Source: Candidatus Omnitrophota bacterium (GTDB taxonomy: Bacteria > Omnitrophota > Gorgyraeia > Gygaellales > Profunditerraquicolaceae). Taken from it: DNA of 64,000 nucleotides. Location: the NCBI GenBank assembly GCA_028712255.1, contig JAQTQJ010000002.1, forward strand, positions 22,846 through 86,845, written 5' to 3'. The notes under the pieces are model-generated. The model saw only the letters and a list, made by a program, of their open reading frames with translations, did no database searches and was not told the origin of the DNA. How positions within the stretch are numbered: position 1 is the first letter of the stretch; every line of letters starts with the position of its first letter. Position numbers and translations under genes: made by a program. This document shows, piece by piece, positions 1 through 64,000 of the stretch.

Positions 1-48
1 TCGGCCGGAGCCTGCACTGAGCGAAGCGAATGTGGCCTCAGAATGACG
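1..48. repeat. Partial copy (3' half) of a nested-palindrome intergenic repeat (…tgagcgaagcgaa…cctcagaatgacg), truncated by the window edge
   Basis: Shares the gagcgaagcga core and the cctcag(a/g)atgac arm with the copies at 9219-9304 and 10396-10460. Confidence 0.4.
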
Positions 49-89
49 CAAGATTAGTAATTTTGTAACAGTTCAAGGAAAGGGTGCTG

Positions 90-572
90 ATGCAATATAA
101 AGTTGGTATAGGTTACGATATTCATCGTTTAATTGAAGGCAGGCCTCTGTTTTTAGGGGCAGTTGAAATCCCTTATTTTAAAGGCCTTTTGGGACATTCC
201 GACGGCGATGCTTTGATACATGCGCTTTGTGATGCCTTATTGGGCGCCTTGGCATTGGGCGATATTGGAGAGCATTTTCCAGATACTGACCCTAAGTATC
301 AGGGAATCGCAAGTAGTAAGTTGCTGATGAGTGTTAAAGGATTGGTGGAAAAAAGCGGCTATAAAATCAATAATCTTGATTTAATTATTATTGCCCAGGA
401 ACCAACGCTTATTCCATTTAAGAAACAGATGAGGGAAAAGATTTGTGCCCTTTTGGATATTACGGAAGAGGCTGTAAATATAAAGGCCAAAACAAACGAG
501 GGATTGGGCGCGGTGGGAAACAAGGAGGCAATTGCCTGTTATGCGGTAGTTTCTTTGGTCAAAGGAGGATAG
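90..572 (+). CDS. ispF: 2-C-methyl-D-erythritol 2,4-cyclodiphosphate synthase
   Basis: Translation [11 protein letters not shown]…[11 protein letters not shown]…FPDTDPKY matches the IspF signature. ATG at 90 lies behind an aaggaaaggg RBS. The ORF track's 84 start is an upstream GTG. Confidence 0.9.
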
Positions 573-574
573 AG

Positions 575-1261
575 ATGCTTTCTATTATTATAAATATATT
601 AATTATATTGTTAGCGCTTATTTTGATTAAGCTTGCGCTTATTTCCATAATTTTTTATGCAGACATAAGGGCGGCGCAAAGAAGAGACCCTGCGGCAAAA
701 AGTTTTATGGAGGTAATTTTTCTGTATCCAGGGCTGCATGCTTTGATCTATTATCGTATCGCGCATTTTTTATATCAGGCGCATTTATTTTTTCTGGCGC
801 GCCTTTTATCGCAAATCGCCAGGTTTTCTACCGGTATTGAGATTCACCCCGGAGCAAAAATCGGCAAAAGGTTTTTTATTGATCATGGTTTAGGTGTAGT
901 GATCGGAGAGACTGCGGTTATCGGAGATGATGTTCTGCTTTATCAAGGGTCAACTTTAGGCGGTACGGGGATTGTTAAGGGGAAACGCCATCCTACTGTT
1001 GGTAATAATGTGGTAGTCGGAGCAGGAGCGAAAGTCTTGGGTAATATTACTATCGGAGATAATTCTTATATAGGGGCAAATGCGGTGGTAATCAAAGATG
1101 TTCCTGCCAACTCCACGGTGGTAGGCGTTCCCGGGAGGATTACTAAGCAGGACGGTAAAAAAATAGATGTAAGCCTGGATCATATGCATACATTGGATCC
1201 GATCATGCAGTCAATCGAAGAGCTGCAGGATAGGATTAAAGAGTTAGAAAAGAATAAATAA
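575..1261 (+). CDS. cysE: Serine O-acetyltransferase
   Basis: RDPAAKS…LYPG(L)HAL motif, then left-handed hexapeptide repeats ([11 protein letters not shown]…[13 protein letters not shown]…). The long ORF 443-1261 overlaps ispF, so the internal ATG at 575 is the likely true start. Confidence 0.85.
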
Positions 1262-1325
1262 GTTTTAAGCCGTAAGCTTAAAGCTTATAACTTACAACTT
1301 ATAGCTTATTTTGGCTTTAATAATC

Positions 1326-2786
1326 ATGCCTATTTTTATATATAATTCCCTCACAAGAAAAAAAGAAGAGTTTGTTCCTTTAAATCATCCGAAAGTAAAT
1401 ATCTATACTTGCGGCGTAACCGTTTATGACGATAGCCATATCGGGCATGCACGAAGTCTTTATATCTTCGATATAATCAGGAGATATTTAAAATACAGAG
1501 GTTTTGATGTTAAGTTTGTGCGCAACATTACCGATGTTGATGATAAAATTATCAACCGCGCAAACGAACTTAAAGTGCACTGGCAGGAATTGGTAAAAAA
1601 ATATATCGGCAGGTATTACCAAGATTTGGCGGCACTTGGTATTGAAAAAGGAGATTTTGAACCGCAGGCAACCGAGAATATCCCCGATATGGTTAGGTAT
1701 ATACAAACATTAATTGATAAAGGTTATGCTTATGCAGCAGGCGGCGATGTATATTTTAATGTGAGGAAATTTTCCGGCTATGGTTTGTTATCCGGGCAAA
1801 GCATAGATCAAATGGAAACCGGAGTCAGGATCGGCCCTTCGGAACTAAAGCATGATTCTCTGGATTTTGCGTTATGGAAAAAATCAAAAACTGGGGAGCC
1901 GTCCTGGGATAGTCCTTGGAGCCAAGGCAGGCCAGGTTGGCATATTGAATGTTCCGTAATGTCGCAGAAATTTTTGAAGACAGATACGCTTGATATACAC
2001 GCTGGCGGAAGAGACTTGATTTTTCCGCATCATGAAAATGAAATCGCCCAGGCTGAGGCACTCACCGGTAAACAGTTTGCCAAATACTGGATACATCACG
2101 GACTGCTGACAATTAATGGCCAGAAAATGTCCAAGTCGCTGGGGAATTTTGTTACGATAAAAGATGCATTAAGAAAATATCATCCCGATGTTTTAAAGTT
2201 GTTTTATCTTCAAGCTCATTATTCTAGTCCTATCGATTTCTCTGAGAAAAAGATGACTGAAGAAAAGCATCGATATATATCTTTTGTGCGCTTAAATGAT
2301 ATTTATAAAGAGTATAGAGCAAAGAATTTGAAAAAGGTACTAAGATTAAAAGATGTAGATATCGTAACCGTAAAAGAATATGAACATAAGTTTGAGAGTG
2401 CGATGGACGATGATTTTAATACACCACAAGTTTTAGCCGTTTTGGAACAGTTAAAGTCATATGCATATCATCTTCATGCCGATGATATAGTTAAGAATTG
2501 GCCTCAATTTAAATATTCGGTAGATACAATGAATCGTTTACTTCGTGATATTTTCGGTATGCATCCCGATATGGCCGACCTTATGGTGGATTCGAGATTC
2601 AGGGATATAATTGATGAAAATCTTAAAGATACTAAAATAATAGATGAAATGGTTAAAGAGCGTACGAGATTAAAGAAAGAAAAGAGTTTTACCGAGGCAG
2701 ATAAGATTAGGAAAGATTTAGAAGTAAAAGGTATTATATTAGAAGATAGGAAAGACGGTAAAACAGTTTGGAGATGGAATTTCTAG
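1326..2786 (+). CDS. cysS: Cysteine--tRNA ligase
   Basis: Class I aaRS HIGH motif (YTCGVTVYDDSHIGHARS) and KMSKS motif (KMSKSLGN). Start is ambiguous between 1311 (TTG) and 1326 (ATG). Confidence 0.9.
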   Translation: MPIFIYNSLTRKKEEFVPLNHPKVNIYTCGVTVYDDSHIGHARSLYIFDIIRRYLKYRGFDVKFVRNITDVDDKIINRANELKVHWQELVKKYIGRYYQDLAALGIEKGDFEPQATENIPDMVRYIQTLIDKGYAYAAGGDVYFNVRKFSGYGLLSGQSIDQMETGVRIGPSELKHDSLDFALWKKSKTGEPSWDSPWSQGRPGWHIECSVMSQKFLKTDTLDIHAGGRDLIFPHHENEIAQAEALTGKQFAKYWIHHGLLTINGQKMSKSLGNFVTIKDALRKYHPDVLKLFYLQAHYSSPIDFSEKKMTEEKHRYISFVRLNDIYKEYRAKNLKKVLRLKDVDIVTVKEYEHKFESAMDDDFNTPQVLAVLEQLKSYAYHLHADDIVKNWPQFKYSVDTMNRLLRDIFGMHPDMADLMVDSRFRDIIDENLKDTKIIDEMVKERTRLKKEKSFTEADKIRKDLEVKGIILEDRKDGKTVWRWNF

Positions 2787-2870
2787 CAGATGGTCGAAGT
2801 TATAAAGGATCAAGACGCTGTTGGTATTTTTTTATGAATGCATCGGGTTTAAGAGCGTTGATTTTGTAGC

Positions 2871-3278
2871 GTATCCCCCTCCCCTTGTGGGAGGGGAAAG
2901 GGGCGGGGTAGGTGAAGGGCAAATTGACATCCACTGCCAGGAAGTTAAGGAATAATTCCACAGAAACTGAAAAATGCCTCTGGCAGGCGCTTCGTTACCA
3001 TGGGCTTGGGGTTAAGTTTCGCAGGCAGGCTGTTATCGGCCGGTATATCGTTGATTTTGTATGTTTTGAAAAGAAATTGATTATTGAAGTTGACGGTGGA
3101 CAGCATTCATCATCACAGGAAGATATTGAACGTGATCAATGGCTGCTTAAGCAGGGGTTCAAGATTTTAAGGTTTTGGAATCATGATGTGCTTGGCAATC
3201 AAGAGGGAGTTTTATCTAAGATAGTTGATTCTTTAAAATTGCCCCCTCCCTATCCCTCCCCACAAGGGGGAGGGTATC
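2871..3278 (+). mobile_element. Compact DUF559-endonuclease cassette bounded by ~37-bp GC-rich imperfect inverted repeats, each itself a palindrome
   Basis: Left arm at 2871-2908 is gtatccccctccccttgtgggaggggaaaggggcgggg. The reverse complement of the right arm at 3241-3278 aligns to it at roughly 30 of 36 positions. The arms are far more GC-rich than their surroundings. Confidence 0.45.
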
Positions 3279-3298
3279 TCAATGGGATAAAATTATGA
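2912..3298 (+). CDS. DUF559 (endonuclease-domain, Vsr-like fold) protein
   Basis: Core VDF…EVDGGQH…D..RD..L…G..ILRF.N..V is typical of DUF559. GTG start sits directly after the left repeat. The C-terminal tail LPPPYPSPQGGGY is encoded by the right repeat and the stop overlaps the tmk ATG. Confidence 0.7.
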   Translation: MKGKLTSTARKLRNNSTETEKCLWQALRYHGLGVKFRRQAVIGRYIVDFVCFEKKLIIEVDGGQHSSSQEDIERDQWLLKQGFKILRFWNHDVLGNQEGVLSKIVDSLKLPPPYPSPQGGGYLNGIKL

Positions 3299-3903
3299 AA
3301 GGTAAATTCATTACATTCGAAGGGTCTGAGGGCTGCGGGAAGAGTACGCAGTCAAAAATGCTCTTTGACTGTCTTTTAGCAAAGGGGTTAAAGGTGATTT
3401 ATCTTCGCGAGCCCGGAGGTGTCAATGTAAGTGAAATGATTAGGGAGATATTGCTTAATCCTAAAAATAAGATATCTGCCGAAGCCGAGACTTTGCTTTA
3501 TATGGCTGCCCGCGCTCAAGTAGTTGAAGAGATTATTAAACCTGCGCTTATGGCGGAAAAAATAGTTATTTGCGATAGATTCATGGATTCAACTATTTGT
3601 TATCAGGGTTATGGATTAGGCATAGATATAAAATTAATTAAATCCATCGGTAATTTTGCTACTAGCGGTATAAGCCCTGATTTAACTATTTTTTTGGATC
3701 TACCTGTTAAAAGTGGGCTTAAATATCGGCATAAGTGCAAAGATCGTATCGAACAACGCTCTATCGGCTATCATGAGAAGGTGAGGAAAGGGTATCTTAG
3801 GCTTGTTAATAATGAGCCAGGAAGAATTAAGATAGTTAAGGTAGAAGAGAATAAATTTGAAACTCAAGCTAAAGTCAGGGAGATTGTGAATGCACTTTTC
3901 TGA
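3295..3903 (+). CDS. tmk: Thymidylate kinase
   Basis: P-loop FITFEGSEGCGKSTQ and the DRF…S motif. Confidence 0.9.
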   Translation: MKGKFITFEGSEGCGKSTQSKMLFDCLLAKGLKVIYLREPGGVNVSEMIREILLNPKNKISAEAETLLYMAARAQVVEEIIKPALMAEKIVICDRFMDSTICYQGYGLGIDIKLIKSIGNFATSGISPDLTIFLDLPVKSGLKYRHKCKDRIEQRSIGYHEKVRKGYLRLVNNEPGRIKIVKVEENKFETQAKVREIVNALF

Positions 3904-4849
3904 TATTTTAGGGCACAAAAAATCCTTAAACATAATCAATGCTTATATAGAAGGATCAAGCTTTTCCGGCGGATTTATCTTTAGCGGACCGGAAGGAATT
4001 GGTAAAAGAATGGTTGCCCAAGTTTGCGCTCAAAAATTAAATTGTACGGCTCAAAATGATAAACCATGCGGCTTATGTGTTGCCTGCCGCAAAATTGAAA
4101 AGCTAGAGCATCCCGATCTACATATTATCCAAAATGGCCAGTCGCAGATAAAAATTGAGGATATTCGTGGTATTTTGCGGGAGGCCAATTTTCGCCCGTA
4201 TGAGGGATCGATGAAGATTTTTATTATCGATAACGCGCATAAGCTTAATATAGAGGCGGCAAACTCACTGCTTAAAACGCTGGAGGAGCCACCCAAAGAT
4301 GTATTGATTATTTTAATAACGCATAAACCACAGAATATCATTAAAACTATTAGTTCTCGCTGTAAGCAAATAAAATTTTCTCCACTCGTAAGGGGGGAGC
4401 TTGAAACCATTTTGATTAAGGATTATTCTTTGGACAAGGCTGCTGCGCATTTCCTTAGTTTTTATTCCGAAGGCAGATTAGGCCTGGCTTTGAGATTAAA
4501 GGACTCTTTGTATCTGGCTCAAAAAAATAAGATATTTGATTCTTTTGTACTTTCTTCAAAGCCCCTTGAGCCTAATTTGATGGGGCAAAATAAGGAAGAG
4601 CTGCGTTCTTGTTTAAATATTCTTGCTTCCTGGTTCAGGGATATATATCTAATTAAGGCAGGATGTCCAGATAAAGAAATAATACATTTGGATAGGATTG
4701 GCGATTTATCAAAAATACACCTAAGATTTTCATTTAAACAGCTCGATGATATTATGGCGACTATATCGGATAGCTCGCTGTATTTGGAAAAAAATATTAA
4801 CAGTAAGTTACTCTTACACAACTTAGGAGCATTATGGCAGAGAACATGA
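3890..4849 (+). CDS. holB: DNA polymerase III delta-prime subunit
   Basis: AAA+ clamp-loader fold: GPEGIGK Walker A, a CGLCVACRKI zinc module, and the SRC motif (SSRCKQIKF). Confidence 0.85.
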   Translation: MHFSDILGHKKSLNIINAYIEGSSFSGGFIFSGPEGIGKRMVAQVCAQKLNCTAQNDKPCGLCVACRKIEKLEHPDLHIIQNGQSQIKIEDIRGILREANFRPYEGSMKIFIIDNAHKLNIEAANSLLKTLEEPPKDVLIILITHKPQNIIKTISSRCKQIKFSPLVRGELETILIKDYSLDKAAAHFLSFYSEGRLGLALRLKDSLYLAQKNKIFDSFVLSSKPLEPNLMGQNKEELRSCLNILASWFRDIYLIKAGCPDKEIIHLDRIGDLSKIHLRFSFKQLDDIMATISDSSLYLEKNINSKLLLHNLGALWQRT

Positions 4850-5649
4850 TTTTGGTACAGCTTAGGAATTCCGGCTTGGTTGGCCTGTATCAAGCAGGGA
4901 ATTTAATTTTAAAAGCCGGTGATTGTGTGATTGTTGAGCATGACAGGGGATTAGATTACGGGAGTGTTGTTTTACCAGGGCATGCCCGTTGTTGTGCTAC
5001 TACTGAGGAGGGGGCAAAAGAGCCAGCGAAGAGGATAATTCGTCTGGCTAAGGAAAGCGATCTTAAGCAGATTGAAGATAATTTATCTAAAGCTAAGGAA
5101 GCATATAATGTTTGCGAGAAAAAAATCCTTGAGCATAAACTGGATATGAAATTAGTAAAGGCAGAGTATTCCTTTGACCGCTCAAAAATCTTGTTTTATT
5201 TTACTTCAGACGGCAGGGTAGATTTTCGTAACTTAGTCAAAGATTTGGCCAAGATGTTTAAGGCGCGTATTGAATTAAGGCAGATTGGGGTAAGGGATGA
5301 GGCCAGGCTTTTTGGTGGATATGGTTCATGCGGCCGGGAACTTTGCTGTAAAAAATTCCTGAAGGATTTTGAGCCGGTAACTATTAAAATGGCTAAAGAA
5401 GAAGGGCTGCCTTTGAATCCGCCTAAGATTTCTGGTCTCTGCGGCAGGCTTATGTGCTGCCTCTCTTATGAATATGAAACCTATAAGTTACTTTCTAAAG
5501 GCTTGCCGCATGAAGGAGAACATATAAGCACACAGCAAGGCAAGGGTAAGGTCATTAGTGTAAATGTTTTTAAGCGCATAGTCGGTGTTGAGCTTGAAGA
5601 GGGCGGTTATTTAGAAGTAAGTTATAAAGAAAAAGAGCATGGCAAATAA
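4834..5649 (+). CDS. ricT: PSP1-domain protein (YaaT/RicT-like)
   Basis: PSP1 C-terminal domain with the conserved Cys-rich GSCGRELCCKKFL…GLCGRLMCC segment. Sits directly after holB as in many bacteria. Confidence 0.75.
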   Translation: MAENMILVQLRNSGLVGLYQAGNLILKAGDCVIVEHDRGLDYGSVVLPGHARCCATTEEGAKEPAKRIIRLAKESDLKQIEDNLSKAKEAYNVCEKKILEHKLDMKLVKAEYSFDRSKILFYFTSDGRVDFRNLVKDLAKMFKARIELRQIGVRDEARLFGGYGSCGRELCCKKFLKDFEPVTIKMAKEEGLPLNPPKISGLCGRLMCCLSYEYETYKLLSKGLPHEGEHISTQQGKGKVISVNVFKRIVGVELEEGGYLEVSYKEKEHGK

Positions 5650-7216
5650 ATTTTATATCACTACTCCTATTTATTATGTGAATGCATCCCCGCATATCGG
5701 CCATTCATATACAAATATTGCCGCAGACACCCTTGCCCGCTATAACCGTAATATTCTAGGAAAAGAAAATGTCTGGTTTCTTACCGGGACCGATGAACAC
5801 GGCCAAAAAATAAAGAAAGCTGCCGATGATGCAGGGCTTTCACCAATTGAATTTGTCGATAAAGTAGTACTGCAGTTTAGGGATCTATGGAAGAAGCTTG
5901 AGATATCCAATGACGATTTCATCCGCACGACTCAAGGCAAGCATATTAAGTGCGTACAAAAGGCGCTTCAGATTGTATATGACAAAGGGGATATTTATGA
6001 AGGTAAATATGAAGGCTGGTATTGTACTCCTTGTGAGACATTCTGGCCCCTTTCGCAAATTACTGATAAGCCGCACGGCAATGGTTTGGCCTCCACTGGC
6101 CAAAGCCATAGCCTTTGTCCGGATTGTAAACGGCCACTTGAAAAAATAGTTGAAACTAATTTTTTCTTCAAATTATCAAAATATCAAGATTGGCTGATTA
6201 AATACATTAAAGATACTGATAATAATCCAGAGCGTATTCATTATATCCAACCGGCTTCCAGAAGGAATGAAGTCTTGGGTTTTTTAGAGAATAATAAACT
6301 GGAAGATCTTTGTATTTCCCGCCCCATAGAACGGCTCAGCTGGGGTATACCTTTACCTTTTAGCGCAAAGCATGTTACTTATGTTTGGTTTGATGCCCTG
6401 ATTAATTATATCAGCGCGGTTGGGGAGTTTGACGCGCAAAATATCTATCGCTCCGCTTGGTGGGATAAGGATGTAAGGGTTGTACATTTGGTAGGTAAAG
6501 ATATTTTAAGGCATCATGCTGTTTACTGGCCGATTATGTTGGAGGCTCTGGGTATAAGGCAGCCGGACACAATATTTGCTCATGGCTGGTGGATGATTAA
6601 CGAAGATAAAATGTCCAAGTCACGCGGTAATATGGTTAATCCAGTTGAAATGGTAGATAAATTTGGCATAGACGTATACCGTTATTTTCTTCTGCGTGAT
6701 GTGCCATTTGGTTTAGATGGTAATTTTTCAGAAGAAGCTATAATTAAAAGATTCAACGGTGATTTAGCCAATGATTTAGGCAATCTGATATATCGCACAC
6801 TAACGATGATCGAGAAATATTATTCGGGTAAAATACCGGATTTGGATATTTATAATACTGGTTATGATGTTAGTGGCCAGAATATAAAAGATACGATAAA
6901 AAATCTGCATCAAGCAGTTTATGCTTCTTTAAATTGGGGTAATGATTTTAGCCTGGCACTTGAGAAAATTTGGGAGGTTATAGGTATAACAAATAAGTAT
7001 GTTGAAGAGACCAAGCCCTGGAACCTGGTAAAAGAGGGTAAGGTTGAGCAGTTGCAAGCTTTTATCTGTTTATTAGTTGAGGCGATTAGAAAAATTGGCA
7101 TAGAGATTGCTCCTTTTATGCCAAAGACCGCAGAATCTATTTTTTTGCAATTAGGCGGCAAAGAGATTAAAAAAGGAGCGCCTTTATTCCCTCGTATTGA
7201 AACCAAAAAGAAATAA
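5639..7216 (+). CDS. metG: Methionine--tRNA ligase
   Basis: HIGH motif (PHIGHSYT), KMSKS motif (KMSKSRGN) and a CPDC zinc knuckle. Confidence 0.9.
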   Translation: MANKFYITTPIYYVNASPHIGHSYTNIAADTLARYNRNILGKENVWFLTGTDEHGQKIKKAADDAGLSPIEFVDKVVLQFRDLWKKLEISNDDFIRTTQGKHIKCVQKALQIVYDKGDIYEGKYEGWYCTPCETFWPLSQITDKPHGNGLASTGQSHSLCPDCKRPLEKIVETNFFFKLSKYQDWLIKYIKDTDNNPERIHYIQPASRRNEVLGFLENNKLEDLCISRPIERLSWGIPLPFSAKHVTYVWFDALINYISAVGEFDAQNIYRSAWWDKDVRVVHLVGKDILRHHAVYWPIMLEALGIRQPDTIFAHGWWMINEDKMSKSRGNMVNPVEMVDKFGIDVYRYFLLRDVPFGLDGNFSEEAIIKRFNGDLANDLGNLIYRTLTMIEKYYSGKIPDLDIYNTGYDVSGQNIKDTIKNLHQAVYASLNWGNDFSLALEKIWEVIGITNKYVEETKPWNLVKEGKVEQLQAFICLLVEAIRKIGIEIAPFMPKTAESIFLQLGGKEIKKGAPLFPRIETKKK

Positions 7217-7218
7217 AT

Positions 7219-7992
7219 TTGTTTTTTATGCTTATCGATACTCATTGCCATCTTGATTTTCCTGCATTCAACGTGGACCGCGACGCGGTTATCCAGCGGG
7301 CAACCGATGCGGGAATAGCCTATTTTATAAATATCGGCGCTACTCTTGAATCTTCAATTGCTTCCTGTGAATTAGCCAAAAAATATACGCAAATTTATGC
7401 CAGCGTGGGTGTGCATCCGCATGATGCAGATGGTTTTGATGTTCGAGCAGAAAATAAATTAAGGGAGCTTGCGCAAAGTAACAAGGTCGTTGCTATCGGT
7501 GAAACAGGCCTTGATTATTATCGCAATTTGTCTAACCCGGATAATCAGAAAGAAGCGTTTATTAAACAAATTGAATTAGCCAAAGAATTAAAATTGCCAT
7601 TGGTGATTCACTGCCGCCAGGCTGAAGCTGATGTTATACAGATTATAAAAAGCGCTTTGCCTTTGGCTGCTGTGGTGCATTGTTTTTCCGGAGATGAAAA
7701 ATTTTTACAAGAATGCCTGGAATGCGGATTCTTTATCTCTTTTACCTGTAATATTACTTACAAAAAGGCTCAAAACTTAAGGGAGATGGTTCACTTAGCT
7801 CCCCTTGATAGATTGATGTTGGAAACCGATGCCCCATATTTGTCCCCGGAAGGATTCCGAGGGTTACGTAATGAGCCGCTTCAGATAAAATTATTGGCAG
7901 AGGAGGTTAGCCGGATAAAAGGGGTTAGTTTTGGGGAGATTGCAAACAAAACAAGCCAAAACGCAAAGAAATTCTTTAATTTAAAGGAATAA
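7219..7992 (+). CDS. tatD: TatD-family metal-dependent hydrolase
   Basis: LIDTHCHLD N-terminal signature and the later GETGLDY, HCR, ETDAPY motifs. Confidence 0.85.
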   Translation: MFFMLIDTHCHLDFPAFNVDRDAVIQRATDAGIAYFINIGATLESSIASCELAKKYTQIYASVGVHPHDADGFDVRAENKLRELAQSNKVVAIGETGLDYYRNLSNPDNQKEAFIKQIELAKELKLPLVIHCRQAEADVIQIIKSALPLAAVVHCFSGDEKFLQECLECGFFISFTCNITYKKAQNLREMVHLAPLDRLMLETDAPYLSPEGFRGLRNEPLQIKLLAEEVSRIKGVSFGEIANKTSQNAKKFFNLKE

Positions 7993-8050
7993 AAGGAACC
8001 GTTTCTATTTTTTAGAACGGAACTCGAAAAAATAGAAACGGTCCCTTTTA
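7993..8050 (+). terminator. Long hairpin followed by a T-run; member of the gaaccgt/acggttc hairpin family
   Basis: aaaaggaaccgtttctatttttt…aaaaaatagaaacggtccctttt forms an ~18-bp stem, then ttttatt. Followed by a gagaaccgtcccctt half-site. Confidence 0.5.
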
Positions 8051-8066
8051 TTAGAGAACCGTCCCC

Positions 8067-9200
8067 TTGATATTTAAAATGAATGCTAAAGTTTCTATAG
8101 TTAGATGTGGTAGTTATGAACCAAAAGCCGTCCAACAGGCAATAAGTGATATGCTTGGTTTTTTAGGCGGAATCACAGCTTTTATTAAACCGGGTTCCTT
8201 AGTACTGGTAAAACCAAATCTTCTGATGGCTAAGGAGCCGGAGAGCGGCATTACTACGCATCCGGAAGTCGTCAGGGCGGTTATCCGTATATTAAAAGAA
8301 ATAAATTGCAAGATTATCATTGGTGACGGGCCAAGCGTCTGGGGTAAATATGTGGAAAATGTAGATGGTGTTTATGATATTACCGGGATAAAGAAGGTTT
8401 GTCAGGATGAAGGGGTTGGCCTGGTAATTTTCGATAAGCGCAGGATGCGTGATAAATTTCCGTTGACCACCTGGCTAGATGATTGCGATTATTTAGTGAA
8501 CTTGCCTAAATTTAAAACTCATGAATTTACTTTACTTACCGGCTCAATCAAAAATCTTTTTGGTTTGGTTTCCGGAACCTACAAAACCGAACTGCATAAA
8601 AATTATTTTGAGCCTGCGGAATTTGCCAAGATTCTTGTAGATATATATGAACAAGCTAAACCTGCTCTAACGATTATCGATGGGATCTTAGCCATGGAGG
8701 GAGATGGCCCGGCAACTAGCGGCAAAACTCGCCAGCTTGGCCTTTTATTGGGCGGTTCTGATTGTGTGGCGCTGGATACGATTATGGCTAAAATAATGGG
8801 GATTACTAATCAGGAGATTTTATCGACAAAAGAAGCAGCAAGGCGCGGCCTGGGAGAAAATCAGGTACGTAGAATTAAAATAGAAGGAGAGGATATTAAT
8901 AAATTGAATATTCGGCCGTTTATCATGCCGACAAATTCTATAATGATAAGCAGGCTGCCGGCGCCGATTAAAAAAATGCTTAAGCCTTTGATTCGGTATT
9001 ATCCATATTGCCTTAATGCAAAATGTATCCGTTGTGGGCATTGCGTTGAGGTTTGCCCGCGCCGATGCATTAAGCTAAAAAAGAACGGTGTTCGTTTTGA
9101 TTATAAAAATTGTATTGCCTGTTTTTGTTGCCAGGAGACTTGTCCACAAGCGGCAATTAAAGTGAAAAAGAGTATCTTGGCTAAGCTCATAGGGTTATAA
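8067..9200 (+). CDS. DUF362-domain protein with a C-terminal 2x[4Fe-4S] ferredoxin module
   Basis: Two CxxCxxCxxxCP motifs at the C-terminus (CIRCGHCVEVCP, CIACFCCQETCP) after a DUF362-like body. Confidence 0.7.
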   Translation: MIFKMNAKVSIVRCGSYEPKAVQQAISDMLGFLGGITAFIKPGSLVLVKPNLLMAKEPESGITTHPEVVRAVIRILKEINCKIIIGDGPSVWGKYVENVDGVYDITGIKKVCQDEGVGLVIFDKRRMRDKFPLTTWLDDCDYLVNLPKFKTHEFTLLTGSIKNLFGLVSGTYKTELHKNYFEPAEFAKILVDIYEQAKPALTIIDGILAMEGDGPATSGKTRQLGLLLGGSDCVALDTIMAKIMGITNQEILSTKEAARRGLGENQVRRIKIEGEDINKLNIRPFIMPTNSIMISRLPAPIKKMLKPLIRYYPYCLNAKCIRCGHCVEVCPRRCIKLKKNGVRFDYKNCIACFCCQETCPQAAIKVKKSILAKLIGL

Positions 9201-9218
9201 TGTTAGCGGGTTATTATT

Positions 9219-9304
9219 CGTCATTCTGAGGAGCCCCGCCAAAGGCGGGACGACGAAGAATCTTAGAAGCGAGATCCTTCGGGCCTATGGCCCTCAGGAT
9301 GACA
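9219..9304. repeat. Nested-palindrome intergenic repeat (cgtcattctgagg…gaagaatc…gatccttcg…cctcaggatgac)
   Basis: Outer 12-bp inverted arms plus inner hairpins (ccccgcc aaa ggcggg; gaagaatc/gatccttc). A second full copy sits immediately downstream of mtnA. Confidence 0.5.
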
Positions 9305-9320
9305 GCCACCCACTAATAAA

Positions 9321-10385
9321 ATGAATATGAATATCATAACTATAGACTGGAAGAATAATAAAATCAGGTTAATTGATCAAACTAAATTGCCTCTTGAGTT
9401 AGTATATATTGATATTGATAACTTAAAAAGTTTATGGAGCGCAATTAAAGAGCTAAAGGTGCGCGGAGCTCCGGCATTGGGAGCGGCTGCCGGTTTAGGG
9501 ATGTATCTGGGAATAAAAGATTATCCGGGCTCTGATTGGGGAAGTTTTAACCGTAAATTAAAAACAGTAGCTAAATATATTGCAAGTAGCCGTCCAACAG
9601 CCAGGAATTTATTCTGGGGTATTGAGAGGATATGCGAAGTTGTTTTAAAGAATAAAAATAAACCTATTCTTGAGATTAAACAAATAATTTTTTCTGAAGC
9701 CAAAAAAATTATGCGTGAGGATATGATCTCTTGCCGTAAAATGGGCGACTATGGCGCCAAACTGTTAAAGAACCATGATACAGTTTTAACAATCTGTAAT
9801 GCTGGGATTCTTGCCACAATCGATTACGGTACTGCTTTGGGGGTTATTTATTCTGCCGCAAAGCTGGGTAAAAAAATAAAAGTTTTCTCTTGTGAAACTC
9901 GCCCTCTTTTACAGGGGTCACGTTTATCTGCCTGGGAATTGCATAAACAAGGCGTGGATGTTACAATGATTGCCGATAATACCGCAGCGCATCTTATGCA
10001 TAAAGGAGAAGTAGACGCGGTAATTGCCGGAGCAGACCGGATTGCCTCAAACGGCGATTCCGCCAATAAAATCGGAACTTTTAACTTAGCAATTTTGGCT
10101 AAATACCATAAAATTCCTTTCTATATCGTAGCTCCCAAGAGTACCTTTGACCTGAAAATTAAAAACGGGCATGGTATTGAAATTGAGATGCGCACAAGAG
10201 AAGAAGTAGTCAAGATTCTCCTAAAAAAAGATACTGCTCCTTTTGGTGTGAAAGTGTTAAATCCCGCTTTTGATGTTACACCATCTTCGTTAATTAGTGG
10301 CATTATTACTGATTATGGAGTTATTCGGAGGCCGTATGTTTTAAATATTAAGAAAATTTTAAAAGGCAAGACTATCGCGAAATGA
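9321..10385 (+). CDS. mtnA: Methylthioribose-1-phosphate isomerase (eIF-2B alpha/beta/delta family)
   Basis: LKVRGAPALGAAA…, CNAG…T, GADRIA.NGD motifs. Confidence 0.85.
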   Translation: MNMNIITIDWKNNKIRLIDQTKLPLELVYIDIDNLKSLWSAIKELKVRGAPALGAAAGLGMYLGIKDYPGSDWGSFNRKLKTVAKYIASSRPTARNLFWGIERICEVVLKNKNKPILEIKQIIFSEAKKIMREDMISCRKMGDYGAKLLKNHDTVLTICNAGILATIDYGTALGVIYSAAKLGKKIKVFSCETRPLLQGSRLSAWELHKQGVDVTMIADNTAAHLMHKGEVDAVIAGADRIASNGDSANKIGTFNLAILAKYHKIPFYIVAPKSTFDLKIKNGHGIEIEMRTREEVVKILLKKDTAPFGVKVLNPAFDVTPSSLISGIITDYGVIRRPYVLNIKKILKGKTIAK

Positions 10386-10395
10386 AATTTGTATT

Positions 10396-10460
10396 GTCAT
10401 TCTGAGGGAGCGAAGCGACCGAAGAATCCAGATCCTTCGCCCTTCGGGCTCAGGATGACG
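10396..10460. repeat. Second full copy of the nested-palindrome repeat
   Basis: gtcattctgagggagcgaagcgaccgaagaatccagatccttcgcccttcgggctcaggatgac. Confidence 0.5.
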
Positions 10461-10496
10461 GAAAATGGTATTTTACAACAGTGCCAAGGTAGATAA

Positions 10497-11393
10497 ATGC
10501 AATTAAATAAAATTGGTGAATTTGGTTTAATTGAAAGGTTTCAGAGGATGATTAAAACTAATTCTTCTGTAATCCAGGGTAGCGGTGATGATTGCGCGGT
10601 TTTAAAGCTGGATAAGTTTAATTACCAGTTGTTTACTACCGATATGATAATTGAGGGGATAGATTTTAAAAAAAATGAAAATCTCAAGCTTGTAGGCAGA
10701 AAGTCCCTGGCTATCTCAATCAGCGATATTGCCGCCTGCGGTGGTATTCCTATGCATGCGGTAGTTGCCCTTGGCCTGCCGCAAAATATGCAGGTTAAAC
10801 AGGTTGACCTATTGTCTAGGGGTATATTTGATTTGGCGAAAAAATTTAATATTAATATTGTCGGAGGGGATATCAGCGTCTCGGATAAATTGATTATTAA
10901 TGTGAGTATGTTGGGCAGTGTTGAAAAAGATAAACTTTGCTTGCGCCTTGGCGCAAAAATAGGCGATATTATTATGGTTACCGGTGAGTTTGGCGGTTCG
11001 ATAAAAGGGAAGCATCTAAAATTCATTCCTCGCCTGAAGGAGGCGCGTTTTTTAGTGAATAATTTTAAAATTAATTCAATGATTGATGTTTCTGACGGGT
11101 TAATCCAGGATTTAGGGCATATTTTAGAACAGAGTTTGGTGGGAGCGGTTTTATATGAGAGCCTTATTCCGCAAAGCAAGGAGGCCAAAGGGCTAGAGGA
11201 TGCGCTTTATTCAGGTGAGGAGTTTGAATTGGTTTTTACGGCGTCAAGAGATCAGGCAAAAAAAATTATTCAAAATTCTAAATATTATTTTAAAGTTATC
11301 GGTGAAATTATGCCGGTATCATTTGGTTTAAAAATGATTAATCTTAAGGATAAATACTCTAAGATCAGGCTGCAGGGGTTTAAACATTTTTAA
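10497..11393 (+). CDS. thiL: Thiamine-monophosphate kinase
   Basis: GEFGLIERF…GDDCAVL N-terminus typical of ThiL, with PurM-like fold. Confidence 0.85.
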   Translation: MQLNKIGEFGLIERFQRMIKTNSSVIQGSGDDCAVLKLDKFNYQLFTTDMIIEGIDFKKNENLKLVGRKSLAISISDIAACGGIPMHAVVALGLPQNMQVKQVDLLSRGIFDLAKKFNINIVGGDISVSDKLIINVSMLGSVEKDKLCLRLGAKIGDIIMVTGEFGGSIKGKHLKFIPRLKEARFLVNNFKINSMIDVSDGLIQDLGHILEQSLVGAVLYESLIPQSKEAKGLEDALYSGEEFELVFTASRDQAKKIIQNSKYYFKVIGEIMPVSFGLKMINLKDKYSKIRLQGFKHF

Positions 11394-11861
11394 ATGGAAA
11401 AAATATCTACTTCGGTTAATCAAACATTAAAAATAGGCAGTAAACTGGCAGGCTATCTTCGCGGAGGTGAAATTATTCTTTTATCCGGTTGCCTCGGTGC
11501 AGGCAAGACGGTTCTGGCTAAAGGGATTGCTCAGGGATTAGGGATTAACAAAGATTTTGTAATTAGCCCGACTTTTGTCCTCTTGCGCGTACATAAAGGT
11601 AAGCATCTGCTGCAGCATTTTGATCTTTACCGTTTGAAATCTATCGAGGATATTTTTGCTTTAGGATATGAAGAATATTTTTACTCGCAGGCCGTAACGC
11701 TTATTGAATGGCCCCAACGGTTGAAATTTCTCTTGCCAAAGGAATTTTTAAAGATTATTCTATCTGTGAAAACTAAAAATAAAAGGCTAATTAAATTCAT
11801 CGCAAAAGGAAGAAAGCATAAAGAATTATTGGAGAAAATTCATGAATCCCGCACCTTCTAG
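11394..11861 (+). CDS. tsaE: tRNA threonylcarbamoyladenosine biosynthesis protein TsaE
   Basis: P-loop GCLGAGKT in a ~150-aa YjeE-family protein. Adjacent to tsaB. Confidence 0.85.
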   Translation: MEKISTSVNQTLKIGSKLAGYLRGGEIILLSGCLGAGKTVLAKGIAQGLGINKDFVISPTFVLLRVHKGKHLLQHFDLYRLKSIEDIFALGYEEYFYSQAVTLIEWPQRLKFLLPKEFLKIILSVKTKNKRLIKFIAKGRKHKELLEKIHESRTF

Positions 11862-11915
11862 AAATTTAACTATTAAAGCCGTATGGTTTGATGAATTAAG
11901 TAAGAAAGAAGGTGC

Positions 11916-12593
11916 ATGATGAAGATACTGGGTATTGATACTACTACTAAAATTCTCTGCCTTGGGGTTTATATAGACGGAAGGCTTTACGAATATAATC
12001 TCGAAGTAGGAAGGCACCTTTCAGAGTTATTGGTTCCGACTATCCTAAGAGTAGTAACGGCAGTAGGATTAAAAATTGCGGATATCGATTATTTTGCCTG
12101 CGGTCTTGGCCCGGGGTCTTTTACCGGCATGCGCATAGGGTTGGCTACGATAAAAGGATTAAGCATTGTAAGGAATAAACCGGTTATCGGGGTATCCTCG
12201 TTGGATATTTTGGCTAAGAACACAGACTCGACAGAGCGCTTAATTGTTACTGCTCTTGATGCCAGGCGCAACTTTATTTATTGCAGTTCTTATAAATATG
12301 AAAAGGGTTGCCTTAAACGTAAAAGTGGATATTTACTTTTAGGCCTGGATGAATTTCTAAAAAAATTTGACAATAAGCCAATAGTTTTAGGAGACGCCAT
12401 ATCTTTGTATGGCGATAAAATATCAACTCGTATAAAAGGCGCAATTCTTCTGGATAAGGATTATTGGCCCCTTAAGGCGCATAATCTTATGGAACTTGCC
12501 CTTATGAAAATTCAAGCCAAGCAATTTACTTCGGCTCTCAATGTAAAACCAATTTATTTATACCCAAAAGAATGTCAAATAAAGAAAAAATAG
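11916..12593 (+). CDS. tsaB: tRNA threonylcarbamoyladenosine biosynthesis protein TsaB
   Basis: ILGIDTTT N-terminus of the YeaZ/Kae1-like ASKHA fold. Confidence 0.8.
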   Translation: MMKILGIDTTTKILCLGVYIDGRLYEYNLEVGRHLSELLVPTILRVVTAVGLKIADIDYFACGLGPGSFTGMRIGLATIKGLSIVRNKPVIGVSSLDILAKNTDSTERLIVTALDARRNFIYCSSYKYEKGCLKRKSGYLLLGLDEFLKKFDNKPIVLGDAISLYGDKISTRIKGAILLDKDYWPLKAHNLMELALMKIQAKQFTSALNVKPIYLYPKECQIKKK

Positions 12594-13693
12594 GTTATCG
12601 GCCCACTTGGGCAGAGGTAAACCTTAATAATTTAGAGCATAATTTTAAAGAGGTTAAATCTTGCCTTGGTCTCCAGACAAAAATCCTGGTTACCGTAAAA
12701 GCTGATTCCTATGGCCACGGATTAATTGCTGTATCAAAAAGATTATCTGATTGTAATGTAGATTACTTAGGAGTTGCCTCGATTGATGAAGGGATTAAAT
12801 TAAGAAAGGCCGGTATAAAGACGCCGATCTTACTTCTTGGCCTGATCCTGAAAAAAGATATCCAGCCGCTTTTTACCTATCAGCTTACTCCGACTGTTTG
12901 TGATAAAGAACTGGCATCTGCTATAAACAGCAAAGCCGCTAAGCTAAAAGAAAAAAAAGCGTTGCATATCAAAGTAGACACCGGAATGGGTAGAATTGGA
13001 GTCTTACATGATGAGGCGTTTTGTTTAGTAAGGCAGGTGCATAAGCTTAAAAATATTATCATTGAAGGCGTCTTTACGCATTTTGCCTTCGCGGATATTA
13101 ACCGTGAATTTACAGATTACCAAATCAGTTTATTTAATAAGTTGATCATTGATTTAAAGAAAAGCGGTATAGTTATTCCGCTGGTGCATGCCGCCAATAG
13201 TATCGGGTTAATTGATTATAAACATAGTCACTTTACGATGGTTAGGCCGGGGTTAGTAATTTACGGGTTACATCCAAAGGGTGGCTTGAGTATAAAATTA
13301 AAACCGGTCTTGAGTTTAAAGACGCGTATCATTTTTATTAAGAAGCTCAAAAAAGGAAACAGTATAAGCTATGCAGGTACTTATATAACTAATCGCACAA
13401 GCAATATTGTTACTTTACCTATTGGTTATGGTGATGGATATCCTCGCAATCTTTCTAATTTAGCTCCGCTTTTGATTTCAGGAAAGCGATTTCATATCGC
13501 AGGCCGGATTTGTATGGACCAGGTTATGGTTGATGTGGGAAATTTTAAACCGAAAATCGGAGATGAAGTGGTTCTAATCGGCAGGCAGGGTAAGCAAAAA
13601 GTTACCGCTGAGGAGCTTGCGGATTTATCCGGTACGATTTCCTACGAGATTGTCTGTGGCTTAGGCAGCCGCATTCCTAGGATTTATAAATAA
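12572..13693 (+). CDS. alr: Alanine racemase
   Basis: PLP-lysine motif VKADSYGHG, with the later GRICMDQ C-terminal segment. Confidence 0.9.
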   Translation: MSNKEKIGYRPTWAEVNLNNLEHNFKEVKSCLGLQTKILVTVKADSYGHGLIAVSKRLSDCNVDYLGVASIDEGIKLRKAGIKTPILLLGLILKKDIQPLFTYQLTPTVCDKELASAINSKAAKLKEKKALHIKVDTGMGRIGVLHDEAFCLVRQVHKLKNIIIEGVFTHFAFADINREFTDYQISLFNKLIIDLKKSGIVIPLVHAANSIGLIDYKHSHFTMVRPGLVIYGLHPKGGLSIKLKPVLSLKTRIIFIKKLKKGNSISYAGTYITNRTSNIVTLPIGYGDGYPRNLSNLAPLLISGKRFHIAGRICMDQVMVDVGNFKPKIGDEVVLIGRQGKQKVTAEELADLSGTISYEIVCGLGSRIPRIYK

Positions 13694-13738
13694 AGGGGAC
13701 GGTTCTCTTGAAGAAGAGAACCGTCCCCTTTATTTTAT
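13693..13738. terminator. Bidirectional rho-independent terminator between alr (+) and lptG (-)
   Basis: Perfect hairpin aaaggggacggttctctt gaa gaagagaaccgtccccttt, flanked by T-runs on both strands. Confidence 0.6.
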
Positions 13739-14835
13739 GGTAATCTTGCTATAAGATAGAGGCTGGTGGATAAAACGATTATGTGGCTTAGTGATGCAGC
13801 TAGAAATGGCATAAGTAACCCGGATTTTCCAATCGCCAGGCATATGGCGTCTAAGACGTAATAGAGGAATCCTACGCTAATTGATATTCCGATAGCCGAC
13901 ATTCCCGTGGCACGTTTATGCATCAAGAGAGAAAAAGGAATTCCTAAGAGGATAATTATTATACTTGTAAACGGAGAAGTAAAACGTTGGTAAAGGTCTA
14001 CTTTTAAGTTTCGGATTACTCCGGTTGCTCCGCTTTTAGAAAGCCTCCAGATATAATTTTGCATCTGGCGTATGTTCATTTGTTCCGGTTTTTGTCTTAA
14101 CGATGCCATGTCCTCCGGGGTTTCTGGTATGGCCATAATTTCTTCTTCCATATAAAGCGGCTCATCGATTACCTGTCCATTTTGGTCAAAACTATATGTA
14201 ATAGTCTGAAAAAACCTCCATAATCCGTCCCGATACGCTCCTTTTGAAGCGATGATCTTACTGGTTAAGTTTTGGTTTTGATCATGTTCTAAAATAGTGA
14301 TTCCTTCCATAGTTTTTTTACTGGGTGAAAATTTACTGATAAAAAATAATCTATTCCTTAGGCCGTACATGGAAAGGTTTACAATTTCGTCAGACTTTTG
14401 TAGTTTACTTTTTAGCGAGCCTTCATCAATTTGGGCTTTAATTTTCTGGTTCTCAGCTAAAGAGGAGGGAACAAACCTGTCGCTTACCCAAAATACCGCA
14501 AAGCTAATAAGTAGGCCAAAAATCAGAGCATTTCTGGCGATATCAAATATACCTAGCCCACTTGAACGCATGGCAATAATTTCATTATTGTGATTGAGTT
14601 TTCCGAATGTGTAAACTGTGCTTAAGAGGCAGGCAAAAGGAGAGACCTGCACAAACATTATCGGTAAATATGAAAAATAGTAGCGTATTAAGAGTAAAAG
14701 TGTGGTTTGGTGTTTTATTATTTCATCCAGGTTTGTAAGCAGGTCGATGACAACATAAAGGAATAGGAAAACAAAGATACAGGAAATAAATATAGAGACA
14801 ATCGATTTTAAAATGTAGCGGTCTAAGATGCGCAT
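13735..14835 (-). CDS. lptG: LptF/LptG-family LPS export permease
   Basis: YjgP/YjgQ architecture: N-terminal TM helices, a periplasmic beta-jellyroll, and C-terminal TMs. Paired with the adjacent paralog. Confidence 0.75.
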   Translation of the reverse strand: MRILDRYILKSIVSIFISCIFVFLFLYVVIDLLTNLDEIIKHQTTLLLLIRYYFSYLPIMFVQVSPFACLLSTVYTFGKLNHNNEIIAMRSSGLGIFDIARNALIFGLLISFAVFWVSDRFVPSSLAENQKIKAQIDEGSLKSKLQKSDEIVNLSMYGLRNRLFFISKFSPSKKTMEGITILEHDQNQNLTSKIIASKGAYRDGLWRFFQTITYSFDQNGQVIDEPLYMEEEIMAIPETPEDMASLRQKPEQMNIRQMQNYIWRLSKSGATGVIRNLKVDLYQRFTSPFTSIIIILLGIPFSLLMHKRATGMSAIGISISVGFLYYVLDAICLAIGKSGLLMPFLAASLSHIIVLSTSLYLIARLP

Positions 14836-15926
14836 AGTTTATAGGTCAAGTATCCTGCTACGGCAGTAAAGATAATATTTGGAAGCCAGCAGGCAAGGGC
14901 CGCAGGAAGAATTCCCTCCATTGCCAGCGCCACTAGGCCAATATACAAAGGATAGTAGCAGACAATAACTAATACAGCGATTCCGATGTTAATAGATTTT
15001 TCGCGCCTGCGCGTAATAATTCCCAGTGAAGACCCCAGGAGCATAAATACTAAGCAAGTGAATGCAAGGGCTAATTTTTCGTGGATTTTAGTGATTAGTG
15101 GAGCCGGGCTGATTCCCTCGCTTTTTAATTTTTTTGCCTCTCTTTTTAATTCTTTAATTGTCATCTCTTTGTATTTTTTATCTACGACCTTATCCTGCAT
15201 TTGTGCCATATCCAGGTTCATAAAGTAAGTGCGGAAATTAAGTTTATAAAAGTTAGTAGGGTTTTCCGGATCGGGCTCATCGCTTGTACCGTCGATAAGT
15301 TTCAATTTAATGATATTCTTTCCGGGTATGGTAATAAATTCTCCTGCCTTGGCGACAATCGTGCGTGTAGGCTTATCATCTCCTTGAGGTTCATAGATGC
15401 GGATATTATTTAGGCGGTTTTTCTTTTGATCCACATGATAGATAAAAAGAATATATTTTTGAAAGGAATCGATAAATACGCCTTCCTCAAAAGCTGCGGT
15501 GGGATTTTTTATCCCCATTTCTTGTAGAACCCTGCGGTAAGCAAAATGCGCATATGAGGCAGCCTGGTCATTAAAAACTGCCAGAGCTAAACTTAAGGCT
15601 AGGCCGATGGCCAATAAAGGCAGAATTAATTTAAACAGGTTTACGCCGCTGGCGCGGATAGCAATTACTTCGTTATCTCCGGATAACCTGCCCAAAGCAA
15701 GCAATATCGCTACCAGTATTGATATGGGTAAGGTATAGGTGACGATGTAGGGGGTAAGATAGATAAAAATTTGTATAACACTAAATAAATCGACACCTTT
15801 ATTAATGACTAAGTCGGCAATACGTTTTAAGTTACCGATTAATACCATAACGAATGTCAATACTCCAAGGCATAAGAGAAGCGGCCCAACAAATTCCCTT
15901 AAGATGTAATTACGCAATATTTTCAT
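14823..15926 (-). CDS. lptF: LptF/LptG-family LPS export permease
   Basis: Same family as the downstream gene. The 13-nt overlap suggests an operon. Confidence 0.75.
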   Translation of the reverse strand: MKILRNYILREFVGPLLLCLGVLTFVMVLIGNLKRIADLVINKGVDLFSVIQIFIYLTPYIVTYTLPISILVAILLALGRLSGDNEVIAIRASGVNLFKLILPLLAIGLALSLALAVFNDQAASYAHFAYRRVLQEMGIKNPTAAFEEGVFIDSFQKYILFIYHVDQKKNRLNNIRIYEPQGDDKPTRTIVAKAGEFITIPGKNIIKLKLIDGTSDEPDPENPTNFYKLNFRTYFMNLDMAQMQDKVVDKKYKEMTIKELKREAKKLKSEGISPAPLITKIHEKLALAFTCLVFMLLGSSLGIITRRREKSINIGIAVLVIVCYYPLYIGLVALAMEGILPAALACWLPNIIFTAVAGYLTYKLCAS

Positions 15927-15928
15927 AT

Positions 15929-16654
15929 TTAGTTAGCTAAAGTCATAAGAAGCACCATTTTTGCCCCGGCTTCCTTTAGGCTTTTGGCTGCTTCGTTTGA
16001 GGTGGAACCGGTAGTTAAGACATCGTCGATTAACAGTAAATTCATATTTTTAATTAAATCCGGCTTAGCAACTAAGAAACTCATTTCTACGTTTTGACGG
16101 CGTTGCTGTGGAGTTAATTCTGTCTGAGTTTTGGTTGCTTTCCTGCGGATGAGTATATCACTTGCTATTTTTTTGTTAAATTCACCTGCAACCTGCTGAG
16201 CTAAGAGATTGGCTTGGTTGAATTCTCTTTCCCTTTGACGGCTTTTATGCAACGGGACAGGAATAATGAAATCAAGATATTCAATAGGCAGGTTATAATC
16301 CCTGATGAATGTATTCATGATGGATCCCAGAGGTTTTTTAAGGTAATCTTTACCGTTATATTTGAATTCATGTATCAATTTTTTTATTACTCCTGTATAT
16401 ACACATGGGCAAAACGCGCGGTCAAAATAAAATTTTGCGTTTGAACAATGTAAACAGGTATTTTTATCTATCGCTTTTATGTCCAAATGCCTGCCGCATG
16501 TTGCGCAGAAAGGAGGCAGGTTTTTTTCGATTCTTACCCAGCAGCTAGCGCAGATTGAGCCCTGTTCTTCTGTTAAATTTATCCTGTTTCCGCAGCTCAA
16601 ACAGCAGTTTGGGTAAATTAAATCCTTTAATCCTTTAAGCAAACCGGACAGCAT
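15929..16654 (-). CDS. comF: ComF-family protein (phosphoribosyltransferase domain with N-terminal zinc finger)
   Basis: CxxC…CxxC N-terminus and the PRTase motif LLIDDVLTTGST. Confidence 0.75.
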   Translation of the reverse strand: MLSGLLKGLKDLIYPNCCLSCGNRINLTEEQGSICASCWVRIEKNLPPFCATCGRHLDIKAIDKNTCLHCSNAKFYFDRAFCPCVYTGVIKKLIHEFKYNGKDYLKKPLGSIMNTFIRDYNLPIEYLDFIIPVPLHKSRQREREFNQANLLAQQVAGEFNKKIASDILIRRKATKTQTELTPQQRRQNVEMSFLVAKPDLIKNMNLLLIDDVLTTGSTSNEAAKSLKEAGAKMVLLMTLAN

Positions 16655-16729
16655 AAAGCTATAATAACAATGAAAATAAGCTTTGTCAAAGTAATTGACA
16701 GCCAGCTTTGGCGATAGTAGAATAACATT

Positions 16730-17290
16730 ATGAAAAACTTAAAAACCATGCAATTAAAAGATAAATTATTTGAATTATTGAATAAAGAGGCTTTAAAAAG
16801 AGGAAAATTTGTGCTTTCTTCAGGTAAAAAAAGCAATTATTACCTTGATGGCCGGGTAATTACTTTGGATCCTGAAGGTGCCTATCTGGTTGCCGATATA
16901 ATATTGGATATGGTTAAAGATGAAGCTTTGGATGCTATCGGCGGGCCGACTTTAGGAGCTGATCCTATTGTAGGGGCATTGGCTGCTTTAAGTTATATCA
17001 ATAAACAGCCAATTAAAACTTTTATTGTGCGTAAACAGGCAAAAGAGCATGGAACGCAGAGGCAGGTGGAAGGTCCGGAATTAAAAAAAGGCCAACGTGT
17101 GATTCTTATAGATGATGTAGCTACTAGTGGAAAAGCAATCCTGGAAGCCAAACAGGCTTTGGATAAAATAGGAGTAGTCGCCGAGAAGGCAATTGTGATT
17201 GTTGACCGCAACCAAGGGGCTGCTGAAAATTTAGCTAAAGCAGGTTTGAAGCTAGAGTCAATTTTTAAGATCGCCGATTTCGGTCTCTAG
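16730..17290 (+). CDS. pyrE: Orotate phosphoribosyltransferase
   Basis: GKFVLSSGKKSNYYLD and the PRPP-binding motif ILIDDVATSG. Confidence 0.9.
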   Translation: MKNLKTMQLKDKLFELLNKEALKRGKFVLSSGKKSNYYLDGRVITLDPEGAYLVADIILDMVKDEALDAIGGPTLGADPIVGALAALSYINKQPIKTFIVRKQAKEHGTQRQVEGPELKKGQRVILIDDVATSGKAILEAKQALDKIGVVAEKAIVIVDRNQGAAENLAKAGLKLESIFKIADFGL

Positions 17291-17298
17291 ATATTCTT

Positions 17299-18582
17299 GT
17301 GAAAAAAATAAAAATTGTAGTAGTTGGAGCAGGGCCGTCAGGGATGATGGCGGCAATCCATGCAGCATCTTTAGGCCGGGAGGTCATCCTTCTTGAAAGG
17401 AAGGCTACCTTAGGCAATAAACTTCTCTTAAGCGGCAAAGGCCGCTGCAATCTCACTAATACCGAAGAGCTGCAATATTTTCTGAAACGTTTCTCTAACG
17501 GAGATTTTTTAAGAGATGCATTTAAGAAATTCTTTTCCCCAGAATTAATCTCCTTTTTTGAGGAACGCGGTTTAAAGTTAAAAGTTGAGCGTCAAATGCG
17601 CGTATTCCCTCAGAGTGACCGATCATCTAGTGTCTTAGACATATTAAAAAAAGAATTAATTAAACAAAAAGTAGAAATCATTTGTAAAAGTAAAGTAGTT
17701 GATTTGCTTGTTGCTAATGGCGCAGCCAGAGGAGTGCGCTTAGAGGATCAAAAAGATATTGCGGCTGACCGGATAATTTTAGCCGGGGGAGGGGCAAGTT
17801 ACAGTTTTACCGGTTCCGACGCATCACTAATAAATATCGCCAAGAGATTCGGGCATACGATTGTTCCTCTAAAAGCAGGTTTAGTGCCGCTTGATGTGAA
17901 ACAAAGTTATCTTAAAAAAATAGAAGGCCTCACTTTGCGTAATATCAGGTTTTCCGCCAAAGTCCTTGGCGGATCCGCCACGATTTGTGGCGGAAAATTT
18001 TCCGATGGTAAAACACAGATTAACTCTGAAATAGGAGAACTGGTTTTTACGTCGACCGGAATATCCGGGCCGCTTGTAATTTCTTTAAGCGGCAAGGTAA
18101 GCGATTTATTGGGGCCAGGCAAAAAAGTTTATGTGGATATAGATCTAAAACCGGCATTATCGATTGAGCAGTTGGATGGGCGCTTGCTTAGAGAGTTTAA
18201 ATCCAACTCCAAAAAAATTATTCAGAATATGCTCAAAGAATTATTGCCTTTACGTTTAATTAAAGTTTTTACAAATATTACAGGAATCAACCCGCTTAAA
18301 AAATGCAGCCAGATTACGCAAGGCGAAAGGCAAAAGATCATTTCCTTGCTTAAAGGTTTTCGCATGGAGATTTCTGGTCCCCGTCCCATTGAAGAAGGTA
18401 TGGTTACCCGGGGAGGAGTGAGTCTAAAGGAAATAAACCCGCGCACTATGGAATCACGCCTGATTAAGGGATTATATTTCTGCGGAGAGATGATTGATAT
18501 AGACGCGGATACCGGCGGATTTAACCTTCAGGCAGCTTTTTCGACGGGGTATTTGGCGGGGGAGAGCGTGGCGATAAGTTAA
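17299..18582 (+). CDS. NAD(P)/FAD-dependent oxidoreductase, HI0933/BaiN-like (aminoacetone-oxidase family)
   Basis: GAGPSG dinucleotide fold followed by GKGRCNLTN, characteristic of the HI0933 family. Confidence 0.8.
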   Translation: MKKIKIVVVGAGPSGMMAAIHAASLGREVILLERKATLGNKLLLSGKGRCNLTNTEELQYFLKRFSNGDFLRDAFKKFFSPELISFFEERGLKLKVERQMRVFPQSDRSSSVLDILKKELIKQKVEIICKSKVVDLLVANGAARGVRLEDQKDIAADRIILAGGGASYSFTGSDASLINIAKRFGHTIVPLKAGLVPLDVKQSYLKKIEGLTLRNIRFSAKVLGGSATICGGKFSDGKTQINSEIGELVFTSTGISGPLVISLSGKVSDLLGPGKKVYVDIDLKPALSIEQLDGRLLREFKSNSKKIIQNMLKELLPLRLIKVFTNITGINPLKKCSQITQGERQKIISLLKGFRMEISGPRPIEEGMVTRGGVSLKEINPRTMESRLIKGLYFCGEMIDIDADTGGFNLQAAFSTGYLAGESVAIS

Positions 18583-18594
18583 GCAAATGATAGT

Positions 18595-19938
18595 ATGAAA
18601 ATCTATTTAGCATCAAAATCAAAAGCCAGAAAAAAATTGTTAGATAAGTTTGGCTTGAAATTCAAAGCCTTTCCTTCTAAAGTCAAAGAAGTAAATAAAC
18701 GCGGTAATTTATCTTATGCGCAATTAGTTAAGAATAATGCGCGCAATAAGGCCAAAGATGTAGCTTCGAAAGTAAAAGAGGGCATTATTATTGCCGCCGA
18801 TACTATTTGCGTACAGAATGGGTTGATATTTGGCAAACCTAAAAATATTCAAGATGCCCGTCGAATGCTTAAAAAACTATCCAGCGCCCCGCAGTGGCTT
18901 TATACTGGGATAGCAGTGATCAAAAAAGACAAAAGCACAGAAAAGTTAGTATTAGATTATGAAAAAACAAAAGTCCATATGGACAGATTAAACGATAAAG
19001 AAATCAGTAAATATTTTAAACAGGTATCTCCAATGGATAAAGCAGGGAGTTTTGATATACAGGGGAAGGGGGCGTTTTTTATTAAGAAGATAGATGGCTG
19101 TTTTTATAACGTCGTAGGTTTGCCTTTACGAAAACTTTATCATATCTTTAAAAGGTTTGGGGTACTCTCTGTAATCTGTTTTGTCTTATTGCTTTGTGGC
19201 TGTTCTACCGAGTATAATCTTGTCACTAAACAGGAGGAGCAATATTATTACAGTACAGATAAAGAAGTGGCGATGGGACAGGCGATTAACCGCCAGGTAG
19301 AAAAAGAATTAAAATTCTCTAATGACCCTTTGCAGAAAAAACGCCTGGAGGATATCGGTAAGAAGATCGTCGCAGTAAGCGATAGAAAAGAGATCGATTA
19401 TTATTTTCAGGTTTTGCAGGATGATACCGTGAATGCCGTTTCTTTGCCCGGAGGCTACATCTACGTAAATACCGGATTATTGGATAAAGTTTCTAGTGAT
19501 GATGAGTTGGCTTGCGTTTTGGCGCACGAAGTCGGCCATATCGTTGCCCGGCATTCTATTAAAAAACTTCAGGCAATGCAAAGCTTTTCTATATTAAGAT
19601 TGTTGGTAGCTGTAGCTCCTACTGGCGGCTCAGGAGAAATCGGTAATGCCGCCGATATTGCTTTTACCCAATTTCTCCTTGGATATAGCCGGGAGGATGA
19701 GTTGCTGGCGGATCAATTGGGGGCCCGTTATGCTAAGCGGGCCGGCTATGATCCGCACGCGATGATTACTTTTTTAAATAAACTGCAGGATATAAACCGT
19801 AGGATGCCACTTCAGGAACAATCATATTTTAAAACCCACCCCTATGTTCCTGACAGGATTAGAATTGTTAAGCAGGAAATTGGCGAGCCAATTAAATTTA
19901 GCGATTATATCAATATTGAACAGAAGCCGCATGAATAA
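18595..19938 (+). CDS. Single ORF joining an N-terminal Maf nucleotide pyrophosphatase domain to a signal-peptide/TM segment and an M48 zinc metallopeptidase (HEVGH)
   Basis: Residues 1 to about 188 are Maf-like (IYLASKS…GLPL). Then VLSVICFVLLLCGC (lipoprotein-like signal), then the M48 HExxH motif HEVGHIVARH. No stop or plausible internal start lies between the domains. Confidence 0.7.
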   Translation: MKIYLASKSKARKKLLDKFGLKFKAFPSKVKEVNKRGNLSYAQLVKNNARNKAKDVASKVKEGIIIAADTICVQNGLIFGKPKNIQDARRMLKKLSSAPQWLYTGIAVIKKDKSTEKLVLDYEKTKVHMDRLNDKEISKYFKQVSPMDKAGSFDIQGKGAFFIKKIDGCFYNVVGLPLRKLYHIFKRFGVLSVICFVLLLCGCSTEYNLVTKQEEQYYYSTDKEVAMGQAINRQVEKELKFSNDPLQKKRLEDIGKKIVAVSDRKEIDYYFQVLQDDTVNAVSLPGGYIYVNTGLLDKVSSDDELACVLAHEVGHIVARHSIKKLQAMQSFSILRLLVAVAPTGGSGEIGNAADIAFTQFLLGYSREDELLADQLGARYAKRAGYDPHAMITFLNKLQDINRRMPLQEQSYFKTHPYVPDRIRIVKQEIGEPIKFSDYINIEQKPHE

Positions 19939-21064
19939 GTTAATTTGTTCTTTAGCGATAATTTTATTAGTTTTTATTTATTTTTATGCAGGCCTACCTG
20001 TTGGGCGGGTAGGGAAAATTTTACCGCAAGAAAAATTGGATAAAGATTTAATAAAATTAAATAAAATAAATATGGATAATCCTTTCGGGGTTCTTGAATT
20101 TCTACATTGGAATCATTCTTGGAATAATTACAAATATCCCAGCAATCTTGACCTAGAAAAGGCCGTCTCTCTGATGCAAAGTGCCGGAGTTGGTTGGATA
20201 AGATTGGATTTCCTATGGGAAGATATCGAGCCGGCTGAGGGTAACTTTGATTTTGCAAAATATGATAATATTGTTAAATTAGTTAGGAGTAAAGGAATCT
20301 ATATTCTAGGTATATTGCATTACAGTACAGGTTGGGCTTCCTCATGCAGAGAATGGAATTGTCCGCCTAAAGATAACACTTTATTTATTAATTACACAAA
20401 CAAAGTTATCCAACGCTATAAGGAACAGATTAAATACTGGGAGATTTGGAATGAGCCGGATTCTGTTACCTATTGGAAACAACAGGATGGCCTTAAGTCT
20501 TACTGCGTTTTATTAAAAGAAGTATATCTTGCGGCTAAGAAAATTGATCCGGATTGTAAAATTTTAAATGGCGGCCTTGCTAATGGGCTCTCAAGTATCA
20601 ACCATCTTTATGATAACGGCGCAAAAGATTATTTTGACATATTAAACCTGCATTTTTTTCAAAACCCATTATTCGGGAACAATGCCATGAGAGCTATAGC
20701 CACTTTCCCTAAGCTTGCTTATAAGATAATGGTGCGTAACGGGGATGCAAATAAGAAAATATGGATAACTGAAATTGGTTGTCCGGGAGTAAGGACGGGA
20801 TTACAAACAAATAACTGGTGGCTGGGAGATAATCCCAGTGAATCTGAGCAGTCCAGGTGGCTTAAAGATGTGTATATTGAATTGTTAAAAAATCCGCGGG
20901 TAGAGAAGATTTTTTGGGCATTTTTCCGGGATACTAAAGATCACTGGAAAAATGGAGTGGATTATTTTGGTTTAGTGCGTTGGGATTATTCGTGTAAACC
21001 TTCTTTTAAGGCTTATCAAGAATGTTTTAAAGAATGGAAAAGAGATAAGAATTTAAAAAAATAA
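19931..21064 (+). CDS. Secreted glycoside hydrolase, clan GH-A TIM barrel (GH5-like)
   Basis: N-terminal signal anchor, catalytic acid motif WEIWNEPD, and putative nucleophile region WITEIG. Confidence 0.6.
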   Translation: MNKLICSLAIILLVFIYFYAGLPVGRVGKILPQEKLDKDLIKLNKINMDNPFGVLEFLHWNHSWNNYKYPSNLDLEKAVSLMQSAGVGWIRLDFLWEDIEPAEGNFDFAKYDNIVKLVRSKGIYILGILHYSTGWASSCREWNCPPKDNTLFINYTNKVIQRYKEQIKYWEIWNEPDSVTYWKQQDGLKSYCVLLKEVYLAAKKIDPDCKILNGGLANGLSSINHLYDNGAKDYFDILNLHFFQNPLFGNNAMRAIATFPKLAYKIMVRNGDANKKIWITEIGCPGVRTGLQTNNWWLGDNPSESEQSRWLKDVYIELLKNPRVEKIFWAFFRDTKDHWKNGVDYFGLVRWDYSCKPSFKAYQECFKEWKRDKNLKK

Positions 21065-21095
21065 TGGTATACTTAAAGTAAGGGGGGTGATTTTC

Positions 21096-21482
21096 TTGAA
21101 AAAGAAAATAATGATAATTGATGATGAAGAGAATTTCGCCTTATTACTTAAAATACGCCTTGAGTATTCCGGTAGTTACGAAGTTATGGCTGCCACCGAG
21201 GCAAAAGATATAATTGAACGTATCCATGTTTTTAAGCCGGATGTTATTCTGTTAGATTTACTTATGCCTGGTATCGGAGGGTTGGATGTTTGCGAAATGC
21301 TTAATAATGACCCTTTTGGCCAGGCTATTCCGATAATAGTAGTTTCGGGATTAGATAAAAGTGCGGATAAGATTGAGGCTTTTAAATTGGGAATTACTGA
21401 TTATTTTGTTAAGCCTGTTGATGATGCCAAGCTTATTGAAGCGATAGAAAAAGCTATAAAATCTAAATCAGAGCAATCCTAA
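21096..21482 (+). CDS. Stand-alone response-regulator receiver-domain protein (CheY-like)
   Basis: IMIIDDEE…DVILLDLLMPG…KP motifs. Start is ambiguous: GTG 21087, TTG 21096 or ATG 21111. Confidence 0.75.
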   Translation: MKKKIMIIDDEENFALLLKIRLEYSGSYEVMAATEAKDIIERIHVFKPDVILLDLLMPGIGGLDVCEMLNNDPFGQAIPIIVVSGLDKSADKIEAFKLGITDYFVKPVDDAKLIEAIEKAIKSKSEQS

Positions 21483-21493
21483 GTTTTAATTAG

Positions 21494-21574
21494 TGCGGAG
21501 GAAGAGACTTGAACTCTTATGGGTTGCCCCACACGCTTCTGAGACGTGCGCGTCTGCCATTCCGCCACCCCCGC
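21494..21574 (-). tRNA. tRNA-Leu (anticodon CAG)
   Basis: Reverse complement folds as a cloverleaf. Acceptor GCGGGGG/CCUCCGC, anticodon loop CUCAGAA, long variable arm, T-arm AAGAG-TTCAAGT-CTCTT. No encoded CCA. Confidence 0.8.
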
Positions 21575-21630
21575 AAAAATCAGATTTAAGTATATCTTAG
21601 CTCACTAATCCTGTCAACCGGTTAAAACTA

Positions 21631-21683
21631 GGGGACGGTTCTGCTTTTCTCGAGGCTAACGCTAGAAAAGTAGAACCGTCCTC
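21631..21683. terminator. Long imperfect hairpin of the ggggacggttct family
   Basis: ggggacggttctgcttttctcg…tagaaaagtagaaccgtcc forms an ~19-bp stem, followed by ttgattt. Confidence 0.45.
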
Positions 21684-21768
21684 TTGATTTAAATGAATTG
21701 CGGCTGCGTTTTTTTGCTGTTATAATACGAGTTTACTAAGGAGCCTGCCTGCCGGCAGGGAGAAAAGA

Positions 21769-22725
21769 GTGTTTTTGGAACATTTTAAGATTACCGGTTT
21801 TGCTATGGCCCAGATATTTATTTTGGGGGCTTTAGGTTATATTTTGGTGAGGAAAAATATGCTTTCCCACTCCGGCCTTGACGCTTTAAGCCGTTTGGTG
21901 ATACAGGTTATTTTTCCAGCGATGATTTTTACTCAGTTGATGCAGAATTTTAGCTTTAGTCTTTATCCGAATTGGTGGATTTTCCCTCTGGTTAGCCTAG
22001 TAATCACTGCTTGTGGACTGTTGGTAGGTTTCTTTTTACTCAAGCTTATTAAATTAAAAAATCATAAATTGCAATTTTTAAGCCTTGTAGGTTTTCAGAA
22101 CTCCGGGTATTTACCTTTGGCGATGGTAGCATCGATATTTTCAGGTCAACAGATGAGCAGTATTTTTATTTATATATTTCTATTTCTATTGGGTTTTGAT
22201 CTGGTGGCTTGGTCATTGGGAATGTATATGCTTACCTACGATAAAGAGGCAAAGTTTAAACTTCAGCATATTTTTAGCCCCCCGGTAATTGCAAATTTAT
22301 CGACCCTCGCTCTTATCGCGCTGGGTTTAAATAAATTTATTCCGGCTGTTTTATCGAAGCCTATTCAAATGGTGAGTAATTGCGCTTTGCCTTTGGCTTT
22401 AATTGTCGTCGGGGGAAATGTCGCTTTAGTGCAGCTGAAGAATATTGATAAAAAAACTGTCTTCTTTTTCCTTCTGGGGAAGTTGATTATTCTGCCGGCA
22501 TTAGGCATATGGGTGGTACTTAAATTGGGGCTACCGCAATTATTTGGTTTTTTAATCGTTATGCAGCTAGCTATGCCTTCGGCGACTTCTTTATCGGTGA
22601 TTATTCGCCATTACAATAAAGAAGATGCTTTGATTAGCCAAGGAGTATTTTTTAGCCACGTCATTAGCCTGGTTACTATACCGTTATTTTTAGGTTTATA
22701 TTTATCGCTGGTTGTGCTAAAATGA
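21769..22725 (+). CDS. AEC-family (auxin efflux carrier-like) membrane transporter
   Basis: About 10 predicted TM helices in two halves, with a glycine/proline-rich loop pattern typical of the AEC family. Confidence 0.65.
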   Translation: MFLEHFKITGFAMAQIFILGALGYILVRKNMLSHSGLDALSRLVIQVIFPAMIFTQLMQNFSFSLYPNWWIFPLVSLVITACGLLVGFFLLKLIKLKNHKLQFLSLVGFQNSGYLPLAMVASIFSGQQMSSIFIYIFLFLLGFDLVAWSLGMYMLTYDKEAKFKLQHIFSPPVIANLSTLALIALGLNKFIPAVLSKPIQMVSNCALPLALIVVGGNVALVQLKNIDKKTVFFFLLGKLIILPALGIWVVLKLGLPQLFGFLIVMQLAMPSATSLSVIIRHYNKEDALISQGVFFSHVISLVTIPLFLGLYLSLVVLK

Positions 22726-23177
22726 GTAAGATTATTATAACTAACCGCAAAGCCTATAGGGATTATGAAGTTCTGGAGTCTATAGAAAGCGGCATCGAGC
22801 TTAAGGGCTCAGAAGTAAAATCCCTGCGCGCAGGGAAAATTAATTTAGACGATAGCTTTGCTCGTCCTGAGAAAGAAGAACTTTTCTTATATAACGCCCA
22901 TATTAGCCATTATACAGAGGCTAGTTATTTAAATGTTGATCCGGACCGGCCTCGTAAGCTTCTTTTGCATAAGAATCAGATTCAAAGAATTATTGGAAAA
23001 CTTACCCAAAAAGGCCTGACTCTAGTTCCATTAAAGATCTATTTCAATGACCGGGGTTTTGTTAAGGTGGATTTAGCGCTTTGTCGTGGAAAGAAACTTT
23101 ATGATAAGCGAGCAAGTATTAAGCGCAGGGAAACAGACCGTGAAATGCGCAGGGCAGTAAAGAGTAGAAGAAAATAG
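22722..23177 (+). CDS. smpB: SsrA-binding protein
   Basis: IAxNRKAxxDY…GxEVKS signature and a basic C-terminal tail. Followed immediately by tmRNA. Confidence 0.9.
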   Translation: MSKIIITNRKAYRDYEVLESIESGIELKGSEVKSLRAGKINLDDSFARPEKEELFLYNAHISHYTEASYLNVDPDRPRKLLLHKNQIQRIIGKLTQKGLTLVPLKIYFNDRGFVKVDLALCRGKKLYDKRASIKRRETDREMRRAVKSRRK

Positions 23178-23181
23178 GTAT

Positions 23182-23586
23182 GGGGGTGAAAGGGTTCGAC
23201 TTAAGATATGTCGGATAAAAGCAGCATGCCGCGGACGCATGGTTAGCCGCGTTAATAATCCGTGCACAATTCAAACGCAAACACGACAGTGTCACGTTTA
23301 GGAACATTTGTCCAGCCGTCTTTTGCGGCTAGACCGATGTTTCTTCCAGCCTACTGCCCTAATTAAGGCAGTAGCCTCTAACCGTCCAGCCTACGGGATG
23401 GATTAGGGCCTTGGTAGGATAGTCTCGGCGGTTAGCCTTCCAAACTGGGATGAAATCGAAAAGGCTGCGCTTTGCAAATCCTGCCTTATAGAAGTTGCAA
23501 AGCTAAGACAAATTATAAGGCTAAGCATGTAGCGGCTTCTATTCGATTACTTAGGGACGGCGGTTCAATTCCGCCCACCTCCACCA
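23182..23586 (+). ncRNA. ssrA: Transfer-messenger RNA (tmRNA)
   Basis: 5' end GGGGGUGAAAGGGUUCGAC and 3' end GGACGGCGGUUCAAUUCCGCCCACCUCCACCA form a tRNA-Ala-like acceptor/T-arm with encoded CCA. The gene lies immediately downstream of smpB. The tag ORF could not be resolved. Confidence 0.85.
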
Positions 23587-23593
23587 AAAGTTT

Positions 23594-23959
23594 ATGGAAG
23601 AAAAACGTAAATCAATCAGAATTAGTAAACCGCTTCTTCTCAGGTTGAAGGACGCAGCCGGAAAATCTCAAATCCTTTATATTAGTAATATTAATCAGGA
23701 AGGGATTTGTTTTATCAGCCAGGTTCAGCTTCCGGAAGGAGGGTATGTTGAAGTGTCTTTAAAGCTTCCTGTCCTGCCGCATGAATGGCTTGATTGCAGG
23801 TGTAAAGTTTTAGAATCCAAAGACATAACAAAATTTCCCGGAGCTTTTATCAGTGGTTTCCGTAACCGCGTAAAATTTGATTCTATTTCTGAACAGACGA
23901 TGATATTCATTAAAGACTACTGCGATTTTGCCGTTAAACAGAACAGAGCGCATCTTTGA
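23594..23959 (+). CDS. PilZ-domain protein (putative c-di-GMP receptor)
   Basis: N-terminal RxxxR-like stretch (KRKSIRISKP) and a D/NxSxGG-like stretch (NINQEGICF) in a ~120-aa protein. Confidence 0.5.
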   Translation: MEEKRKSIRISKPLLLRLKDAAGKSQILYISNINQEGICFISQVQLPEGGYVEVSLKLPVLPHEWLDCRCKVLESKDITKFPGAFISGFRNRVKFDSISEQTMIFIKDYCDFAVKQNRAHL

Positions 23960-24021
23960 AGAGGCGTAAGTAAGGAAAATAACAAAAGGCCGATACCGGC
24001 ACCCATAAGTCAATAGTTGCT

Positions 24022-25107
24022 ATGATGATTAAAAAATTAAATATATTATTTTTCTTAGCCATACTTTTAATCTCTGGTTGCGTCACGGTTCCTACTGGCG
24101 AGAATATCGCGACGTATTCAATAGGCGGGAAAACTTATTATCCTTTGGTCAGTTTATGTGATTTACGCGGCGTCCAGATGCAGTATGAGCCGCTCACGCG
24201 CACTACCTATCTGAACAGAGATGCTAATTCCGTAAATCTAAGGGCGCAAGATACTTTGGTCTTAGTTAATAATAACGTAATGCATTTAAATTCTCCCATT
24301 GATATCTATCAAGGCACGATTGTGGTGCCTCAACAATTTAAGGAACAGGTTTTTGATGTATTATTTAGTCAAGCTACTATGGCCTATCACCGCCGGCCGG
24401 GTACAGGTAAAATAAAATTAACTAAGGTGGTTATCGATGCCGGCCATGGAGGCAATGATCCTGGGGCAATTGGTAGAAGTGGTTTGAGAGAGAAAGATGT
24501 AAATTTAGATATTGCCAAAAGATTAAGTAATCTTTTAAGGGCAGAAGGTGTTGTGACAGTGCTTACCCGTTCAAGTGACAGGTTTATTTCGTTATCCGGC
24601 CGGGTCAATATCGCCAATAAATCAGGGGCAGATTTATTTATCAGTATTCATTCTAATGCTGCGCGTAGCCGTTCGTTGAACGGTTTTGAAGTTTATTATG
24701 TTGCTCCCAGTGTAAGTGATTCTAAGCGCGCTGCCCTTACGGCAAGGAGCGCTTCATTAAATTTAAAAGACGCTGTTTTTGCCGGCAGCAATCAGGATTT
24801 AAAGGCGATTGTCTGGGATATGATTTATACCAATAGCCGGGCCGAATCAATAGAGCTATCCCGCTCTGTATGTAAGATTATGGATGGTTGTATTGATGCT
24901 AATATTTTAGGGGTAAAAAATGCGCGTTTTCAAGTATTAAAAGGGATTAGGATGCCCGGTGTATTGATTGAGGTTGGTTTTGTCTCTAATTCAAATGAAG
25001 AAAGATTGTTGAAGACTGGCGCATATCGTCAAAAATTAGCCGAAGGTATATTGGAAGGCCTGCGGGATTATTCACAAGATATGGCATTAGTAGAGTTATT
25101 AAAATGA
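24022..25107 (+). CDS. amiC: N-acetylmuramoyl-L-alanine amidase (Amidase_3, AmiC-like) lipoprotein
   Basis: Lipobox LLISGC, AMIN-like N-domain, then VIDAGHGG…D.GA and FISIHSNA motifs. Confidence 0.85.
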   Translation: MMIKKLNILFFLAILLISGCVTVPTGENIATYSIGGKTYYPLVSLCDLRGVQMQYEPLTRTTYLNRDANSVNLRAQDTLVLVNNNVMHLNSPIDIYQGTIVVPQQFKEQVFDVLFSQATMAYHRRPGTGKIKLTKVVIDAGHGGNDPGAIGRSGLREKDVNLDIAKRLSNLLRAEGVVTVLTRSSDRFISLSGRVNIANKSGADLFISIHSNAARSRSLNGFEVYYVAPSVSDSKRAALTARSASLNLKDAVFAGSNQDLKAIVWDMIYTNSRAESIELSRSVCKIMDGCIDANILGVKNARFQVLKGIRMPGVLIEVGFVSNSNEERLLKTGAYRQKLAEGILEGLRDYSQDMALVELLK

Positions 25108-25895
25108 GTTCAATCGGAGTTTTTGATTCAGGGGTAGGAGGGCTTACGGTAGCCAGGGAGATAATTCGCCAGCTGCCTAATGAAAATATAGTTTATTTCG
25201 GTGACACTGCCCGTGTCCCTTACGGGATTAAATCACCGCAGACGGTTATCCGTTTTTCGATTGAGAATATTTTATTTTTATTAAAACAGGATGTTAAGCT
25301 TATTTGTGTTGCTTGTAATACAGCGTCTAGCTTTGCTCTTCCGGTAATAAAAAATCATTTCCGCGCTCCAATTATCGGTGTCATTACTCCCGGAGTAAGA
25401 GAGGCAGTTTATGCCTCGCAGAATAAGCGCATCGGGGTAATCGGGACCAAAGGCACAATCAAAAGCCGTACTTACGAAATAGAGATTAAGCAGCTTGATC
25501 CTAAGGCTAAAGTTACCGTCGTAGCCTGTCCTTTGTTTGTTCCTTTTGTTGAAGAGGGTTGGCTTAGCGGTGAAGTTGTTTTGAGTGTGGCCAAAGAGTA
25601 TTTGAAACCGCTTCGAGAGGCTGGGGTGGATACAGTAATTTTAGGCTGCACGCATTATCCTTTGCTAAAACCGGTGATTCAGGAAATATTAGGTAAAAAT
25701 GTTACTTTAATTGATTCTGCTAAACAGGTTGCTTTTGAGGTCAAGAAAATTTTAGCCAGCGAAGATATGCTTAATCGCGGTAAGGGTGGTAAGCACAAAT
25801 TTTATGTCAGCGATAACCCGGAGTGGTTTAGTTCCTTGGCTCAGAGATTTATGGGTAGAAAATTAACTAACGTTAAGAAGGTGGATAATGTATAG
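25104..25895 (+). CDS. murI: Glutamate racemase
   Basis: IGVFDSGVGGLTV, CNTAS and GCTHYP motifs. Confidence 0.9.
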   Translation: MSSIGVFDSGVGGLTVAREIIRQLPNENIVYFGDTARVPYGIKSPQTVIRFSIENILFLLKQDVKLICVACNTASSFALPVIKNHFRAPIIGVITPGVREAVYASQNKRIGVIGTKGTIKSRTYEIEIKQLDPKAKVTVVACPLFVPFVEEGWLSGEVVLSVAKEYLKPLREAGVDTVILGCTHYPLLKPVIQEILGKNVTLIDSAKQVAFEVKKILASEDMLNRGKGGKHKFYVSDNPEWFSSLAQRFMGRKLTNVKKVDNV

Positions 25896-26244
25896 TTTAA
25901 AAATAGAAGGTACTTTTAGTTCCGCGCATAATTTAAGAGGCTACAAAGGTAAATGTGAGGATTTGCATGGCCATAACTGGCGCATAGAGGCAATCGTTAA
26001 ATCAGAGAAACTAAATAATATCGGTATAGTGGTAGATTTTAAAGAACTGAAGAAGAAATTAAATGCTGTTTTGGAAGAGTTGGACCATAAATATCTAAAT
26101 AAACTAGCTTATTTTAAAAAAGTAAACCCAACAAGCGAGAATATCGCAAAATATCTTTATAAGAAACTTGCAACCAAAATTCCCTTATTGAGTTCTGTGA
26201 CTGTTTGGGAGAATTCTACCAGTTGCGCTACTTATGAAGAATAA
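25888..26244 (+). CDS. queD: 6-carboxy-5,6,7,8-tetrahydropterin synthase
   Basis: SAHNL…CEDLHGHNW motif. Confidence 0.85.
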   Translation: MYSLKIEGTFSSAHNLRGYKGKCEDLHGHNWRIEAIVKSEKLNNIGIVVDFKELKKKLNAVLEELDHKYLNKLAYFKKVNPTSENIAKYLYKKLATKIPLLSSVTVWENSTSCATYEE

Positions 26245-26893
26245 ATTTCCCAAGCAGGCGGTGGTGCTGCTGTCGGGTGGCCTGGATTCGGCAACGGTTT
26301 TATATTTTGCCAAGGCACTTGGCTACACCTGCTACTGTTTAATTTTTGATTATGGACAGCTCCATAAAAAAGAAATCAATTGTGCTGTTAATGTCGCCAA
26401 AGCAAGCCGATCAATATATCGAATTTTAAAAATCGATTTTCCCTGGAAAGGCTCAGCGCTCTTAGATAAGAAAATAAAAGTTCCGGATAAAATTACTAAA
26501 GGTATTCCGGCCACTTACGTGCCGGCGCGTAACATTATATTTTTAAGTTTTGCTTTGTCATTTGCCGAAACAATTAATGCGCAGGCGATTTTTATTGGAG
26601 CGCACGCGCAGGATTATTCCGGATATCCTGATTGCCGGCCTGAGTTTTTTAGGGCTTTTGTTAAAATGGCCAAAGCTGGTACTTTAGGCGCAGGCAAGAT
26701 TAAAATTTTAGCTCCGTTGTTAAACCGGAAGAAAGCGCAGATTATAAGCCTGGGGCTTAAACTTAATGTACCTTATAAATTAACTTGGTCATGTTATCGT
26801 GGGGCAAAAATGCCTTGTGGAAAATGTGATAGTTGCCATTATCGTGCAAAAGGTTTTAAAGAGGCGGGTTTAGTCGATCCGTTAATCGATTGA
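26234..26893 (+). CDS. queC: 7-cyano-7-deazaguanine synthase
   Basis: PP-loop LLSGGLDS and C-terminal Cys cluster CGKCDSCHYR. Confidence 0.9.
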   Translation: MKNKFPKQAVVLLSGGLDSATVLYFAKALGYTCYCLIFDYGQLHKKEINCAVNVAKASRSIYRILKIDFPWKGSALLDKKIKVPDKITKGIPATYVPARNIIFLSFALSFAETINAQAIFIGAHAQDYSGYPDCRPEFFRAFVKMAKAGTLGAGKIKILAPLLNRKKAQIISLGLKLNVPYKLTWSCYRGAKMPCGKCDSCHYRAKGFKEAGLVDPLID

Positions 26894-27561
26894 AGGCCAG
26901 GATTTCCGAGATATTTGATAGCGTGCAGGGAGAAGGGCTGTATTTGGGTGAAAAACAGATCTTTGTGCGTTTTTTTAATTGTAACTTAAGCTGTACTTAC
27001 TGTGATACTAAACCAGACCGGTTTATAGAATATGAACCGCATGAACTTTTTGAAGAGATTAAGCTTTACCGTGATAAATACCATTCTGTTTCATTCACCG
27101 GAGGGGAACCGCTTTTATATAAAGATTTTTTAAAAGAGATATTGAAACTTACTTCAAAGCACGGCCATAAGCATTATTTAGAGACAAACGGCACATTATT
27201 TTTTGAGTTGGAGGATATAATCGACCGCATAGATATCGTGGCTATGGATCTAAAGTTTCCAAGTTCAAGCGGAATGGGAAATCTTTGGAATATGCACAGG
27301 AAGTTTCTTAAGGTTGCTGTTAATAAAGAAGTGTTCCTTAAAGCAATTATTTGCCTGGCTACGCAAAAAGAAGATTTGATGGAGGCACTGAGCCTGATTA
27401 GGGAGGTAAGCCCTTCCAGTGTTTTAGTTTTACAGCCGAACAGTTATGAAAATCAAGATGTTTTGAATGTAAAACTGTCGCAGTTTAGAGAGATAGCCAG
27501 CCGGCATAAAGTTACAGCGTGTGTTATACCACAGATTCATAAAATAGTGGGGTTACGATGA
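26890..27561 (+). CDS. queE: 7-carboxy-7-deazaguanine synthase (radical SAM)
   Basis: CNLSCTYCDT radical-SAM motif after the SVQGEG N-terminus. Confidence 0.85.
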   Translation: MKARISEIFDSVQGEGLYLGEKQIFVRFFNCNLSCTYCDTKPDRFIEYEPHELFEEIKLYRDKYHSVSFTGGEPLLYKDFLKEILKLTSKHGHKHYLETNGTLFFELEDIIDRIDIVAMDLKFPSSSGMGNLWNMHRKFLKVAVNKEVFLKAIICLATQKEDLMEALSLIREVSPSSVLVLQPNSYENQDVLNVKLSQFREIASRHKVTACVIPQIHKIVGLR

Positions 27562-27992
27562 AAAATAAACGAGGAAAAATGTCTGCCATAAATGGTGGCG
27601 GAAAGAAATCCGATTACGAAGGTTTACAGAGAAATATTCGAAAATTTAAAACTCCTTCTATTGAAGTTTGGCTTAATCAATACGCGGATAAGCTTTATAC
27701 GATTGACCTGGATATTCCGGAGTTTACTTGTATCTGTCCAAAAACGGGCTTACCGGATTTTGCGACTATTCGGATAGAATATTCTCCGGCTAAATTCTGC
27801 GTAGAGTTAAAATCTTTTAAGATGTATACTATATCTTTTCGCAATTTAGGGATTTTTCATGAGCATTTAATTAATAAAATGCTTGAGGATTTTGTGGCTG
27901 TGGTCAGGCCGCGCTGGTTAAAGATTAGTGGAATTTTTAATCCTCGGGGCGGTATTACTACGACTGTCTCAAGAGAATATAAAGCTAAATGA
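27558..27992 (+). CDS. queF: NADPH-dependent 7-cyano-7-deazaguanine reductase
   Basis: EFTCICPKTGLPDFATI catalytic Cys motif. The start may be the internal ATG around 27576. Confidence 0.85.
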   Translation: MKNKRGKMSAINGGGKKSDYEGLQRNIRKFKTPSIEVWLNQYADKLYTIDLDIPEFTCICPKTGLPDFATIRIEYSPAKFCVELKSFKMYTISFRNLGIFHEHLINKMLEDFVAVVRPRWLKISGIFNPRGGITTTVSREYKAK

Positions 27993-28834
27993 GAGAAATT
28001 AAAGCAACTCAAATAAGTGTGGCTGTTACTGAATTAGTGCGTCGCGCTAATTTTCTTTTGCGTAAGGATGTTTTATCTGCTTTATGTCGCGCTTATCGAT
28101 TAGAAAAAAATAAGCGTTCAAAAGCAATCCTTAAGGCGATACTGGATAATGCCGCTTATGCTAAGCAAAAAAACTTAGCTATTTGTCAGGATACCGGTAT
28201 GCCGGTTGTGTTTGCCGATGTTGGACAGGATGTAAAAATATCCGGAGATTTGAAAACAGCGATAAATAAGGGAGTCAAAGACGGATATAAAAAATATGCC
28301 TTAAGAAATTCCATTGTCGTTGATCCTCTTTTAAGAGGAAAATCTAAGTTTTCACCGTGCGTAATCCATACGGATGTAGTTAAAGGAAATAAAATTAAAT
28401 TAACGGTTTTACCTAAAGGTTTTGGCTGTGAGAATAAATCGCAATTAAAAATGTTTAAGCCTACAGCCAGCACAGAGGAGATCGCCAAATTTATAATTGA
28501 TGCAGTAAAAAACGCAGGTCCTGATGCTTGTCCTCCATATGTTGTCGGTGTGGGTATTGGAGGAACGGCAGATTACGCTGCTTTATTGGCTAAAAAGGCG
28601 CTTTTGAAAAGGATTAGACTACAGAGGGGACTGTCCCCGCAGGGGACTGTCCCCGGTTTTGAGCGGAAACTGTTATTTGAGATAAATAATCTTAATATCG
28701 GCCCGATGGGCCTGGGCGGTAAGACTACAGCTTTGGCGGTAAATATTGCAACATACCCGACACATATTGCCGGGTTACCGGTGAGTGTAAATATCAGCTG
28801 TCACGCCTTAAGAAGCGCCTCAGTAATTTTATGA
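27989..28834 (+). CDS. fumA: Fe-S hydro-lyase alpha subunit (class I fumarate hydratase / L(+)-tartrate dehydratase family)
   Basis: ICQDTGMPVVF and GVGIGGT motifs. Followed by the beta subunit. Confidence 0.85.
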   Translation: MREIKATQISVAVTELVRRANFLLRKDVLSALCRAYRLEKNKRSKAILKAILDNAAYAKQKNLAICQDTGMPVVFADVGQDVKISGDLKTAINKGVKDGYKKYALRNSIVVDPLLRGKSKFSPCVIHTDVVKGNKIKLTVLPKGFGCENKSQLKMFKPTASTEEIAKFIIDAVKNAGPDACPPYVVGVGIGGTADYAALLAKKALLKRIRLQRGLSPQGTVPGFERKLLFEINNLNIGPMGLGGKTTALAVNIATYPTHIAGLPVSVNISCHALRSASVIL

Positions 28835-29331
28835 AAAAATTCAATACTTTAAAAGCCGGCCAACAGATTTATTTTAACGGGACAATTTATACAGCCCGAG
28901 ACCAGGCGCATAAAAGAATGTTTGAGGCAATTAAAAAAGGAAAGCGGCTGCCTTTTGAATTAAAAGGAGCAATTATTTATTATTGCGGCCCAACGCAGGC
29001 ACCCAAGGGAAAAATTATCGGTTCCTGCGGTCCGACGACTAGTTCGCGTATGGATGAGTTTACTCCGTTATTGCTGACTAAAGGATTAAGCGCAACGATT
29101 GGCAAAGGAAGCCGTTCTAGAGAAGTAAGAGATGCGATAAAAAAACACAGAGGAGTTTATTTTGTGACTTACGCCGGCTGCGGTGCGTTATTAAGTAAAT
29201 ATGTTAAGAAGGCTAAAACAATTGCTTACCGTGATTTAGGCCCGGAGGCAATCTTAAAATTAGAAGTAAAGGATTTTCCTTTGATTGTGGCAATTGATGC
29301 TAACGGAGGGGATATTTATGATGCGTATTGA
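28831..29331 (+). CDS. fumB: Fe-S hydro-lyase beta subunit (fumarate/tartrate)
   Basis: Beta-subunit fold with YYCGP…G.G.TTS.RMD signature. Translationally coupled to the alpha subunit. Confidence 0.85.
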
Positions 29332-30034
29332 CGGACGCGGTAATGACAAAATCAGAAAAGTTAACATAACCAGAAATTATATTAAATTTCCGGAAGGCTC
29401 TTGTTTAATAGAATTAGGGAATACCAAAGTAATCTGTACTGCATCCGTTGATGAATTTGTCCCGCCGTTTTTAAGGGGCTCAGGCACAGGCTGGGTTACC
29501 GCCGAGTACGGAATGCTCCCTCGTTCATGCGGAACGCGTATCCCGCGCGGAAAAGATTCCGGCCGCACTTATGAAATTCAGCGTTTAATCGGCAGATCCC
29601 TTCGGGCAATTACCGAGATGAAGTATTTAGGTGAGCGTACCATTTGGATTGATTGTGATGTTATTCAAGGTGACGGCGGTACGCGTACCGCTTCAATTAC
29701 CGGAAGTTTCATTGCTTTAGTTGATGCTTTACAAAAACTTAAAAAAGATGGCAAGATTAGTAAGGTTCCCGTACAGGATTATGTTGCCGCAACCAGCGTT
29801 GGGATGCTAAATGGAGATTTGTTGTTAGATTTGTGTTATGAGGAGGATTCTAAAGCCGAAGTAGATATGAATGTGATTATGACTGGTTCGGGTGAATTTA
29901 TCGAAGTGCAGGGTAATGCGGAACGCAAGCCTTTTTCCAAAGAAAAAATGGATACAATGCTTGATTTCGCCAAAAAAGGAATTGAAGAACTTTTTAGTGT
30001 TCAGAGAAAACTTGTCGGAGACATATTGCTATAA
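29318..30034 (+). CDS. rph: Ribonuclease PH
   Basis: MRIDGRG…[13 protein letters not shown]…, then AEYGMLPRS and [14 protein letters not shown] motifs. ATG at 29318 lies behind an aacggagggg RBS. Confidence 0.9.
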
Positions 30035-30642
30035 TGAAGTTAGTAGTTGCTACACGAAACAAAAAGAAGTTGCTTGAGATAAAAGAAATTTTAAAGGGGA
30101 TGGATTTAACTTTATTGTCCCTTGACACCTATAAAAATTCTCCGAGAGTAGTTGAGAATGGCAAGACTTTCAAGGAGAATGCGGTAAAGAAAGCGGTGAA
30201 ATTAGCTCGATTTACAGGCGAGCTTTGCTTGGGCGAAGATTCCGGCTTGTGCGTCGACGCTCTGGATGGAGCTCCGGGGATTTATTCAGCGCGTTTCTCA
30301 GGGAAAGATAAAAGCGATATTAAGAATAATTTTAAATTACTTAAGTTACTTAAAGATATACCTTGGCAAAAAAGAAAAGCCCATTATGTTTGCGCTGTAG
30401 CGCTAGCCGATAAGCAGGAATTGATAGAAGTAGTTGAGGGAAGATGCAATGGTTTAATTGCCTTTGAACCTAAAGGCGCTGCCGGATTTGGATATGATCC
30501 GGTATTTTATATTCCAAAATATAAGAAGACATTCGCTCAAACGGGAGAAAAAATCAAGCATAAAATGAGCCACCGTTACCATGCTTTAAAAAAAGCCAAG
30601 CGGATAATCCAGAAATATATTGTTAAGCAAGTAGAGAGTTGA
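30034..30642 (+). CDS. rdgB: Non-canonical purine NTP pyrophosphatase (RdgB/HAM1)
   Basis: VATRN.KKL.E, GEDSGL.VDALDGAPG.YSAR and GFGYDP motifs. Confidence 0.9.
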   Translation: MKLVVATRNKKKLLEIKEILKGMDLTLLSLDTYKNSPRVVENGKTFKENAVKKAVKLARFTGELCLGEDSGLCVDALDGAPGIYSARFSGKDKSDIKNNFKLLKLLKDIPWQKRKAHYVCAVALADKQELIEVVEGRCNGLIAFEPKGAAGFGYDPVFYIPKYKKTFAQTGEKIKHKMSHRYHALKKAKRIIQKYIVKQVES

Positions 30643-30664
30643 TATAATAAAAGTTTACGCAATA

Positions 30665-30742
30665 CGGGGCGTGGCTCAGTTTGGCTAGAGCGTCCGCCAT
30701 TAGAACGTTGGCGGACGAGCGCCAAAGATTCAGTGGCGCTCG
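30665..30742 (+). other. 5' half of a tRNA-Pro-like gene (acceptor CGGGGCG plus D arm), followed by a 50-nt double-hairpin element, then disrupted
   Basis: cggggcg tg gctcagtttggctagagcg has the same D arm as the intact tRNA-Pro. Then tccgccattagaacgttggcgga + cgagcgccaaagattcagtggcgctcg. The matching 3' acceptor strand cgccccg is ~590 nt downstream at 31325-31331. Confidence 0.5.
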
Positions 30743-30748
30743 CCTGTT

Positions 30749-31000
30749 TTGATGATTATGTTTGTTTACGTATTAAGAAGTAAAAAAGATAAAAGTCTCT
30801 ATATAGGCTCAACAAAAAATGTAGATCAAAGGTTTAATAGCCATAATAGAGGAGAAAGTTTATCTACAAAATCGAAAAGACCGTGGGTATTAACTAGGGT
30901 TGAGGAATATAATAGTGATTCTTTAGCGTTAAAACGGGAAAAGTTTTTAAAAAGCGGTGAAGGTAGAAGGGTTCTTAAGAATCTAACTTTGTTTAAGTAA
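30749..31000 (+). CDS. Small GIY-YIG nuclease (YhbQ/UPF0213-like, nuclease domain only)
   Basis: GIY-YIG core FVYVLRS…SLYIGSTKNVDQRFNSHNRG, then SLAL.RE..K. Located inside the interrupted tRNA gene, 3 nt upstream of the intact tRNA-Pro. Confidence 0.75.
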   Translation: MMIMFVYVLRSKKDKSLYIGSTKNVDQRFNSHNRGESLSTKSKRPWVLTRVEEYNSDSLALKREKFLKSGEGRRVLKNLTLFK

Positions 31001-31003
31001 TAA

Positions 31004-31078
31004 CGGGGAGTGGCTCAGTTTGGCTAGAGCGCTTGCTTTGGGAGCAAGAGGTCGTGAGTTCAAGTCTCACCTCCCCGA
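31004..31078 (+). tRNA. tRNA-Pro (anticodon UGG)
   Basis: Cloverleaf with C1-G72 acceptor CGGGGAG/CUCCCCG, D arm GCUC-AGUUUGGCUA-GAGC, anticodon stem-loop CUUGC-UUUGGGA-GCAAG, T arm GUGAG-UUCAAGU-CUCAC, discriminator A. No encoded CCA. Confidence 0.85.
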
Positions 31079-31080
31079 CA

Positions 31081-31334
31081 TGTTAACGTATTGTATTTGG
31101 CTAGAGCGTCCGCCATTAGAACGTTGGCGGACGAGCGCCAAAGATTCAGTGGCGCTCGCTTGCTTTGGGAGCAAGAGGTCGTGAGTTCAAGTCTCACCTC
31201 CCCGACATGTTAACGTATTGTATTTGGCTAGAGCGTCCGCCATTAGAACGTTGGCGGACGAGCGCCAAAGATTCAGTGGCGCTCGCTTGCTTTGGGAGCA
31301 AGAGGTCACAGATTCAAGTCCTGTCGCCCCGATA
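31081..31334 (+). repeat. Two tandem ~127-bp units derived from the 3' three-quarters of tRNA-Pro, each carrying the identical 50-nt double-hairpin insert between tRNA positions 26 and 27
   Basis: Each unit is tgttaacgtattgta + tttggctagagcg + [50-nt insert] + cttgctttgggagcaag aggtc + T arm + acceptor 3' strand. Unit 1 ends ctcacctccccgaca, identical to the intact tRNA-Pro. Unit 2 ends acagattcaagtcctgtcgccccgata, complementary to the orphan 5' half at 30665. Confidence 0.6.
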
Positions 31335-31399
31335 AAATGTTTCGGGTAAGACCTCGCCAATGTTTAGTGGTGGGTCGCCCCGACTTTGAAAAATTAAAT

Positions 31400-31680
31400 G
31401 CGCCTGTAGCTCAAATGGATAGAGCACCTGCCTTCCAAAGGAGCCTCTATGGGGAAATAAAACTCATAGAGTGCATGTGGCTGTATGCAAGGAAATCCTT
31501 ATTTTTTAAGGATCACTTGCAGGCAACCCCCGCTATAAGCGGGGAGAGTCCTCAGAGACTATACGCCACACACCTGTAAAGGTGAAGACATAGTCCAGAC
31601 CGCAACAAGTGTTTCTGGCCGGAGTAATCCGGTGCGGTAAGCTAAGCCGGTTGTTGGCCGTTCGATTCGGCCCAGGCGCA
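31400..31680 (+). tRNA. tRNA gene interrupted in the anticodon loop by a ~207-nt group I intron; inferred tRNA-Arg (anticodon UCU) after splicing
   Basis: 5' acceptor GCGCCUG (31400-31406) and 3' strand CAGGCGC-A (31673-31680) are perfectly complementary across 281 nt. D arm GCUC-AAAUGGAUA-GAGC and T arm GGCCG-UUCGAUU-CGGCC are canonical. Exon 1 ends at …CCUGC-CUU (31434) and exon 2 begins after a G at CUAAGCCGG (31642). The anticodon assignment depends on the exact splice sites. Confidence 0.6.
31435..31641 (+). other. Putative group I intron (no ORF)
   Basis: Contains a P7-like pairing agACTAtacg … acaTAGTCcagac and several stem-loops (cctctatgggg/ctcatagag; cccgc-tataa-gcggg). Terminal G sits before exon 2 and a U before the 5' splice site. 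Size is comparable to the smallest known tRNA group I introns. Confidence 0.5.
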
Positions 31681-31817
31681 TTTAAATAGTATAAAGAATC
31701 GAACGGAAGGGGGTGTGGGGGAAAAGTGATGTCCCCCACGCTTTCGGGGTGACAGCGAACGAAGTGAGCGCCATAGGGGCAGAGCCCCTATGGGGAGCGA
31801 TCCGCCATAGGCGGAGC

Positions 31818-31846
31818 GCGACAAGTTCGATTCGGCCCAGGCGCAT
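31818..31846 (+). repeat. Direct repeat of the 3' end of the intron-containing tRNA (gttcgattcggcccaggcgcat), about 140 bp downstream
   Basis: A 22-nt exact copy of 31660-31681 preceded by a degenerate T-arm. The spacer is rich in small palindromes (cataggggcagagcccctatgg; tccgccataggcgga). Confidence 0.45.
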
Positions 31847-31853
31847 AAAATTT

Positions 31854-33080
31854 ATGGAAAACTGGAAAAAAATATTCACAATTATCGCAATTGTTGTTAT
31901 CTTTTTTAGCTTTGCCTATGCCTTTCTCTTAGTGGAAGCTAAAAATATAATTGCAGAAAAGATTGCACAGGTAACCGGCCACTCTACCACTATAAGTAAG
32001 CTGGATATTAAACCGCCGCTAAATCTTGAGATAAGAGACCTGGAGATCCAAGGCCTGCTGAAGGCTGGTTATATTTATATATCGCCGAGCATTCCTAACC
32101 TTTTATTTGGCAGAATTGCTCTTAATAAAGTTAAAATTGTAGGACCGCAGCTTACTTATCAGCGTTTAGCTGTGCCTGTTCCAGTACAAGAGAGCAGTAT
32201 CTTGGTTGTGGAAACTGTACCTGCGGCTGTTGCGCCTGCGCCTGTTATAACGCCTGCTCCTGCCGCCGCTGCGCAGCATAAAGTTTTGCCCGTAACCATA
32301 AAAAGCCTGAAAGTTTATTCTGGTAAGTTAGATTTTATCGATTCAACAGCAAAAAGCGGGGTCATAAAAGTTATGGTTAAGGATATTTACTTTTACCTAA
32401 CTAATTTATCTACTGTTGTTAAGGATTCCGTAACTAATTTTAGTTTAAAAGGCAATATTTCTTGGAATAGCGGTGAGCCTGACGGCAGGCTCCTTGCGCA
32501 GGGATGGATAAATGTTTATAAGAAGGATATGTTGGCTACTTTAAAGATTGAAAATATCGACGCCATTGTTTTTTATCCTTATTATTCAACTTGGGTGGAT
32601 TTGGAGAAGGCGCGCATTGATAAGGCTAAGTTAAATTTCAGCAGTAATATTAAAGGGGTAAATAATGATGTTGCGGCGGTTTGCCACTTAGAATTAGCTG
32701 ATATCGTGCGTAAGGTGCGGGCTCCTGAGGAGCCGCAGCAAAAGGCAGAGCGCCTGACTGACGCGGTGCTGGATATGTTTAAAAACATGAATCAAGGAAA
32801 AGTAGTTTTGGATTTTACTCTGCATACAAAAATGGATCAGCCGGTTTTTGGGTTTGGCGATATAAAATCCGCGTTTGAGGGAAAACTTATGCAGGGCAGG
32901 GCTCAAGCCGGCTTGCGGCCTCAAGACATGTTGCTATTTCCGGCTAAGATGCTGCAGAACGGAATTAAGAGCGGAGTAGATTTCTCTAGCGCCGCGGTTG
33001 ACGGAGTATTTGCTGTGGGTAATGGAATAAAGGAATTTTTTGAAGACGTTATAAATAAACCGGCTCCGGCGGCAAATTAG
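31854..33080 (+). CDS. Membrane-anchored DUF748/AsmA-like protein
   Basis: N-terminal signal anchor (IFTIIAIVVIFFSF), then a repetitive beta-rich body. Upstream ORF extension 31713-31853 overlaps the tRNA repeat and was discounted. Confidence 0.45.
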   Translation: MENWKKIFTIIAIVVIFFSFAYAFLLVEAKNIIAEKIAQVTGHSTTISKLDIKPPLNLEIRDLEIQGLLKAGYIYISPSIPNLLFGRIALNKVKIVGPQLTYQRLAVPVPVQESSILVVETVPAAVAPAPVITPAPAAAAQHKVLPVTIKSLKVYSGKLDFIDSTAKSGVIKVMVKDIYFYLTNLSTVVKDSVTNFSLKGNISWNSGEPDGRLLAQGWINVYKKDMLATLKIENIDAIVFYPYYSTWVDLEKARIDKAKLNFSSNIKGVNNDVAAVCHLELADIVRKVRAPEEPQQKAERLTDAVLDMFKNMNQGKVVLDFTLHTKMDQPVFGFGDIKSAFEGKLMQGRAQAGLRPQDMLLFPAKMLQNGIKSGVDFSSAAVDGVFAVGNGIKEFFEDVINKPAPAAN

Positions 33081-33096
33081 TTGTTTATAGAGATTT

Positions 33097-33160
33097 TCGT
33101 GGGTATAGCTTAGTTGTTTGCTCAGCGGTAGAGTCAGAGCGGTAGACTGTGGGCTATTTC
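33097..33160 (+). pseudogene. Degenerate duplicate of the 5' half of tRNA-His (acceptor through anticodon region)
   Basis: gtgggtatagcttag… matches the tRNA-His 5' end gtgggtatagctcag. Followed by gctcagcggtagag (D-arm-like) and gactgtgggc (anticodon-loop-like; intact gene has gactgtggctc). Confidence 0.45.
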
Positions 33161-33201
33161 ATTATTTTGATAAACTTATTGTTCTTTGATATAATTAAAT
33201 C

Positions 33202-33663
33202 ATGCCAAATCAAAAATGTAAGATTTGCGGTAAAGAATTCTATACAAAGCCTTTTCATGTGAAGAAAGGTTGGGGTAAATATTGTTCTATAAAATGTCGT
33301 TCTAAATCTCAATTTAATGGAAAATGGGTCAAATGCGTTAACTGCGGAAGGAAAATTTATAGGACCCCGCGTGATTATAGAAAATCAAAAAGCAAAAGAT
33401 TTTTTTGTTCAGTAGGTTGCCATTGTTCATGGGAAAATAAAAACGTGCGTTGTGGCGTTAATGCGCCAAATTGGATTGCTGGAGAAAATGCTTATAGGGA
33501 TATAATGAGAAGGTCCGGTATAGTAAAAAAATGTAATAAATGCGGAATAGATGATAAAAGAATTTTGGCAGTCCATCATAAAGACGGGAATAGAAAAAAT
33601 AATGTAATAGAAAATTTAGAATGGCTCTGTCGCAATTGTCATTTTATTGTTCATTGGTATTAG
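33202..33663 (+). CDS. HNH endonuclease
   Basis: N-terminal CxxC zinc knuckles (CKICGK, CVNCGR) and HNH core AVHHKDGNRKNNVIENLEWLCRNCH. Lies between the tRNA-His 5' fragment and the intact tRNA-His. Confidence 0.75.
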   Translation: MPNQKCKICGKEFYTKPFHVKKGWGKYCSIKCRSKSQFNGKWVKCVNCGRKIYRTPRDYRKSKSKRFFCSVGCHCSWENKNVRCGVNAPNWIAGENAYRDIMRRSGIVKKCNKCGIDDKRILAVHHKDGNRKNNVIENLEWLCRNCHFIVHWY

Positions 33664-33668
33664 TTTTT

Positions 33669-33746
33669 GGTGGGTATAGCTCAGCTGGATAGAGCACCTG
33701 ACTGTGGCTCAGGTTGTCGCGAGTTCGAATCTCGTTACCCACCCCA
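33669..33746 (+). tRNA. tRNA-His (anticodon GUG) with encoded G-1 and 3' CCA
   Basis: G-1 pairs with discriminator C73. Acceptor GUGGGUA/UACCCAC, anticodon stem-loop CCUGA-CUGUGGC-UCAGG, T arm GCGAG-UUCGAAU-CUCGU, then CCA. Confidence 0.9.
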
Positions 33747-34370
33747 TTTTTTATTTTGAGCATATAAAGCCTCCCAACTGGCCGTAGAATCAACGAGTTG
33801 CGTCGGTTCTAATCTGTTGTGGAGGCTTTGTACGTCAGGTGCCACACATTCGAACATGGCAAGGCACTTTTCCTGCTCAAATTGCAGTTTCTTGCCGTGT
33901 AAGACGAGTTTTGTGCCCAGACACGAGAGAACATACCGCTTGTCCTCTAAAGTGCCCGTGTCGAACCGTTTCTTGGCCGTTTGCGCGAACATAAACGCCT
34001 TATCCGCCCGATCCAGCCACGTTTCAGCCCTTGCCTGAGTATCGCCGATTAATTCCTCGTATTTCTGCTTTTCCTTGAGGATATCCTCTTTTTTCTTGGC
34101 GTATTCTTCCGCGCCGATCTCTTCGTTCAATCGCATATTAAAAAGCGCGTCTAATTTTTTAACGCAGGCGTCCAGATTATGCCGGTGCGCCTTGGTGATC
34201 TCATCGCGGTCGACTATTTCTTTTGATTGATCAGCTTTAAGTTGTTTTATCGCCCAATCCCGGAATTGCGGCGGTATGGTTATTTTGCCTAAAATGTCAC
34301 GGATTTGATTCTCAAGATCCTCTAAGCGTATAGGCGGCTCGGAGCAATCCCGTTTGATACTGCGCGCCCT
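33735..34370 (-). pseudogene. C-terminal fragment of a serine-recombinase-like protein (coiled-coil/zinc-ribbon region); N-terminal catalytic domain absent
   Basis: Open frame runs with no start codon from a TAA near 34370 to the first Met at 34136: …IRLEDLENQIRDILGKI…DEITKAHRHNLDACVKKLDALFNMRLNEE…. The 3' end overlaps the tRNA-His 3' end by ~12 nt, an integrase-next-to-tRNA arrangement. The family assignment is tentative. Confidence 0.45.
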
Positions 34371-34485
34371 TTATTGCACAGGAGGCTCCTTGTTAGAGGC
34401 TTATTCTATCAACTTTTCAAAGAACTTTTCGGCTCTTTAAAATCTAATAGTTGCACATAAATCGGGGAAGAACTTTAAAAAATTA

Positions 34486-34513
34486 TTGACATATTTAGTG
34501 AATATGCTAAACT
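34486..34513 (+). promoter_or_regulatory. Sigma-70-type promoter for the DUF134 operon, with a downstream operator-like palindrome
   Basis: TTGACA, 16-nt spacer, TAAACT. Followed by GTTATGcacatatgttCATAAC before the aggaggc RBS. Confidence 0.35.
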
Positions 34514-34550
34514 TGTTATGCACATATGTTCATAACGATAGGAGGCTATT

Positions 34551-34856
34551 TTGAGGCCAAAGAAAACTAGATGGGTAAAGTGTATTCCAGGTGAAAGGTG
34601 TTTTAAACCACTTTGTAAACCTTTAAATAAGCTGGAAGGGGTCTTTTTGACACTTGATGAGTTTGAGGCTGTGCGTCTAGCCTGTCTTGAAGGATTAAAA
34701 CAGGTAGAAGCGGCAAAGTTAATGAAGATTTCCCGGTCGACTTTCTCTAGAATTATTACTTTAGCGCACCGTAAGATAGCTGATGGATTAGTTAATATAA
34801 AAGCAATTAGGATTGAAGGCGGTTGCTGTAAGATTAAGGGGAGGGGCAAGCAATGA
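34551..34856 (+). CDS. DUF134 (UPF0251) predicted DNA-binding protein
   Basis: …CFKP…LTLDEFEA.RL..LEGL.Q.EAA..M.ISR.TF.RI…A.RK.ADALVNGKAIRIEGG is the conserved DUF134 pattern, a sigma region-4-like HTH. Confidence 0.75.
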   Translation: MRPKKTRWVKCIPGERCFKPLCKPLNKLEGVFLTLDEFEAVRLACLEGLKQVEAAKLMKISRSTFSRIITLAHRKIADGLVNIKAIRIEGGCCKIKGRGKQ

Positions 34857-36025
34857 AAGATTGGAAAAAGTTTCTATATATATTAGCAGCATTTCTGGCT
34901 TGTTTTTATCTGCCGGTAGAAAATATGCGTTTTAATAACGCGGTCTTTGAAGCATTAGCGCTTGTTAAGTGGTATGCGCGGGAGCACGTGCTCTTGTGTT
35001 TGGTTCCGGCTTTCTTTATTGCAGGAGCGATATCGGTGTTTGTCAGCCAAGCGTCAGTGATGAAGTATTTCGGCGCTAAGGCAAATAAATTTCTTTCCTA
35101 TAGCGTTGCCTCGGTATCGGGAACGATTCTAGCGGTATGCTCATGTACTGTGTTACCTTTATTCTCCGGTATTTATAAAAGAGGAGCTGGACTTGGTCCT
35201 GCGGTTGTGTTTCTTTATTCAGGGCCTGCCATAAATGTTTTGGCGATTATCCTAACAGCGCGTATTCTTGGCTGGCAGCTAGGGTTAGCACGAGCCATAG
35301 GCGCGGTTATTTTTAGTATTGTTATCGGATTGCTCATGCATTTAATTTTTCTTAAGGAGGAGCGCGCTCGCCATGCGAGCGGAGATTTACAATTAGGTGA
35401 GGTTAAAGTGACTCGGCCACTATGGAAAGATATTATTTATTTCTTCTCTATGGTCGCCATACTTGTTTTCGCCAACTGGGGGAGGCCTTTAGAAGGAGAT
35501 ACAGGAATTTGGAGTTTAATCTATGCTTCCAAATGGTGGATTACAGGATTTTTCTTAATAGTTTTAGGATTTAGTATTTTTAGGTGGTTTAAAAAGGATG
35601 AATTAAAGGAATGGACCGGAGCGACATGGGGTTTTGCGCTTCAGATTCTGCCGCTTCTTTTAGGAGGGGTGCTTGTATCTGGATTTCTTTTGGGAAGGGT
35701 TGGACATGAGGGGGTTATTCCTTCGCGGTTTGTTGAAATGCTGGTGGGAGGGAATTCCTTACGGGCGAATTTCTTTTCATCGATTGTTGCGGCATTTATG
35801 TATTTTGCCACATTAACCGAAGTACCTATTTTGCAGGGTCTTATTGGCTCCGGGATGGGCAAGGGGCCTGCTTTAGCGCTTCTTTTGGCGGGACCCGCTT
35901 TGAGTTTGCCGAGTATGCTGGTCATTCGGGGTATTATAGGTACTAAGAAAACGGTGGTATATGTGGCGTTGGTTGTGGTGATGGCGACCATAAGTGGCAT
36001 GATCTTTGGGGCGATAGTTAAGTAG
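34853..36025 (+). CDS. DUF318/ArsP-family permease (two-CxC membrane permease)
   Basis: Polytopic membrane protein with the intramembrane VCSCTVLPLF motif (compare the ArsP TPFCSC motif). Confidence 0.7.
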   Translation: MKDWKKFLYILAAFLACFYLPVENMRFNNAVFEALALVKWYAREHVLLCLVPAFFIAGAISVFVSQASVMKYFGAKANKFLSYSVASVSGTILAVCSCTVLPLFSGIYKRGAGLGPAVVFLYSGPAINVLAIILTARILGWQLGLARAIGAVIFSIVIGLLMHLIFLKEERARHASGDLQLGEVKVTRPLWKDIIYFFSMVAILVFANWGRPLEGDTGIWSLIYASKWWITGFFLIVLGFSIFRWFKKDELKEWTGATWGFALQILPLLLGGVLVSGFLLGRVGHEGVIPSRFVEMLVGGNSLRANFFSSIVAAFMYFATLTEVPILQGLIGSGMGKGPALALLLAGPALSLPSMLVIRGIIGTKKTVVYVALVVVMATISGMIFGAIVK

Positions 36026-36034
36026 ATAGGGAAA

Positions 36035-36919
36035 ATGCATAGAGAAAATAACAAAGAAAGTCGGCTAATTATATCTGCAGGGCTTAATTTGGTAACAACT
36101 GCAGCGCAAATTATCGGTGGTGTCTTTTCAGGAAGTCTTTCGCTGATCTCTGACGCGCTGCATAATTTAAGCGATACTGTGGCTTTGGTGATTAGTTTCT
36201 TTGCGGTGCGCCTCGCTAAGCGTAAGAATACCGAAGCCCAGACTTTCGGCTATAAGCGTGCTGAGATTCTGGCTGCGCTCTTTAATGCCTGCGCGCTGGT
36301 AGTAGTCTCAATATTTCTATTTAAGGAGGCCATTGCCAGATTTTCTCATCCGCACCCGATCAACGGCGTGCTTATGTTGTCTGTGGCTTCAGTTGGATTA
36401 ATTGCCAACATTGTTTCCGTATTTCTTCTTAAAGCGCATGCACATGAGGATTTAAATATACGGGCAGCATATGTACATCTTTTCTCTGATTTTCTTTCTT
36501 CTATTGCGGTAATTATTGGCGCCTTGGCGATTCTAATATCAAAAGCCTATTGGATTGACCCGGCTTTGACTATTCTTATTGGTATCTATGTATTGAGGGA
36601 AGGATATAAGATTATCGAAGAAAGCACCCGCATTCTCATGCAACATGTCCCAAAAAGAATAAACTTAAGGGAAATTCAGGCGCGCATAGAAGGAATTGAA
36701 GGAGTAAAAGACATTCACCACGCTCACCTGTGGGCGGTAACCGAACGGGATATTCATTTTGAAGCGCATATCAATGTATCGCGGGATATGCCGGTCAGCG
36801 AGACGTGTCTTTTAGTAAGGCAAGTAGAAGAAGCGCTTAAAGAAAGTTTCGCTATTACTCATGTGACTTTGCAGGTTGAGTTTAATTCGTGTAAAGGAGT
36901 TAGCTTGATTAAGGTCTGA
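36035..36919 (+). CDS. Cation diffusion facilitator (CDF) family metal efflux transporter
   Basis: Six TM helices with the HxxxD motif in TM2/TM5 (SDALHNLSD; HLFSDF) and a C-terminal cytoplasmic domain (HHAHLWAV). Confidence 0.85.
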   Translation: MHRENNKESRLIISAGLNLVTTAAQIIGGVFSGSLSLISDALHNLSDTVALVISFFAVRLAKRKNTEAQTFGYKRAEILAALFNACALVVVSIFLFKEAIARFSHPHPINGVLMLSVASVGLIANIVSVFLLKAHAHEDLNIRAAYVHLFSDFLSSIAVIIGALAILISKAYWIDPALTILIGIYVLREGYKIIEESTRILMQHVPKRINLREIQARIEGIEGVKDIHHAHLWAVTERDIHFEAHINVSRDMPVSETCLLVRQVEEALKESFAITHVTLQVEFNSCKGVSLIKV

Positions 36920-37113
36920 TATGGAGAAAAGAAAACTTATTATTCTTAATGAAGGAGATTTATTTAAAGTCGAGCAGATTGTTATTGACCGGGATAAAGA
37001 CGGAGCGCTGGATTTTGTTAAAGAAGTGATCAAGAAAAAAATCGACAGAGAAAATGCCTCAAAAATGAAACGGGAAGGTATATAGAAGGTATATAAGGAG
37101 GGTGGGTAATAAA

Positions 37114-37347
37114 ATGAAAATAGAAATTTTAGGGGTAGGTTGCCCAAAGTGTAAGCAATTAACCGCAAATGCAGAAAGCGCACTTAAGGAGCTTGGTATT
37201 TGCGTGGATATTGCCAAGATTACCGATATCGGTAAGATCACCGAATATGGGGTGATGATGACGCCGGCATTAGCAATTGACGGCACGGTGGTTTCGGCGG
37301 GTAAGGTATTAAGTAAGGATGAGATTAAAAAGATTCTCTCAAAATAG
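37114..37347 (+). CDS. Small thioredoxin-fold protein (TM0996/MTH895 redox-active disulfide protein 2 family)
   Basis: MKIEILGVGCPKC has the N-terminal CxxC, in a ~78-aa Trx-like protein. ATG 37114 lies behind a taaggaggg RBS. Confidence 0.65.
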   Translation: MKIEILGVGCPKCKQLTANAESALKELGICVDIAKITDIGKITEYGVMMTPALAIDGTVVSAGKVLSKDEIKKILSK

Positions 37348-37359
37348 GAAAGGATAAAA

Positions 37360-37770
37360 ATGTCAGCTAAAAATTGTATGTGTCAGGAAACAGGATTGTT
37401 GGTTTTTCCTTGTTCAGGCAGCTCGGATGTAGGAGAATTGTCTGATCGGGTTGGCAGAGCGATTGCCAAGTGCGGCCAGGCAAAGATGTTTTGTCTTGCC
37501 GGTATTGGGGCACATATTTCCGGGATGATTGAATCTGCCAAGGCAGCCAAGAAAATTATCTCTATTGATGGCTGCCCGGTTTCATGCGCCAAGAAGACGC
37601 TTGAGCATGCCGGCTTTAAAATCGAAGCATATAATCTCAAAGATTTGGGGTTTGAGAAAGGTAAGACCAAAGTCGATGAAAATTCTATTAAAAGTGCGAC
37701 ATCAAAAATAACAGGAGGAAAAATTGAAGAAACTATTACTCGTTCTTCTGGCGGTTGTTGTACTAAGTAG
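37360..37770 (+). CDS. DGC-domain putative zinc-binding protein
   Basis: IDGCPVSCA motif and additional conserved Cys (FPCSGSS; CCTK C-terminus). Confidence 0.65.
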   Translation: MSAKNCMCQETGLLVFPCSGSSDVGELSDRVGRAIAKCGQAKMFCLAGIGAHISGMIESAKAAKKIISIDGCPVSCAKKTLEHAGFKIEAYNLKDLGFEKGKTKVDENSIKSATSKITGGKIEETITRSSGGCCTK

Positions 37771-38161
37771 CGTTGGCATAATTTTTTCACCTCTAGCTCA
37801 AGCAGTAGAGAATGTGAATGGTGCGCATGTGGTTGTTTATTATTTCCATGGACAGATGCGGTGTCCGACCTGCCACAAGTTGGAGCAGTATTCAAAGGAA
37901 GTAATAGAAACTAACTTTAAGGATGCGCTTGCGTCCGGAAAACTGGAGTTTAAGGTTGTTAATGTGGAGGATAAAGGCAATGAGCATTATGGGAAGGACT
38001 ATCAGCTTTACACTAAATCTCTTATTCTGTCCTTAGTCAAAGATGGGAAGGAAGTAAAGTGGACTAATATGGATAAGATTTGGGAGTATGTTAGTAATAA
38101 GCCGAGATTTATTGATTATGTAAAGAGCGGGGTTACCGATTTATTAAGGGAAGCTAAATGA
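37724..38161 (+). CDS. Secreted thioredoxin-like protein
   Basis: Signal peptide (LLLVLLAVVVLSSVG), then a CPTC redox motif in a Trx-like context (VVYYFHGQMRCPTCHK). Confidence 0.5.
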   Translation: MKKLLLVLLAVVVLSSVGIIFSPLAQAVENVNGAHVVVYYFHGQMRCPTCHKLEQYSKEVIETNFKDALASGKLEFKVVNVEDKGNEHYGKDYQLYTKSLILSLVKDGKEVKWTNMDKIWEYVSNKPRFIDYVKSGVTDLLREAK

Positions 38162-38847
38162 CAGAGATGTTTATAAGCCTTGCGTCAGCTTTGTGGTTGG
38201 GAATTTTAACTTCCATTAGTCCGTGCCCTTTAGCCAGTAACGTGGCTGCCATTTCGTTTCTCTCTAAGAAAATAGCGCATCCGGCGCTGGTGTTTATTTC
38301 AGGTTTGGCGTATACGCTTGGGCGGATGGTTTCTTATGCTGTCCTGGGATGGATTATTATTAATTCACTATTAAGTGTTCCTCAAGTTGCCCAGTTCTTG
38401 CAGAAGTATATGGGTAAAGCTTTAGGGCCGCTGTTAATCTTTACCGGCCTCGTGCTGCTTGAGATAATACCACTTCGTCTTCCCGGGCTGTTGCTATCGC
38501 AAAAGCATCATAATAAGCTTGTAGAATCCGGCGCTCCGGGTGCCTTTTTGCTTGGTTTTATTTTTGCTCTGGCATTTTGCCCTATTTCTGCTGCGTTATA
38601 CTTCGGGAGTTTTATTCCTTTAGCGATTAACAGTGAAAGCGGTATCGCACTGCCATTCATTTACGGAATTGGAACAGGTTTGCCGGTTTTTGCATTTGCT
38701 GTTGCCATTGCCTTAGGCGTGACATCATTGAGTCATTGGTTTAATAAAATCACAAGGCTCGAATACTATACCCGAAAGATTACCGGGATCATATTTATCC
38801 TTGTTGGCCTGTACTATGCAGGAATATATATTCTGAGGTTATTTTAA
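38158..38847 (+). CDS. ccdA: CcdA/DsbD-family transmembrane thiol:disulfide electron transporter
   Basis: Six TM helices with the SPCP motif in TM1 (ISPCPLAS) and a second Cys in TM4 (FCPIS). Confidence 0.75.
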   Translation: MTEMFISLASALWLGILTSISPCPLASNVAAISFLSKKIAHPALVFISGLAYTLGRMVSYAVLGWIIINSLLSVPQVAQFLQKYMGKALGPLLIFTGLVLLEIIPLRLPGLLLSQKHHNKLVESGAPGAFLLGFIFALAFCPISAALYFGSFIPLAINSESGIALPFIYGIGTGLPVFAFAVAIALGVTSLSHWFNKITRLEYYTRKITGIIFILVGLYYAGIYILRLF

Positions 38848-38850
38848 GGT

Positions 38851-39663
38851 GTGCGATTGGAAATAAACAAGAGCAAACAGTATGAAATTATTGTTTTTCC
38901 GAATCAAGATGAGGGTTTAAAAGCCCAGGGAATCTTGATTTCTAAAGGGTTAGATTTTAAGCATATTTCTACTTTGGCAGTAGTTGTTACTGAAGAACAC
39001 AAAGAGACGGCGTGTTTGACTATTATTGATGGGGATGTGCTGATTAGCGGGTGCTATCCGTTTTTATATCGTGATTATGAAGAAGATTATTTTAAAAAAG
39101 CGCAAGAATATAAGGCGCTGGAATCAGACGATGAATTTCTAAAGAGTATCACGTTGTGCTATGTGGCTCCCTGCATGGCCGATGAAAAGAAAATCCGGCT
39201 CATCGGATACCTTGACCGGGATATTACGGAAATCTTGCCGTATATTAATGCTGTTATTAAGGGCGCTTCATATAACAAGAACGCTTCCACATTGACCTAC
39301 GCCAAAGAACGTCAAATGATTAATCTTTATAATATTAAGATTACCGTTGCCAAGGCAGGCGATATTATTGATGCCTGGGTCGTTTTAGATGAAGTTAAGA
39401 AGTTGATTAACGACACGTATCGTAGACGCGATAGCATCAAGCCTAATTACGAAGAAAAAGTTAAAGTAACGGCGCTTCAAATCTATGGTTGGCTTCCTAA
39501 AACTAATTGTAAGGCATGCAGGGAAGCGACATGCCTTGCTTTTGCGTGCAGGCTTTTATTGGGAGAACAGAAACTTTCAAACTGTACACCACTGTCAACG
39601 GAACCAAAATTTTCCGAGAATAATAAAATTATGCAGGAGATGGCAGAAGCATTAGGTGTTTAA
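38851..39663 (+). CDS. Hypothetical protein with a C-terminal Cys cluster ([14 protein letters not shown])
   Basis: GTG start. No family recognised. The Cx2Cx4Cx4C tail and position between ccdA and acr3 suggest a metal(loid)-binding role. Confidence 0.4.
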
Positions 39664-40864
39664 AGATAGTGAAAGAAAGGATAAAAACATGGAGAGAGCT
39701 GTTCATGAAGAAAGGCATCTAGGAGTATTTGAGAAATATCTCACGCTTTGGGTTTTTGTATGTATTGGATTAGGTGTATTGACCGGTAAAGTTGCTCCGC
39801 AGGCGGCCAAGTTGCTTGATGGTATGGCGATTTATGTAAATGGAGCCCCGGTAGTTTCAATTCCGATCGCGATCTGTTTATTTTTCATGATGTATCCCAT
39901 AATGGTCAAGATTGATTTTGCCGAAGTCATCAAAGCCGGGAAATCCCCAAAACCGGTATGGCTTACACTTTTCGTGAATTGGGCAATCAAGCCTTTTACG
40001 ATGTATGCCATAGCTTATATTTTTCTGGGAATTTTGTTTAAAGGGTTTATTGGTGTAGAGGCGATGGATTTTGTTAAGCTTCCTCCCGGGGCTGACTGGT
40101 TGTTGGGTTCCATCCATGGTTCAGGAACAGTGGTCATGCATGAAGGTTTAAAGGTTCTTCAGGTGCCGCTGTGGCGTAGTTATTTCGCGGGTTGTATTCT
40201 GCTGGGGATTGCTCCCTGTACCGCCATGGTTTTAGTTTGGGGTTTTTTGGCTAAAGGCAATGATGGTCATACCTTGGTGATGGTGGCGATTAATTCACTA
40301 ACTATGCTTTTGCTTTACGGAGTTTTAGGCGGGTTTCTTTTGGGTGTTGGAAGGATGCCGGTTCCCTGGCAGGCGTTATTATTATCGATCGTTATTTATG
40401 TGGCATTGCCTCTTATCACAGGATACTTTTCGCGGAAGTTGATTGTAGCGCTAAAAGGTATAGAATGGTTTAATAAGAAATTTTTACATGTATTGAGCCC
40501 GGTTTCAATTATTGCGCTCTTGTTTACGCTTGTGCTTTTGTTTTCCTTTAAAGGGGAGATTATCCTTGGGCAGCCGTTAACTATCCTTTGGATAGCGGTT
40601 CCGCTTTTTATCCAGACTTGTTTAATATTTATAGTCACCTATTGGCTGGCTAAAAAGTTAAAATTAAAATATGAGGATGCGGCTCCTTCAGCGATGGTGG
40701 GGGCAAGTAATCATTTTGAGGTGGCGATTGCTACCGCAACCATGCTATTTGGTATTTCTTCAGGGGTAGCGCTGGCGACCGTGGTCGGGGTATTGATTGA
40801 AGTGCCGGTAATGCTGATGTTAGTCAAGTTTTGCTTGCGGACACGCAGTTGGTTTACGCGTTAG
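39656..40864 (+). CDS. acr3: ACR3-family arsenite efflux transporter
   Basis: …[12 protein letters not shown]… and 10-TM BART-superfamily topology typical of Acr3/ArsB(ACR3). Confidence 0.8.
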
Positions 40865-40898
40865 CGATATTCACAACCTTGCTTTAACAGGAGAAAAC

Positions 40899-41321
40899 AT
40901 GATGGACAAAAAACGGGTTTTATTTATTTGTGTGCATAATTCGGCAAGGTCTCAAATGGCCGAGTCCTTTTTAAAAGAGATGGCGGGGTATAAGTTTGAG
41001 GTTGAAAGTGCTGGCCTTGAGCCGGGCAAGCTAAATCCCGTAGTTGTCGAGGTCATGAGAGAGGTAGGTATAGACATTTCGCAGAATAAGACCAAGAGCG
41101 TTTTTGATTTCTATAAACAGGGCAAACAATATGATTACGTCATTACTGTCTGCGACGAATCGCAGTCAGGCGCATGTCCTGTGTTTCCTGGTAAGGGCGA
41201 GCGGCTTCATTGGGGATTTGATGATCCTTCTGGGTTTCAGGGAACATGGGAGGAGAAGCTAGAGAAAATAAGGCAAGTGCGAGATAAGATAAAACAAAAA
41301 ATTATCGAATGGCTTAAATGA
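40899..41321 (+). CDS. arsC: Arsenate reductase (LMW-PTPase family, thioredoxin-coupled)
   Basis: VLFICVHNSARSQMAE P-loop (CX5R) with downstream Cys pair (CDES…C). Confidence 0.85.
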   Translation: MMDKKRVLFICVHNSARSQMAESFLKEMAGYKFEVESAGLEPGKLNPVVVEVMREVGIDISQNKTKSVFDFYKQGKQYDYVITVCDESQSGACPVFPGKGERLHWGFDDPSGFQGTWEEKLEKIRQVRDKIKQKIIEWLK

Positions 41322-41328
41322 ATGATCC

Positions 41329-41781
41329 ATGTGGGAGTCATACAGAGACATCATCCGGAGCTATCCTAGAATTCCCCTCTTTGAAGAAAGGCGTTTGATT
41401 CTCAAAGCTCAAAAAGGTTCAAAGAAGAGTAAAGATGAGCTTGTCCTTAGCCACGTTAGTTTTTTAATCTTTAGAATCCATAAAATCGCATTTCCTTCGT
41501 TGGTTCGGTCCTTTGGAGAGGATCTACTAGCAGAAGCTATCCTTATCGTTTATAAGAAGATCGAAAGCTATGACCTTAATTACTGTGATAAGCATGGCAA
41601 TCCTAATCCAGTTAAATTTACTTCTTACATTTGGAAGCGAATCGATGGGTTCATAATCGATGCTTTAAAGAAAGAGCTCAGCGAGTCAAATTATTACGAT
41701 AGATACAGCGGATACGTCCTTAAAAATGGGGATTTATCGTTTATGTCCGGGTCAATAGAGTCGGACAATTTTATCTCTTGA
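41329..41781 (+). CDS. Sigma-70 region-2-only protein (sigma-factor-like; region 4 absent), paralog 1
   Basis: EERRLILKAQKGSKKSKDELVLSHVSFLIFRIHKIA…GEDLLAEAILIVYKKIESYD…FTSYIWKRIDGFI follows the sigma-70 region 1.2/2.1-2.4 pattern. The ~150-aa length leaves no room for regions 3 and 4. Confidence 0.55.
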   Translation: MWESYRDIIRSYPRIPLFEERRLILKAQKGSKKSKDELVLSHVSFLIFRIHKIAFPSLVRSFGEDLLAEAILIVYKKIESYDLNYCDKHGNPNPVKFTSYIWKRIDGFIIDALKKELSESNYYDRYSGYVLKNGDLSFMSGSIESDNFIS

Positions 41782-41994
41782 TTTATCAGAGAGTTACGAA
41801 ATTCCGAGCCAAAAAAGACCGGACAAAACGGACATATTGGCGAGGAAATGCCTTCTCTAAACCTAGAATATTCTTGATATATTGAGGTATCGCGCCTATA
41901 ATTAGTCTAATAAATTAAGAGAGGTTTCCCCTCAGGTAATACGAGAGTGACGCCATTTCTAAATGGAAGTAGCATATTAGGAGAAAAGGGAAGA

Positions 41995-42576
41995 ATGATG
42001 GAGAATAAAAGGTTAGTTGGTAAAAATATCTTAGTTACCTTAATAAGCAAAATTTTAATTGTGATTTTGATTTTCAGTATTGTTCTAATTGGAGAATTGT
42101 GGATTTGTAACAAACCAATCTTTGCCGAGAATCAGGGAGTAACAATAACTACCGACAAAACAGAATATAGTCAGGGAGATACAGTGACAATAATAGGGAG
42201 AAATGGCCTAGATAAATCAATATGGGGTTTTAATTCTTGCGGTGGTAGGCCGTTTTGGGGTCTTCAGAAATTAACCGATGGAACATGGAAAAATCTGGAT
42301 TTATGTCTCCCATTAAAGAATAAAAAAGACTGGGAATGTATCATGGTGCTTTGCGAGAGGTCAGAACCCCGAGAGCTAAAATCAAAATTAGAGATTAAGG
42401 ATGAGTGGCACATTACATTTTTTTGCGACTTTATTAACGAAAAAGGCATTTTATTGGATAAACCTAAAGAAAGAATAATTAAAAAAGGCATTTATAGATT
42501 GGTATTATCTTACGTATTTGATGAAGATAGTATTGATAGGGAAATTATCTATTCTAACGAATTTAAGATTAAATAA
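41995..42576 (+). CDS. Hypothetical membrane-anchored/secreted protein
   Basis: N-terminal hydrophobic anchor, then a Cys-containing beta-rich domain. Flanked by short gagaggtttccc(c/t)tc direct repeats at 41918 and 42721. Confidence 0.4.
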   Translation: MMENKRLVGKNILVTLISKILIVILIFSIVLIGELWICNKPIFAENQGVTITTDKTEYSQGDTVTIIGRNGLDKSIWGFNSCGGRPFWGLQKLTDGTWKNLDLCLPLKNKKDWECIMVLCERSEPRELKSKLEIKDEWHITFFCDFINEKGILLDKPKERIIKKGIYRLVLSYVFDEDSIDREIIYSNEFKIK

Positions 42577-42838
42577 AAATTATCCTTGATGGTTATCGGG
42601 AAAATAGGGATAGCGGCCATTTCATATCTCATCACCCCAGTAATCAGCGAGGAATTACCTTTCTAAAGTCGCAGTATTGGGCATATATCAAGGTAATTTC
42701 TATATATAAGTGTTATTTGGAAGCAGAGAGGTTTCCCTTCGGCTCACAGGAGAGGGACCCCCCCATATCTTCGTTTACCGTTTCGGCGAGGGTTTCTCTG
42801 CCAGAATTATTTGTTATTTAGGTTGTCAATAAAAATAG

Positions 42839-42886
42839 TTGACATCGTTCTCAAATATGATACAATTGTTCTCAAAAGGAGAACAA
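42839..42886 (+). promoter_or_regulatory. Promoter (TTGACA, 16 nt, TACAAT) plus a perfect 8-bp inverted-repeat operator overlapping the RBS
   Basis: TTGTTCTC aaaag GAGAACAA sits immediately before the ATG at 42888. A gttctcaaa half-site is repeated upstream. Confidence 0.4.
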
Positions 42887-42887
42887 T

Positions 42888-43460
42888 ATGCTGCAAAGCT
42901 TAATAGCTTCAAAAACTCGTCAAACTCTTCTTAAGGCATTCTTTGAGGCGCCTGAGATAGAGTATTATACCCGCCAATTAGCTAGTAAATACCATATGTC
43001 TGTTGGGACGCTTCATAGGGAACTGCAAAAACTGAGTACCTCTGGGATACTTAAATCACGTAAAATCGGTAACATAAAGCTGTTTTCCTTAAATAAACAA
43101 AATTCTATTTATGAAGAAATTAAAAACATTATTTCTAAAACGCAAGGGGTAATAAGGTTTATAAAAGATGCCTTATTTGGCATAAAAAGCATTAAAGTTG
43201 CTTTTATATACGGTTCTCTTGCTAAAGGAGATGAGCGGCAAGACAGCGATGTAGATATATTTTTGATAGGGGATAGTATAGATGATAATGAATTGGTGAT
43301 AAAAATTAGCAGTCTGGAAAAGAAATTATTTAAAGAAGTTAATTATACATGTTATACAGAAAATGAATACAAAAAGGAAAAAAAGAAAAAGAATTCGTTT
43401 GTTTTAGAAGTAATAAAGGGCAAAAAGATATTTATCAAAGGAGATGAAGGTGACCTCTGA
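42888..43460 (+). CDS. Winged-HTH plus minimal nucleotidyltransferase (MNT-type antitoxin-like) protein
   Basis: N-terminal HTH (…LASKYHMSVGTLHRELQKL…), then the nucleotidyltransferase motif GSLAKGDERQDSDVDIF. Confidence 0.7.
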   Translation: MLQSLIASKTRQTLLKAFFEAPEIEYYTRQLASKYHMSVGTLHRELQKLSTSGILKSRKIGNIKLFSLNKQNSIYEEIKNIISKTQGVIRFIKDALFGIKSIKVAFIYGSLAKGDERQDSDVDIFLIGDSIDDNELVIKISSLEKKLFKEVNYTCYTENEYKKEKKKKNSFVLEVIKGKKIFIKGDEGDL

Positions 43461-43541
43461 TAGCTTTTTGAATGAGTATATAGAAAAAAATTTATAAAAC
43501 CGGAAAAGATAGGCCTTGATCAGATTGAAAAATTCGATTAT

Positions 43542-43697
43542 ATGAGGAAAAATCGTAATAATTTTATCTATGAACCTTGGAAAATCAATATTTCCATGAC
43601 TGACGCAAAAAGTGCTTTAAAATTAGCTCAGGAATTTGTCAAGATTATTAAAGACGAAATTCAGCGAGAACATCCGCAGATTAATTTTAAATTTTAA
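43542..43697 (+). pseudogene. Possible decayed HEPN-domain partner of the upstream nucleotidyltransferase
   Basis: Short ORF (MRKNRNNFIYEP…ALKLAQEFVKIIKDEI) resembling the C-terminal half of HEPN domains. The upstream part of that frame is closed by a stop at 43473. Confidence 0.3.
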
Positions 43698-43910
43698 GTT
43701 TTGTTTTTTGCCACTTAAAAATTGCGGCGGTTTTTTGAAAAGATAACGCTAGGCGAGGCGCGGGGCATTATAGATGTTTCATTAAGCACCTTGGCCTATT
43801 GGATATAGCCAAGTGTCCTGCATTCTGCAGGAAGATCAGCTTTACTCCCCGGGGGGTACAAATAGTTCTCTTTGGGTTTTATGGAAAATTTTCTTAAAAG
43901 GAGAGAGGCC

Positions 43911-45134
43911 ATGTTCAAACAATTCATTGCTGGTAGTTGCTACTCTTATATTTTAAGTTCAAATGAAGAAGCATTAGTTATCGATCCGCATATCAGCCTG
44001 TTGGATGAATACAGCGAATATTTAAAGAAAAATAGGCTTATGCTGAAGCTTATCATAGACACGCACACACATGCCGACCATTTTTCTTTAGCATCCGTAT
44101 TAAAGAAGAAATTTGGTGCGCAGGTATTGATGCATGAAAAAGCAATTTCTAGCGTTGCGGATAGGCGCTTAAAGGATAATGAGCAAGTCGCCATAGGCTC
44201 CAGTAGCTTTAAAGTCATATATACTCCTGGTCATACAGATGATGCCGTTAGTTTATACGGCGAAAATAAATTATTTTCCGCAGATGCCCTCTTAATCGGC
44301 AGTGTCGGCCGTACGGATTTTCAGAATGGTTCTCCTGAGTCTATGTTTGATACATTAAAAAAGCTTAAAGCTTTTCCGGGAGAGACGGTAATTTTTCCCG
44401 GCCATGACTATCATGAAAAACGTTCGTCTACATTAGCTAAAGAGAAAGGAGAAAATCCTTTTTTAAAAGAAGAGGATAAAGAGGCATTTGTTAAAAACAT
44501 GCGTTCAAAGGTTATTCCCAAGCCTTTTAATATAGACAATATTATCCGCGTAAACCAGAAAGGCCAAGTCGCGGCATTAGAGATGATTGAGCCTAGGGAT
44601 GCCCTGGTAATTATAGAGAAAGATCCTCAGGCCAAATTACTGGATGTACGTTCTGCCTTGGAATTCAGTGAAGTGCATATTAAAGATTCAATTAATATCC
44701 CCATAGATATGCTTTCTGCTAAAATCAATGACCTAAGTCAATCTATGCAAAGCTATATTGTCCTTTGCCGCACCGGTAATCGTTCCCCTATGGCTGCGGA
44801 TATGTTAATACAGTCTGGTATTCATGGCGTTAAGGTAATGCAAGGCGGTATGACGCGTTGGCAGAAGGAAAGGTTACCTGTTATCAAAGGTGAGGGCGGC
44901 ATATCACTAGAACGCCAGGTCCGGCTTATTGCCGGAAGTTTAGTGTTATTGGGGATACTTTTATCATGGATTGTGCATTGGGTGTTTATTTTTATCCCGG
45001 TATTTGTCAGCTGCGGCCTTATTTTTTCCGGCTTGACTGATAACTGCATAATGGGTATGCTGTTAATGAAATTGCCTTATAACAAAAAATTATATAAAAT
45101 AAAACTTGGCGGTGGAACATGTGCCATGGGATAA
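43911..45134 (+). CDS. Three-domain MBL-fold hydrolase (persulfide-dioxygenase-like) + rhodanese + DUF2892 membrane tail
   Basis: HTHADH metal motif, rhodanese active-site loop CRTGNRS, and a C-terminal two-helix DUF2892/YgaP-like segment. ATG 43911 lies behind an aaaaggagagagg RBS. Confidence 0.75.
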   Translation: MFKQFIAGSCYSYILSSNEEALVIDPHISLLDEYSEYLKKNRLMLKLIIDTHTHADHFSLASVLKKKFGAQVLMHEKAISSVADRRLKDNEQVAIGSSSFKVIYTPGHTDDAVSLYGENKLFSADALLIGSVGRTDFQNGSPESMFDTLKKLKAFPGETVIFPGHDYHEKRSSTLAKEKGENPFLKEEDKEAFVKNMRSKVIPKPFNIDNIIRVNQKGQVAALEMIEPRDALVIIEKDPQAKLLDVRSALEFSEVHIKDSINIPIDMLSAKINDLSQSMQSYIVLCRTGNRSPMAADMLIQSGIHGVKVMQGGMTRWQKERLPVIKGEGGISLERQVRLIAGSLVLLGILLSWIVHWVFIFIPVFVSCGLIFSGLTDNCIMGMLLMKLPYNKKLYKIKLGGGTCAMG

Positions 45135-45226
45135 TAAAATAATGCTTTCCTAAAAAGTGTTATATAATGCCTAGTAAGAGATTGAGAAAGGTTATGCCGT
45201 TAGCATGAGATTGTGCCGTGATAAAC

Positions 45227-46675
45227 ATGAATAAAAAAATAGCTATAATAGGAGCGGGAGTGGGAGGGTTGGCTGCTGCTGCCCGGTTAGCCAAACAGGG
45301 ATATTCTGTTGAGGTTTTTGAGAAGCTGGGTGAATGCGGCGGCAGGAACCATTTGCTTGAAGACAAGGGCTTTAAGTTTGACATGGGGCCTTCGTTTGTG
45401 CTTATGCCGGATTTTTTCGAGGAGGTTTTTTCTTACTGCCGGGAGGATATAAAAGAATATTTGGATCTAAGAGCGATAGATCCTGGTTATACGATCTTTT
45501 TTCCTGACGGAGATTCACTTACGGTTTATAAGGATAGCGCAAGGACCAAAAATGAGCTTGAGAAGATAGAGCCGGGAAGCAGTATTGGTTTTGACGGTTT
45601 TATGCGGGAAACCGCCAAGATCTACCGAACAGTCAGGCCTCTGCTTTACGATTGTTTTACCACTAAGGCGGTATTTAACCCCCGTTATTGGGGGCTGCTG
45701 GGAAAAATCCGGGCTTTTGATTCTTACTGGCAACTGGCAAAAAAGTTCTTTAAGAGCGAGAAACTTTGTTATGCCTTTACCTTCGAGGCGATGTTTATGG
45801 GCGTTTCCCCATTTAATGCCCCGGCATTTTATAGCATAATCAGTTATGCTGACCACGTACAGAAAATATTTCATCCTATGGGCAGTATGTATCAGATTCC
45901 TCTGGCTTTGGAAAAGATGGCGAAAAAATTCGGAGCCCGGTTTCAGTACAATTCAGAGGTGAAGAAAATCAAGCCCAGTGGCGGGGAACTTATTTTGGAA
46001 TTAGACGGCCGGGAAGAGGCTTTTGATAAAGTGGTGGTGAATGCCGATTACGCTTACGCGCAGAGCGAGCTTTTAGGAAGGCGTATATCCAATTATAAGT
46101 ACTCTTGTTCGGTTTATCTTATCTATCTGGGATTAAAGCAAAAGGTAAGTGGGTTCGCTCACCATAATTTATTTTTTTCCAACGACCTTAAGAAAAACCT
46201 AAGCCAAATATTTAAAGAAAAGGCAATGCCTGATAATCCCTCTTTTTACGTGCATGTGCCGACAGTGACAGATTCCTCTTTGGCGCCTGTAGGCAAAGAG
46301 ATATTTTACATATTGGTTCCGGTAGCGAACCTGGAAAAGAACAAAGAAGATATTTCTAGGTATGAAGAGATGTTGCGCAAAATTACTTTTGACAAAATTA
46401 GCGAAAAATTAGGCAGCAGGATTGAGGATTTGATTGAGGTGGAACATAGATTCTACCCTAAGGATTTTATCGGCCGTTATAATATCAAATACGGCGCTAC
46501 TTTTGGCCTGGCGCATAATTTGATGCAAAGCGCTTTTTTTAGGCCCCCCAATTTTGACCATAAGATTAAAAATCTTTATTTTGTAGGAGCCAGCACCCAG
46601 CCGGGAGGAGGGCTACCCGTAGTAATTGCCGGTTCCCGGATTGTTGCTGATTTGATTACAGGCAAGGCGAAATAG
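45227..46675 (+). CDS. crtI: Phytoene desaturase-family FAD-dependent oxidoreductase (CrtI/CrtN-like)
   Basis: IAIIGAGVGGLAAAARLA…E…GGR dinucleotide-binding fold and a C-terminal GASTQPGGG-type motif. Confidence 0.75.
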   Translation: MNKKIAIIGAGVGGLAAAARLAKQGYSVEVFEKLGECGGRNHLLEDKGFKFDMGPSFVLMPDFFEEVFSYCREDIKEYLDLRAIDPGYTIFFPDGDSLTVYKDSARTKNELEKIEPGSSIGFDGFMRETAKIYRTVRPLLYDCFTTKAVFNPRYWGLLGKIRAFDSYWQLAKKFFKSEKLCYAFTFEAMFMGVSPFNAPAFYSIISYADHVQKIFHPMGSMYQIPLALEKMAKKFGARFQYNSEVKKIKPSGGELILELDGREEAFDKVVVNADYAYAQSELLGRRISNYKYSCSVYLIYLGLKQKVSGFAHHNLFFSNDLKKNLSQIFKEKAMPDNPSFYVHVPTVTDSSLAPVGKEIFYILVPVANLEKNKEDISRYEEMLRKITFDKISEKLGSRIEDLIEVEHRFYPKDFIGRYNIKYGATFGLAHNLMQSAFFRPPNFDHKIKNLYFVGASTQPGGGLPVVIAGSRIVADLITGKAK

Positions 46676-47525
46676 GAAGGTTGTTTAAGGTTGCCTTTTT
46701 TATGTAGGCAATGATTTCTTTTGTGGTATCATCAGGGGTCGATGCCCCAGCAGTAATCCCCACCGAATTTACCCCTTTAAACCAGGCAGGCTTTATATCT
46801 TTTTTTGATCGGACCCAATAGCTCCTATCGTTTAGCGATTTTGAGATTTCGTAAAGCCTTTTAGTATTAGCGCTGGTCTTTGAACCGATAATAATCATAA
46901 CGTCATTTTCCAAAGGCATATTTTTCATCTCTTGCTGTTTTAAACGCGTCGGGAGGCAGATAGTATTAAATAATTTTAATTCTTTGATATGCGGTTTTAA
47001 TAGATCAAAAATTTTCATTACCTTTTCAATATTCTGCGTAGACTGAACTACAAGAGTAGCCTTTTTTATTTTTTTGATCTTTTTCAAATGTACGCTTTGC
47101 AGGCTATCGATTAGTATTGGTTTCTTTTTCAGCTGCCCTATGATTCCGATTACCTCGTCATGGTTTTTATCTCCGATTAATATAACCGTCTGTCCATGGC
47201 TCTGGGCATTATGGGCGATTTTATGGATTTCCTTTACCATGGGGCAAGTAGCATCGACAATTTTGTATCCGAGCTTACGGGCTTGTTCGATAATATTAAG
47301 GCCGGCTCCGTGGGCGCGGATTAAAAAGATTTTATTTTTTCCGCAGCCGAGCCCCTGAGTTTTTTTTAAGCCCGCCTTTTCCAGCCTTTTAGCCACCTCT
47401 TCGTTATGCACAATATTGCCGAGCATATAGACGTTCTTATTACCGGCGAGTGTTTTATAGGCGATGTCAATCGCCCTTTTTACGCCAAAACAGAAACCTG
47501 CTGATTTAGCCAGATTTATTTTCAT
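46656..47525 (-). CDS. ispH: 4-hydroxy-3-methylbut-2-enyl diphosphate reductase
   Basis: MKINLAKSAGFCFGVKRAI N-terminus and conserved Cys (…DATCPMV…, …NTIC…). Confidence 0.9.
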   Translation of the reverse strand: MKINLAKSAGFCFGVKRAIDIAYKTLAGNKNVYMLGNIVHNEEVAKRLEKAGLKKTQGLGCGKNKIFLIRAHGAGLNIIEQARKLGYKIVDATCPMVKEIHKIAHNAQSHGQTVILIGDKNHDEVIGIIGQLKKKPILIDSLQSVHLKKIKKIKKATLVVQSTQNIEKVMKIFDLLKPHIKELKLFNTICLPTRLKQQEMKNMPLENDVMIIIGSKTSANTKRLYEISKSLNDRSYWVRSKKDIKPAWFKGVNSVGITAGASTPDDTTKEIIAYIKKATLNNLPISPCL

Positions 47526-48367
47526 AGATACTTTCCTTTAAATATTATCTTTGAGACAGCGATTATTTTTTTCGGGGTGCTTACGCAGGCACGTTTGGTA
47601 AAGACATCAAAATCATTTTTTTCTATGGAGTTTAGTATTCCGGAGTAGATGTCAGCCATAGCGCAGGCCACAAAACGGGAATTTAGGTCAGCAAGCATCT
47701 TTATCCCTTGTTTGGCTTTTTCGTAATATTCTCTTGAGCGGGCTATTTGGAATTTCATCAATGCTTTAAAATTCTCATTTATTTGTGAACGAAAGATATC
47801 GCTTTCTGATACTTGAAAGCGCTGCATTTCATCTTCAGGGAGGTAGATCCTGTTTCGATTAAAATCTTCTTTGATGTCGCGCAGGATATTAGTTAATTGC
47901 ATGGCTACGCCCAAACTTATGGCATAATCTGCTGCCTTTGGGTTTGTGTAGCCGAATATCTCTAACATGATTAGCCCCACTACGCCGGCTGCCTTGTAAC
48001 AGTAATCATATAATTCCTCAAAGTTTTTGTAGCGGTTCTTATATAAATCCATATACATGCCTTCTATGAGGGCGTCAAAATATTTTTTTTGGACATGGTA
48101 TTTGTTTATAGATTGCTGAAAGGCTAATAAGAGAGGATCGGCAGGGGGCGCGTTTTTGTAGACAGAATCAATTTTTTGTTGAAGTATAGCTAGGCTGCCT
48201 AAGGTTGAAGGATCTCGTTTACCATCTACAGCTTCATCGCTGATGCGGCATATTGCATATACCGCATATGCGGCGGATCTTTTTTCTTTTTTTAGGAATC
48301 GGGAAGAAAAATAGAATGTTTTGGCATGTTGTTTGGTGATCGCCTCTGCTAATAGCAAACCTTCCAT
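47522..48367 (-). CDS. crtB: Phytoene/squalene synthase-family protein (CrtB/CrtM-like)
   Basis: Head-to-head prenyltransferase motifs: YAICRISDEAVD (first DxxxD region), MQLTNILRDIKED (second Asp-rich region). Confidence 0.8.
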   Translation of the reverse strand: MEGLLLAEAITKQHAKTFYFSSRFLKKEKRSAAYAVYAICRISDEAVDGKRDPSTLGSLAILQQKIDSVYKNAPPADPLLLAFQQSINKYHVQKKYFDALIEGMYMDLYKNRYKNFEELYDYCYKAAGVVGLIMLEIFGYTNPKAADYAISLGVAMQLTNILRDIKEDFNRNRIYLPEDEMQRFQVSESDIFRSQINENFKALMKFQIARSREYYEKAKQGIKMLADLNSRFVACAMADIYSGILNSIEKNDFDVFTKRACVSTPKKIIAVSKIIFKGKYL

Positions 48368-48452
48368 GATTATATTCTACAATAAATAATCTAAAATCAA
48401 AACCAAATTTTACCTTTGAAAAACACAATATTTGCAATACAATATATGTGTT

Positions 48453-48761
48453 ATGTCAGAATATATGGTAGTTTTAATTTTGTCCATAGTAGTGCCTTTT
48501 CTGTTAAGTTTTTGGCCCGGACTTAAATTTTACCGCAATATCCGTTCCCTTTTTATCAGCGTATTTCTCATAGTTATTATCTTCGGCAGTTGGGATATAT
48601 TCGCAACATATAGAGGCCACTGGTACTTTAATCCAAGAGGCGTCTGGGGTTTTAGGGTTATTAACCTTCCGCTGGAAGAGGTATTGTTTTTTGTGGTTAT
48701 ACCTTTTTGTTGTATTTTTACTTGGGAAGCGATTAAGTATCTTGGGGGAAGATTTAAATGA
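48453..48761 (+). CDS. Lycopene cyclase-domain small membrane protein (heterodimeric CrtYc/CrtYd type)
   Basis: ~100-aa, 3-TM protein with PLEE motif (NLPLEEVLFFVVIP). Translationally coupled to a second homologous half. Confidence 0.6.
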   Translation: MSEYMVVLILSIVVPFLLSFWPGLKFYRNIRSLFISVFLIVIIFGSWDIFATYRGHWYFNPRGVWGFRVINLPLEEVLFFVVIPFCCIFTWEAIKYLGGRFK

Positions 48762-49057
48762 AAGAGTATACTATCTTAGGTATAGCCGCGGTTTTATTGA
48801 CTGTCTACTTAGATAAGGCCAGCCATATTAACCTGCTTAAGAAAAAGGGGTACTATGTATTTATCCTGGTAATTCTATTTTTTAAAATGTTGGTGAACGG
48901 TTATTTAACCGGCAAGCAAATTGTAATGTATCGGCCGCAATTTTTTTTGGGATTAAGGATAGGGAGTATTCCTCTGGAAGATTTTTTATTTGGCTTTAGC
49001 ATGGTAACCATGACCATAATTTTCTGGGAGTATTTTAAAAAGAGGCAGGCATGTTAA
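48758..49057 (+). CDS. Lycopene cyclase-domain small membrane protein (second half)
   Basis: Paralogous ~99-aa membrane protein with PLED motif (IPLEDFLFGFSM). Confidence 0.6.
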   Translation: MKEYTILGIAAVLLTVYLDKASHINLLKKKGYYVFILVILFFKMLVNGYLTGKQIVMYRPQFFLGLRIGSIPLEDFLFGFSMVTMTIIFWEYFKKRQAC

Positions 49058-49947
49058 AAAGATCAATATTATTTTTCGTTGCATTTTCTTTTTTAGGGAT
49101 AAATTTATCTTACGGTTTAGATTGGAAAGAGTTGCATGAAAAAGCAGATAATATGATTTTATCGGATATCTTAGCCGATGTTAAGGCAAGGCCTGATTCT
49201 ATAAATGATTTATATGTTCTGGGTTTGGTCTATTTGAATTTACATAAGGATAAAGAAGCAGGAGAGGCTTTTAATAAAGTTTTAACTTTAGACCCTAGGG
49301 CAATCGAGGCAAAATGGGGAAAGGCTGAAGTCCTGCGCCGGCGGCATCAGCCGCAGAAAAGCGAAGAGCTGTTAAGCGGGGTATTAAAACAGAATCCCGA
49401 TTTCCCCCCGGCCTCTATAACCCTGGCTTATATAAGATACACCCAGATGAATTTTAAAGCAGCGGTCAGATTGGCTATAACGGTATTGAGACAGGGAGAA
49501 AAAAATGTTGACCGGGGCAATCAGGTGCGTGCCCATTTGATATACGGAGGTACAAAGGGTATGATCGCGCACTACGGAGGCCCTCTCTCAAAGATCATCA
49601 ATGGCACAGCGGTATTACCGAGCTTAAAGGCGGCGGAGAGATTACAGCCTGAATCAGCGGAGGTCAAATTTGGCTTGGGTAGTTTTTATCTTTTGGCGCC
49701 TGCTTTAGCCGGGGGAAATTTGGAAAAGGCAGAAGCTTATCTCAAAAAAGCAGTTGAAAATGATCCGCTATTTGCTGATGCTTATGTAAGATTGGGTCAG
49801 CTTTATAAAGTTAAGGGTGATGACGTAAGATATAATAAATATTTAAATAAAGCGCTGGAGATTGATCCTCAGAACGAATTAGCACTGGATATCAAAAGTG
49901 GCACATGTAAATTTATTTGTTTTAATAAAGGCATAGAATCAAATTAG
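49051..49947 (+). CDS. Secreted TPR-repeat protein
   Basis: Signal peptide, then several TPR-like helical repeats (…AGEAFNKVLTLDP…, …AEAYLKKAVENDP…, …NKYLNKALEIDP…). Confidence 0.5.
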   Translation: MLKRSILFFVAFSFLGINLSYGLDWKELHEKADNMILSDILADVKARPDSINDLYVLGLVYLNLHKDKEAGEAFNKVLTLDPRAIEAKWGKAEVLRRRHQPQKSEELLSGVLKQNPDFPPASITLAYIRYTQMNFKAAVRLAITVLRQGEKNVDRGNQVRAHLIYGGTKGMIAHYGGPLSKIINGTAVLPSLKAAERLQPESAEVKFGLGSFYLLAPALAGGNLEKAEAYLKKAVENDPLFADAYVRLGQLYKVKGDDVRYNKYLNKALEIDPQNELALDIKSGTCKFICFNKGIESN

Positions 49948-50196
49948 TTGTAAGTTTACCGGTCGCTGTTCGATGTAAAAGTATAACCGATTACGGAATA
50001 GGAAAGGCCCCCAAGCAATATCGTTCTCTGGTGGTAACTATTTTTGGGATTTTTATGTATGAAAAAATAGCGTAGCGGCATTGGAGCAGGCCAGGACGGT
50101 GGCAGTTAATGTGCTTGTTTTCGGAGAACTTTTTCATCTTTTTAGCTGCCGGTCTCTAACCCGGTCGATGTCCGCTCTCGGAGTGTTCTCTAACAG

Positions 50197-50628
50197 GTGG
50201 ATATTCTTCGGCGTTATCCTAGAATTTCCCTATCTGAAGAAAGACGTTTGATTCACAAGGCTCAAAATGGTTCAAAGAAAAGCAAGGAAGAGCTTGTATT
50301 GCGTCATGTTGGCTTTGTAATTTTTAGAATTCACAAAGTAGCGTTTCCTGCCTTGATCCAGAGATTTGGAGACGACCTGCTTGAAGAAGCCATCCTGATT
50401 ATCTATAAAAAAATCGAAAGCTATAACCTTGATTACCGCGATAAGAAAGGCAATCCTAATCCGGTGAAATTTACCTCTTACATTTGGAAACGGATCGATG
50501 GTTTTATAATCGTTTCATTAAAGAAGGAGCTTGGCGAGTCAAATTATTACGATAGGTATAGCGGATATGCCCTTAAAATTTATAAAAAGACACTTTCCAG
50601 CATAAAATTGGTGCAGTTTTCTGATTGA
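50197..50628 (+). CDS. Sigma-70 region-2-only protein, paralog 2
   Basis: About three-quarters identical by eye to the 41329 paralog over the whole protein (EERRLIHKAQNGSKKSKEELVLRHVGFVIFRIHKVA…FTSYIWKRIDGFII). GTG start. Confidence 0.55.
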   Translation: MDILRRYPRISLSEERRLIHKAQNGSKKSKEELVLRHVGFVIFRIHKVAFPALIQRFGDDLLEEAILIIYKKIESYNLDYRDKKGNPNPVKFTSYIWKRIDGFIIVSLKKELGESNYYDRYSGYALKIYKKTLSSIKLVQFSD

Positions 50629-50892
50629 GATGGAAAGCGTCTGTATCTTTGTATTTTCAATAGCGGTTGTAGGTCTTTTTATGTTGCGATGTTTCTGGAG
50701 TTAGGGTATTGCGTTTATTAGTTGTATATCGGCCGTATTCCTAGGTGTTTTTACGGATTCACCCCTTCAAAAAAAGTTAAGAAAAGGTCTAAATACACTA
50801 AATACATATAAGATTAGAGTATAAACTCTAAAAACTAATGCTATAATTATAGAAATGACCTTTCAAGTGAATTTGGAGAAATATTTAACTAT

Positions 50893-51642
50893 ATGTTAAT
50901 GCCATCTATATTATCTGGTACTTTGTTAACATCGGATCATCAAAAGATAGCGTATTGTCATTATAAGGTTGGTCACGATAAAGTAGTTATTATAGTTCAC
51001 GGTTTTTATAATAGTAAAGACGCCGTAATATTAAAGAAATTCGCTGAGGTTCTGTATGATGATTATGATATATTTATGTTCGATTTTAGAGGGCACGGGA
51101 AGAGCAGTGGATTTTTTTCATGGACAAGTAAAGAGGGTATAGATTTAGAAGTAGCGCTGGACTATATGGATGGAAAATATAAGAAAATAGCCATGCTCGC
51201 TTTTTCTTTTGGAGCAAGCGTAGCTATCAATACCTTAGCGTACGATAAACGGGTCGATTCGCTTATATGTGTAAGTTCTGTATCAGATCCTAACAAAATT
51301 GATTATCAGTTTTGGGAGTTGGATTTAAAAGGTGACTTAGCATATACTTTGTTTACTTTCGAAGGCCTTAAAGGAAGAGGATTTCGTCTCGGGCCATTTT
51401 GGCTTAAAAAAGAAAAGCCTATTGATAATGTAGCTAAAATACAAATTCCTATCCTATATATTCACGGAGACAGGGATTGGGTGATTAAGCCATGGCATTC
51501 TCAAGCGCTTTATGATAAAACGCAGTCTAAGAAAAGGATGGCCATTATTAAAGGCGGGCCACATGCGGAATATTTAATAAGAGATTATTTCACGCAATTT
51601 ATGACTGAAACTAAAAATTGGTTTCAGGAAACATTAACATAA
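50893..51642 (+). CDS. Alpha/beta-fold hydrolase
   Basis: VHGFYNS oxyanion region, nucleophile elbow AFSFGAS (GxSxG), and a C-terminal HGDRD/His region. Confidence 0.65.
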   Translation: MLMPSILSGTLLTSDHQKIAYCHYKVGHDKVVIIVHGFYNSKDAVILKKFAEVLYDDYDIFMFDFRGHGKSSGFFSWTSKEGIDLEVALDYMDGKYKKIAMLAFSFGASVAINTLAYDKRVDSLICVSSVSDPNKIDYQFWELDLKGDLAYTLFTFEGLKGRGFRLGPFWLKKEKPIDNVAKIQIPILYIHGDRDWVIKPWHSQALYDKTQSKKRMAIIKGGPHAEYLIRDYFTQFMTETKNWFQETLT

Positions 51643-51651
51643 GGAGATATA

Positions 51652-52395
51652 GTGAAAAGTATATTTATTACTATTGGCCAACTTATTTTCTCGTTGGTTA
51701 TGTATATTATTGGAACAGTATATTTTGGTTTAGCATTAATTCCCAGTATTGCTATTGTTTTAAAAGCTTGGAATGCAGGCCTGTTAATGCAGCCGATTAG
51801 CCGTTATGCGCTTTTAGGATTTTCATTAGCTGGGGGATATTTTGTTTTTGGTTTTTCTATGATTATACTTGCAGGCTTAACAAGGACGATTTTAGGTTTA
51901 CGACTTAAAGAGGGAAATTATCCAATTTTTTCTCCGATGGCTTTAAAATGGGCTTTTGTTAGTGCCCTGTATCTTTTTATTAATTTTACCTTCGTTGATT
52001 TTATTCTTCTTACTCCCTTTGCTAATTTGTTGCAGCGACTTTTAGGTGCTAAGCTAGGGAAAAATGTTCAAATAAATTCAAAATTCGTATTTGATGCCAC
52101 TCTTCTTGAGATTGGCGATAATACAGTAGTCGGAGGCGGTGCAATTATTATTGGGCATGTGGTAGAACGAGGTATTCTTAAACTTAAAAGAGTAAAAATT
52201 GGGAAAAATGTAACCATTGGTTCTCACGCTACAATTATGCCGGGATGCGAGATTGGTGATAATGCAATCATTGGTGCAAGCGCAGTCCTTTTGAAAAATA
52301 CCAAAGTTGAATCGAGGGCGGTGTATTTTGGTGTACCCGCCGAGCAGCTTAAGCCTCATCATCATAAAGAGGAAACTGATAATGCCCAACGTTAG
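51652..52395 (+). CDS. Membrane-anchored hexapeptide-repeat (left-handed beta-helix) acyl/acetyltransferase
   Basis: Four N-terminal TM helices, then an LbH domain (GDNTVVGGGAIIIG…IGKNVTIGSHATIMPGCEIGDNAIIGASAVL). GTG start behind an aaggag RBS. Confidence 0.6.
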   Translation: MKSIFITIGQLIFSLVMYIIGTVYFGLALIPSIAIVLKAWNAGLLMQPISRYALLGFSLAGGYFVFGFSMIILAGLTRTILGLRLKEGNYPIFSPMALKWAFVSALYLFINFTFVDFILLTPFANLLQRLLGAKLGKNVQINSKFVFDATLLEIGDNTVVGGGAIIIGHVVERGILKLKRVKIGKNVTIGSHATIMPGCEIGDNAIIGASAVLLKNTKVESRAVYFGVPAEQLKPHHHKEETDNAQR

Positions 52396-55081
52396 CTTTA
52401 AAGATTTAAAGATAATTGATCTTATGGTTGCAATTAACCAGCGTTTTTCTGATATCCCTGCTTTACAGATCAAAGAATATGGTAAGTTTAGGGCTCTTTC
52501 TTATATTGATCTTGGGAGGCGGACCGCAGATACCGCTCATAATTTAAAAAAATTGGGAGTAGATCGAGGAAATAGAGTAGCTATTTTGTCTGAAAGTAGG
52601 CCTGAATGGGCCATCGCTTTCTTTGGCATTGTTTCTTGCGCTGGCATTACTGTTCCAATGGATGTGAAATTGAGTGATGCAGAAGTAGAATTTATTATTA
52701 ATGATTCTGGTGCTAAGTGTATTTTTATTTCCAATAAGTTTTTGGAAAGGATTAAAGGGCTAAGGCCAAAGCTTAAATTTATTGAACATATTATTTGTTT
52801 AGATAATGATGCAAAAGAAGATGTAATACTATTGAAAGATTTCAAAGTTTCCGAAAAGGAAGTTACGTATAGAGAAATAAAGGAAGATGATGTTGCAGTA
52901 ATAGTTTATACTTCCGGGACAACAGGTGTTGCTAAGGGCGTAGAACTAACTTATAAGAATTTATTGTTCGAAGTTACCTCTTTACACGATTTGATTAATT
53001 TTAATGACAAGGATGAGTTTTTATCCATTTTGCCTCTTAATCACATGCTTGAGTTAACAGGTGGTCTCCTTGGCCCTCTGTATGCGGGTGCGACAGTAAC
53101 TTATTGTGATAGTTTAAAACCTACAAATATCCTTCAATTGATGAACGAAACAAAATCGACAGTTATGATTTGCGTTCCTCTTGTTTTGAAGATGTTTCAT
53201 AATAGCATAATGAATAAAATATATGATCTGCCGGAAATTAAAAGGCTATTTGTTAAAACCTTACTTAATATTTCAAGATTTTTGCTAAAATTTCATATAC
53301 GAGTTGGTAAAGTTTTATTTATGTCAATACATAAGCAATTTGGATCAAATATACGTGGTTTTGTTTCCGGAGGCGCCCCGTTAGATGCAATTGTAGAACT
53401 TAATTTCAACGCTATGGGTTTTAGGATATTGCAAGGTTATGGTTTAACAGAAACAGCTCCAGTAATTACAGTTAATAATTTTGAAGATTGCAAATATGGA
53501 TCTGTCGGCAAGCCTTTGCCTGGAGTTGATGTAAAGATTATTCCAAATAACGAAACTGGTGGTAAGGATGGAGAGATTGTCGTTTGCGGTCCGAATGTCA
53601 TGAAAGGTTATTATAAAAGCGAAGAAAAGACAAAAGAAGTTTTAAAAGAAGGCTGGTTTCATACTGGTGATATTGGTTATTTTGATGTGGATGGTTTTTT
53701 ATTCATTTCGGGGAGAATAAGAAACTTGATAGTTTTAGGTTCAGGGAAGAAGGTATTTCCAGAAGAGATTGAAGAAGTAATGTCGGCCAGCCAGTATATA
53801 AAAGAAATATGTGTTTTAGGAAAGGTTGCCCAGCAAGGAATAAGAAAAGGTTGTGAAGAAGTTTATGCAGTTGTTGTCCCAAATTTAGATATGTTTGATA
53901 AAGAAAATAGAGTAAATAAAGAGTTTGTTAGGGAAAAGATCAATTCTGAGATATTAAGGTTGGGAGCAAATTTGGCTGAATATAAAAGAATAATGAATTT
54001 TGATATTTTTTATGATGAGTTGCCAAAGACATCAACGCGTAAAATAAAAAGGAAGGTTCTGTTGGAGCTTATTTCGAAAGCTGGAGTAGAGACAGAAAAG
54101 GAAGAATTTATTGAATCTACCCAGATCATGGAAGATGATTTTACCTTAAAATTAAGAAAAATAATTTCTGATTTAGCAAAGATTTCTCCTGAGAGAATAA
54201 CTCTTAATGCAGCACTTTATAATGATTTAGGGGTTGATTCTCTAATGAAAGTAGAGATTTTGACAAGTATACAAAAAGAACTCGGCATTAATATTCCGGA
54301 TAGTTTGAGTTATGAAATTAATACTCTTGGAGATTTAATAAAATTTGCTAAAGAATATAAAGCTGGTAGGAGTGGTGATGAGGAAGGAGAAAATAAAGAG
54401 GTTAATGATTTTGTAAATAAAAGGGTAAAATTCAAGTTAACACATGATGCCGCATATTTTATTTTTAAGTCCTTTTTTAAGATTTATTTTAATAAAACCG
54501 TATTTGGGTTAGAAAATATACCTCGTAATGGTTCATTTATTATTGCTGCAAATCATACCAGCTTATTGGATTTTCCTTTAATTATGACCAGTTTGCCTTA
54601 TGAGAAAATGAAAAACGTATTTGCTCCTGCCGCACAAGATTATTTTTATGTTAAGAAATATCGTAGAGCAATAATAGAATTATTATTTAATACGTTTCCT
54701 TTCGAAAGAATGGGAGATTTTGTAAAAGGATTAAAGATATGTGAGGCCCTTGTTAAAAACAATTGTTCGATAATTCTCTTCCCGGAAGGCACAAGAGTCA
54801 TGTCTGATCAATTACAGCCGTTTAAACCTGGATTAGGATCTTTGGCTTTAAATTTAAATGTTCCAATTTTACCAGTTTATATTGAAGGTGCTTTTAGGGC
54901 TATGCCAAAAGGGAAAGCTTTTCCTTCGCCAAGCAAGATTGAAATAATATTTGGGAAGGCTATATACCCAGATAAAATGGATTTATCAAATATTGTAAAT
55001 AATTACGAAAAATATGTTTATCTTTCTAAGGTATCTTTTGATGAAGTAGTTAAATTAAAAGAAAGAGGGCGAGGAAAATGA
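52382..55081 (+). CDS. Triple fusion: AMP-dependent acyl-CoA/acyl-ACP synthetase + acyl-carrier-protein domain + lysophospholipid (PlsC-type) acyltransferase
   Basis: AMP-binding motifs (YTSGTTGVAKGV; GYGLTETA; TGDIGYFD…GR), a phosphopantetheine site (LGVDSLMKVE), then acyltransferase motifs NHTSLLD (HX4D) and FPEGTR. ATG 52382 lies behind an agaggaaa RBS. Confidence 0.75.
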   Translation: MPNVSFKDLKIIDLMVAINQRFSDIPALQIKEYGKFRALSYIDLGRRTADTAHNLKKLGVDRGNRVAILSESRPEWAIAFFGIVSCAGITVPMDVKLSDAEVEFIINDSGAKCIFISNKFLERIKGLRPKLKFIEHIICLDNDAKEDVILLKDFKVSEKEVTYREIKEDDVAVIVYTSGTTGVAKGVELTYKNLLFEVTSLHDLINFNDKDEFLSILPLNHMLELTGGLLGPLYAGATVTYCDSLKPTNILQLMNETKSTVMICVPLVLKMFHNSIMNKIYDLPEIKRLFVKTLLNISRFLLKFHIRVGKVLFMSIHKQFGSNIRGFVSGGAPLDAIVELNFNAMGFRILQGYGLTETAPVITVNNFEDCKYGSVGKPLPGVDVKIIPNNETGGKDGEIVVCGPNVMKGYYKSEEKTKEVLKEGWFHTGDIGYFDVDGFLFISGRIRNLIVLGSGKKVFPEEIEEVMSASQYIKEICVLGKVAQQGIRKGCEEVYAVVVPNLDMFDKENRVNKEFVREKINSEILRLGANLAEYKRIMNFDIFYDELPKTSTRKIKRKVLLELISKAGVETEKEEFIESTQIMEDDFTLKLRKIISDLAKISPERITLNAALYNDLGVDSLMKVEILTSIQKELGINIPDSLSYEINTLGDLIKFAKEYKAGRSGDEEGENKEVNDFVNKRVKFKLTHDAAYFIFKSFFKIYFNKTVFGLENIPRNGSFIIAANHTSLLDFPLIMTSLPYEKMKNVFAPAAQDYFYVKKYRRAIIELLFNTFPFERMGDFVKGLKICEALVKNNCSIILFPEGTRVMSDQLQPFKPGLGSLALNLNVPILPVYIEGAFRAMPKGKAFPSPSKIEIIFGKAIYPDKMDLSNIVNNYEKYVYLSKVSFDEVVKLKERGRGK

Positions 55082-55689
55082 TTACGGTTTACGATTTAAA
55101 ACCGCGTTTTCAAAAAATTCTACAACCAACTATGCAATATCTTATCAAAAAAGGGGTAACTCCTAATATTGTTACTTTTATGGCGCTTTTAGGATCTTTT
55201 TTAGTAGCGATTTTTTCCATTATTCTTAAAGATCGTGCTTGGATTTTGTTAATTTTACCTATGTGGTTATTCATTAGGATGGCTTTAAACGCAATTGATG
55301 GAATGATGGCTCGACAATTTAATTTATCTTCTCGTCTTGGCGCTGTCTTAAATGAAACAGGAGATATCCTTTCTGATATTTTTCTTTATCTTTCTTTAAT
55401 TGTTTTCTACCCTGGTGTATTATGGGCTATATATCTTTTCGTTATTTTAGCTATTTTAACAGAATTCTGTGGAGTTTTAGGACAAGCTCTGGGGGTTGGC
55501 CGTTGTTATGACGGGCCGATGGGTAAAAGCGATAGAGCTTTTTTTGTTGGCTTACTAGCGGTTATTTCTTTTATTTTCCCTTCAGTATTTAAATTGTGGA
55601 GCTATTTTTTTTATGGAGTTTCTTTCTTAAGTATTTTAACCTGTTGGAATAGACTCCGTCATAGTTTAAAAAGTAGGGAGCAAGGATGA
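55078..55689 (+). CDS. CDP-alcohol phosphatidyltransferase-family protein
   Basis: DG(x)2AR…G(x)3D(x)3D signature: AIDGMMARQFNLSSRLGAVLNETGDILSD. Confidence 0.8.
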   Translation: MITVYDLKPRFQKILQPTMQYLIKKGVTPNIVTFMALLGSFLVAIFSIILKDRAWILLILPMWLFIRMALNAIDGMMARQFNLSSRLGAVLNETGDILSDIFLYLSLIVFYPGVLWAIYLFVILAILTEFCGVLGQALGVGRCYDGPMGKSDRAFFVGLLAVISFIFPSVFKLWSYFFYGVSFLSILTCWNRLRHSLKSREQG

Positions 55690-56639
55690 AAGAACTCTTT
55701 TTATCTCTTACGTTGACACAGCAAGGCGGAATCATTGTTTTATTTTTATTGATACCTGCCTCAGCTATTCTTTATATTTTAAAGAAGATTCGTCCAGATA
55801 CTGACTGGGCCGAACTTGGTAATCGTATAAAGGCTTGGTGGATTATGGCCGTAGTTTTTCTTACAGCTATGTCAGTGAACCGTAATATTTCAATCGTTTT
55901 TTTCGCTCTTTTAAGTTTTTTAGCTTTGAAAGAATATTTTTCCATTTTTAAAACGAGATTGGTTGATCAACGCGCTATTTTTTGGGCATTTTTAACCATA
56001 CCTATTCAATATTATTGGATTGTCACACAGTGGTATGGTATGTTCTTGATTTTTATTCCTGTTTATATGTTTTTATTTCTTCCAGTTCGTCTGGTTTTGG
56101 TCGGAGAAATGCAAGGCTTTTTAGCGGCGGCTTCCAGGATTCAATGGGGTATTATGGCATTTGTATTTGGTTTGGGCCACATTGCCTATCTTTTAACTTT
56201 ACCACAACTTTCTGGTATTAAGGTTAGCGGAACCTCCTTGGTTTTCTTTCTCGTTTTAATGACCGAGTTGGGTGATGTTTCTCAATATATTTGGGGTAAG
56301 ATTTTGGGGAAACATAAAATCCTGCCATTGGTGAGTCCTAAAAAGACGTGGGAGGGATTTTTAGGTGGGGTTTTTTCAGCGATGATTCTTGGTGCCGTGT
56401 TTAGATTTTTAACTCCTTTTTCAGTAGCCAGCGCTATTGTAATAGGAGCTATTATTGCGATTGTTGGTTTTTGTGGGGATGTGGTTATGTCTGCCGTTAA
56501 AAGAGATGCAGGTGTTAAGGATTTCGGACAACTGATTCCAGGCCACGGTGGAATGCTAGATCGTGTTGACTCTCTATGTTTTACTGCGCCTGTATTCTTT
56601 CACATTGTAGTATTTTTTTATTACTCTCACTTATCATAA
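55686..56639 (+). CDS. cdsA: Phosphatidate cytidylyltransferase-family protein (CdsA-like, N-terminally extended)
   Basis: C-terminal CdsA signature KRDAGVKDFGQLIPGHGGMLDRVDS. Confidence 0.75.
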   Translation: MKELFLSLTLTQQGGIIVLFLLIPASAILYILKKIRPDTDWAELGNRIKAWWIMAVVFLTAMSVNRNISIVFFALLSFLALKEYFSIFKTRLVDQRAIFWAFLTIPIQYYWIVTQWYGMFLIFIPVYMFLFLPVRLVLVGEMQGFLAAASRIQWGIMAFVFGLGHIAYLLTLPQLSGIKVSGTSLVFFLVLMTELGDVSQYIWGKILGKHKILPLVSPKKTWEGFLGGVFSAMILGAVFRFLTPFSVASAIVIGAIIAIVGFCGDVVMSAVKRDAGVKDFGQLIPGHGGMLDRVDSLCFTAPVFFHIVVFFYYSHLS

Positions 56640-56923
56640 TAATTGTGTGATTTCAATAAAGAGGGGGTCTCCCTTGATTAGGATTATTTTTTTTATGGGG
56701 ATTTTTTCAGGCTACTATTTTTTTCTTAGCTCCTGACGTTTATTTAACGGGAGTTGTTCTAAAGGCTGATTTAAAGAAAACATTAGGGGCTCTTTTAGTG
56801 GGAGCTCTTGTATATTATTTTGCTTTCATGTATCCTTTGAAAACATTAAATTGGTTCGATCATATTCCGGGAATTTTTGTAAAACTAATTCAGGATGTCC
56901 GCTTTTTATTGAAAGGAGAGGCC

Positions 56924-57301
56924 ATGTTAATGAGAATGATGGGAGTTATTTTATTAACCCTAATTATAGGAGGCTGCGCGACAGGCGTAAAGAAACAAAC
57001 AACGCAGCAATCAGACTATCAGTGGCCTTCGCAAACATATCAACAAAATACTTCTTCTTGGGATTATGAAGATGTCCAGCCAGCCAAAAGCACAACATAT
57101 TCCGTTCCTGTTAACTTAAGTGCGAAGCAAATTCAAAGGGCATTAAAAAGCGCCGGTTTTTATCAAGGAGCGGTTGACGGTAAAATCGGGCCCAAGACTA
57201 AGAGTGCTATCATAAAATTTCAGAAAGCACATAATCTTAAGGCAGATGGTGTTGTAGGCAAGAGAACATCGATGGAGCTAAATAAATATTTATCTGAATA
57301 A
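56924..57301 (+). CDS. Lipoprotein with C-terminal peptidoglycan-binding (PG_binding_1) domain
   Basis: Lipobox LIIGGC, then GFYQGAVDGKIGPKTKSAIIKFQKAHNLKADGVVG. ATG 56924 lies behind a gaaaggagag RBS. The upstream in-frame extension to 56798 is discounted. Confidence 0.65.
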   Translation: MLMRMMGVILLTLIIGGCATGVKKQTTQQSDYQWPSQTYQQNTSSWDYEDVQPAKSTTYSVPVNLSAKQIQRALKSAGFYQGAVDGKIGPKTKSAIIKFQKAHNLKADGVVGKRTSMELNKYLSE

Positions 57302-57371
57302 TGAAAGCAAAGGTAAAAGCGCAATAGTATAGAGCGATAATCTAGTATTCGGTTTAGTTCTAGGATTTTGT

Positions 57372-58412
57372 TTGAGAAAGGATTCTATGGTTAAAACTAA
57401 GATAATCTGCACGCTTGGCCCGGCATCATCAAGGGCGAGGATACTTAGAAAAATGATTCTTGCCGGCATGGATGTCGCCCGTTTGAACTTCTCGCACGGT
57501 AAACCGCGGGAGTTACTTGATAGAATAGGCTTCATTCGGATATTAAACGCGAAATACCGTAGGCACATAAAGCTTCTAGGCGATCTTCAGGGGCATCGAA
57601 TAAGGATAGGAGAGCTCGTTGCTCCAGCTTTGCTTAAAAAAAGCCGGATTGTATGGCTTACTCAGCAAAACATAAAAGGATCGCATGAAATTATACCTTT
57701 GGATTACCGCGGCCCGCTAATCAGTATTAAGAACGGCCACCGGATATTCATCGATGATGGAAATATTGGTTTAGAAGTGATCGGTAGGGCTAAAAACAAA
57801 CTTAAGGCCAAGGTGATAACCGGCGGCCTGCTTAAGGAGCATAAGGGCGTAAATATCCCGGAGGCAAGGCTTGAATTCGGTGGTATAAGCCAGAAGGATA
57901 TGCAGGATATATCTTTTTGCGAAAAACATGGCGTGGAATATATCGCCCAGTCATTCGTGCGCACAAAGAGGGATATAATGGATGTAAGAGGGGTTCTCGG
58001 GGAAAGCTCTCAGATTAAGATTATCGCTAAAATCGAGAATAGGGAGGGCATAAAGAATGTCGATGAAATAATTAAGGTTTCCGATGGCATTATGATAGCG
58101 CGCGGAGATATGGGGGTATCGCTGCCCATCTATGAAATACCCGTTATCCAAAAGATGATTATAAAAAAATGTAACCGTGCAAGAAAGTTTGTTATTACCG
58201 CAACCCAGATGCTTGAGAGCATGACTGAAAATCTTAGGCCTACCCGCGCTGAGGTAACGGACGTGGCAAATGCCATAATCGACGGCACTGATTTTGTGAT
58301 GCTTTCGGCAGAATCAGCCGTGGGTAAATACCCGGTTGAAACGGTTGCTATGATGAATAATATCATAAAATTTACGGAAGGTTATTTAAAAGAAAAGAAA
58401 GCTTCAGAATAG
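57372..58412 (+). CDS. pyk: Pyruvate-kinase-like protein lacking the C-terminal domain (A + B domains only)
   Basis: PK N-terminal signature [10 protein letters not shown]…[13 protein letters not shown] and TIM-barrel motifs (KIIAKIEN; MIARGDMGV; ATQMLESM). Ends after the A-domain at 346 aa, where canonical PKs continue with a further C-terminal domain. Confidence 0.7.
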
Positions 58413-58465
58413 ATACCTCGCGCTAATTGGTATTGCGCGAGTGTTGTCTAGGTAGACAAGGAGCT

Positions 58466-58528
58466 CATGATGACCAGATTAAGAAAGTATTTTATAACCG
58501 GGCTAGCAGTGATAGTGTTGGTTTTTTG
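58466..58528 (+). pseudogene. Truncated duplicate of the 5' end of the DUF502 gene (MMTRLRKYFITGLAVIVLVF*)
   Basis: Roughly 48 of 57 nt identical by eye to 60040-60100, the start of the intact DUF502 gene. Closed by a stop after 20 codons. Confidence 0.4.
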
Positions 58529-58832
58529 ACGACTTAATTTGGCTGAATAGAATATTATTTTGATTTACTATTTTGATAAATTAGCCTAATTGTTAAAGTT
58601 TCTATTGTATAAAACTAGGTTTTAAAACAAACGGAGGAATTAAATGTTTAGGGTGAACATTCTCGAAGCAGAGGATTACTCAGCCTGAGTCCGTCAGAAG
58701 GTCAGAAGACTGTGGTTTGGTTTTGGTAGCCAAAATCACTAACCTCATAAATTTAAAAAAATAATATGGGTAGAGTATTTATTTTTAGGTTTTTTATTTA
58801 ATTTATGCGGGATACAAAAGGAGAATGTAAAA

Positions 58833-59459
58833 ATGTGGGGATTAATAGTTAAGGGCGGTCCTGTAATGATACCCATAATAATGGGTTCAATAATCGGCTG
58901 GGCGTTAGTTTTGGAAAGGCTTTGGGTTTTTAGAAAAATGAGTACTTTGAATAGCTATGAATTTGTGCAGGAGATTTTTAGAAATATAAAATCCCGCGAT
59001 ATTAAATCTGCTATGCAGTTATGCGAAGAGAACATAAAACATCCTATTGCAGCCGTATTTAAGGTGGGCATTGAAAGAAGGTTGCTGCCGATGGATAGGT
59101 TAGAGAAAATTCTTGAACAGGTTGGGAATAATCAGGTTGAAAGGCTGGAAAAATTTCTCGGCGTCATCGCTTCAGTTATTTCCATAGAGCCTCTTTTGGG
59201 GTTTTTAGGCACTATAACAGGTTTAATCAAAGCTTTTATGTCTTGGGAACATGCGGGAGCGGATATAACGGTGAATGTTCTTGCGGGCGGAATCTACGAA
59301 GCTATGATTACCACAGCCGCGGGATTGATTATTGCCATACCTCTTTATCTTTTTTATAACTATCTCATTAATTGTATTAAGCGCATTTCAAATAGTCTTA
59401 ATAACCACACAATACAGCTTATAGAATTGTTCTCTGAAACTAATGAGTCAACACGGTAA
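58833..59459 (+). CDS. tolQ: MotA/TolQ/ExbB-family proton channel
   Basis: Three TM helices with the conserved GFLGTITGLIKAF… segment. Confidence 0.8.
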   Translation: MWGLIVKGGPVMIPIIMGSIIGWALVLERLWVFRKMSTLNSYEFVQEIFRNIKSRDIKSAMQLCEENIKHPIAAVFKVGIERRLLPMDRLEKILEQVGNNQVERLEKFLGVIASVISIEPLLGFLGTITGLIKAFMSWEHAGADITVNVLAGGIYEAMITTAAGLIIAIPLYLFYNYLINCIKRISNSLNNHTIQLIELFSETNESTR

Positions 59460-59471
59460 GGAAAATAGGAT

Positions 59472-59882
59472 ATGAATATTTCTGGCAAACGTGATTATAC
59501 GATTAGTTTGGAATCAGTGGTAATGACGGATATCGTGCTCAATATGTTTATTTTCTTTTTCATATCTTTCAGCCTTTTGTATACCATAAATCCTTGGAAA
59601 AAACTGGATATGAAATTACCTAAGGCAGAACATGCCTCTACCATTAAGGATAAAGGGCAGATTAACATCACTATTAGTGCCGACGGCCCCGTTTACTTAA
59701 ACAAAGAGTTGGTTACTATGAAAGAACTAAAAGAAAGAGTTTTATTACGATACAAAGCTAATCTCGACGTTTCTGTGCTGTTATGCGCTGATAAACGCCG
59801 TTCTTTTAGGGATGTTGTGCGTGTATTGGATATATTAAGTGGTATTGGAATCACCCGACTTGATATCGCAGCTGTTGAATAA
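59472..59882 (+). CDS. tolR: ExbD/TolR-family biopolymer transport protein
   Basis: Single N-terminal TM, then the ExbD periplasmic domain (…QINITISADGPVYLNKE…). Confidence 0.8.
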   Translation: MNISGKRDYTISLESVVMTDIVLNMFIFFFISFSLLYTINPWKKLDMKLPKAEHASTIKDKGQINITISADGPVYLNKELVTMKELKERVLLRYKANLDVSVLLCADKRRSFRDVVRVLDILSGIGITRLDIAAVE

Positions 59883-60035
59883 GAATAGAGCAAAAATTTA
59901 TTCTAGCGTTTTTTCTACAGAAAGTATTTAAAACCGAGCCCTTAGTAAACTTTGGTTGGTTTTTTGTATTCGGGATTCCTTCACTTCTTTTGTGGGCAAT
60001 GGATGTTTGGAATGGGGACAAAATGAGGATCTTTT

Positions 60036-60626
60036 ATGAATAGATTAAGGAGATATTTTATAACTGGATTGGCAGTGGTAGTACCGGTTTTTTTGACGGT
60101 TTATATTTTGGTGGCCTCATTCCGTTTTATCGATAATATCTTAGGTAGGTTTTTAAACGTTTATTTCAAAAATACCCTGGGATTTTATATTCCCGGTTTA
60201 GGTATTCTAATTTTTATTTTACTCATACTTTTGGTCGGATTTTTAGCTAATCGTTATATAGGTAAAAGGATTTTTCCTTTTATTGATAAGTGGTTCTCTA
60301 ACTTACCCTTAATCAGGAATATTTATCCTACCTTTAAGCAAGTTATTTCATTTATTTTAGCGCAAAAAGAATTCGGATTTAAGAAGGTGGTCTTAGTAGA
60401 GTATCCTTCAAAAGGTATACGGTCTTTAGGATTTTTAACAAACGAAGAATTCCCGAAATTAAGCCAAATATCAAATAAGGCTATGGTATCAATTTTTATG
60501 CCTACTTCTCCCGGGCCATTTACCGGAGTTGTTATTTTTGTAGCCAAAGAAGATTTAAATTTTCCGGATATCTCTATCGCGGACGCCTTCAAAATTATTA
60601 TTTCTGGGGGTGTTTTTAAGCCATGA
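60036..60626 (+). CDS. DUF502-domain membrane protein
   Basis: N-terminus MNRLRRYFITGLAVVVPVFLTVYIL and the DUF502 core (…GFLTNE…FMPTSPGPFTG…). Confidence 0.75.
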   Translation: MNRLRRYFITGLAVVVPVFLTVYILVASFRFIDNILGRFLNVYFKNTLGFYIPGLGILIFILLILLVGFLANRYIGKRIFPFIDKWFSNLPLIRNIYPTFKQVISFILAQKEFGFKKVVLVEYPSKGIRSLGFLTNEEFPKLSQISNKAMVSIFMPTSPGPFTGVVIFVAKEDLNFPDISIADAFKIIISGGVFKP

Positions 60627-60704
60627 TTCACTAATGTTTACCCCAAAGAAATGGACAAGATATAACACTTTATTTTTAAGATAGTTGTGCAATTTCTATC
60701 CAAG

Positions 60705-60755
60705 GGCATGATGGATAATATTATAAAATTTACGGAAGAATATTTAAAGGAATAG
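60705..60755 (+). repeat. Duplicate of the last ~17 codons of the pyruvate-kinase-like gene, placed directly before the P-type ATPase start
   Basis: ggcatgatggataatattataaaatttacggaagaatatttaaaggaatag matches gctatgatgaataatatcataaaatttacggaaggttatttaaaagaa…tag at 58349-58412, about 40 of 45 nt by eye. Confidence 0.4.
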
Positions 60756-60758
60756 AGC

Positions 60759-63500
60759 ATGCCTGGTGAAATACTAGATTTTACTAAAGAATTTTGGCAT
60801 TCGTTGCCTGTTGATGAAGCTGTTAAGCGGCTCGAAGTAGATATTTCTGTTGGTTTATCTTCGGATGAGGTTAGGAAACGCAAGGAACGCTTTGGTTTAA
60901 ATCAAATCACTCCTAAAAAAGGCATACCCCTGTGGCTGCGTTTCTTGCTGCAATTTCATCAGCCTCTCATATATATTCTTCTGGCGGCGACTGCGACCAC
61001 GCTATTCTTAAAAGAATGGGTTGATGCTTCGGTAATTTTTGGAGTCATTCTTATCAATGCCATAGTTGGTTTTCTGCAGGAAGCCAAGGCCTTAAAAGCC
61101 CTTGAAGCCCTTTCTCGCTCTATGACATCTTCTGTTTCTGTGTTAAGAGACGGTAAGGAACAGCATATTACCTCTACCGAGTTGGTTCCTGGGGATGTGG
61201 TTATGATTGCTTCCGGTGATAAAATTAGCGCAGATATGCGTCTTATTTATAGTAGGGATATGCAAGTTAATGAATCGCCTCTCACAGGTGAGTCTATTCC
61301 GGTTGAGAAGCAAATCGATTCCCTCGATGTTAAAACCGTTTTGGCAGATAGATTAAATATGCTTTATGCCTCTACTTTTGTTACCTATGGCCGGGGTAAG
61401 GCCATTGTTACCGCCACAGGAGATGCCACCGAGGTCGGGCGAATCTCAGAGTTGATTACTGCGGCTGAAGATTTAGAAACTCCTCTTACAATTAAAATAG
61501 CCCACTTTAGCCGTTACCTCTTATTTGTTATCATGGGGTTGGCAGCATTTACTTTTGTTGTGGGTGTGCTTCGGGGCAAATCATCTGCGGAAATGTTTAT
61601 GGCTGCGATTGCACTTGCGGTAGGGGCGATTCCTGAGGGACTGCCTGCGGCGGTAACGATAACGCTCGCGATAGGCGTGGCAAGAATGGCTAAGCGCCGT
61701 GCCATTATTCGTAAGCTGCCAGCAGTGGAGACGCTCGGTAGTACCGGCGTTATTTGTTCTGATAAAACCGGAACGCTTACCGAGAATCAAATGACCGTGC
61801 AGGAGATTTTTAGCGCAGGCCAGACATATCAGGTTTCAGGAGTGGGATATAGTTTTGAGGGCGCTATTCAAGGGCTTTCGCGAACGCCCGGAGAGAAATC
61901 TTCCGTAGCTCTTAAGGAATGCCTGGCCGCAGGTATATTGTGTAATGACAGCAGAATTGTGGATAAGAAAGGGGTGTTTCAGGTTGAGGGTGACCCGACA
62001 GAAGCGGCGCTTATTGTATCCGCGAGTAAAGGGAAGAGTTTATTTCCCGAGGGTATGCCTGCGTTGCCGCGCAAAGATTCTATTCCGTTTGAATCGGAAT
62101 ATCAATACATGGCGACATTTCATATTTTACCCAACGGGGACGGAGTTGTTTATTTAAAAGGTTCAGTAGAAAAGATTTTAGCCAAATGCGCTAATCATCT
62201 CGATGAAAATGGCGATATCCGTCCTTTGAAACGTGCCCTAGTTGAGCATCAGATTGAACTTATGGCGGCAAGAGGGCTAAGAGTGCTTGCCTTTGCCCGT
62301 GGCAGTATTTCTTCGCAGAAAGATAGGATTGATCATGGCGATATTACTGAGTCTCTAACCTTTTTAGGGCTACAGGGAATGATAGATCCTCCGCGCAAAG
62401 AAGCGATTGAGGCTGTGCGGCGTTGTCATTCCGCAGGAATTCTTGTGAAGATGATAACTGGAGATCATGCGCTAACGGCTAAAGCCATTGCTGAGCAATT
62501 AAACCTAAAAAGTCGTCTTGGCGAGGAAGGGTCAATTAAAGGTCTAGTGGCGTTGAGCGGAAGCGAACTTGAAAATATGAACGATGAGGAATTACAGGAA
62601 TCTGTTGATCGGGTCAGTGTTTTTGCCCGCGTGACTCCGGAACAGAAGCTGCGGCTTGTTAAAGCGATCCAAACAAGAGGTTATATTGTAGCTATGACCG
62701 GAGACGGCGTCAATGATGCCCCGGCTCTTAAACAAGCTAATATAGGCGTTGCTATGGGGCGTACAGGCACAGAGGTTGCCAAAGAAGCTGCGGATATGGT
62801 TTTAACCGATGATAATTTTGCTTCAATTGAGGCTGCGGTCGAGGAGGGACGGTGCGTTTTTGATAACCTAAGAAAATTCATTGTCTGGACATTGCCGACA
62901 AACTTAGGCGAAGCCCTTGCTATCATGGTTGCCATTTTTGCAGGTATTGTGCTTCCCGTTGCGCCGGTTCAATTACTTTGGATAAATATGACTACCGCTC
63001 TATGTTTGGGTATGATGTTAGCTTTTGAGTCTAAGGAACCCGATTTGATGCAACGGCCTCCCCGTGATCCTAAAATGCCGATTATGACAGGAGAGCTTAT
63101 CTCTCGGACAATTTCGGTAGGCGTACTTTTAGCTCTTGGGGTTTTTGGGCTCTTTTTCTATGAAAGAAATAACAGACTAAGCATTGCGGAGGCGCGAACT
63201 GCGGCTGTCGGCGTGTTGGTCATGGGCGAGCTTTTCTATCTTCTTAATTGCCGTTCCTTGTCGAAGTCAATATTCGCTTTGGGGGTATTTTCGAACCGTT
63301 GGTTGATTTCCGGGGTCTTAATCATGATAGGTTTACAGATGCTTTTTACCTATACTCCCGCTATGAATCGTTTTTTCCATAGCGCGCCGATTTCATTTGA
63401 TGCTTGGGTGCGGATTTTCTTGATAGGCTTGTCGATTTACGGTATTATAGAAGTGGAAAAGTGGGGCCGCAGGTGGTTCTTAAATCGAAAACGGCCATGA
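60759..63500 (+). CDS. P-type (P2, Ca2+/cation-transporting) ATPase
   Basis: Phosphorylation motif CSDKTGTLTEN, MITGDH, GDGVNDAPALKQANIGVAMG, and 10-TM topology. Confidence 0.9.
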   Translation: MPGEILDFTKEFWHSLPVDEAVKRLEVDISVGLSSDEVRKRKERFGLNQITPKKGIPLWLRFLLQFHQPLIYILLAATATTLFLKEWVDASVIFGVILINAIVGFLQEAKALKALEALSRSMTSSVSVLRDGKEQHITSTELVPGDVVMIASGDKISADMRLIYSRDMQVNESPLTGESIPVEKQIDSLDVKTVLADRLNMLYASTFVTYGRGKAIVTATGDATEVGRISELITAAEDLETPLTIKIAHFSRYLLFVIMGLAAFTFVVGVLRGKSSAEMFMAAIALAVGAIPEGLPAAVTITLAIGVARMAKRRAIIRKLPAVETLGSTGVICSDKTGTLTENQMTVQEIFSAGQTYQVSGVGYSFEGAIQGLSRTPGEKSSVALKECLAAGILCNDSRIVDKKGVFQVEGDPTEAALIVSASKGKSLFPEGMPALPRKDSIPFESEYQYMATFHILPNGDGVVYLKGSVEKILAKCANHLDENGDIRPLKRALVEHQIELMAARGLRVLAFARGSISSQKDRIDHGDITESLTFLGLQGMIDPPRKEAIEAVRRCHSAGILVKMITGDHALTAKAIAEQLNLKSRLGEEGSIKGLVALSGSELENMNDEELQESVDRVSVFARVTPEQKLRLVKAIQTRGYIVAMTGDGVNDAPALKQANIGVAMGRTGTEVAKEAADMVLTDDNFASIEAAVEEGRCVFDNLRKFIVWTLPTNLGEALAIMVAIFAGIVLPVAPVQLLWINMTTALCLGMMLAFESKEPDLMQRPPRDPKMPIMTGELISRTISVGVLLALGVFGLFFYERNNRLSIAEARTAAVGVLVMGELFYLLNCRSLSKSIFALGVFSNRWLISGVLIMIGLQMLFTYTPAMNRFFHSAPISFDAWVRIFLIGLSIYGIIEVEKWGRRWFLNRKRP

Positions 63501-63525
63501 TTGGGCAAGAATTATAATTATCCTT

Positions 63526-63561
63526 GACAATGGACTTAATAATTGTAAGATAGTTGCATAT
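63526..63561 (+). promoter_or_regulatory. Sigma-70-type promoter (TTGACA, 16 nt, TAAGAT) ahead of a structured leader/possible small RNA
   Basis: ttgacaatggacttaataattgtaagat. Followed by three hairpins and a T-run before the hflK RBS. Confidence 0.3.
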
Positions 63562-63700
63562 AGCTAAGATTTTATAGTCTCATAAAAATGGGTTCAGGAG
63601 TATCTTCCTGAAGGTTTAGATGGTCGGGCCGCCATCTGCGATTATCGCAGGTGTCGGTTTTTTATTTTTTAGCGTTTAAGTTAAAAGAAAGGAGTCTTTT

Positions 63701-64000
63701 ATGGATTGGCAGAATATTCCTAATCCGGATGATATAATTGATATAGGCAAAAAGAAGTTTCTTAATTATGGTAAATATATCCCTTGGATAGTATTAGGCC
63801 TGATTCTTATTGTGGGGCTAAAAGGTGTAATCTATTCAATAGGCCCGGATGAGGTAGGCGTAATCCAGAGGTTCGGTAAATATCTTGGTTTAAGCTCGCC
63901 AGGGCTGCATACGAAGATTCCTTTTGGAATTGACAAAGTAACTCCTATCAAGGTAGAAAAGATTTTTAAAGAAGAATTTGGGGTTAGAAACATAAACACA
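63701..64000 (+). CDS. hflK: SPFH/band-7 protein (HflK-like), 5' partial at window edge
   Basis: N-terminal TM then SPFH signature …GPDEVGVIQRFGKYLG…PGLHTKIPFGID. ATG behind an aaaggag RBS. Continues beyond the window. Confidence 0.75.
   Translation, partial: MDWQNIPNPDDIIDIGKKKFLNYGKYIPWIVLGLILIVGLKGVIYSIGPDEVGVIQRFGKYLGLSSPGLHTKIPFGIDKVTPIKVEKIFKEEFGVRNINT

Follow-up and report, generated by a model that had tools for sequence, protein, structure and literature searches.

A putative HNH homing-endonuclease cassette and a serine-recombinase remnant on either side of a tRNA-His gene in an Omnitrophota bacterium

Homing endonuclease genes usually spare their host by residing in self-splicing introns or inteins, or by settling between genes. 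Free-standing endonucleases are encoded in phage tRNA gene clusters, the HNH nicking enzymes F-TflI/II/IV of phage T5 among them. Another member of this kind is SegB of phage T4, a free-standing GIY-YIG homing endonuclease of the phage tRNA gene cluster (PMC13096335, PMC2988022); SegB-type genes are inherited preferentially through breaks in the tRNA-gene DNA of alleles that do not carry them. In fungal mitochondria, partial duplications of atp6 and cob have degenerated LAGLIDADG ORFs lying between the copies (PMC6279837), and in Patescibacteria, HNH endonucleases are encoded within group I introns of tRNA genes (PMC13011429).

Here, we analyzed a 64,000-nt stretch of DNA from a Candidatus Omnitrophota bacterium (hereafter, the window), in which an HNH endonuclease gene separates a decayed 5' part of tRNA-His from an intact copy of the same gene (Table 1). 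Like the SegB-type genes, this is a small, intron-free endonuclease gene beside or between tRNA genes; unlike them, the HNH cassette occurs in the cellular chromosomes of two phyla and is bound to a single tRNA species, leaves a 5' relic, appears to rebuild the tRNA behind itself and carries its own consensus promoter. With the fungal mitochondrial case it shares an endonuclease ORF placed between a full gene and its partial duplicate, as well as mobile DNA that restores the missing part—yet the fungal duplications involve the 3' ends of organellar protein-coding genes, whereas the bacterial unit involves a tRNA 5' part together with its leader and a promoter. The intron-encoded enzymes of Patescibacteria resemble it in phylum range, enzyme superfamily and kind of target (tRNA genes), but the cassette has no intron, and tRNA function is kept by duplication rather than by splicing. 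The term 'tRNAHis' does not occur in PMC13011429, and literature searches on HNH/tRNA-His cassettes, on homing endonucleases of Omnitrophota and on free-standing enzymes of this type beside tRNA genes yielded no description of the unit. Our main reading, to which we assign a probability of roughly 0.7, is that the tRNA-His gene is flanked by two unrelated mobile elements: an HNH cassette on the 5' side and a serine-recombinase element on the 3' side.

Table 1. Features around the tRNA-His gene (33-41 kb of the window), with the evidence for each.
Feature	Position	Strand	Evidence
tRNA-His 5'-part relic (tRNA positions 1-43)	33099..33157	+	Direct repeat, alignment, covariance model; collinear with relatives' empty sites
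Linker of 15 nt, relic anticodon to -35 hexamer	33152..33166	+	Read from the window; exactly 15 nt in 27 loci
Promoter-like site, TTGATA-17 nt-TATAAT	33167..33195	+	Consensus scan; arrangement conserved in Omnitrophota loci
HNH endonuclease gene, 153 aa	33202..33663	+	Pfam HNH_3, phrog_1271, homologue alignment
Intact tRNA-His(GTG), encoded G-1 and CCA	33669..33746	+	ARAGORN, Rfam, covariance model of tRNA-His 5' parts (R1)
Large serine recombinase remnant, residues about 314-524 of 524	33735..34370	-	Homologues; identity to the intact L034 protein
Block that is probably an insertion and may be cargo of a degraded element	34371..41325		Pfam on several ORFs; synteny with L101, L041 and L139

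ARAGORN called the intact tRNA-His(GTG) at 33670-33746, and its cloverleaf (33670-33743) belongs to the Rfam tRNA family RF00005, with a score of 65.3 bits against a gathering threshold of 29. Both G-1 (33669) and the CCA end (33744-33746) can be read directly from the sequence, and the gene begins 5 nt past the HNH stop codon. On the far side of the HNH gene, the interval 33091-33116 is repeated at 33662-33687 with 85% identity over 26 nt, 8 nt of leader included, and local alignment of the relic with tRNA-His gave z = 7.2, a score that none of 200 shuffles reached. A covariance model built on bona fide tRNA-His 5' parts (R1) matched the relic over tRNA positions 1-43 with a score of 20.7 bits (whole-window E about 7e-6), as compared with 64 bits on the intact tRNA-His. 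The D-loop of the relic holds an insertion of roughly 25 nt at 33117-33141 (18 nt as modelled by the covariance model), C takes the place of G at position -1 (33098), and the GTG anticodon of the relic lies at 33149-33151; the linker comprises degenerate positions 37-43 and the junction to cassette DNA at about 43/44. As expected for a half-molecule with an insert, the relic gives no match at E <= 10 with the generic Rfam tRNA model (29.5-35.5 kb scanned). In related genomes as in the window, the leader and relic are collinear with the leader and tRNA 5' part of empty sites, and the flank past the intact tRNA is the flank of the empty site. An earlier note made from the sequence had described a decayed tRNA-His 5' copy, a 153-codon HNH ORF with N-terminal zinc knuckles and a complete tRNA-His with G-1 and CCA, and all three descriptions hold.

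The protein encoded between the two tRNA copies falls into the HNH superfamily, with a Pfam HNH_3 score of 27.5 bits (cut-off 24.8; E 2.4e-6), and residues 4-149 match the HNH endonuclease family phrog_1271 (E 1.4e-13). Two FCS/MYM-like zinc fingers precede a zinc-braced HNH core. In an alignment of 25 homologues with 41 invariant columns, C6, C9, C28, C32, C45, C48, C69 and C73 are conserved or invariant, and H125, H126, N133/N134, N138, H147 and H151 are invariant throughout; so are C111, C114, C143 and C146, two CxxC pairs that brace the core in the manner of a zinc-bound HNH variant. Sequence matches in the PDB were to a MYM finger (2das, E 0.006) and to I-HmuI (1u3e), an HNH homing endonuclease of phage SPO1: the HNH_3-type core motif 'VHHKDGNRKNN..NLEWLC' of the window protein aligns with I-HmuI residues 71-94, a weak match of 24 residues (E 0.09); the N-terminal DNA-binding part of the window protein, unlike that of I-HmuI, consists of the two FCS/MYM-like fingers. 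The AlphaFold model (pLDDT 84) returned weak local Foldseek matches against the PDB, the best at E 0.26 (DotN, Cap5, Gme HNH), which are informative for the HNH core only. A role in anti-phage defence (PADLOC; Zorya protein ZorE) was rejected: a 38-residue stretch of HNH core is all that matches the ZorE models (26-29 bits), the NCBIfam ZorE score is 23 bits against a cut-off of 600, and no Zorya partner genes lie near the HNH gene in the window. Viral contigs and cultured phages contain only distant relatives (protein identity at most 37%) and revealed no phage that could serve as a vector for the cassette; distant phage relatives are encoded 5 nt ahead of a tRNA array in the phage.

The HNH gene follows a promoter-like site with 11 of 12 consensus matches in our scan and a TG before the -10 hexamer, and its ATG lies 6 nt past that hexamer—a spacing on account of which the HNH mRNA is probably leaderless, and we infer that it runs on into tRNA-His. 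RNase P would presumably release the tRNA from such a joint transcript. Across Omnitrophota loci, the arrangement is kept as TTGACA-N17-(TG)nTATAAT followed by 6-7 nt and ATG or GTG, and the geometry from the relic onwards is fixed: GTG anticodon, 15 nt, -35 hexamer, 17 nt, -10 hexamer, 6-7 nt, start codon.

To gauge how widely the unit is distributed, we searched for the HNH family and obtained 80 loci in Omnitrophota and Patescibacteria genomes; in one scan, at least 135 species-level genomes were matched. A tRNA-His(GTG) gene stands on the same strand just 3' of the HNH gene in 76 of the 80 loci, mostly with a gap of 3-14 nt, or a little more, from the stop codon. Many loci have a tRNA-His 5' relic upstream of the HNH gene (z up to 32), visible in Patescibacteria too, and in about half of the loci the relic is decayed or interrupted. 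We also collected 58 loci from relatives by way of the upstream host gene, DUF748: 15 are HNH+, and in 38, the empty sites, tRNA-His directly follows DUF748. On the DUF748 tree, which is built on the C-terminus of one fast-evolving gene and is not a species tree, HNH+ and HNH- loci are interleaved, and near-identical host pairs differ in state, e.g., L122 (HNH+) and L123 (HNH-). In this pair, identity stops at tRNA position 26, within the relic, and returns downstream of the tRNA, as is typical of alleles exchanged through homologous recombination.

The HNH gene also moves between host lineages. Nearly identical hosts have HNH copies only 70-79% identical (in L113/L116, 98% for DUF748 and 79% for HNH), while hosts with 38-50% identity share HNH copies that are 88-91% identical (in L138/L024, 38% for DUF748 and 88% for HNH); overall, the Spearman correlation between HNH and host-marker identity is 0.33. 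Two marks of a homing gene are present, namely presence or absence at one fixed site and discordance between gene and host, the latter measured against a single host marker. Furthermore, the relic and the functional 5' part within one genome can be of different tRNA-His types.

The HNH family is under purifying selection, with dN/dS values of 0.04-0.11 between the window gene and its nearest copies and a family median of about 0.12, where synonymous sites are saturated. Copies are intact in 92 of 96 cases; of the other four, three are cut by contig ends and L072 is N-terminally truncated. Were the homing gene purely selfish, so few decayed copies would be unusual, and their scarcity could instead reflect a host-level function. 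Taken further, the HNH protein would be a domesticated host factor for tRNA-His, e.g., a nuclease for processing, quality control or regulation that is expressed together with its substrate, and the relic a regulatory tRNA mimic to which it binds, for example an operator placed directly before the -35 hexamer. The very tight linkage of gene and tRNA across two phyla would fit such a role, as would the strength of selection, the fixed distance between relic and promoter, and the low divergence of the relic in 18 canonical loci (p-distance 0.14, against 0.58-0.61 at neutral sites). We nevertheless regard domestication as unlikely. The gene is missing in 38 of 53 close relatives with an otherwise identical locus and is thus dispensable, and its passage between lineages likewise speaks against a host factor; the conservation of the relic is also expected from young copies of a conserved tRNA or from upkeep as a homology arm, and the frequency of decayed or interrupted relics counts against it as well.

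Our reading of the HNH unit is that of an active homing-endonuclease cassette, free-standing and specific to tRNA-His genes, with a predicted cleavage activity, target and cut site. The cassette would comprise 33152-33668 plus at least the tRNA 5' part, and would enter a resident tRNA-His at position 43/44, where the anticodon stem meets the variable loop. The relic would be what stays behind of the resident gene, its leader and positions 1-43, while the cassette would supply the near-consensus promoter, the HNH gene in leaderless form, and a replacement tRNA 5' part preceded by a new leader—co-conversion often extending the replaced stretch. In this way, tRNA-His would be rebuilt intact directly behind the HNH gene and co-transcribed with it. 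For its spread, the nuclease is predicted to cut or nick an empty tRNA-His allele near position 44-48, with the occupied allele serving as template for break repair; the relic and upstream DNA would form the left homology arm, the intact tRNA and downstream DNA the right arm, and the cassette would be copied in between them.

A different history would start from a tRNA-His interrupted by a group I intron that contained the HNH ORF, followed by decay of the ribozyme and rescue of function through duplication of the tRNA. In its favour, the neighbouring tRNA-Arg(UCU) in the window does carry a group I intron, HNH genes in tRNA group I introns are reported for Patescibacteria (PMC13011429), and the relic ends close to the anticodon arm, the usual site of tRNA introns. 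However, an Rfam search at E <= 10 gave no Intron_gpI match in 33097-33670, although the same search found the tRNA-Arg intron (31424-31617, 68.5 bits), and no RNA family was matched between the relic and tRNA-His (29.5-35.5 kb scanned at the same threshold). There is also no room for a ribozyme, with about 45 nt before the ORF taken by the promoter and 5 nt after it, and the junction is at 43/44 and not in the anticodon loop. Moreover, the same layout recurs in more than 50 loci, among which no intermediates bearing intron remnants were seen. An intron origin is therefore very improbable in our judgement.

A point against the homing-cassette reading is that the relic lacks positions 44-76 but the rebuilt tRNA is complete (positions 1-76), which means that insertion alone spares any target lying within the tRNA. 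A bolder version, which we put forward tentatively and consider doubtful, is that the cassette acts as a gene-drive-like replacer of tRNA alleles, destroying the sensitive tRNA-His at the anticodon stem/variable loop boundary and delivering a resistant allele with a strong promoter. For the main reading there is one hint at the target: over all columns of the tRNA-His alignment, the cassette is associated only with an additional T of the variable loop, located 4-5 nt past the junction on its 3' side, in 11 of 13 HNH+ and 7 of 38 HNH- loci (p = 3.7e-5, uncorrected and with shared ancestry ignored). As a universal mark of immunity, variable-loop length is ruled out, since the tRNA of the window itself (5-nt loop) does not show the difference, and neither do 16 of 40 Omnitrophota HNH+ genome loci or any of the Patescibacteria loci; we retain it as a local association. 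If the gene-drive-like version were true, the only tRNA-His gene of the cell would depend on the element, the relic would be a cross-species homology arm and perhaps an operator, and endonuclease genes would have a general, intron-free route into essential RNA genes—a principle that the GIY-YIG/two-hairpin unit (tRNA-Pro, tRNA-His) and the tRNA-His insert of relatives described below would share.

The 3' side of the tRNA gene has a separate history. The minus-strand frame overlapping the tRNA is open over 211 codons, its first start codon appearing only at 34136, and it ends in WGG-stop, the reverse complement of the tRNA-His 3' end. Pfam gave no match for this fragment itself; its homologues (E 1e-115 to 1e-86) carry PF13408 Zn_ribbon_recom. 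A first protein search, which returned only proteins of up to 298 aa, had left room for a stand-alone recombinase family, an option removed by intact 524-aa orthologues in L034 and L129 with Resolvase, Recombinase and Zn_ribbon_recom domains and the same WGG-stop inside tRNA-His. Relative to these, the fragment keeps the last zinc-ribbon cysteine and the C-terminal region; the catalytic, recombinase and most of the zinc-ribbon domains are missing, and no N-terminal resolvase domain is present. By these sequence comparisons it is a non-functional remnant of a large serine recombinase, still 87% identical to the intact L034 protein with a dN/dS of 0.13. An HTH/excisionase-like gene adjoins the intact orthologues at the tRNA 3' end, and in relatives this end is abutted by at least three serine-recombinase lineages, which supports tRNA-His as an attachment site for such elements. 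The likeness to large-serine-recombinase elements and tRNA-gene islands lies in the architecture of the intact orthologues and in the tRNA 3'-end site; in contrast to intact elements, the window keeps the C-terminal 211 codons only, and no att partner was found in it.

The earlier note had joined the relic, the HNH gene and the recombinase fragment into one degraded integrative element. Read in this way, the relic would be a second attachment-site copy made by the recombinase, as all three parts lie within 1.3 kb and integrases targeting tRNA genes leave partial tRNA duplicates. Such a common origin is exceedingly unlikely, and the independent distribution of the HNH unit and the recombinase contradicts it: the recombinase is absent from most HNH+ loci, and L006/L007 and L123 have the recombinase or a remnant of it at tRNA-His but neither the HNH gene nor a relic. 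In addition, the recombinase junction is the 3' CCA end rather than 43/44, and serine integrases are not known to create 45-nt duplications. What stands of the note's proposal is the serine-recombinase C-terminus in the open-ended minus-strand frame, its end within the tRNA 3' end and tRNA-His as the att site; the relic and HNH gene form a separate unit, each of the two units occurring without the other.

With the two-element reading in place, a large-serine-recombinase element would have integrated at the tRNA-His 3' end, the recombinase would later have lost its N-terminal 313 codons, and the arsenic/metal-resistance block up to about 41325 would be the element's remains, or what replaced part of it. 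This block holds genes for a DUF134 regulator, an ArsP-type permease, a cation-efflux protein, thioredoxin-like and redox proteins, an ACR3-like transporter and ArsC. The divergent promoter that the note had proposed for the DUF134 operon corresponds to a promoter-like site at 34486-34513, upstream of the DUF134 ORF (10 of 12 with TG, a consensus match only). Synteny is the single line of evidence suggesting that 33747-41325 is an insertion: a homologue of window gene 41329-41781 comes right after tRNA-His in L101, with just an IS between them, and in L041, and homologues of the window genes at 41.3-43.5 kb directly follow tRNA-His in L101, L041 and L139. The syntenic gene 41329-41781 has a paralogue at about 50.2 kb. 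The idea that this downstream island is cargo, also voiced in the note, gains from the synteny and not from the two checks that the note had proposed, delimiting repeats and composition. Over the whole window, we found neither copies of the tRNA-His 3' end nor inverted copies of the recombinase end, and no second att site for the element; the GC content of 34.4-41.3 kb (0.418, against 0.394 for the window) shows no contrast, and its tetranucleotide distance, at the 80th percentile, is not diagnostic.

Besides introns or inteins and the space between genes, the HNH cassette would represent a third way for an endonuclease gene to settle, here in an essential RNA gene present in single copy: it would cut in, leave the old 5' part in place and bring a new one together with a promoter, by which the gene is rebuilt and expressed along with the nuclease. 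The cassette occurs widely in two little-known phyla and is predictable from sequence, and its small nuclease (153 aa) probably recognizes one defined DNA sequence of high conservation. For genome annotation, tRNA 'fragments' beside small nuclease genes in these genomes would be footprints of the element, not assembly errors. The tRNA-His gene is a landing site of serine-integrase islands as well, with arsenic and metal resistance genes in the present case if the synteny is read as marking cargo.

Other tRNA genes show related features. A roughly 160-nt non-coding insert occurs in tRNA-His of relatives, and a GIY-YIG/two-hairpin unit occurs in tRNA-Pro and tRNA-His. Within the window, the GIY-YIG/tRNA-Pro locus has the same layout as the HNH/tRNA-His locus—relic, ORF and intact tRNA—in agreement with the suggestion of the earlier note that two endonuclease families have entered tRNA genes here.

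The earlier note had placed an HNH endonuclease gene between a decayed 5' part of tRNA-His and an intact tRNA-His gene, and this arrangement was borne out by ARAGORN and Rfam, by an HNH_3 domain above the Pfam threshold in the encoded protein, and by a covariance model (A3/R1) made from 25 genuine tRNA-His 5' parts, which aligned the left-behind part (the relic) to tRNA-His with 20.7 bits and an E value of about 7e-6. Positions 33091-33116 repeat the leader and the first 18 tRNA-His bases at 85% identity (z = 7.2 versus shuffles). A promoter-like site lies between the relic and the open reading frame (ORF); the HNH ATG follows it by 6 nt, with no ribosome-binding sequence, and because of this configuration the HNH mRNA is probably leaderless. 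We favor, with a probability of roughly 0.7, a reading in which promoter, HNH gene and rebuilt tRNA 5' part form a free-standing, homing-type endonuclease cassette that reconstructs its target gene, next to a separate, degraded recombinase element.

Coordinates of features at the tRNA-His and tRNA-Pro loci of the window
Feature	Position	Details
tRNA-Pro 5' relic	30664-30692	97% identical to 31003-31031
Two-hairpin module	30693-30740	48 nt; interrupts the tRNA-Pro relic
GIY-YIG ORF	30749-31000	83 aa; Pfam E 6e-18
Intact tRNA-Pro	31004-31079	
tRNA-His 5' relic	33099-33157	tRNA positions 1-43; D-loop insertion
Promoter-like site	33167-33195	TTGATA-17 nt-TATAAT with TG; 11/12 consensus positions
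HNH ORF	33202-33663	153 codons; stop 5 bases upstream of tRNA-His
G-1 of tRNA-His	33669	encoded
tRNA-His(GTG)	33670-33746	ARAGORN; Rfam 65.3 bits
CCA of tRNA-His	33744-33746	encoded
Recombinase-remnant frame	33735-34370	opposite strand; open over 211 codons; first start codon only at 34136

The unit recurs widely. A scan for the HNH protein, with one genome per species, gave 135 matches, and the 80 loci fetched came from Omnitrophota and many Patescibacteria lineages. In 76 of these 80, tRNA-His(GTG) follows the HNH gene on the same strand—usually 3-14 nt past the stop codon—and a tRNA-His 5' part precedes the gene in most Omnitrophota and several Patescibacteria loci. A fixed layout was found in 27 loci. 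The stretch from G-1 to the anticodon is separated from a -35 hexamer by a linker of exactly 15 nt, made up of degenerate positions 37-43 and a short junction; an extended -10 lies 17 nt past the hexamer, and an ATG or GTG start another 6-7 nt on. The window locus matches this layout base for base, and is among the loci with a hairpin-like insert in the relic D-loop.

To avoid selection on the HNH gene, 58 metagenomic loci were fetched via an upstream host-marker gene, DUF748, of which the C-terminal half was used. tRNA-His lies 10-40 nt past the DUF748 stop in 38 of them, a few of which have other inserts, and the cassette is present in 15/58. In a side-by-side comparison, the DUF748 stop, leader and relic run collinearly with what empty sites have as leader and 5' part of the tRNA, and the flank 3' of the intact tRNA-His at occupied loci equals the empty-site flank; the added DNA therefore consists of a promoter, the HNH gene and a new leader with its tRNA 5' part. 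It joins at about tRNA position 43/44. Loci with (HNH+) and without (HNH-) the cassette are thoroughly interleaved on the DUF748 tree, including sister pairs of opposite state (L122+/L123-, L023+/L114-, L125+/L121- and L098+/L106-; L-numbers denote homologous loci from other genomes, metagenomes or viral contigs). L122 and L123 are near-identical up to tRNA position 26, inside the relic; from there they diverge over the remaining relic, the cassette, all of the intact tRNA and about 200 nt of the following DNA, and then reconverge. This pattern, with one breakpoint within the relic, bears the signature of a homologous-recombination exchange.

The constant 43/44 junction points to the boundary between anticodon stem and variable loop as the predicted site of action. 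Across all tRNA-His alignment columns of the DUF748-selected sample, the sole feature associated with the cassette was an extra variable-loop T, 4-5 nt from the junction (11/13 HNH+ versus 7/38 HNH-; p = 3.7e-5, shared ancestry ignored); a variable-loop length of 6 or more gave p = 8e-4, again with shared ancestry ignored. The extra T is absent from the window's own tRNA-His and from every Patescibacteria locus, and also from 16/40 HNH+ genome loci of Omnitrophota.

Identities of the HNH and DUF748 genes correlate weakly (Spearman 0.33): HNH identity is just 70-79% between near-identical hosts yet 88-91% between hosts that are 38-50% identical, and the window and L008 share 88% identity in HNH versus 54% in DUF748. 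Moreover, relic and functional 5' part can be of differing sequence types in one genome, in both combinations (L047 versus L050 and L052). Full-length HNH copies number 92 of 96, three others being cut by contig ends and one (L072) N-terminally truncated, and the median dN/dS is 0.12, with synonymous sites saturated in most pairs. The cassette spreads horizontally and is maintained in functional form. In the 18 loci whose relics are canonical, pairwise differences averaged 0.61 at four-fold synonymous sites, 0.58 in the promoter spacer, 0.46 in the linker and 0.14 in the relic. It follows that the relics either are maintained or were copied recently from a conserved tRNA; the relic figure is conditional, because the canonical set leaves out about half of the loci.

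The window enzyme is a member of the HNH superfamily. It matches phage HNH endonuclease family phrog_1271 over nearly its whole length (E 1.4e-13); two C-x2-C...C-x3-C modules akin to FCS/MYM zinc fingers (PDB 2das, E 0.006) make up its N-terminal 100 residues, and its core is akin to I-HmuI (1u3e, E 0.09). The AlphaFold model is confident (pLDDT 84), and a Foldseek search with it returned local matches only. Close same-length homologues are many, and 25 of them, taken as a sample, share 41 invariant columns. The wider zinc-finger HNH superfamily comprises 15,898 representative clusters at E <= 0.001, and its tRNA-His-linked core is small (34 clusters at E <= 1e-30). Distant phage relatives (37% identity) on two viral contigs (L147 and L148, 2001-4000) stop 5 nt before tRNA-Pro, the first gene of a 12-tRNA array, which suggests that the wider family is generally tied to tRNA genes.

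On comparative grounds, the HNH unit classes as a putative homing endonuclease gene. The T5 enzymes are free-standing endonucleases in phage tRNA clusters. Among the closest systems are free-standing endonucleases of such clusters, such as SegB (PMC13096335, PMC2988022), fungal mitochondrial endonuclease ORFs flanked by partial atp6 or cob duplicates (PMC6279837), and HNH genes within group I introns that interrupt tRNA genes in Patescibacteria (PMC13011429). No description of an intron-free cassette rebuilding tRNA-His in bacterial chromosomes was found in the literature searched, whose coverage was incomplete.

The opposite-strand frame proved to be a serine-recombinase C-terminus, as had been proposed: its homologues carry the recombinase zinc ribbon, and L034 and L129 encode intact proteins of 524 aa that combine Resolvase, Recombinase and Zn_ribbon_recom domains and to which the window fragment is 87% and about 69% identical, respectively. 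Both intact proteins terminate inside tRNA-His with the same KKWGG-stop, and past them lies an HTH/excisionase-like gene; in the window frame, the complement of the tRNA-His 3' end encodes the final WGG-stop. Further serine-recombinase lineages occupy this junction in L025, L017, L122, L123 and L135. Occupied junctions read CCACCCCA followed by TTTTTT, and empty ones CCACCCCA followed by G(T/C)A. Given a dN/dS of 0.13 against L034 and an undamaged frame, the truncation is therefore recent relative to the window/L034 divergence. The remnant is an ordinary degraded integrative element. It occurs without the cassette in L006/L007, and conversely most occurrences of the cassette lack it; they are independent of each other. 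The earlier note's degraded integrative element at tRNA-His thus holds for the recombinase remnant but not for the HNH unit, a second element with its own distribution.

Differently truncated C-terminal pieces of this recombinase occur in many genomes (the window, L001-L007, L036, L042), with intact reading frames and low dN/dS (0.12-0.19). Those in L001 and in L002-L005, the latter in a prophage-like region beside a different HNH gene, adjoin no tRNA; the pieces may be merely young, or retained. The serine recombinase of L025 (3530-5265; 477 aa) ends in tRNA-His, and just past its start codon about 200 nt of its own 3' end recur in inverted orientation. This suggests either a minimal element with inverted repeats at its boundaries or a segment that can invert.

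The region 3' of tRNA-His is highly variable among relatives. In L101 an IS separates tRNA-His from a homologue (74%) of window gene 41329-41781; L041 carries a homologue of the same gene 132 nt past tRNA-His, and L139 a homologue of 42888-43460 157 nt past it. Because later window genes stand near tRNA-His in these loci, they support 33747-41325 as a putative insertion, a case weakened by a paralogue of the synteny marker gene within the window. The claim of a downstream island is thus backed by synteny, but neither an att-like repeat for 33747-41325 nor a compositional contrast was found. The two paralogues, at 41329-41781 and about 50197-50628, are small sigma-70 region-2-like genes, the first abutting the putative island end just 7 nt past the ArsC stop codon.

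Other tRNA genes bear inserts as well. The tRNA-Pro locus (30664-31079) is laid out like the tRNA-His locus; a related two-hairpin and GIY-YIG module sits in tRNA-His of L111, with an ORF-less version in L137, and the GIY-YIG gene is present in L014 and absent from L008, L011 and L013. Within 31030-31332, a 127-nt unit is repeated in tandem: two copies are perfect (31030-31156 and 31157-31283), and the third is degenerate and incomplete. Each copy is the two-hairpin module plus the tRNA-Pro 3' part; the partial tRNAs score 28 and 21.5 bits with Rfam. tRNA-Arg(UCU) (31402-31680), not called by ARAGORN in the window, has a group I intron (31424-31617; Rfam 68.5 bits) at the 34/35 boundary, common to the window, L013 and L014; the joined exons of this tRNA equal the intron-less L011 sequence, and the tRNA 3' end is repeated about 140 nt downstream (31817-31840). 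A structured non-coding insert of roughly 160 nt follows tRNA-His position 16 in L096 (3290-3463), L103, L130, L136 and L138 (3810-3995); the leader and positions 1-16 are present twice, and downstream an intact tRNA-His is rebuilt. The insert has no Rfam match at E <= 1. In L138 it separates HNH gene and tRNA, and L136 has short tandem repeats besides. Finally, ARAGORN called a tmRNA at 23182-23586, whose tag peptide, VQPTGWIRALVG, is unlike the usual alanine-rich tags.

Follow-up and report, generated by a model that had tools for sequence, protein, structure and literature searches.

The window analyzed here, a 64,000-nt stretch of DNA from an uncultured Candidatus Omnitrophota bacterium, contains an arsenic detoxification/resistance (ars) operon of eleven close-packed genes, of which the working genes are of known kinds (Table 1). 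In order, the eleven encode a DUF134 protein, an ArsP_1 permease, a CDF exporter, a 54-aa ORF, ArsE, a DGC-domain protein, ArsF, ArsG, an Fe-S protein, ACR3, and ArsC. Adjacent genes overlap by up to 47 nt or lie no more than 34 nt apart, a spacing that fits a single transcription unit read from a near-consensus σ70 promoter. The original prediction had listed ten consecutive same-strand genes; all ten were recovered at the same positions on the + strand, and the 54-aa ORF was added as an eleventh that had been missed. Searches with profile HMMs reproduced the family assignment of every listed gene, and none moved to an unrelated function. ACR3 and ArsG scored above NCBIfam equivalog cut-offs, ArsE and ArsF above subfamily cut-offs, and related loci carried ArsM (NF008823, 352 bits against a cut-off of 263), in agreement with the proposed role of the cluster in arsenic handling.

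Table 1. Features of the ars operon and its upstream flank (window positions)
Feature	Position	Strand	Basis
tRNA-His	33670-33746		abuts integrase remnant
C-terminal remnant of a large integrase, ~210 codons; no start codon, no catalytic domain	33735..34370	-	PHROG 95 integrase, E 1e-4
Promoter: -35 TTGACA (34486-34491), 16-nt spacer, TG-extended -10 TAAACT (34508-34513)	34486..34513	+	sequence and conservation
Predicted operator, inverted repeat TTATGCAC-ATAT-GTTCATAA	34516..34535	.	palindrome, conservation
ars operon, eleven genes	34551-41321	+	
DUF134/UPF0251 protein, 101 aa, TTG start; proposed repressor and metalloid sensor	34551..34856	+	PF02001, E 3.6e-19
ArsP_1 (DUF318) permease, 390 aa, "long" type	34853..36025	+	PF03773, E 6e-77, 259 bits
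CDF divalent-cation exporter, ZitB/CzcD type, accessory	36035..36919	+	TIGR01297, 282 bits (cut-off 82)
Conserved ORF, 54 aa, no cysteines	36921..37085	+	orthologues in relatives
ArsE, cytoplasmic mini-thioredoxin, 81 aa, CPKC motif	37102..37347	+	PF13192 (Thioredoxin_3), E 6e-27
DGC-domain protein, 136 aa, accessory	37360..37770	+	PF08859, E 5e-28
ArsF, exported or membrane-anchored, 145 aa, CPTC motif	37724..38161	+	NF040494 ArsF family, 118 bits (cut-off 60)
ArsG, DsbD_2/CcdA-like membrane protein, 229 aa	38158..38847	+	NF040495 ArsG equivalog, 280 bits (cut-off 200)
Fe-S protein, ~268-270 aa, Cys-rich, accessory	38851..39663	+	C-terminal PF04060 FeS, E 1.5e-10
ACR3 arsenite efflux permease	39656..40864	+	TIGR00832 equivalog, 375 bits (cut-off 283)
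ArsC, thioredoxin-coupled arsenate reductase, LMW-PTP type	40899..41321	+	PF01451 (LMWPc), E 2.6e-20

The cluster is conserved together with ars genes in dozens of relatives, which, with the family assignments, supports the original prediction. DUF134 proteins 75 to 95% identical to that of the window head a cargo operon in ~80 species-level Omnitrophota genomes. Cargo was tallied as raw co-occurrence in the 46 loci whose downstream sequence extends for 5.5 kb or more, where the permease was found in 43, ACR3 in 40, ArsE and ArsG in 37 each, ArsF in 36, ArsM in 23, and ArsC in 10. The cargo thus varies but is almost always arsenic related. Minimal forms among the relatives (DUF134-ACR3-ArsC and DUF134-permease-ACR3-ArsC) mirror arsR-acr3-arsC operons. 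On Bacteroidota plasmids the same cargo lies behind ArsR, whereas in the Omnitrophota loci it lies behind DUF134.

The DUF318/ArsP_1 assignment of the permease stood, but only one of the two CxC motifs attributed to it was found (C96-S-C98); these two residues together with C17 and C49 were invariant in 50/50 orthologues. Matches to the NCBIfam equivalogs SO_0444 and SaoE were below cut-off only. Long-type permeases were accompanied by ArsM in 31/46 loci, compared with 2/16 for the short type, and because ArsM adjoins this permease type in relatives, the further thiol-reactive arsenical that it would export is probably methylarsenite. By family membership, ACR3 would export arsenite; it carries the motifs APCTAMV (C188) and NHFE, with C188 invariant in 21/21 orthologues. 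The first 11 residues of the annotated protein are unconserved among orthologues, and translation probably begins instead at the ATG at 39689. ArsC has a C11-X5-R P-loop followed by C85 and C93, the three cysteines being invariant in 10/10 orthologues. It scored 130 bits against the TIGR02691 equivalog, below the cut-off of 174, and as a family member would reduce arsenate with thioredoxin as the reductant.

Outside the core are the CDF, DGC, and Fe-S genes, accessories that turn up only occasionally; these and the 54-aa ORF are lineage specific. The CDF exporter, present in only six related loci, has HxxxD motifs in TM2 and TM5 and matches both Pfam Cation_efflux and ZT_dimer; against the ZitB equivalog it reached 232 bits (cut-off, 408). 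Orthologues of the 54-aa ORF (63 to 78% identical) occupy the same position in 13 loci, and profile searches returned no family match for it. The DGC protein contains nine cysteines, including a C-terminal GGCC, all conserved in six aligned sequences. Its gene was found in eight related loci (3/46 among those with enough downstream sequence), and a sequence search of the PDB gave no relative. The Fe-S protein (gene in 6/46 loci) combines a Se/S-carrier-like N-terminal domain, an unassigned middle, and a C-terminal CFeSP-type [4Fe-4S] domain. Its profile matches the N-terminal cluster domain of the CFeSP large subunits 2h9a, 4c1n, and 4djd (E value, 1e-8), and a homologue, P0238, passes PF11823 at residues 11 to 68. 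AlphaFold2 modeled the protein poorly (pLDDT 55); residues 10 to 72 of the model form a beta-alpha-beta-beta-alpha-beta unit. An NCBI Omnitrophica MAG encodes a protein 100% identical to it (P0121).

The original prediction described the partners of ACR3 and ArsC as unusual, in place of arsR/arsD/arsA. This applies to DUF134, which would take the place of ArsR; the thioredoxin-type genes are already named ArsE, ArsF, and ArsG by NCBI, after Chen, Zhang & Rosen (2019), and the trio reportedly acts in nitro-reduction and efflux of aromatic arsenicals. ArsE scored 102 bits against TIGR00412 ("MTH895/ArsE family"; cut-off, 62), and its C14 and C17 are invariant in 61/61 orthologues. ArsF begins with a signal sequence read from the protein as MKKLLLVLLAVVVLSSVGIIFSPLAQA, and its C47 and C50 are invariant in 54/54 orthologues. 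Its thioredoxin fold is putative, as Pfam Thioredoxin_2 was matched below cut-off (E value, 0.009), and a sequence search of the PDB returned no relative. ArsG matches DsbD_2 (PF13386; E value, 3e-16) and has two transmembrane cysteines in SPCP and FCP motifs (C23 and C141), invariant in 53/53 orthologues. Both ArsF and ArsG occurred in 36 loci, one alone in 1, and neither in 9. With invariant CxxC motifs in ArsE and ArsF and an invariant pair of transmembrane cysteines in ArsG (53 to 61 orthologues), the three proteins fit a transmembrane relay of thiol-reducing power. Cytoplasmic ArsE (CxxC), two-Cys DsbD/CcdA-type ArsG, and exported ArsF (CxxC), in that order, would form one unit, for which we infer both direction and substrate.

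This reading differs from the published assignment of a nitroreductase plus an efflux permease, in which, as in Shewanella putrefaciens 200, ArsE and ArsF would reduce the nitro group of trivalent roxarsone or nitarsone and ArsG would export the aromatic amino-arsenical, with no thiol relay. All three proteins pass NCBIfam models named for those functions, each lineage examined has the trio inside an ars operon, and PMC9144182 cites the published work for that role. No flavin or nitroreductase domain was found in a profile search of the operon proteins, and the anatomy is that of a Trx to CcdA/DsbD to periplasmic Trx-like relay with both ArsG transmembrane cysteines retained. Although nitro-aromatic arsenicals are synthetic additives to feed, ~37/46 operons retain the trio, in uncultured Omnitrophota from groundwater, lakes, and sediment. 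The published role is therefore considered improbable for these loci.

Upstream, the recombinase remnant of the original prediction corresponds to the C-terminal part of an integrase but is weakly identifiable, the PHROG 95 match covering profile positions 413 to 560 of 651. The status of the operon as an island is only hinted at. Tentatively, the operon may have been carried by a degraded integrative element at tRNA-His and may move horizontally between Omnitrophota as a cassette made up of a regulator, its operator, and interchangeable cargo, which is compatible with DUF134 as the regulator. The integrase remnant comes immediately after tRNA-His and the operon comes next, an HNH endonuclease and an ORF for a nucleotidyltransferase are close by, and flanking genes are unrelated, differing in every locus. 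In addition, DUF134 is 75 to 95% identical between species-level genomes, ACR3 proteins of two clades and permeases of two types fill the same slots, and some MAGs contain 2 to 4 copies, although these could be binning artefacts. Against mobility, the integrase match is weak, a second copy of the tRNA 3′ end is absent from the 64-kb window, and no clear GC shift was seen (0.41 to 0.43 versus ~0.40).

The strong promoter and operator-like palindrome predicted ahead of DUF134 both proved real and conserved across ~80 genomes. The arrangement TTGAC(A)...TGnTAAAnT is kept in ~80 loci with otherwise unrelated upstream DNA, the family pattern being one promoter per locus (TTGACA-17-TGnTAAAnT) and, directly after it, a single palindrome that hardly varies, of consensus TTATGAAC-N4-GTTCATAA. 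In the window the palindrome reads TTATGCACATATGTTCATAA, symmetric at 18/20 positions, and the 64 kb contain no other site without mismatches. The exact consensus was found once per locus in 68/86 loci, always just upstream of DUF134. It begins 30 nt after the start of the −35 element in 58/82 sites, lies 12 to 16 nt ahead of the start codon, and, starting 2 nt past the −10 hexamer, overlaps the expected transcription start. Alignment of related loci showed invariant half-sites around four variable central nucleotides. Related palindromes also lie ahead of DUF134 proteins sharing just 55 to 61% identity. The palindrome can also be folded into a hairpin (stem, 8 bp; loop, 4 nt), and two perfect variants (C..G and A..T) resemble covariation, as for a 5′-leader hairpin acting in stability or translation with DUF134 merely cotranscribed. 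However, the left arm lies mostly upstream of the likely transcription start, the arms are sequence invariant and not covarying over ~80 species, and a C..T combination breaks the pair in four loci, the window included. Rfam gave no match at the palindrome, and the neighboring gene encodes an HTH protein. An RNA element is thus very improbable.

The DUF134 protein has a σ70 region 4-like HTH core, cysteines at positions 11, 17, and 22, and a C-terminal EGGCC (C92 and C93). Among its 2,077 homologues, the top 120 were Omnitrophota proteins, 82 to 96% identical. AlphaFold2 was confident for residues 30 to 80 only, which form three helices, and the best PDB fold matches were ECF sigma region 4 and the DeoR DNA-binding domain; the modeled core fold is that of a DNA-binding HTH. 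The N- and C-terminal tails that bear the cysteines were predicted at pLDDT <50. These cysteines are invariant in 79 to 82 of 85 operon-heading copies and absent from generic paralogues; C17, C22, C92, and C93 are confined to the operon-heading clade, and the CC pair occurs in only ~11/150 family representatives. More distant clade members (53 to 61% identical), in which the N-terminal cysteine positions vary, are also preceded by related operators and head ACR3, ArsP_1-Trx-ArsF-like-DsbD_2, or an MIP aquaglyceroporin. All 81 related loci begin with DUF134; no ArsR was found in the 64-kb window, and an ArsR-like ORF lay near just 2/81. Given this position, the conserved promoter and operator, the clade-specific cysteines, and the absence of ArsR, regulation by DUF134 and not ArsR was the best-supported claim of the original prediction.

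The best reading of these sequence features is that a DUF134 dimer represses the ars operon. Most likely, the dimer would occupy the 20-bp palindrome after the −10 element and block initiation, and binding of As(III) or Sb(III) by the clade-specific cysteines would probably cause it to leave the DNA. The likeliest binding site would comprise three sulfurs, those of C11 and of the adjacent C-terminal residues C92 and C93; C17 and C22 are additional candidate ligands. Oxidants and other soft metals can also trigger cysteine sensors, so the candidate residues would also suit a repressor whose signal is thiol or soft-metal stress in general (from Cd, Zn, Sb, oxidants, or electrophiles) and not arsenite specifically. 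The Zn/Cd-type CDF exporter in this operon and five others, the USP, ferredoxin, and HdrA-like redox genes added in some relatives, and one distant member that heads only ArsP_1-Trx-ArsF-like-DsbD_2, without ACR3, ArsC, or ArsM, point the same way. Such a signal is nevertheless unlikely: ACR3, ArsM, or ArsC is present in 40/46 operons, distant clade members stand ahead of ACR3 or of an aquaglyceroporin, each of which carries As(III), and three-cysteine sites are typical of As(III)-binding ArsR proteins (R773, AfArsR, and CgArsR).

Taken as a whole, an arsenic operon under a DUF134 switch is the probable reading of the locus. The cargo genes were already known and the regulator is what is new; if it is a repressor, the DUF134 protein would be a nonhomologous functional replacement of ArsR. 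The uncharacterized DUF134 family thereby gains a first testable function, as the likely cysteine-bearing switch of ars operons with a conserved operator.

The arsenic operon comprises 11 open reading frames (ORFs) on the forward strand, with intergenic spacing ranging from −47 nt (an overlap) to a gap of +34 nt. Profile searches bore out the families assigned in the original prediction to all of the genes it listed. All of these genes were present, but the list lacked a 54-aa ORF, and the permease, described as having two CxC motifs, carries only one. The 54-aa ORF had no family match and no cysteines. Homologues with 63 to 78% identity were identified in 13 related operons, always directly after the permease or CDF gene, and because of this conservation in a fixed place it is considered a real small gene.

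Features of the arsenic operon and its surroundings, with the number of related Omnitrophota loci carrying each cargo gene (46 nonredundant loci; counts without phylogenetic correction)
Feature	Position	Strand	Profile match or score	Loci (of 46)
tmRNA gene	23182-23586		156 bits	
tRNA-Trp(CCA)	31399-31681			
Group I intron, 193 nt	31424-31617		Rfam RF00028, 68.5 bits	
HNH endonuclease ORF	33202-33663		PF13392	
tRNA-His	33670-33746			
Operator	34516-34535			
Operon	34551-41321	+		
DUF134 regulator, 101 aa	34551-34856	+	PF02001, E value 3.6e−19, 69.6 bits (cutoff 27), profile positions 6-96 of 98	
ArsP_1/DUF318 permease, 390 aa		+	PF03773, 259 bits	43 (ArsP type)
CDF exporter		+	TIGR01297, 282 bits (cutoff 82); ZitB equivalog, 232 bits (cutoff 408, not reached)	2
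54-aa ORF	36921-37085	+		
ArsE mini-thioredoxin		+	Thioredoxin_3; TIGR00412 "MTH895/ArsE family", 102 bits (cutoff 62)	37
DGC-domain protein	37360-37770	+	Pfam DGC	3
ArsF, exported CxxC protein		+	NF040494 "ArsF family", 118 bits (cutoff 60)	36
ArsG, DsbD_2 membrane protein		+	NF040495 equivalog, 280 bits (cutoff 200); PF13386, E value 3e−16	37
Fe-S protein, 270 aa	38851-39663	+	C-terminal PF04060 Fe-S domain	6
ACR3		+	TIGR00832 equivalog, 375 bits (cutoff 283)	40
ArsC, LMW-PTP type		+	Pfam LMWPc; C11-X5-R motif; TIGR02691, 130 bits (cutoff 174)	10
ArsM (relatives)			NF008823, 352 bits (cutoff 263)	23
150-aa sigma-like ORF	41329-41781		Sigma70_r2, subthreshold	
37-nt direct repeat	41918-41954; 42725-42761		78% identity	
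209-aa ORF	41947-42576			
Winged-helix and nucleotidyltransferase ORF	42888-43460			
Small ORF	43542-43697			
Metallo-beta-lactamase-rhodanese-YgaP fusion	43872-45134			
nhaA-I riboswitch-like element	63590-63637		44.8 bits (gathering score 37)	

The placement of DUF134 rather than ArsR at the head of the operon also held, with the operator lying upstream of DUF134. Profile scans of the eleven operon proteins and eight flanking ORFs detected no ArsR-type helix-turn-helix (HTH), tblastn with three ArsR query sequences returned no ArsR in the 64-kb window, and none of ArsR, ArsD, and ArsA was found in the operon. ArsR-like ORFs were located near only 2 of 81 related loci.

A one-genome-per-species scan, in which 80 loci out of 283 relatives were examined, identified DUF134 genes of 75 to 95% identity at all 80. 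Precomputed Pfam annotation was available for three loci. Their flanks consisted of unrelated housekeeping genes, and DUF134 was followed by ArsP_1 and then by Thioredoxin_3, ArsF-like, and DsbD_2 genes; some of the three additionally had ACR3, some the Fe-S protein, and some a methyltransferase. The methyltransferase of the relatives is an arsenite methyltransferase (ArsM). A BLAST census of nonredundant loci with at least 5.5 kb of downstream sequence supplied the counts in the table, and DUF134 was seen together with ars cargo across the Omnitrophota loci. The observation behind the original prediction was confirmed and its interpretation supported. The smallest operons were DUF134-ACR3-ArsC and DUF134-permease-ACR3-ArsC, which look just like arsR-acr3-arsC operons apart from having another regulator. 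The window operon is a variant without ArsM and with added CDF, DGC protein, Fe-S protein, and ArsC. Over the related loci L001 to L086, the ACR3 slot was occupied by two deeply different clades (64 to 94% versus 31 to 47% identity to the window protein) and the permease slot by two types, while regulator and operator stayed constant. Overall, the comparative data show that in most sampled Omnitrophota the genes for arsenic export and methylation form a single, putatively regulated, module. In some operons (loci L004 [12287-13601], L026, and L050), three additional genes separate arsM/arsE from arsF; they encode a universal stress protein, an HgcB-like ferredoxin of 71 aa, and a 119-aa product similar to the HdrA N terminus.

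Alignment of the upstream regions identified as common features a promoter, TTGACA-(16/17)-TGnTAAAnT, with a palindrome directly after it, and nothing else. The palindrome half-sites, TTATGAAC and GTTCATAA, were nearly invariant over all loci, and the central 4 bases varied freely. An exact match to the operator consensus was found in 68 of 86 loci, a single time in each, and the ∼1.1 Mb contained no other; in the window, the copy preceding DUF134 was the sole site with zero mismatches. In 58 of 82 sites the operator began 30 nt after the first −35 base, which is 1 to 2 nt past the −10 hexamer, and it ended 12 to 16 nt before the start codon. This fixed geometry therefore places the operator across the expected transcription start, a position that would suit a repressor, and so near-consensus a promoter should need no activator. 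The same palindrome could instead be read as an RNA hairpin, which its two complementary arms would allow, but this is unlikely: the probable transcription start falls downstream of most of the left arm, the arms were conserved in sequence without covariation, four loci (the window included) had C with T at paired positions, and there was no Rfam match at this site. A DNA operator bound by a repressor is the reading followed here.

The product of the first gene matched DUF134, HTH_29/23, and sigma-70 region 4 in Pfam, without HTH_5 or HTH_20. AlphaFold2 modeled residues 30 to 80 confidently as three helices, with pLDDT below 50 in the cysteine-bearing tails, and the solved folds nearest to this core were ECF sigma region 4 and the DeoR DNA-binding domain. 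Searches of the PDB by sequence returned nothing for DUF134, and the DUF134 profile reached the DeoR HTH only weakly. Database homologues numbered 2,077, the best 120 of which were Omnitrophota proteins of 82 to 96% identity; in the representative library, 3,133 DUF134 cluster representatives were identified at an E value of ≤1e−3. A full-text literature search identified no functional study of DUF134/UPF0251.

Five cysteines (C11, C17, C22, C92, and C93) were kept in 79 to 82 of 85 aligned operon-heading DUF134 copies. Generic DUF134 paralogues from the same genomes carried Tyr17 and Gly22 and had no C-terminal CC. In a family-wide comparison of 150 representatives (50% identity clusters), the CC pair after the conserved IEGG was found in only ∼11, which were the closest relatives. 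Within this CC clade, C11 together with C92/C93 formed the most persistent cysteine trio. Three-sulfur coordination is preferred by As(III) in ArsR proteins (R773, AfArsR, and CgArsR); the trio suits such coordination and is a candidate site. Distant members of the clade, only 53 to 61% identical, head ACR3 (protein P0242), an ArsP_1-Trx-ArsF-like-DsbD_2 series (P0241), or an MIP aquaglyceroporin (P0249), and a related operator, TTATGCACATATGTGCAxAA, was kept before members at this distance.

Generic paralogues without the CC tail were found in locus L046 (11216-11563), directly after arsC, and in L056 (19608-19904). At a further locus with such a paralogue, L001 (17035-20303), a FUR-DUF5320-NifX-like-Fer4/CbiA ATPase cluster lies nearby.

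The layout resembles that of ars operons governed by ArsR/SmtB proteins (R773 arsRDABC, pI258 arsRBC, and arsR-acr3-arsC), in which the first gene likewise encodes a small, autoregulated repressor (the role predicted for the window protein) whose cysteines form an As(III)-type cluster, the promoter carries a dyad operator, and genes for an arsenite pump and an arsenate reductase (a predicted one in the window) follow. ArsR/SmtB regulators are winged-helix proteins, whereas the window regulator belongs to PF02001 and has a sigma-70 region-4-like HTH. From these patterns of conservation, it is proposed tentatively, and jointly with the role suggested below for ArsE, ArsF, and ArsG, that the DUF134 clade may be an unrecognized class of arsenite-responsive repressor, unrelated to ArsR/SmtB, that replaces ArsR throughout Candidatus Omnitrophota. 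It would recognize TTATGAAC-N4-GTTCATAA and sense As(III) by its gained N-terminal cysteines and C-terminal GGCC tail.

The cargo has counterparts under other regulators. A tblastn search of plasmids with ArsG identified two Bacteroidota clusters, in Fulvitalea axinellae pFA1 and on a Prevotella nigrescens F0103 plasmid. Both run from ArsR (or a winged-helix protein) through a thioredoxin (ArsE), ArsF, and ArsG to a permease, followed in Prevotella by ArsC and ACR3. Identities to the window proteins were 40 to 46% for ArsE, 31 to 34% for ArsF, 39 to 43% for ArsG, 43% for ArsC, and 45% for ACR3; the Bacteroidota permeases are of the short type and 41 to 52% identical to the short Omnitrophota type. 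Unlike the window operon, these clusters are headed by an ArsR/SmtB or winged-helix protein, not DUF134, and have no DGC protein, Fe-S protein, or CDF. Because their cargo is homologous (31 to 52% identity), ars operons with this set of cargo genes are of a type already known and recurrent. The novelty lies in the regulator, a member of the DUF134 clade whose operator is sharply defined and which stands in ArsR's place across a whole uncultured phylum; repression and arsenite sensing would be its predicted activities.

The CSC motif of the permease was invariant in 50 of 50 orthologues, and the nearest NCBIfam equivalogs, SO_0444 and SaoE, scored far below cutoff. The window protein is of the long type, which is 21 to 29% identical to the 316-aa short type resembling the Bacteroidota permeases. 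Its family, transmembrane Cys-x-Cys motif, and ars operon context liken it to Campylobacter jejuni ArsP, reportedly characterized by Chen et al. in 2015 as a methylarsenite efflux permease, and its relatives adjoin ArsM. The long type occurred with ArsM in 31 of 46 loci and the short type in 2 of 16 (Fisher P = 2.7e−4, not corrected for phylogeny), which fits a putative export of methylarsenite by the permease. ACR3 carries the APCTAMV cysteine and NHFE glutamate motifs, with C188 invariant. The C11-X5-R motif, C85, and C93 of ArsC were conserved in 10 of 10 orthologues.

The three thiol proteins were strongly conserved at their cysteines. The CPKC motif of ArsE, a thioredoxin-like CxxC protein of ∼80 aa, was invariant in 61 of 61 orthologues, the CPTC motif of ArsF in 54 of 54, and the transmembrane C23 (SPCP) and C141 (FCP) of ArsG in 53 of 53. 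ArsF has an obvious signal sequence (read from the sequence); it matched Pfam Thioredoxin_2 with an E value of 0.009, below the cutoff, and a search by sequence identified no relative of it in the PDB. ArsF and ArsG were co-inherited, with both present in 36 loci, one alone in 1, and neither in 9. The names ArsE, ArsF, and ArsG are said to derive from the 2019 work of Chen, Zhang, and Rosen on Shewanella putrefaciens 200, in which the system reportedly reduces the nitro group of trivalent roxarsone and nitarsone and exports the product; ArsG reportedly acts as a permease rather than as a conduit for electrons. The window trio passes the NCBIfam models for that system and keeps the order E-F-G, but a DGC gene lies between arsE and arsF. 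In a passage of PMC9144182, Chen, Zhang, and Rosen 2019 is cited for organoarsenical resistance and efflux. The window host, by comparison, belongs to an uncultured lineage of anaerobe type that is not known to encounter synthetic aromatic arsenicals, and the trio has the anatomy of the CcdA-ResA, DsbD-CcmG, and ScsB-ScsC relays: a cytoplasmic CxxC donor, a DsbD-superfamily protein with two transmembrane cysteines, and an exported CxxC protein (predicted acceptor), encoded adjacently and co-inherited. The trio differs from those relays in sitting inside an arsenic operon. A putative relay from thioredoxin through a CcdA/DsbD-like protein to a periplasmic CxxC protein, as suggested in the original prediction, is preferred over nitro-reduction of synthetic arsenicals in uncultured environmental bacteria. 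Coupled to the repressor proposal for DUF134, and with the two together rated slightly below an even chance, the widespread ArsE-ArsG-ArsF trio would relay thiol-reducing power across the membrane and so protect or service the periplasm when arsenic is a stress; it would not be a set of enzymes acting on synthetic aromatic arsenicals. Since ArsC and ArsM both require a thiol reductant, ArsE could additionally work with ArsC and, where relatives have it, with ArsM.

Among the accessory genes, the Fe-S protein has three parts and combines, at its two ends, an N-terminal domain like Se/S carriers, for which the homologue P0238 passes PF11823, with a C-terminal domain matching the [4Fe-4S] domain of CFeSP large subunits (E value, 1e−8). 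AlphaFold2 predicted a beta-alpha-beta-beta-alpha-beta unit at residues 10 to 72, and the protein was 100% identical to P0121 from an NCBI Candidatus Omnitrophica metagenome-assembled genome (MAG). Many members of this family carry the JGI label "ArsR family metal-binding transcriptional regulator"; profile scans of the window protein detected neither an HTH nor an ArsR domain. Nine cysteines are kept in the DGC protein, for which a search by sequence identified no relative in the PDB. Its C terminus reads SGGCCTK and that of the DUF134 regulator EGGCCKIK, a GGCC tail conserved in both families within the operons. It is speculative that the DGC protein might act as a chaperone or buffer for arsenite. 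The CDF exporter has HxxxD motifs in TM2 and TM5 (HNLSD and HLFSD, read from the sequence), which are of the Zn/Cd type.

Upstream, the tRNA-His gene is followed on the opposite strand by the remnant of a large integrase, its C-terminal ∼210 codons (PHROG 95; E value, 1e−4, a weak match), and then by the operon promoter. The 3′ end of tRNA-His had no second copy in the window that could be an att repeat, nor was there a clear GC shift marking an island. Directly upstream of tRNA-His lies an HNH endonuclease ORF, flanked by the intron-bearing tRNA region on one side and the integrase remnant on the other. The tRNA-Trp(CCA) gene, which was found only with long introns allowed in ARAGORN, has a group I intron in its anticodon loop. 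Some MAGs contain 2 to 4 copies of the DUF134-headed operon start, namely, JAZDPX01 (L015, L022, L030, and L068), JAPLLQ, JBFZAU, JBMONJ, and JAPLMA, and these may represent real paralogy, mobility, or a binning mixture. Mobility of the operon is suggested by the differing flanks, the high identity across species, and these multiple copies.

Downstream, the 150-aa sigma-like ORF 7 nt after arsC had no orthologue in the 80 related loci and matched Sigma70_r2 only below threshold; for these reasons it was treated as a neighbor and not as part of the system. Beyond it, a direct repeat surrounds an unknown ORF, followed by a winged-helix and nucleotidyltransferase ORF, a small ORF, and a metallo-beta-lactamase-rhodanese-YgaP fusion, which places sulfur/persulfide chemistry adjoining the arsenic operon. 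The window also contains a tmRNA gene and an nhaA-I riboswitch-like element.

To our knowledge, all characterized bacterial arsenite-sensing repressors belong to the ArsR/SmtB family. A nonhomologous regulator with its own evolved cysteine site would, if the proposal is true, be another case of convergent metalloid sensing and offer a new part for arsenic biosensors. The proposal is directly and cheaply testable, since only a 101-aa protein, its 20-bp operator, and a few cysteines are involved. The comparative data reopen the question of the role of ArsEFG in nature, and the regulator, if confirmed, would provide the first function for DUF134, a family widespread in anaerobic bacteria and archaea.

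Follow-up and report, generated by a model that had tools for sequence, protein, structure and literature searches.

The gp55 protein of phage T4 is a sigma factor made of region 2 only. It directs initiation, binding the beta-prime clamp helices and reading a -10-like element only, and it is a precedent for a region-2-only protein that can be a working specificity subunit. Sigma factors can also be split, as in Bacillus subtilis SigO-RsoA, phage SPO1 gp33/gp34 and Tn916 Orf7/Orf8. RsoA carries regions 2.1-2.2 only.

In a 64-kb stretch of DNA from Candidatus Omnitrophota bacterium (the window; positions count from its first nucleotide, and the features mapped individually below are on its + strand), two genes, referred to here as A (41329..41781) and B (50197..50628), encode stand-alone proteins that, like gp55, have a single sigma-2-type domain and no region 4. 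A sequence-only reading of this DNA had held that such proteins cannot function as conventional sigma factors, which overlooks gp55. However, A and B have no detectable sequence relationship to gp55 (their PHROG match is to the generic sigma family 351 only), their family is cellular, with no relatives in 2.9 million viral contigs, and neither a gp33-like co-activator nor a link to the sliding clamp was found among its variable neighbours. With the split sigma factors they share that they are small sigma-derived fragments that would act on polymerase. Those systems have an adjacent partner gene, whereas the family has no nearby region-4 ORF or conserved partner, and it spans regions 1.2-2.4, in contrast to RsoA. 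Group 3 (sigma-F/FliA/RpoH-type) and ECF sigma factors are homologous to it in regions 1.2-2.4 and share its fold, but the family lacks regions 3 and 4 and has an insertion of eight residues.

A family of free-standing sigma region 2 proteins

The ORF of A encodes 150 aa and that of B, from a GTG start, 143 aa. The two proteins are identical at 100 of 126 residues (79%; BLASTP, E = 2e-74), and the DNA is 80.8% identical over 370 bp (41356-41725 versus 50209-50578; blastn). The DNA similarity begins and ends within the coding sequence, and the flanks are unalignable. No third copy was found in the 64-kb window using tblastn. A has the canonical form of the family, with the C-terminal tail ...NGDLSFMSGSIESDNFIS. 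The core of B is intact, its first five residues are missing relative to A, and ...KIYKKTLSSIKLVQFSD stands in place of the canonical tail.

Homologs of A and B amount to 687 matches of ~150 aa. Among the 120 matches listed of these 687, almost all are 127-160 aa in length, and a precomputed Pfam domain is listed for none of them. From 1.84 billion proteins searched, 166 representatives of the family were obtained at 50% identity; the long matches in this search were distant full-length sigma factors only, with Pfam regions 2, 3 and 4 present. The source organism, where named, is nearly always Candidatus Omnitrophota, with a few contigs in differently labelled bins. Each member of this previously unstudied family, preserved in Omnitrophota, is a sigma-70 region 1.2-2.4 domain standing on its own, ~125-160 aa long.

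The assignment to region 2 is based on PHROG 351, on the profile match to sigma-F, on the matches to full-length sigma factors and on fold, and not on Pfam Sigma70_r2. PHROG 351 ('RNA polymerase sigma factor') is matched with E = 2e-6 by A and E = 2e-8 by B. Compared with PDB, the family profile A4 matches sigma-F (1l0o_C, E = 8.9e-6) over 91 residues that cover regions 1.2-2.4, an alignment in which the family has the 8-residue insertion; against RpoH, E = 0.0027. The AlphaFold model has a pLDDT of 86 overall and >90 for residues 1-120, and sigma region 2 accounts for 46 of its 47 top Foldseek matches in PDB. Isolated sigma-E and SigC region-2 structures give target-normalised TM-scores of 0.71-0.78 (rmsd 2.2-2.5 Å), and region 2 of sigma-S and sigma-32 is also among the fold matches. 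Pfam Sigma70_r2 (PF04542) gives 19.8 bits for A and 12 bits for B, below the curated gathering threshold of 24. All 36 family members tested fall below this cut-off, although 22 of them have E <= 0.01 (4.9e-4 at best).

Both proteins carry the region-2-type domain without regions 3 or 4. They end ~20-30 residues beyond region 2.4, and region 4 was not matched in either using Pfam or NCBIfam. With a local region-4 model, no sigma region-4 helix-turn-helix was detected in the six frames of the window, and the reading frames 3' of A and B contain no continuation of a sigma gene. Relative to a full sigma-70 factor, region 2 is present and region 4 is absent.

The sequence-only reading had described A and B as same-strand paralogs, about three-quarters identical in protein and ~80% in DNA, that encode a region-2 module alone. 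This description agrees with the measurements, and the short form is how the members of a large family are natively built rather than a product of frameshifts: a region 4 revealed by correcting frameshifts had been allowed for, and none occurs in any frame or downstream. The expectation that Sigma70_r2 would recognise the domain held in part, in that similarity to sigma region 2 is evident by PHROG, profile and fold, whereas the Pfam scores remain under the threshold.

Conserved residues and age of the two copies

D65, L67, Y85, G90, Y100, W102 and K103 keep a conservation of 90% or more even among proteins of only 22-30% identity, although the conservation of the helix in the genome loci is partly by construction, because these loci were found by peptide patterns taken from it. 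The most conserved residues are D65, L66, L67 and E69 in region 2.2 and F97, Y100, W102 and K103 in the melting/-10 helix. The former correspond to the sigma positions that contact the beta-prime clamp helices, and the latter to the DNA-melting and -10-binding helix of sigma. The loop between regions 2.2 and 2.3 is longer by eight residues and nearly invariant. The position of the tandem tryptophans of sigma-70 region 2.3 is not conserved in the family; extrapolating from the sigma-F alignment, they presumably fall at K103 and R104.

A and B are anciently separated paralogs, both kept by selection. Between them dS is 1.09 and dN/dS is 0.097, and the longest identical run of DNA is 22 nt. Proteins from other samples are nearer to B than A is: the core of B is 89.6% identical to P0053 and P0056, both 150 aa with the canonical tail, and only 79% identical to A. 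We therefore reject the idea that A and B are recent direct repeats, given the dS, the 22-nt run and the closeness of B to foreign orthologs. The suggestion that they form a substrate for deletion of the intervening DNA fails as well, since old divergence (dS ~1.1) and a maximal identity of 22 nt make them poor deletion substrates.

A multi-copy promoter and RNA element at the end of A

The 3' end of A coincides with the start of a conserved multi-copy promoter-plus-small-RNA element, undescribed before, that we name ELEM. It is composed of TGTCC/GGACA boxes, a near-consensus promoter and a structured RNA, with a terminator in full copies, and the RNA from promoter to terminator is ~120-130 nt. 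The first hairpin, ATGTCCGGGTC...GTCGGACAAT and then a T-rich run (41743..41769; inverted repeat, fold energy -13.3 kcal/mol), falls within the last 13 codons of A; a TGTCC-N(8-20)-GGACA hairpin also opens ELEM copies without a sigma gene. The TGTCC motifs are reminiscent of the GTC core found in ECF-type -10 elements.

Based on alignments of 13 and 46 copies, the upstream region (41787..41857) includes the box CAGAGAGTTACG (41787-41798), the direct repeat CCGGACAAAACGGACA (41819-41834) and a small hairpin, GCGAGG..CCTTCTC (41840-41857). The promoter, TTGATA-17-TATAAT (41874..41902), agrees with the consensus at 11 of 12 positions. Sites this good number only three in the 64-kb window, this one included, and both the -35 and -10 hexamers are conserved in the same alignments. 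The leader hairpin HP1, GAGAGGTTTCCCCTC...GAGAGTGAC (41919..41951), is recognised by the covariance model R1 (36.3 bits at 41913-41999). Compared with full units, the copy after A is truncated: it lacks HP2 and the terminator and reads into an ORF at 41995-42576.

A second copy, truncated at its 5' end (42643..42761; nhmmer E = 1.7e-10, R1 39.1 bits), has the small hairpin, a degenerate promoter and HP1 (42726-42761) and is located upstream of a gene for an MNT-type nucleotidyltransferase. Thirty nucleotides past the stop of B, a 3' remnant (50658..50731) comprises the terminator loop and 3' arm, the T-run and the post-terminator segment. It was matched by eye and aligned to the units of L003, L025 and L028 (nhmmer E = 0.0029), and its R1 score is weak (14.6 bits). 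Absence of the tail, boxes, promoter and HP1 at B implies an internal deletion. Rfam returned no match at E <= 10 for window positions 41600-42100 and none at E <= 1 at the element in five loci with full ELEM copies. Two variants of the leader hairpin occur, and no residue of the proteins tracks the variant.

ELEM is directly 3' of 17 of the ~66 family genes in genome loci, including every canonical-tail member with enough downstream sequence; in canonical family genes the final codons themselves form its first hairpin. The hairpin and the GGACA repeats are kept after family genes only ~55-60% identical to A, and the hairpin is also found 3' of distant members (L057, L064-L066). It occurs <=70 nt from the stop of 14 of 69 family genes versus 13 of 897 other ORFs, a ~14-fold enrichment. 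Within a metagenome sample selected by the ELEM hairpin alone, 12 of ~134 copies have a family gene upstream at a fixed distance of 141-142 nt (166-167 nt in two cases). A family gene is the commonest upstream neighbour of ELEM (14 of 93), the next cluster having 3. About 85-90% of ELEM copies are without an adjacent family gene, and the linkage might thus be due to no more than a preferred location.

Like Neisseria Correia, pneumococcal BOX and enterobacterial REP/BIME elements and multicopy small-RNA genes, ELEM is short, modular, multi-copy and intergenic, and its hairpins, functional-looking promoter and frequent truncation are further likenesses. It differs from these in that it encodes an RNA of ~120-130 nt without an Rfam match, in its preferred junction with one particular protein gene, and in that all copies in family-gene loci are co-oriented with the family gene.

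Genomic context

Upstream of A is an ars-type cluster encoding an SBF/ACR3-type transporter and the low-molecular-weight phosphatase ArsC. The genes between A and B encode a phytoene desaturase-like oxidase, LytB/IspH, phytoene synthase and two lycopene-cyclase subunits, and a lipid cluster lies 3' of B (AMP-ligase-ACP-acyltransferase, CDP-alcohol phosphatidyltransferase and CTP transferase). The sequence-only reading had these surroundings right but placed A and B each at the head of a gene cluster, a position that neither clearly has. The start codon of A is 7 nt downstream of the arsC stop, so that A seems to close the ars unit, with the separate, conserved promoter of ELEM beyond it; B stands alone between gaps of ~250 nt and ~265 nt.

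The MNT-type gene (HTH-nucleotidyltransferase, 42888..43460; Pfam Polbeta / NTP_transf_2; PADLOC PDC-M05A, E = 6.7e-55) has its own promoter and palindromic operator (42839-42886) and is context, outside the sigma module. A truncated HEPN remnant (43524..43694; tblastn against the HEPN of L013, E = 1.6e-13), of which only the last 57 codons are left, with stop codons upstream, is its decayed partner.

Across 71 contexts, no neighbour of the family genes is conserved at any position. Many family genes adjoin defence or toxin-antitoxin genes (SoFic, MNT/HEPN), and MNT/HEPN, RelE, serine recombinase and IS3 genes recur nearby. Five loci have a family gene without the tail that overlaps a 350-aa Fic gene or lies directly against it, and the Fic example in L028 matches the PADLOC model SoFic (E = 7.9e-61). 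With such neighbours, a function that does not involve the host polymerase would fit as well. Most family genes do not adjoin Fic or toxin genes, and canonical members are found 3' of housekeeping-type operons, e.g. pst-phoU and ars. PADLOC gave no match for the family proteins. In ~20 of 79 loci the gene is <=~500 bp from a contig end.

Possible roles of the family

We tentatively favour, at a little under an even chance, a role for the family as a sigma-derived, -35-independent accessory or specificity factor of RNA polymerase, possibly acting at ELEM units. The protein would dock on the polymerase core at the sigma-2 site and read single-stranded non-template DNA without a -35 contact, as a minimal specificity or accessory subunit unlike a conventional sigma factor. 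From the physical coupling of the gene to ELEM, we infer that ELEM-type units would be the site of action. Here the protein could support initiation or pausing at TGTCC motifs or, alternatively, change read-through of the ELEM terminator. It counts against a role at ELEM that its promoter is a normal -35/-10 promoter, for which a special factor is not needed. It is doubtful that ELEM, taken as a phylum-wide promoter-leader-terminator cassette, has its dedicated trans-acting factor in this family. Such a factor would ride RNA polymerase, recognise the TGTCC/GGACA motifs or the leader, and determine whether polymerase continues into the variable genes that follow each cassette, which often have defence or accessory functions. 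If true, cellular bacteria would have a sigma-derived system of a new class, acting in elongation, antitermination or -35-independent initiation, in which one to three regulator genes per genome serve dozens of targets.

An isolated sigma-2 domain would most simply work as a decoy or anti-sigma-like modulator, filling the sigma-2 site on the beta-prime clamp helices and lowering or re-partitioning holoenzyme formation with no DNA specificity. The conserved region 2.2-type residues and the absence of region 4 agree with this, but conservation across the family is as high in the 2.3/2.4 helix (Y100, W102, K103, G107) and the enlarged loop for specificity as on the core-binding surface, which is more than a pure decoy needs, and the conserved linkage to ELEM would be unexplained. 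We consider it rather unlikely. Were A/B-type proteins one half of a split sigma factor, they would be completed by a helix-turn-helix protein with region 4 whose gene lies elsewhere. The peripheral members P0246 (27.1 bits) and P0268 (22.7 bits) do pass the threshold (22 bits) of PF12645 HTH_16, the Tn916 Orf7-type family. Acting jointly, Tn916 Orf7 and Orf8 switch on the promoter of their own genes and bring about read-through transcription (PMC5812530). A split sigma is nevertheless unlikely here: A and B have no PF12645 match at E up to 10, the 71 contexts lack a conserved neighbour, and no region-4 ORF is present in the window or beside family genes in ~1.5 Mb of loci, where the local model gave three matches, none both adjacent and co-oriented.

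Re-use of the sigma-2 fold outside host transcription, for example as an antitoxin, as a partner that regulates or senses for defence genes such as SoFic, or as a decoy for sigma-targeting phage proteins, would suit the five Fic loci, the recurring toxin, recombinase and IS3 genes, and the MNT gene and HEPN remnant that follow A. We give it a small chance only, given that most family genes are away from Fic and toxin genes, that canonical ones lie behind operons such as pst-phoU and ars, and that PADLOC matches and viral relatives are lacking. That A and B are fragments of decaying full-length sigma factors, or recent direct repeats marking a mobile or excisable 8.9-kb segment, is largely refuted and highly improbable. 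In its favour are the losses in B (five residues at the N-terminus, the canonical tail, most of its ELEM) and the proximity of contig ends, a usual sign of repeated or variable DNA. Against this, hundreds of homologs have the same ~150-aa length, the divergence of A and B is old and constrained (dN/dS 0.10), and the intervening segment contains ordinary carotenoid/isoprenoid genes and no recombinase. Of the full-length sigma factors, P0259 (442 aa) carries an insertion similar to that of the family, which hints at the family's ancestor.

Two sigma-like proteins reduced to region 2

The genes A and B belong to an uncharacterised, mainly Omnitrophota family of sigma-like proteins that consist of region 2 only, and this family is linked to an undescribed multi-copy element, ELEM, with a promoter and a predicted small RNA. 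Both genes are on the + strand of the window; A (41329–41781) has an ATG start and encodes 150 aa, and B (50197–50628) has a GTG start and encodes 143 aa. The sequence-only reading had called them same-strand paralogs, about three-quarters identical in protein and ~80% in DNA, and this was accurate: 100 of 126 residues are identical (79%; BLASTP, E = 2e-74), as is 80.8% of the DNA over 370 bp (41356–41725 versus 50209–50578). The DNA match is restricted to the coding core, flanking DNA does not align, and tblastn found no third copy in the 64-kb window.

The same reading assigned both proteins to a lone region-2 module and proposed a check with the Pfam Sigma70_r2 model. The similarity is present, but the scores (A 19.8 bits, B 12 bits) fall below the curated cut-off of 24. 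From NCBIfam, only the N-terminal halves of the SigY, SigW, FliA and WhiG models were matched, far under their cut-offs. The region-2 assignment is nevertheless established by four independent lines of evidence, which agree on a sigma-70-family domain comprising regions 1.2 to 2.4. PHROG 351 ('RNA polymerase sigma factor') matches ~100 residues of A (E = 2e-6) and of B (E = 2e-8). When the family profile was searched against 1.84 billion representative proteins, the matches beyond the family itself were full-length sigma factors (P0257, P0259 and P0269; E = 1e-6 to 5e-5), in which Pfam identifies regions 2, 3 and 4. Against the PDB, the profile of a diverse family alignment (A4) retrieved sigma-F (1l0o_C, E = 8.9e-6) from region 1.2 through the end of region 2.4, then RpoH (0.0027), with sigma-K, WhiG, SigW and sigma-E ranking lower; searches with a single sequence or a close-family profile returned nothing useful. 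An AlphaFold model based on A4 has a mean pLDDT of 86, with residues 1–120 above 90 and disorder after about residue 133, and 46 of the 47 PDB structures that Foldseek ranks highest against it are sigma region 2. Isolated sigma-E and SigC region-2 structures gave target-normalised TM-scores of 0.71–0.78 and an rmsd of 2.2–2.5 Å. Based on 30 close homologs only, the pLDDT was 54; adding distant members gave the confident model. An hhalign comparison of the family profile with E. coli sigma-E gave only a weak partial match (probability 33%), on which the assignment does not rest.

Full-length sigma factors hidden by frameshifts had been named as an outcome that would overturn the region-2-only reading. 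Neither the window, read in all frames, nor the surroundings of family genes in ~1.5 Mb of retrieved loci contain a region-4-like ORF, and no sigma continuation was found in the frames 3′ of A and B. The short form is not a product of frameshifts, and the reading as a lone region-2 module is supported. Family proteins are homologous to group 3 and ECF sigmas in region 2 but lack region 4. Relative to sigma-F, the loop joining regions 2.2 and 2.3 carries 8 inserted residues and is near-invariant across the family (consensus ...SYDLNYCDKxGNPNPVKF...). The full-length sigma P0259 (442 aa) has a similar insertion, which suggests that the family descends from such a sigma factor through loss of regions 3 and 4.

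Over the 126 codons common to A and B, dS is 1.09, dN is 0.106 and dN/dS is 0.097. Both cores have been under purifying selection, and the duplication, or separate acquisition, is old. The core of B shares 85–90% of its residues with many 150-aa proteins of other samples (89.6% with P0053 and P0056) but only 79% with A, so the two genes fall into different sub-lineages. For P0016, a 99%-identical protein, an exact-sequence look-up gave no recorded contig. The copies had also been proposed as a substrate for deletion of the 8.9 kb between them. The old divergence speaks against this, and with no more than 22 identical bases in a row, A and B are a poor substrate for homologous deletion. The intervening DNA contains ordinary carotenoid and isoprenoid genes and no recombinase.

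A large family maintained by selection

A search of 5.8 billion proteins retrieved 687 homologs. Among the 120 of these that were listed, almost all are 127–160 aa long, identities are 68–99%, and the named sources are Candidatus Omnitrophota/Omnitrophica or plain 'bacterium'; in one source the annotation is 'DNA-directed RNA polymerase specialized sigma subunit'. Family ORFs in 79 genome loci are mostly 125–160 aa, and a few of the contigs are in bins labelled Elusimicrobia, Planctomycetes or 'delta proteobacterium'. The gene is within ~500 bp of a contig end in ~20 of the 79 loci, as expected of multi-copy or variable DNA. Literature searches found no papers on region-2-only proteins in Omnitrophota.

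Among the residues best conserved down to 22–30% identity are D65 and L67 of region 2.2, Y85 and G90 of the inserted loop, and Y100, W102, K103 and G107 of the 2.3/2.4 helix. D65 and L67, together with E69 (present in 90% of the close set), align with the core-binding motif 'DLxxE' of sigma region 2.2. The proteins are free-standing sigma region-2 domains that form a large family maintained by selection.

A viral origin was rejected, as viral contigs contain neither relatives of the protein nor copies of the ELEM hairpin, and membership of a known defence system was rejected for the protein itself, since PADLOC gave no match to it. At one locus (L055, 8600–9274) an in-frame fusion joins the first ~74 residues of a family protein to a Schlafen AlbA_2-type domain; this 224-aa protein (P0166) is probably a disrupted or chimeric copy.

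Gene neighbourhood

An SBF/ACR3-type transporter gene precedes an arsC of the low-molecular-weight-phosphatase type. A begins 7 nt past the stop of this arsC and therefore looks like the last cistron of the arsC unit, not the head of the next unit. B is flanked by gaps of ~250 nt upstream and ~265 nt downstream. The proposal that each copy heads a gene cluster is thus not supported.

A comparison of 71 family-gene contexts showed no position with a conserved neighbour and, with no region-4 ORF alongside, a conserved operon partner was rejected. Genes for Fic, MNT/HEPN, RelE, a serine recombinase, an IS3 transposase, pst-phoU, arsC, and response regulators with histidine kinases recur nearby. 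The junctions upstream of family genes are short and have no common motif; a conserved left boundary was rejected, because upstream similarity occurs only where the upstream gene is in common.

Members without the conserved C-terminal tail (tail-less) overlap or abut a 350-aa Fic gene in an operon-like arrangement at five loci (L025 6133–7468, L028 6001–7468, L029 6001–7471, L030 6001–7468 and L014 237–~1750). The Fic protein of L028 matches the anti-phage defence model SoFic (E = 7.9e-61), and a full ELEM unit precedes the pair in L025 and L028. L030 also has two family genes 1.4 kb apart (4194–6411) with an opposite-strand IS3-family transposase gene between them, which interrupts the ELEM after the first family gene and leaves ELEM positions 3–52.

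A promoter and small-RNA element linked to the family

The ~175 nt 3′ of the A stop codon are 70–88% conserved in many loci with differing downstream genes. This element comprises a TGTCC...GGACA hairpin, a CAAAGAGTTACG box, GGACA direct repeats, a near-consensus promoter, a structured RNA and a terminator. At A, an inverted repeat ATGTCCGGGTC...GTCGGACAAT with a T-rich run (41743–41769) lies within the last 13 codons of the gene, followed by a CAGAGAGTTACG box (41787–41798), a direct repeat CCGGACAAAACGGACA (41819–41834), a small hairpin (41840–41857), the promoter TTGATA-17-TATAAT (41874–41902), one of three such sites in the 64 kb, and a first leader hairpin, HP1 (41919–41951). In full copies (L001 6440–6720; L025 5340–5710 and 7560–7930; L028 5670–5990; L034 5680–5990; also L005), HP1 is followed by a second hairpin (HP2) and by a long perfect hairpin with a T-run, a predicted intrinsic terminator. 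Because these succeed the promoter, its predicted product is a structured RNA of ~120–130 nt; in the copy at A, transcription would start near 41909–41912. Compensatory changes occur in 12 of 12 terminator pairs (RNAalifold and pair counting). HP1 is near-invariant, in the larger set partly due to the HP1-based search, and a second sequence variant of it retains the hairpin shape. ELEM has no Rfam match. A small hydrophobic peptide encoded in the terminator was rejected, since its reading frame is not conserved and the stem co-varies.

An nhmmer profile identified 46 ELEM copies in the 79 loci and two in the window (41781–41953 and 42643–42761), all on the strand of the family gene; neither this profile nor the covariance model R1 places a further copy in the window. 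ELEM lies immediately 3′ of 17 of the ~66 family genes with enough downstream sequence, including every member with the conserved C-terminal tail (canonical members). As a control for ascertainment bias, metagenome contigs were scanned with the HP1 pattern alone, which gave at least 120 loci; the covariance model has 140 hits in 100 of the 120 listed. ELEM occurs on more than 120 metagenome contigs, and on none of the viral contigs. Among the matches listed, a family gene ends at a fixed 141–142 nt (166–167 nt in two cases) upstream of 12 of ~134 HP1 copies, and no other gene precedes ELEM as often as the family does (14 of 93; the next cluster has 3). Downstream genes are highly diverse (51 of 68 singletons). 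Of 69 family genes, 14 have a match to a strict hairpin pattern no more than 70 nt from the stop, versus 13 of 897 other ORFs, and the hairpin, box and GGACA repeats are also found 3′ of family genes only ~55–60% identical to A (L057, L064–L066). ELEM copies without a family gene start with the same TGTCC...GGACA hairpin. The first ELEM hairpin therefore encodes the canonical C-terminal tail, whose conservation may reflect constraint on the DNA or RNA.

The gene most often directly 3′ of HP1 (7 of 68 among the matches listed, L080–L199, for example L137) starts ~24 nt after HP1 and encodes a 92-aa protein, GIY-YIG-like by eye (MWHVYIVECSDKTLYTG...).

In the window, A is a canonical member whose ELEM ends after HP1 and reads into an unannotated ORF (41995–42576) with a hydrophobic N-terminal stretch and no Pfam match. 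The second, truncated copy (42643–42761) is upstream of an MNT-type nucleotidyltransferase gene that matches PADLOC PDC-M05A (E = 6.7e-55) and whose HEPN partner is reduced to its last 57 codons (43524–43694). The two (42839–43694) look like a decayed toxin-antitoxin or defence pair; the HTH-nucleotidyltransferase gene comes with a promoter of its own, and its operator is a perfect palindrome. B lacks the first five residues and the tail, and its protein core is intact. Given the lost tail and a 74-nt ELEM 3′ remnant 30 nt after its stop (50658–50731, closest to the unit of L003), B looks like a module stripped of tail, boxes, promoter and HP1 by internal deletion. An ELEM remnant upstream of B was not supported.

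Possible action on RNA polymerase

Sigma factors are defined by two DNA-reading domains. Going by established sigma structures, a family protein would dock on the β′ clamp helices and contact non-template single-stranded DNA, and it could not use a −35 element because region 4 and the linker are absent. A pure decoy is made less likely by the conserved surface on the DNA side, and the absence of a nearby region-4 partner argues against one half of a split sigma. The split systems SigO-RsoA, SPO1 gp33/34 and Tn916 Orf7/Orf8 are analogous fragments, but no partner gene is adjacent to family genes. Two peripheral relatives score above the Pfam threshold for HTH_16 (Orf7-type), and A and B do not; Tn916 Orf7/Orf8 drive read-through transcription (PMC5812530).

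The closest analogue by function is T4 gp55, but family proteins share no sequence membership with it and have no phage link. To our knowledge, this phage protein is the only well-studied one working with region 2 alone. The present family is found in cellular organisms and numbers hundreds of proteins; purifying selection on it is strong, and the surfaces for core binding and DNA melting are retained. It would therefore show minimal sigma modules in use by bacteria themselves, and offers a tractable case for how a lone sigma region 2 acts on RNA polymerase, be it in initiation, pausing, antitermination or competition. For annotation, neither "sigma factor" nor "hypothetical protein" suits these genes.

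The deep, position-exact linkage suggests ELEM as the site of action. The TGTCC motif, with one + strand copy in the hairpin and three on the other strand, is similar to the GTC core found in −10 elements of the ECF type, for example TGTCAAA in the case of E. coli sigma-E (compare PDB 2map). Since the protein showed no co-variation with the two variants of the leader hairpin, and ELEM has an ordinary −35/−10 promoter, we treat action on ELEM as a hypothesis, and a rather improbable one. The linkage gives a concrete place to seek targets of the family protein, a useful lead because we know of no genetics and little culture-based work in Omnitrophota.

Other features of the window

A tRNA gene (31004–31078) is followed after ~350 nt by a group I intron match (31424–31617, 68.5 bits), outside the tRNA as called, and then by a 455-aa ORF (31713–33080); the tRNA and intron lie in a GC-rich kilobase (GC 0.50 versus ~0.39). 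The window also contains a tmRNA gene (23182–23586) and an nhaA-I riboswitch (63590–63637), and the related locus L001 has two fluoride riboswitches (1162–1236 and 3169–3232). All but one of the 64 one-kilobase bins (63) show positive GC skew, and almost every long ORF lies on the + strand, so the window appears to lie wholly on one replichore, with strong gene-strand bias.
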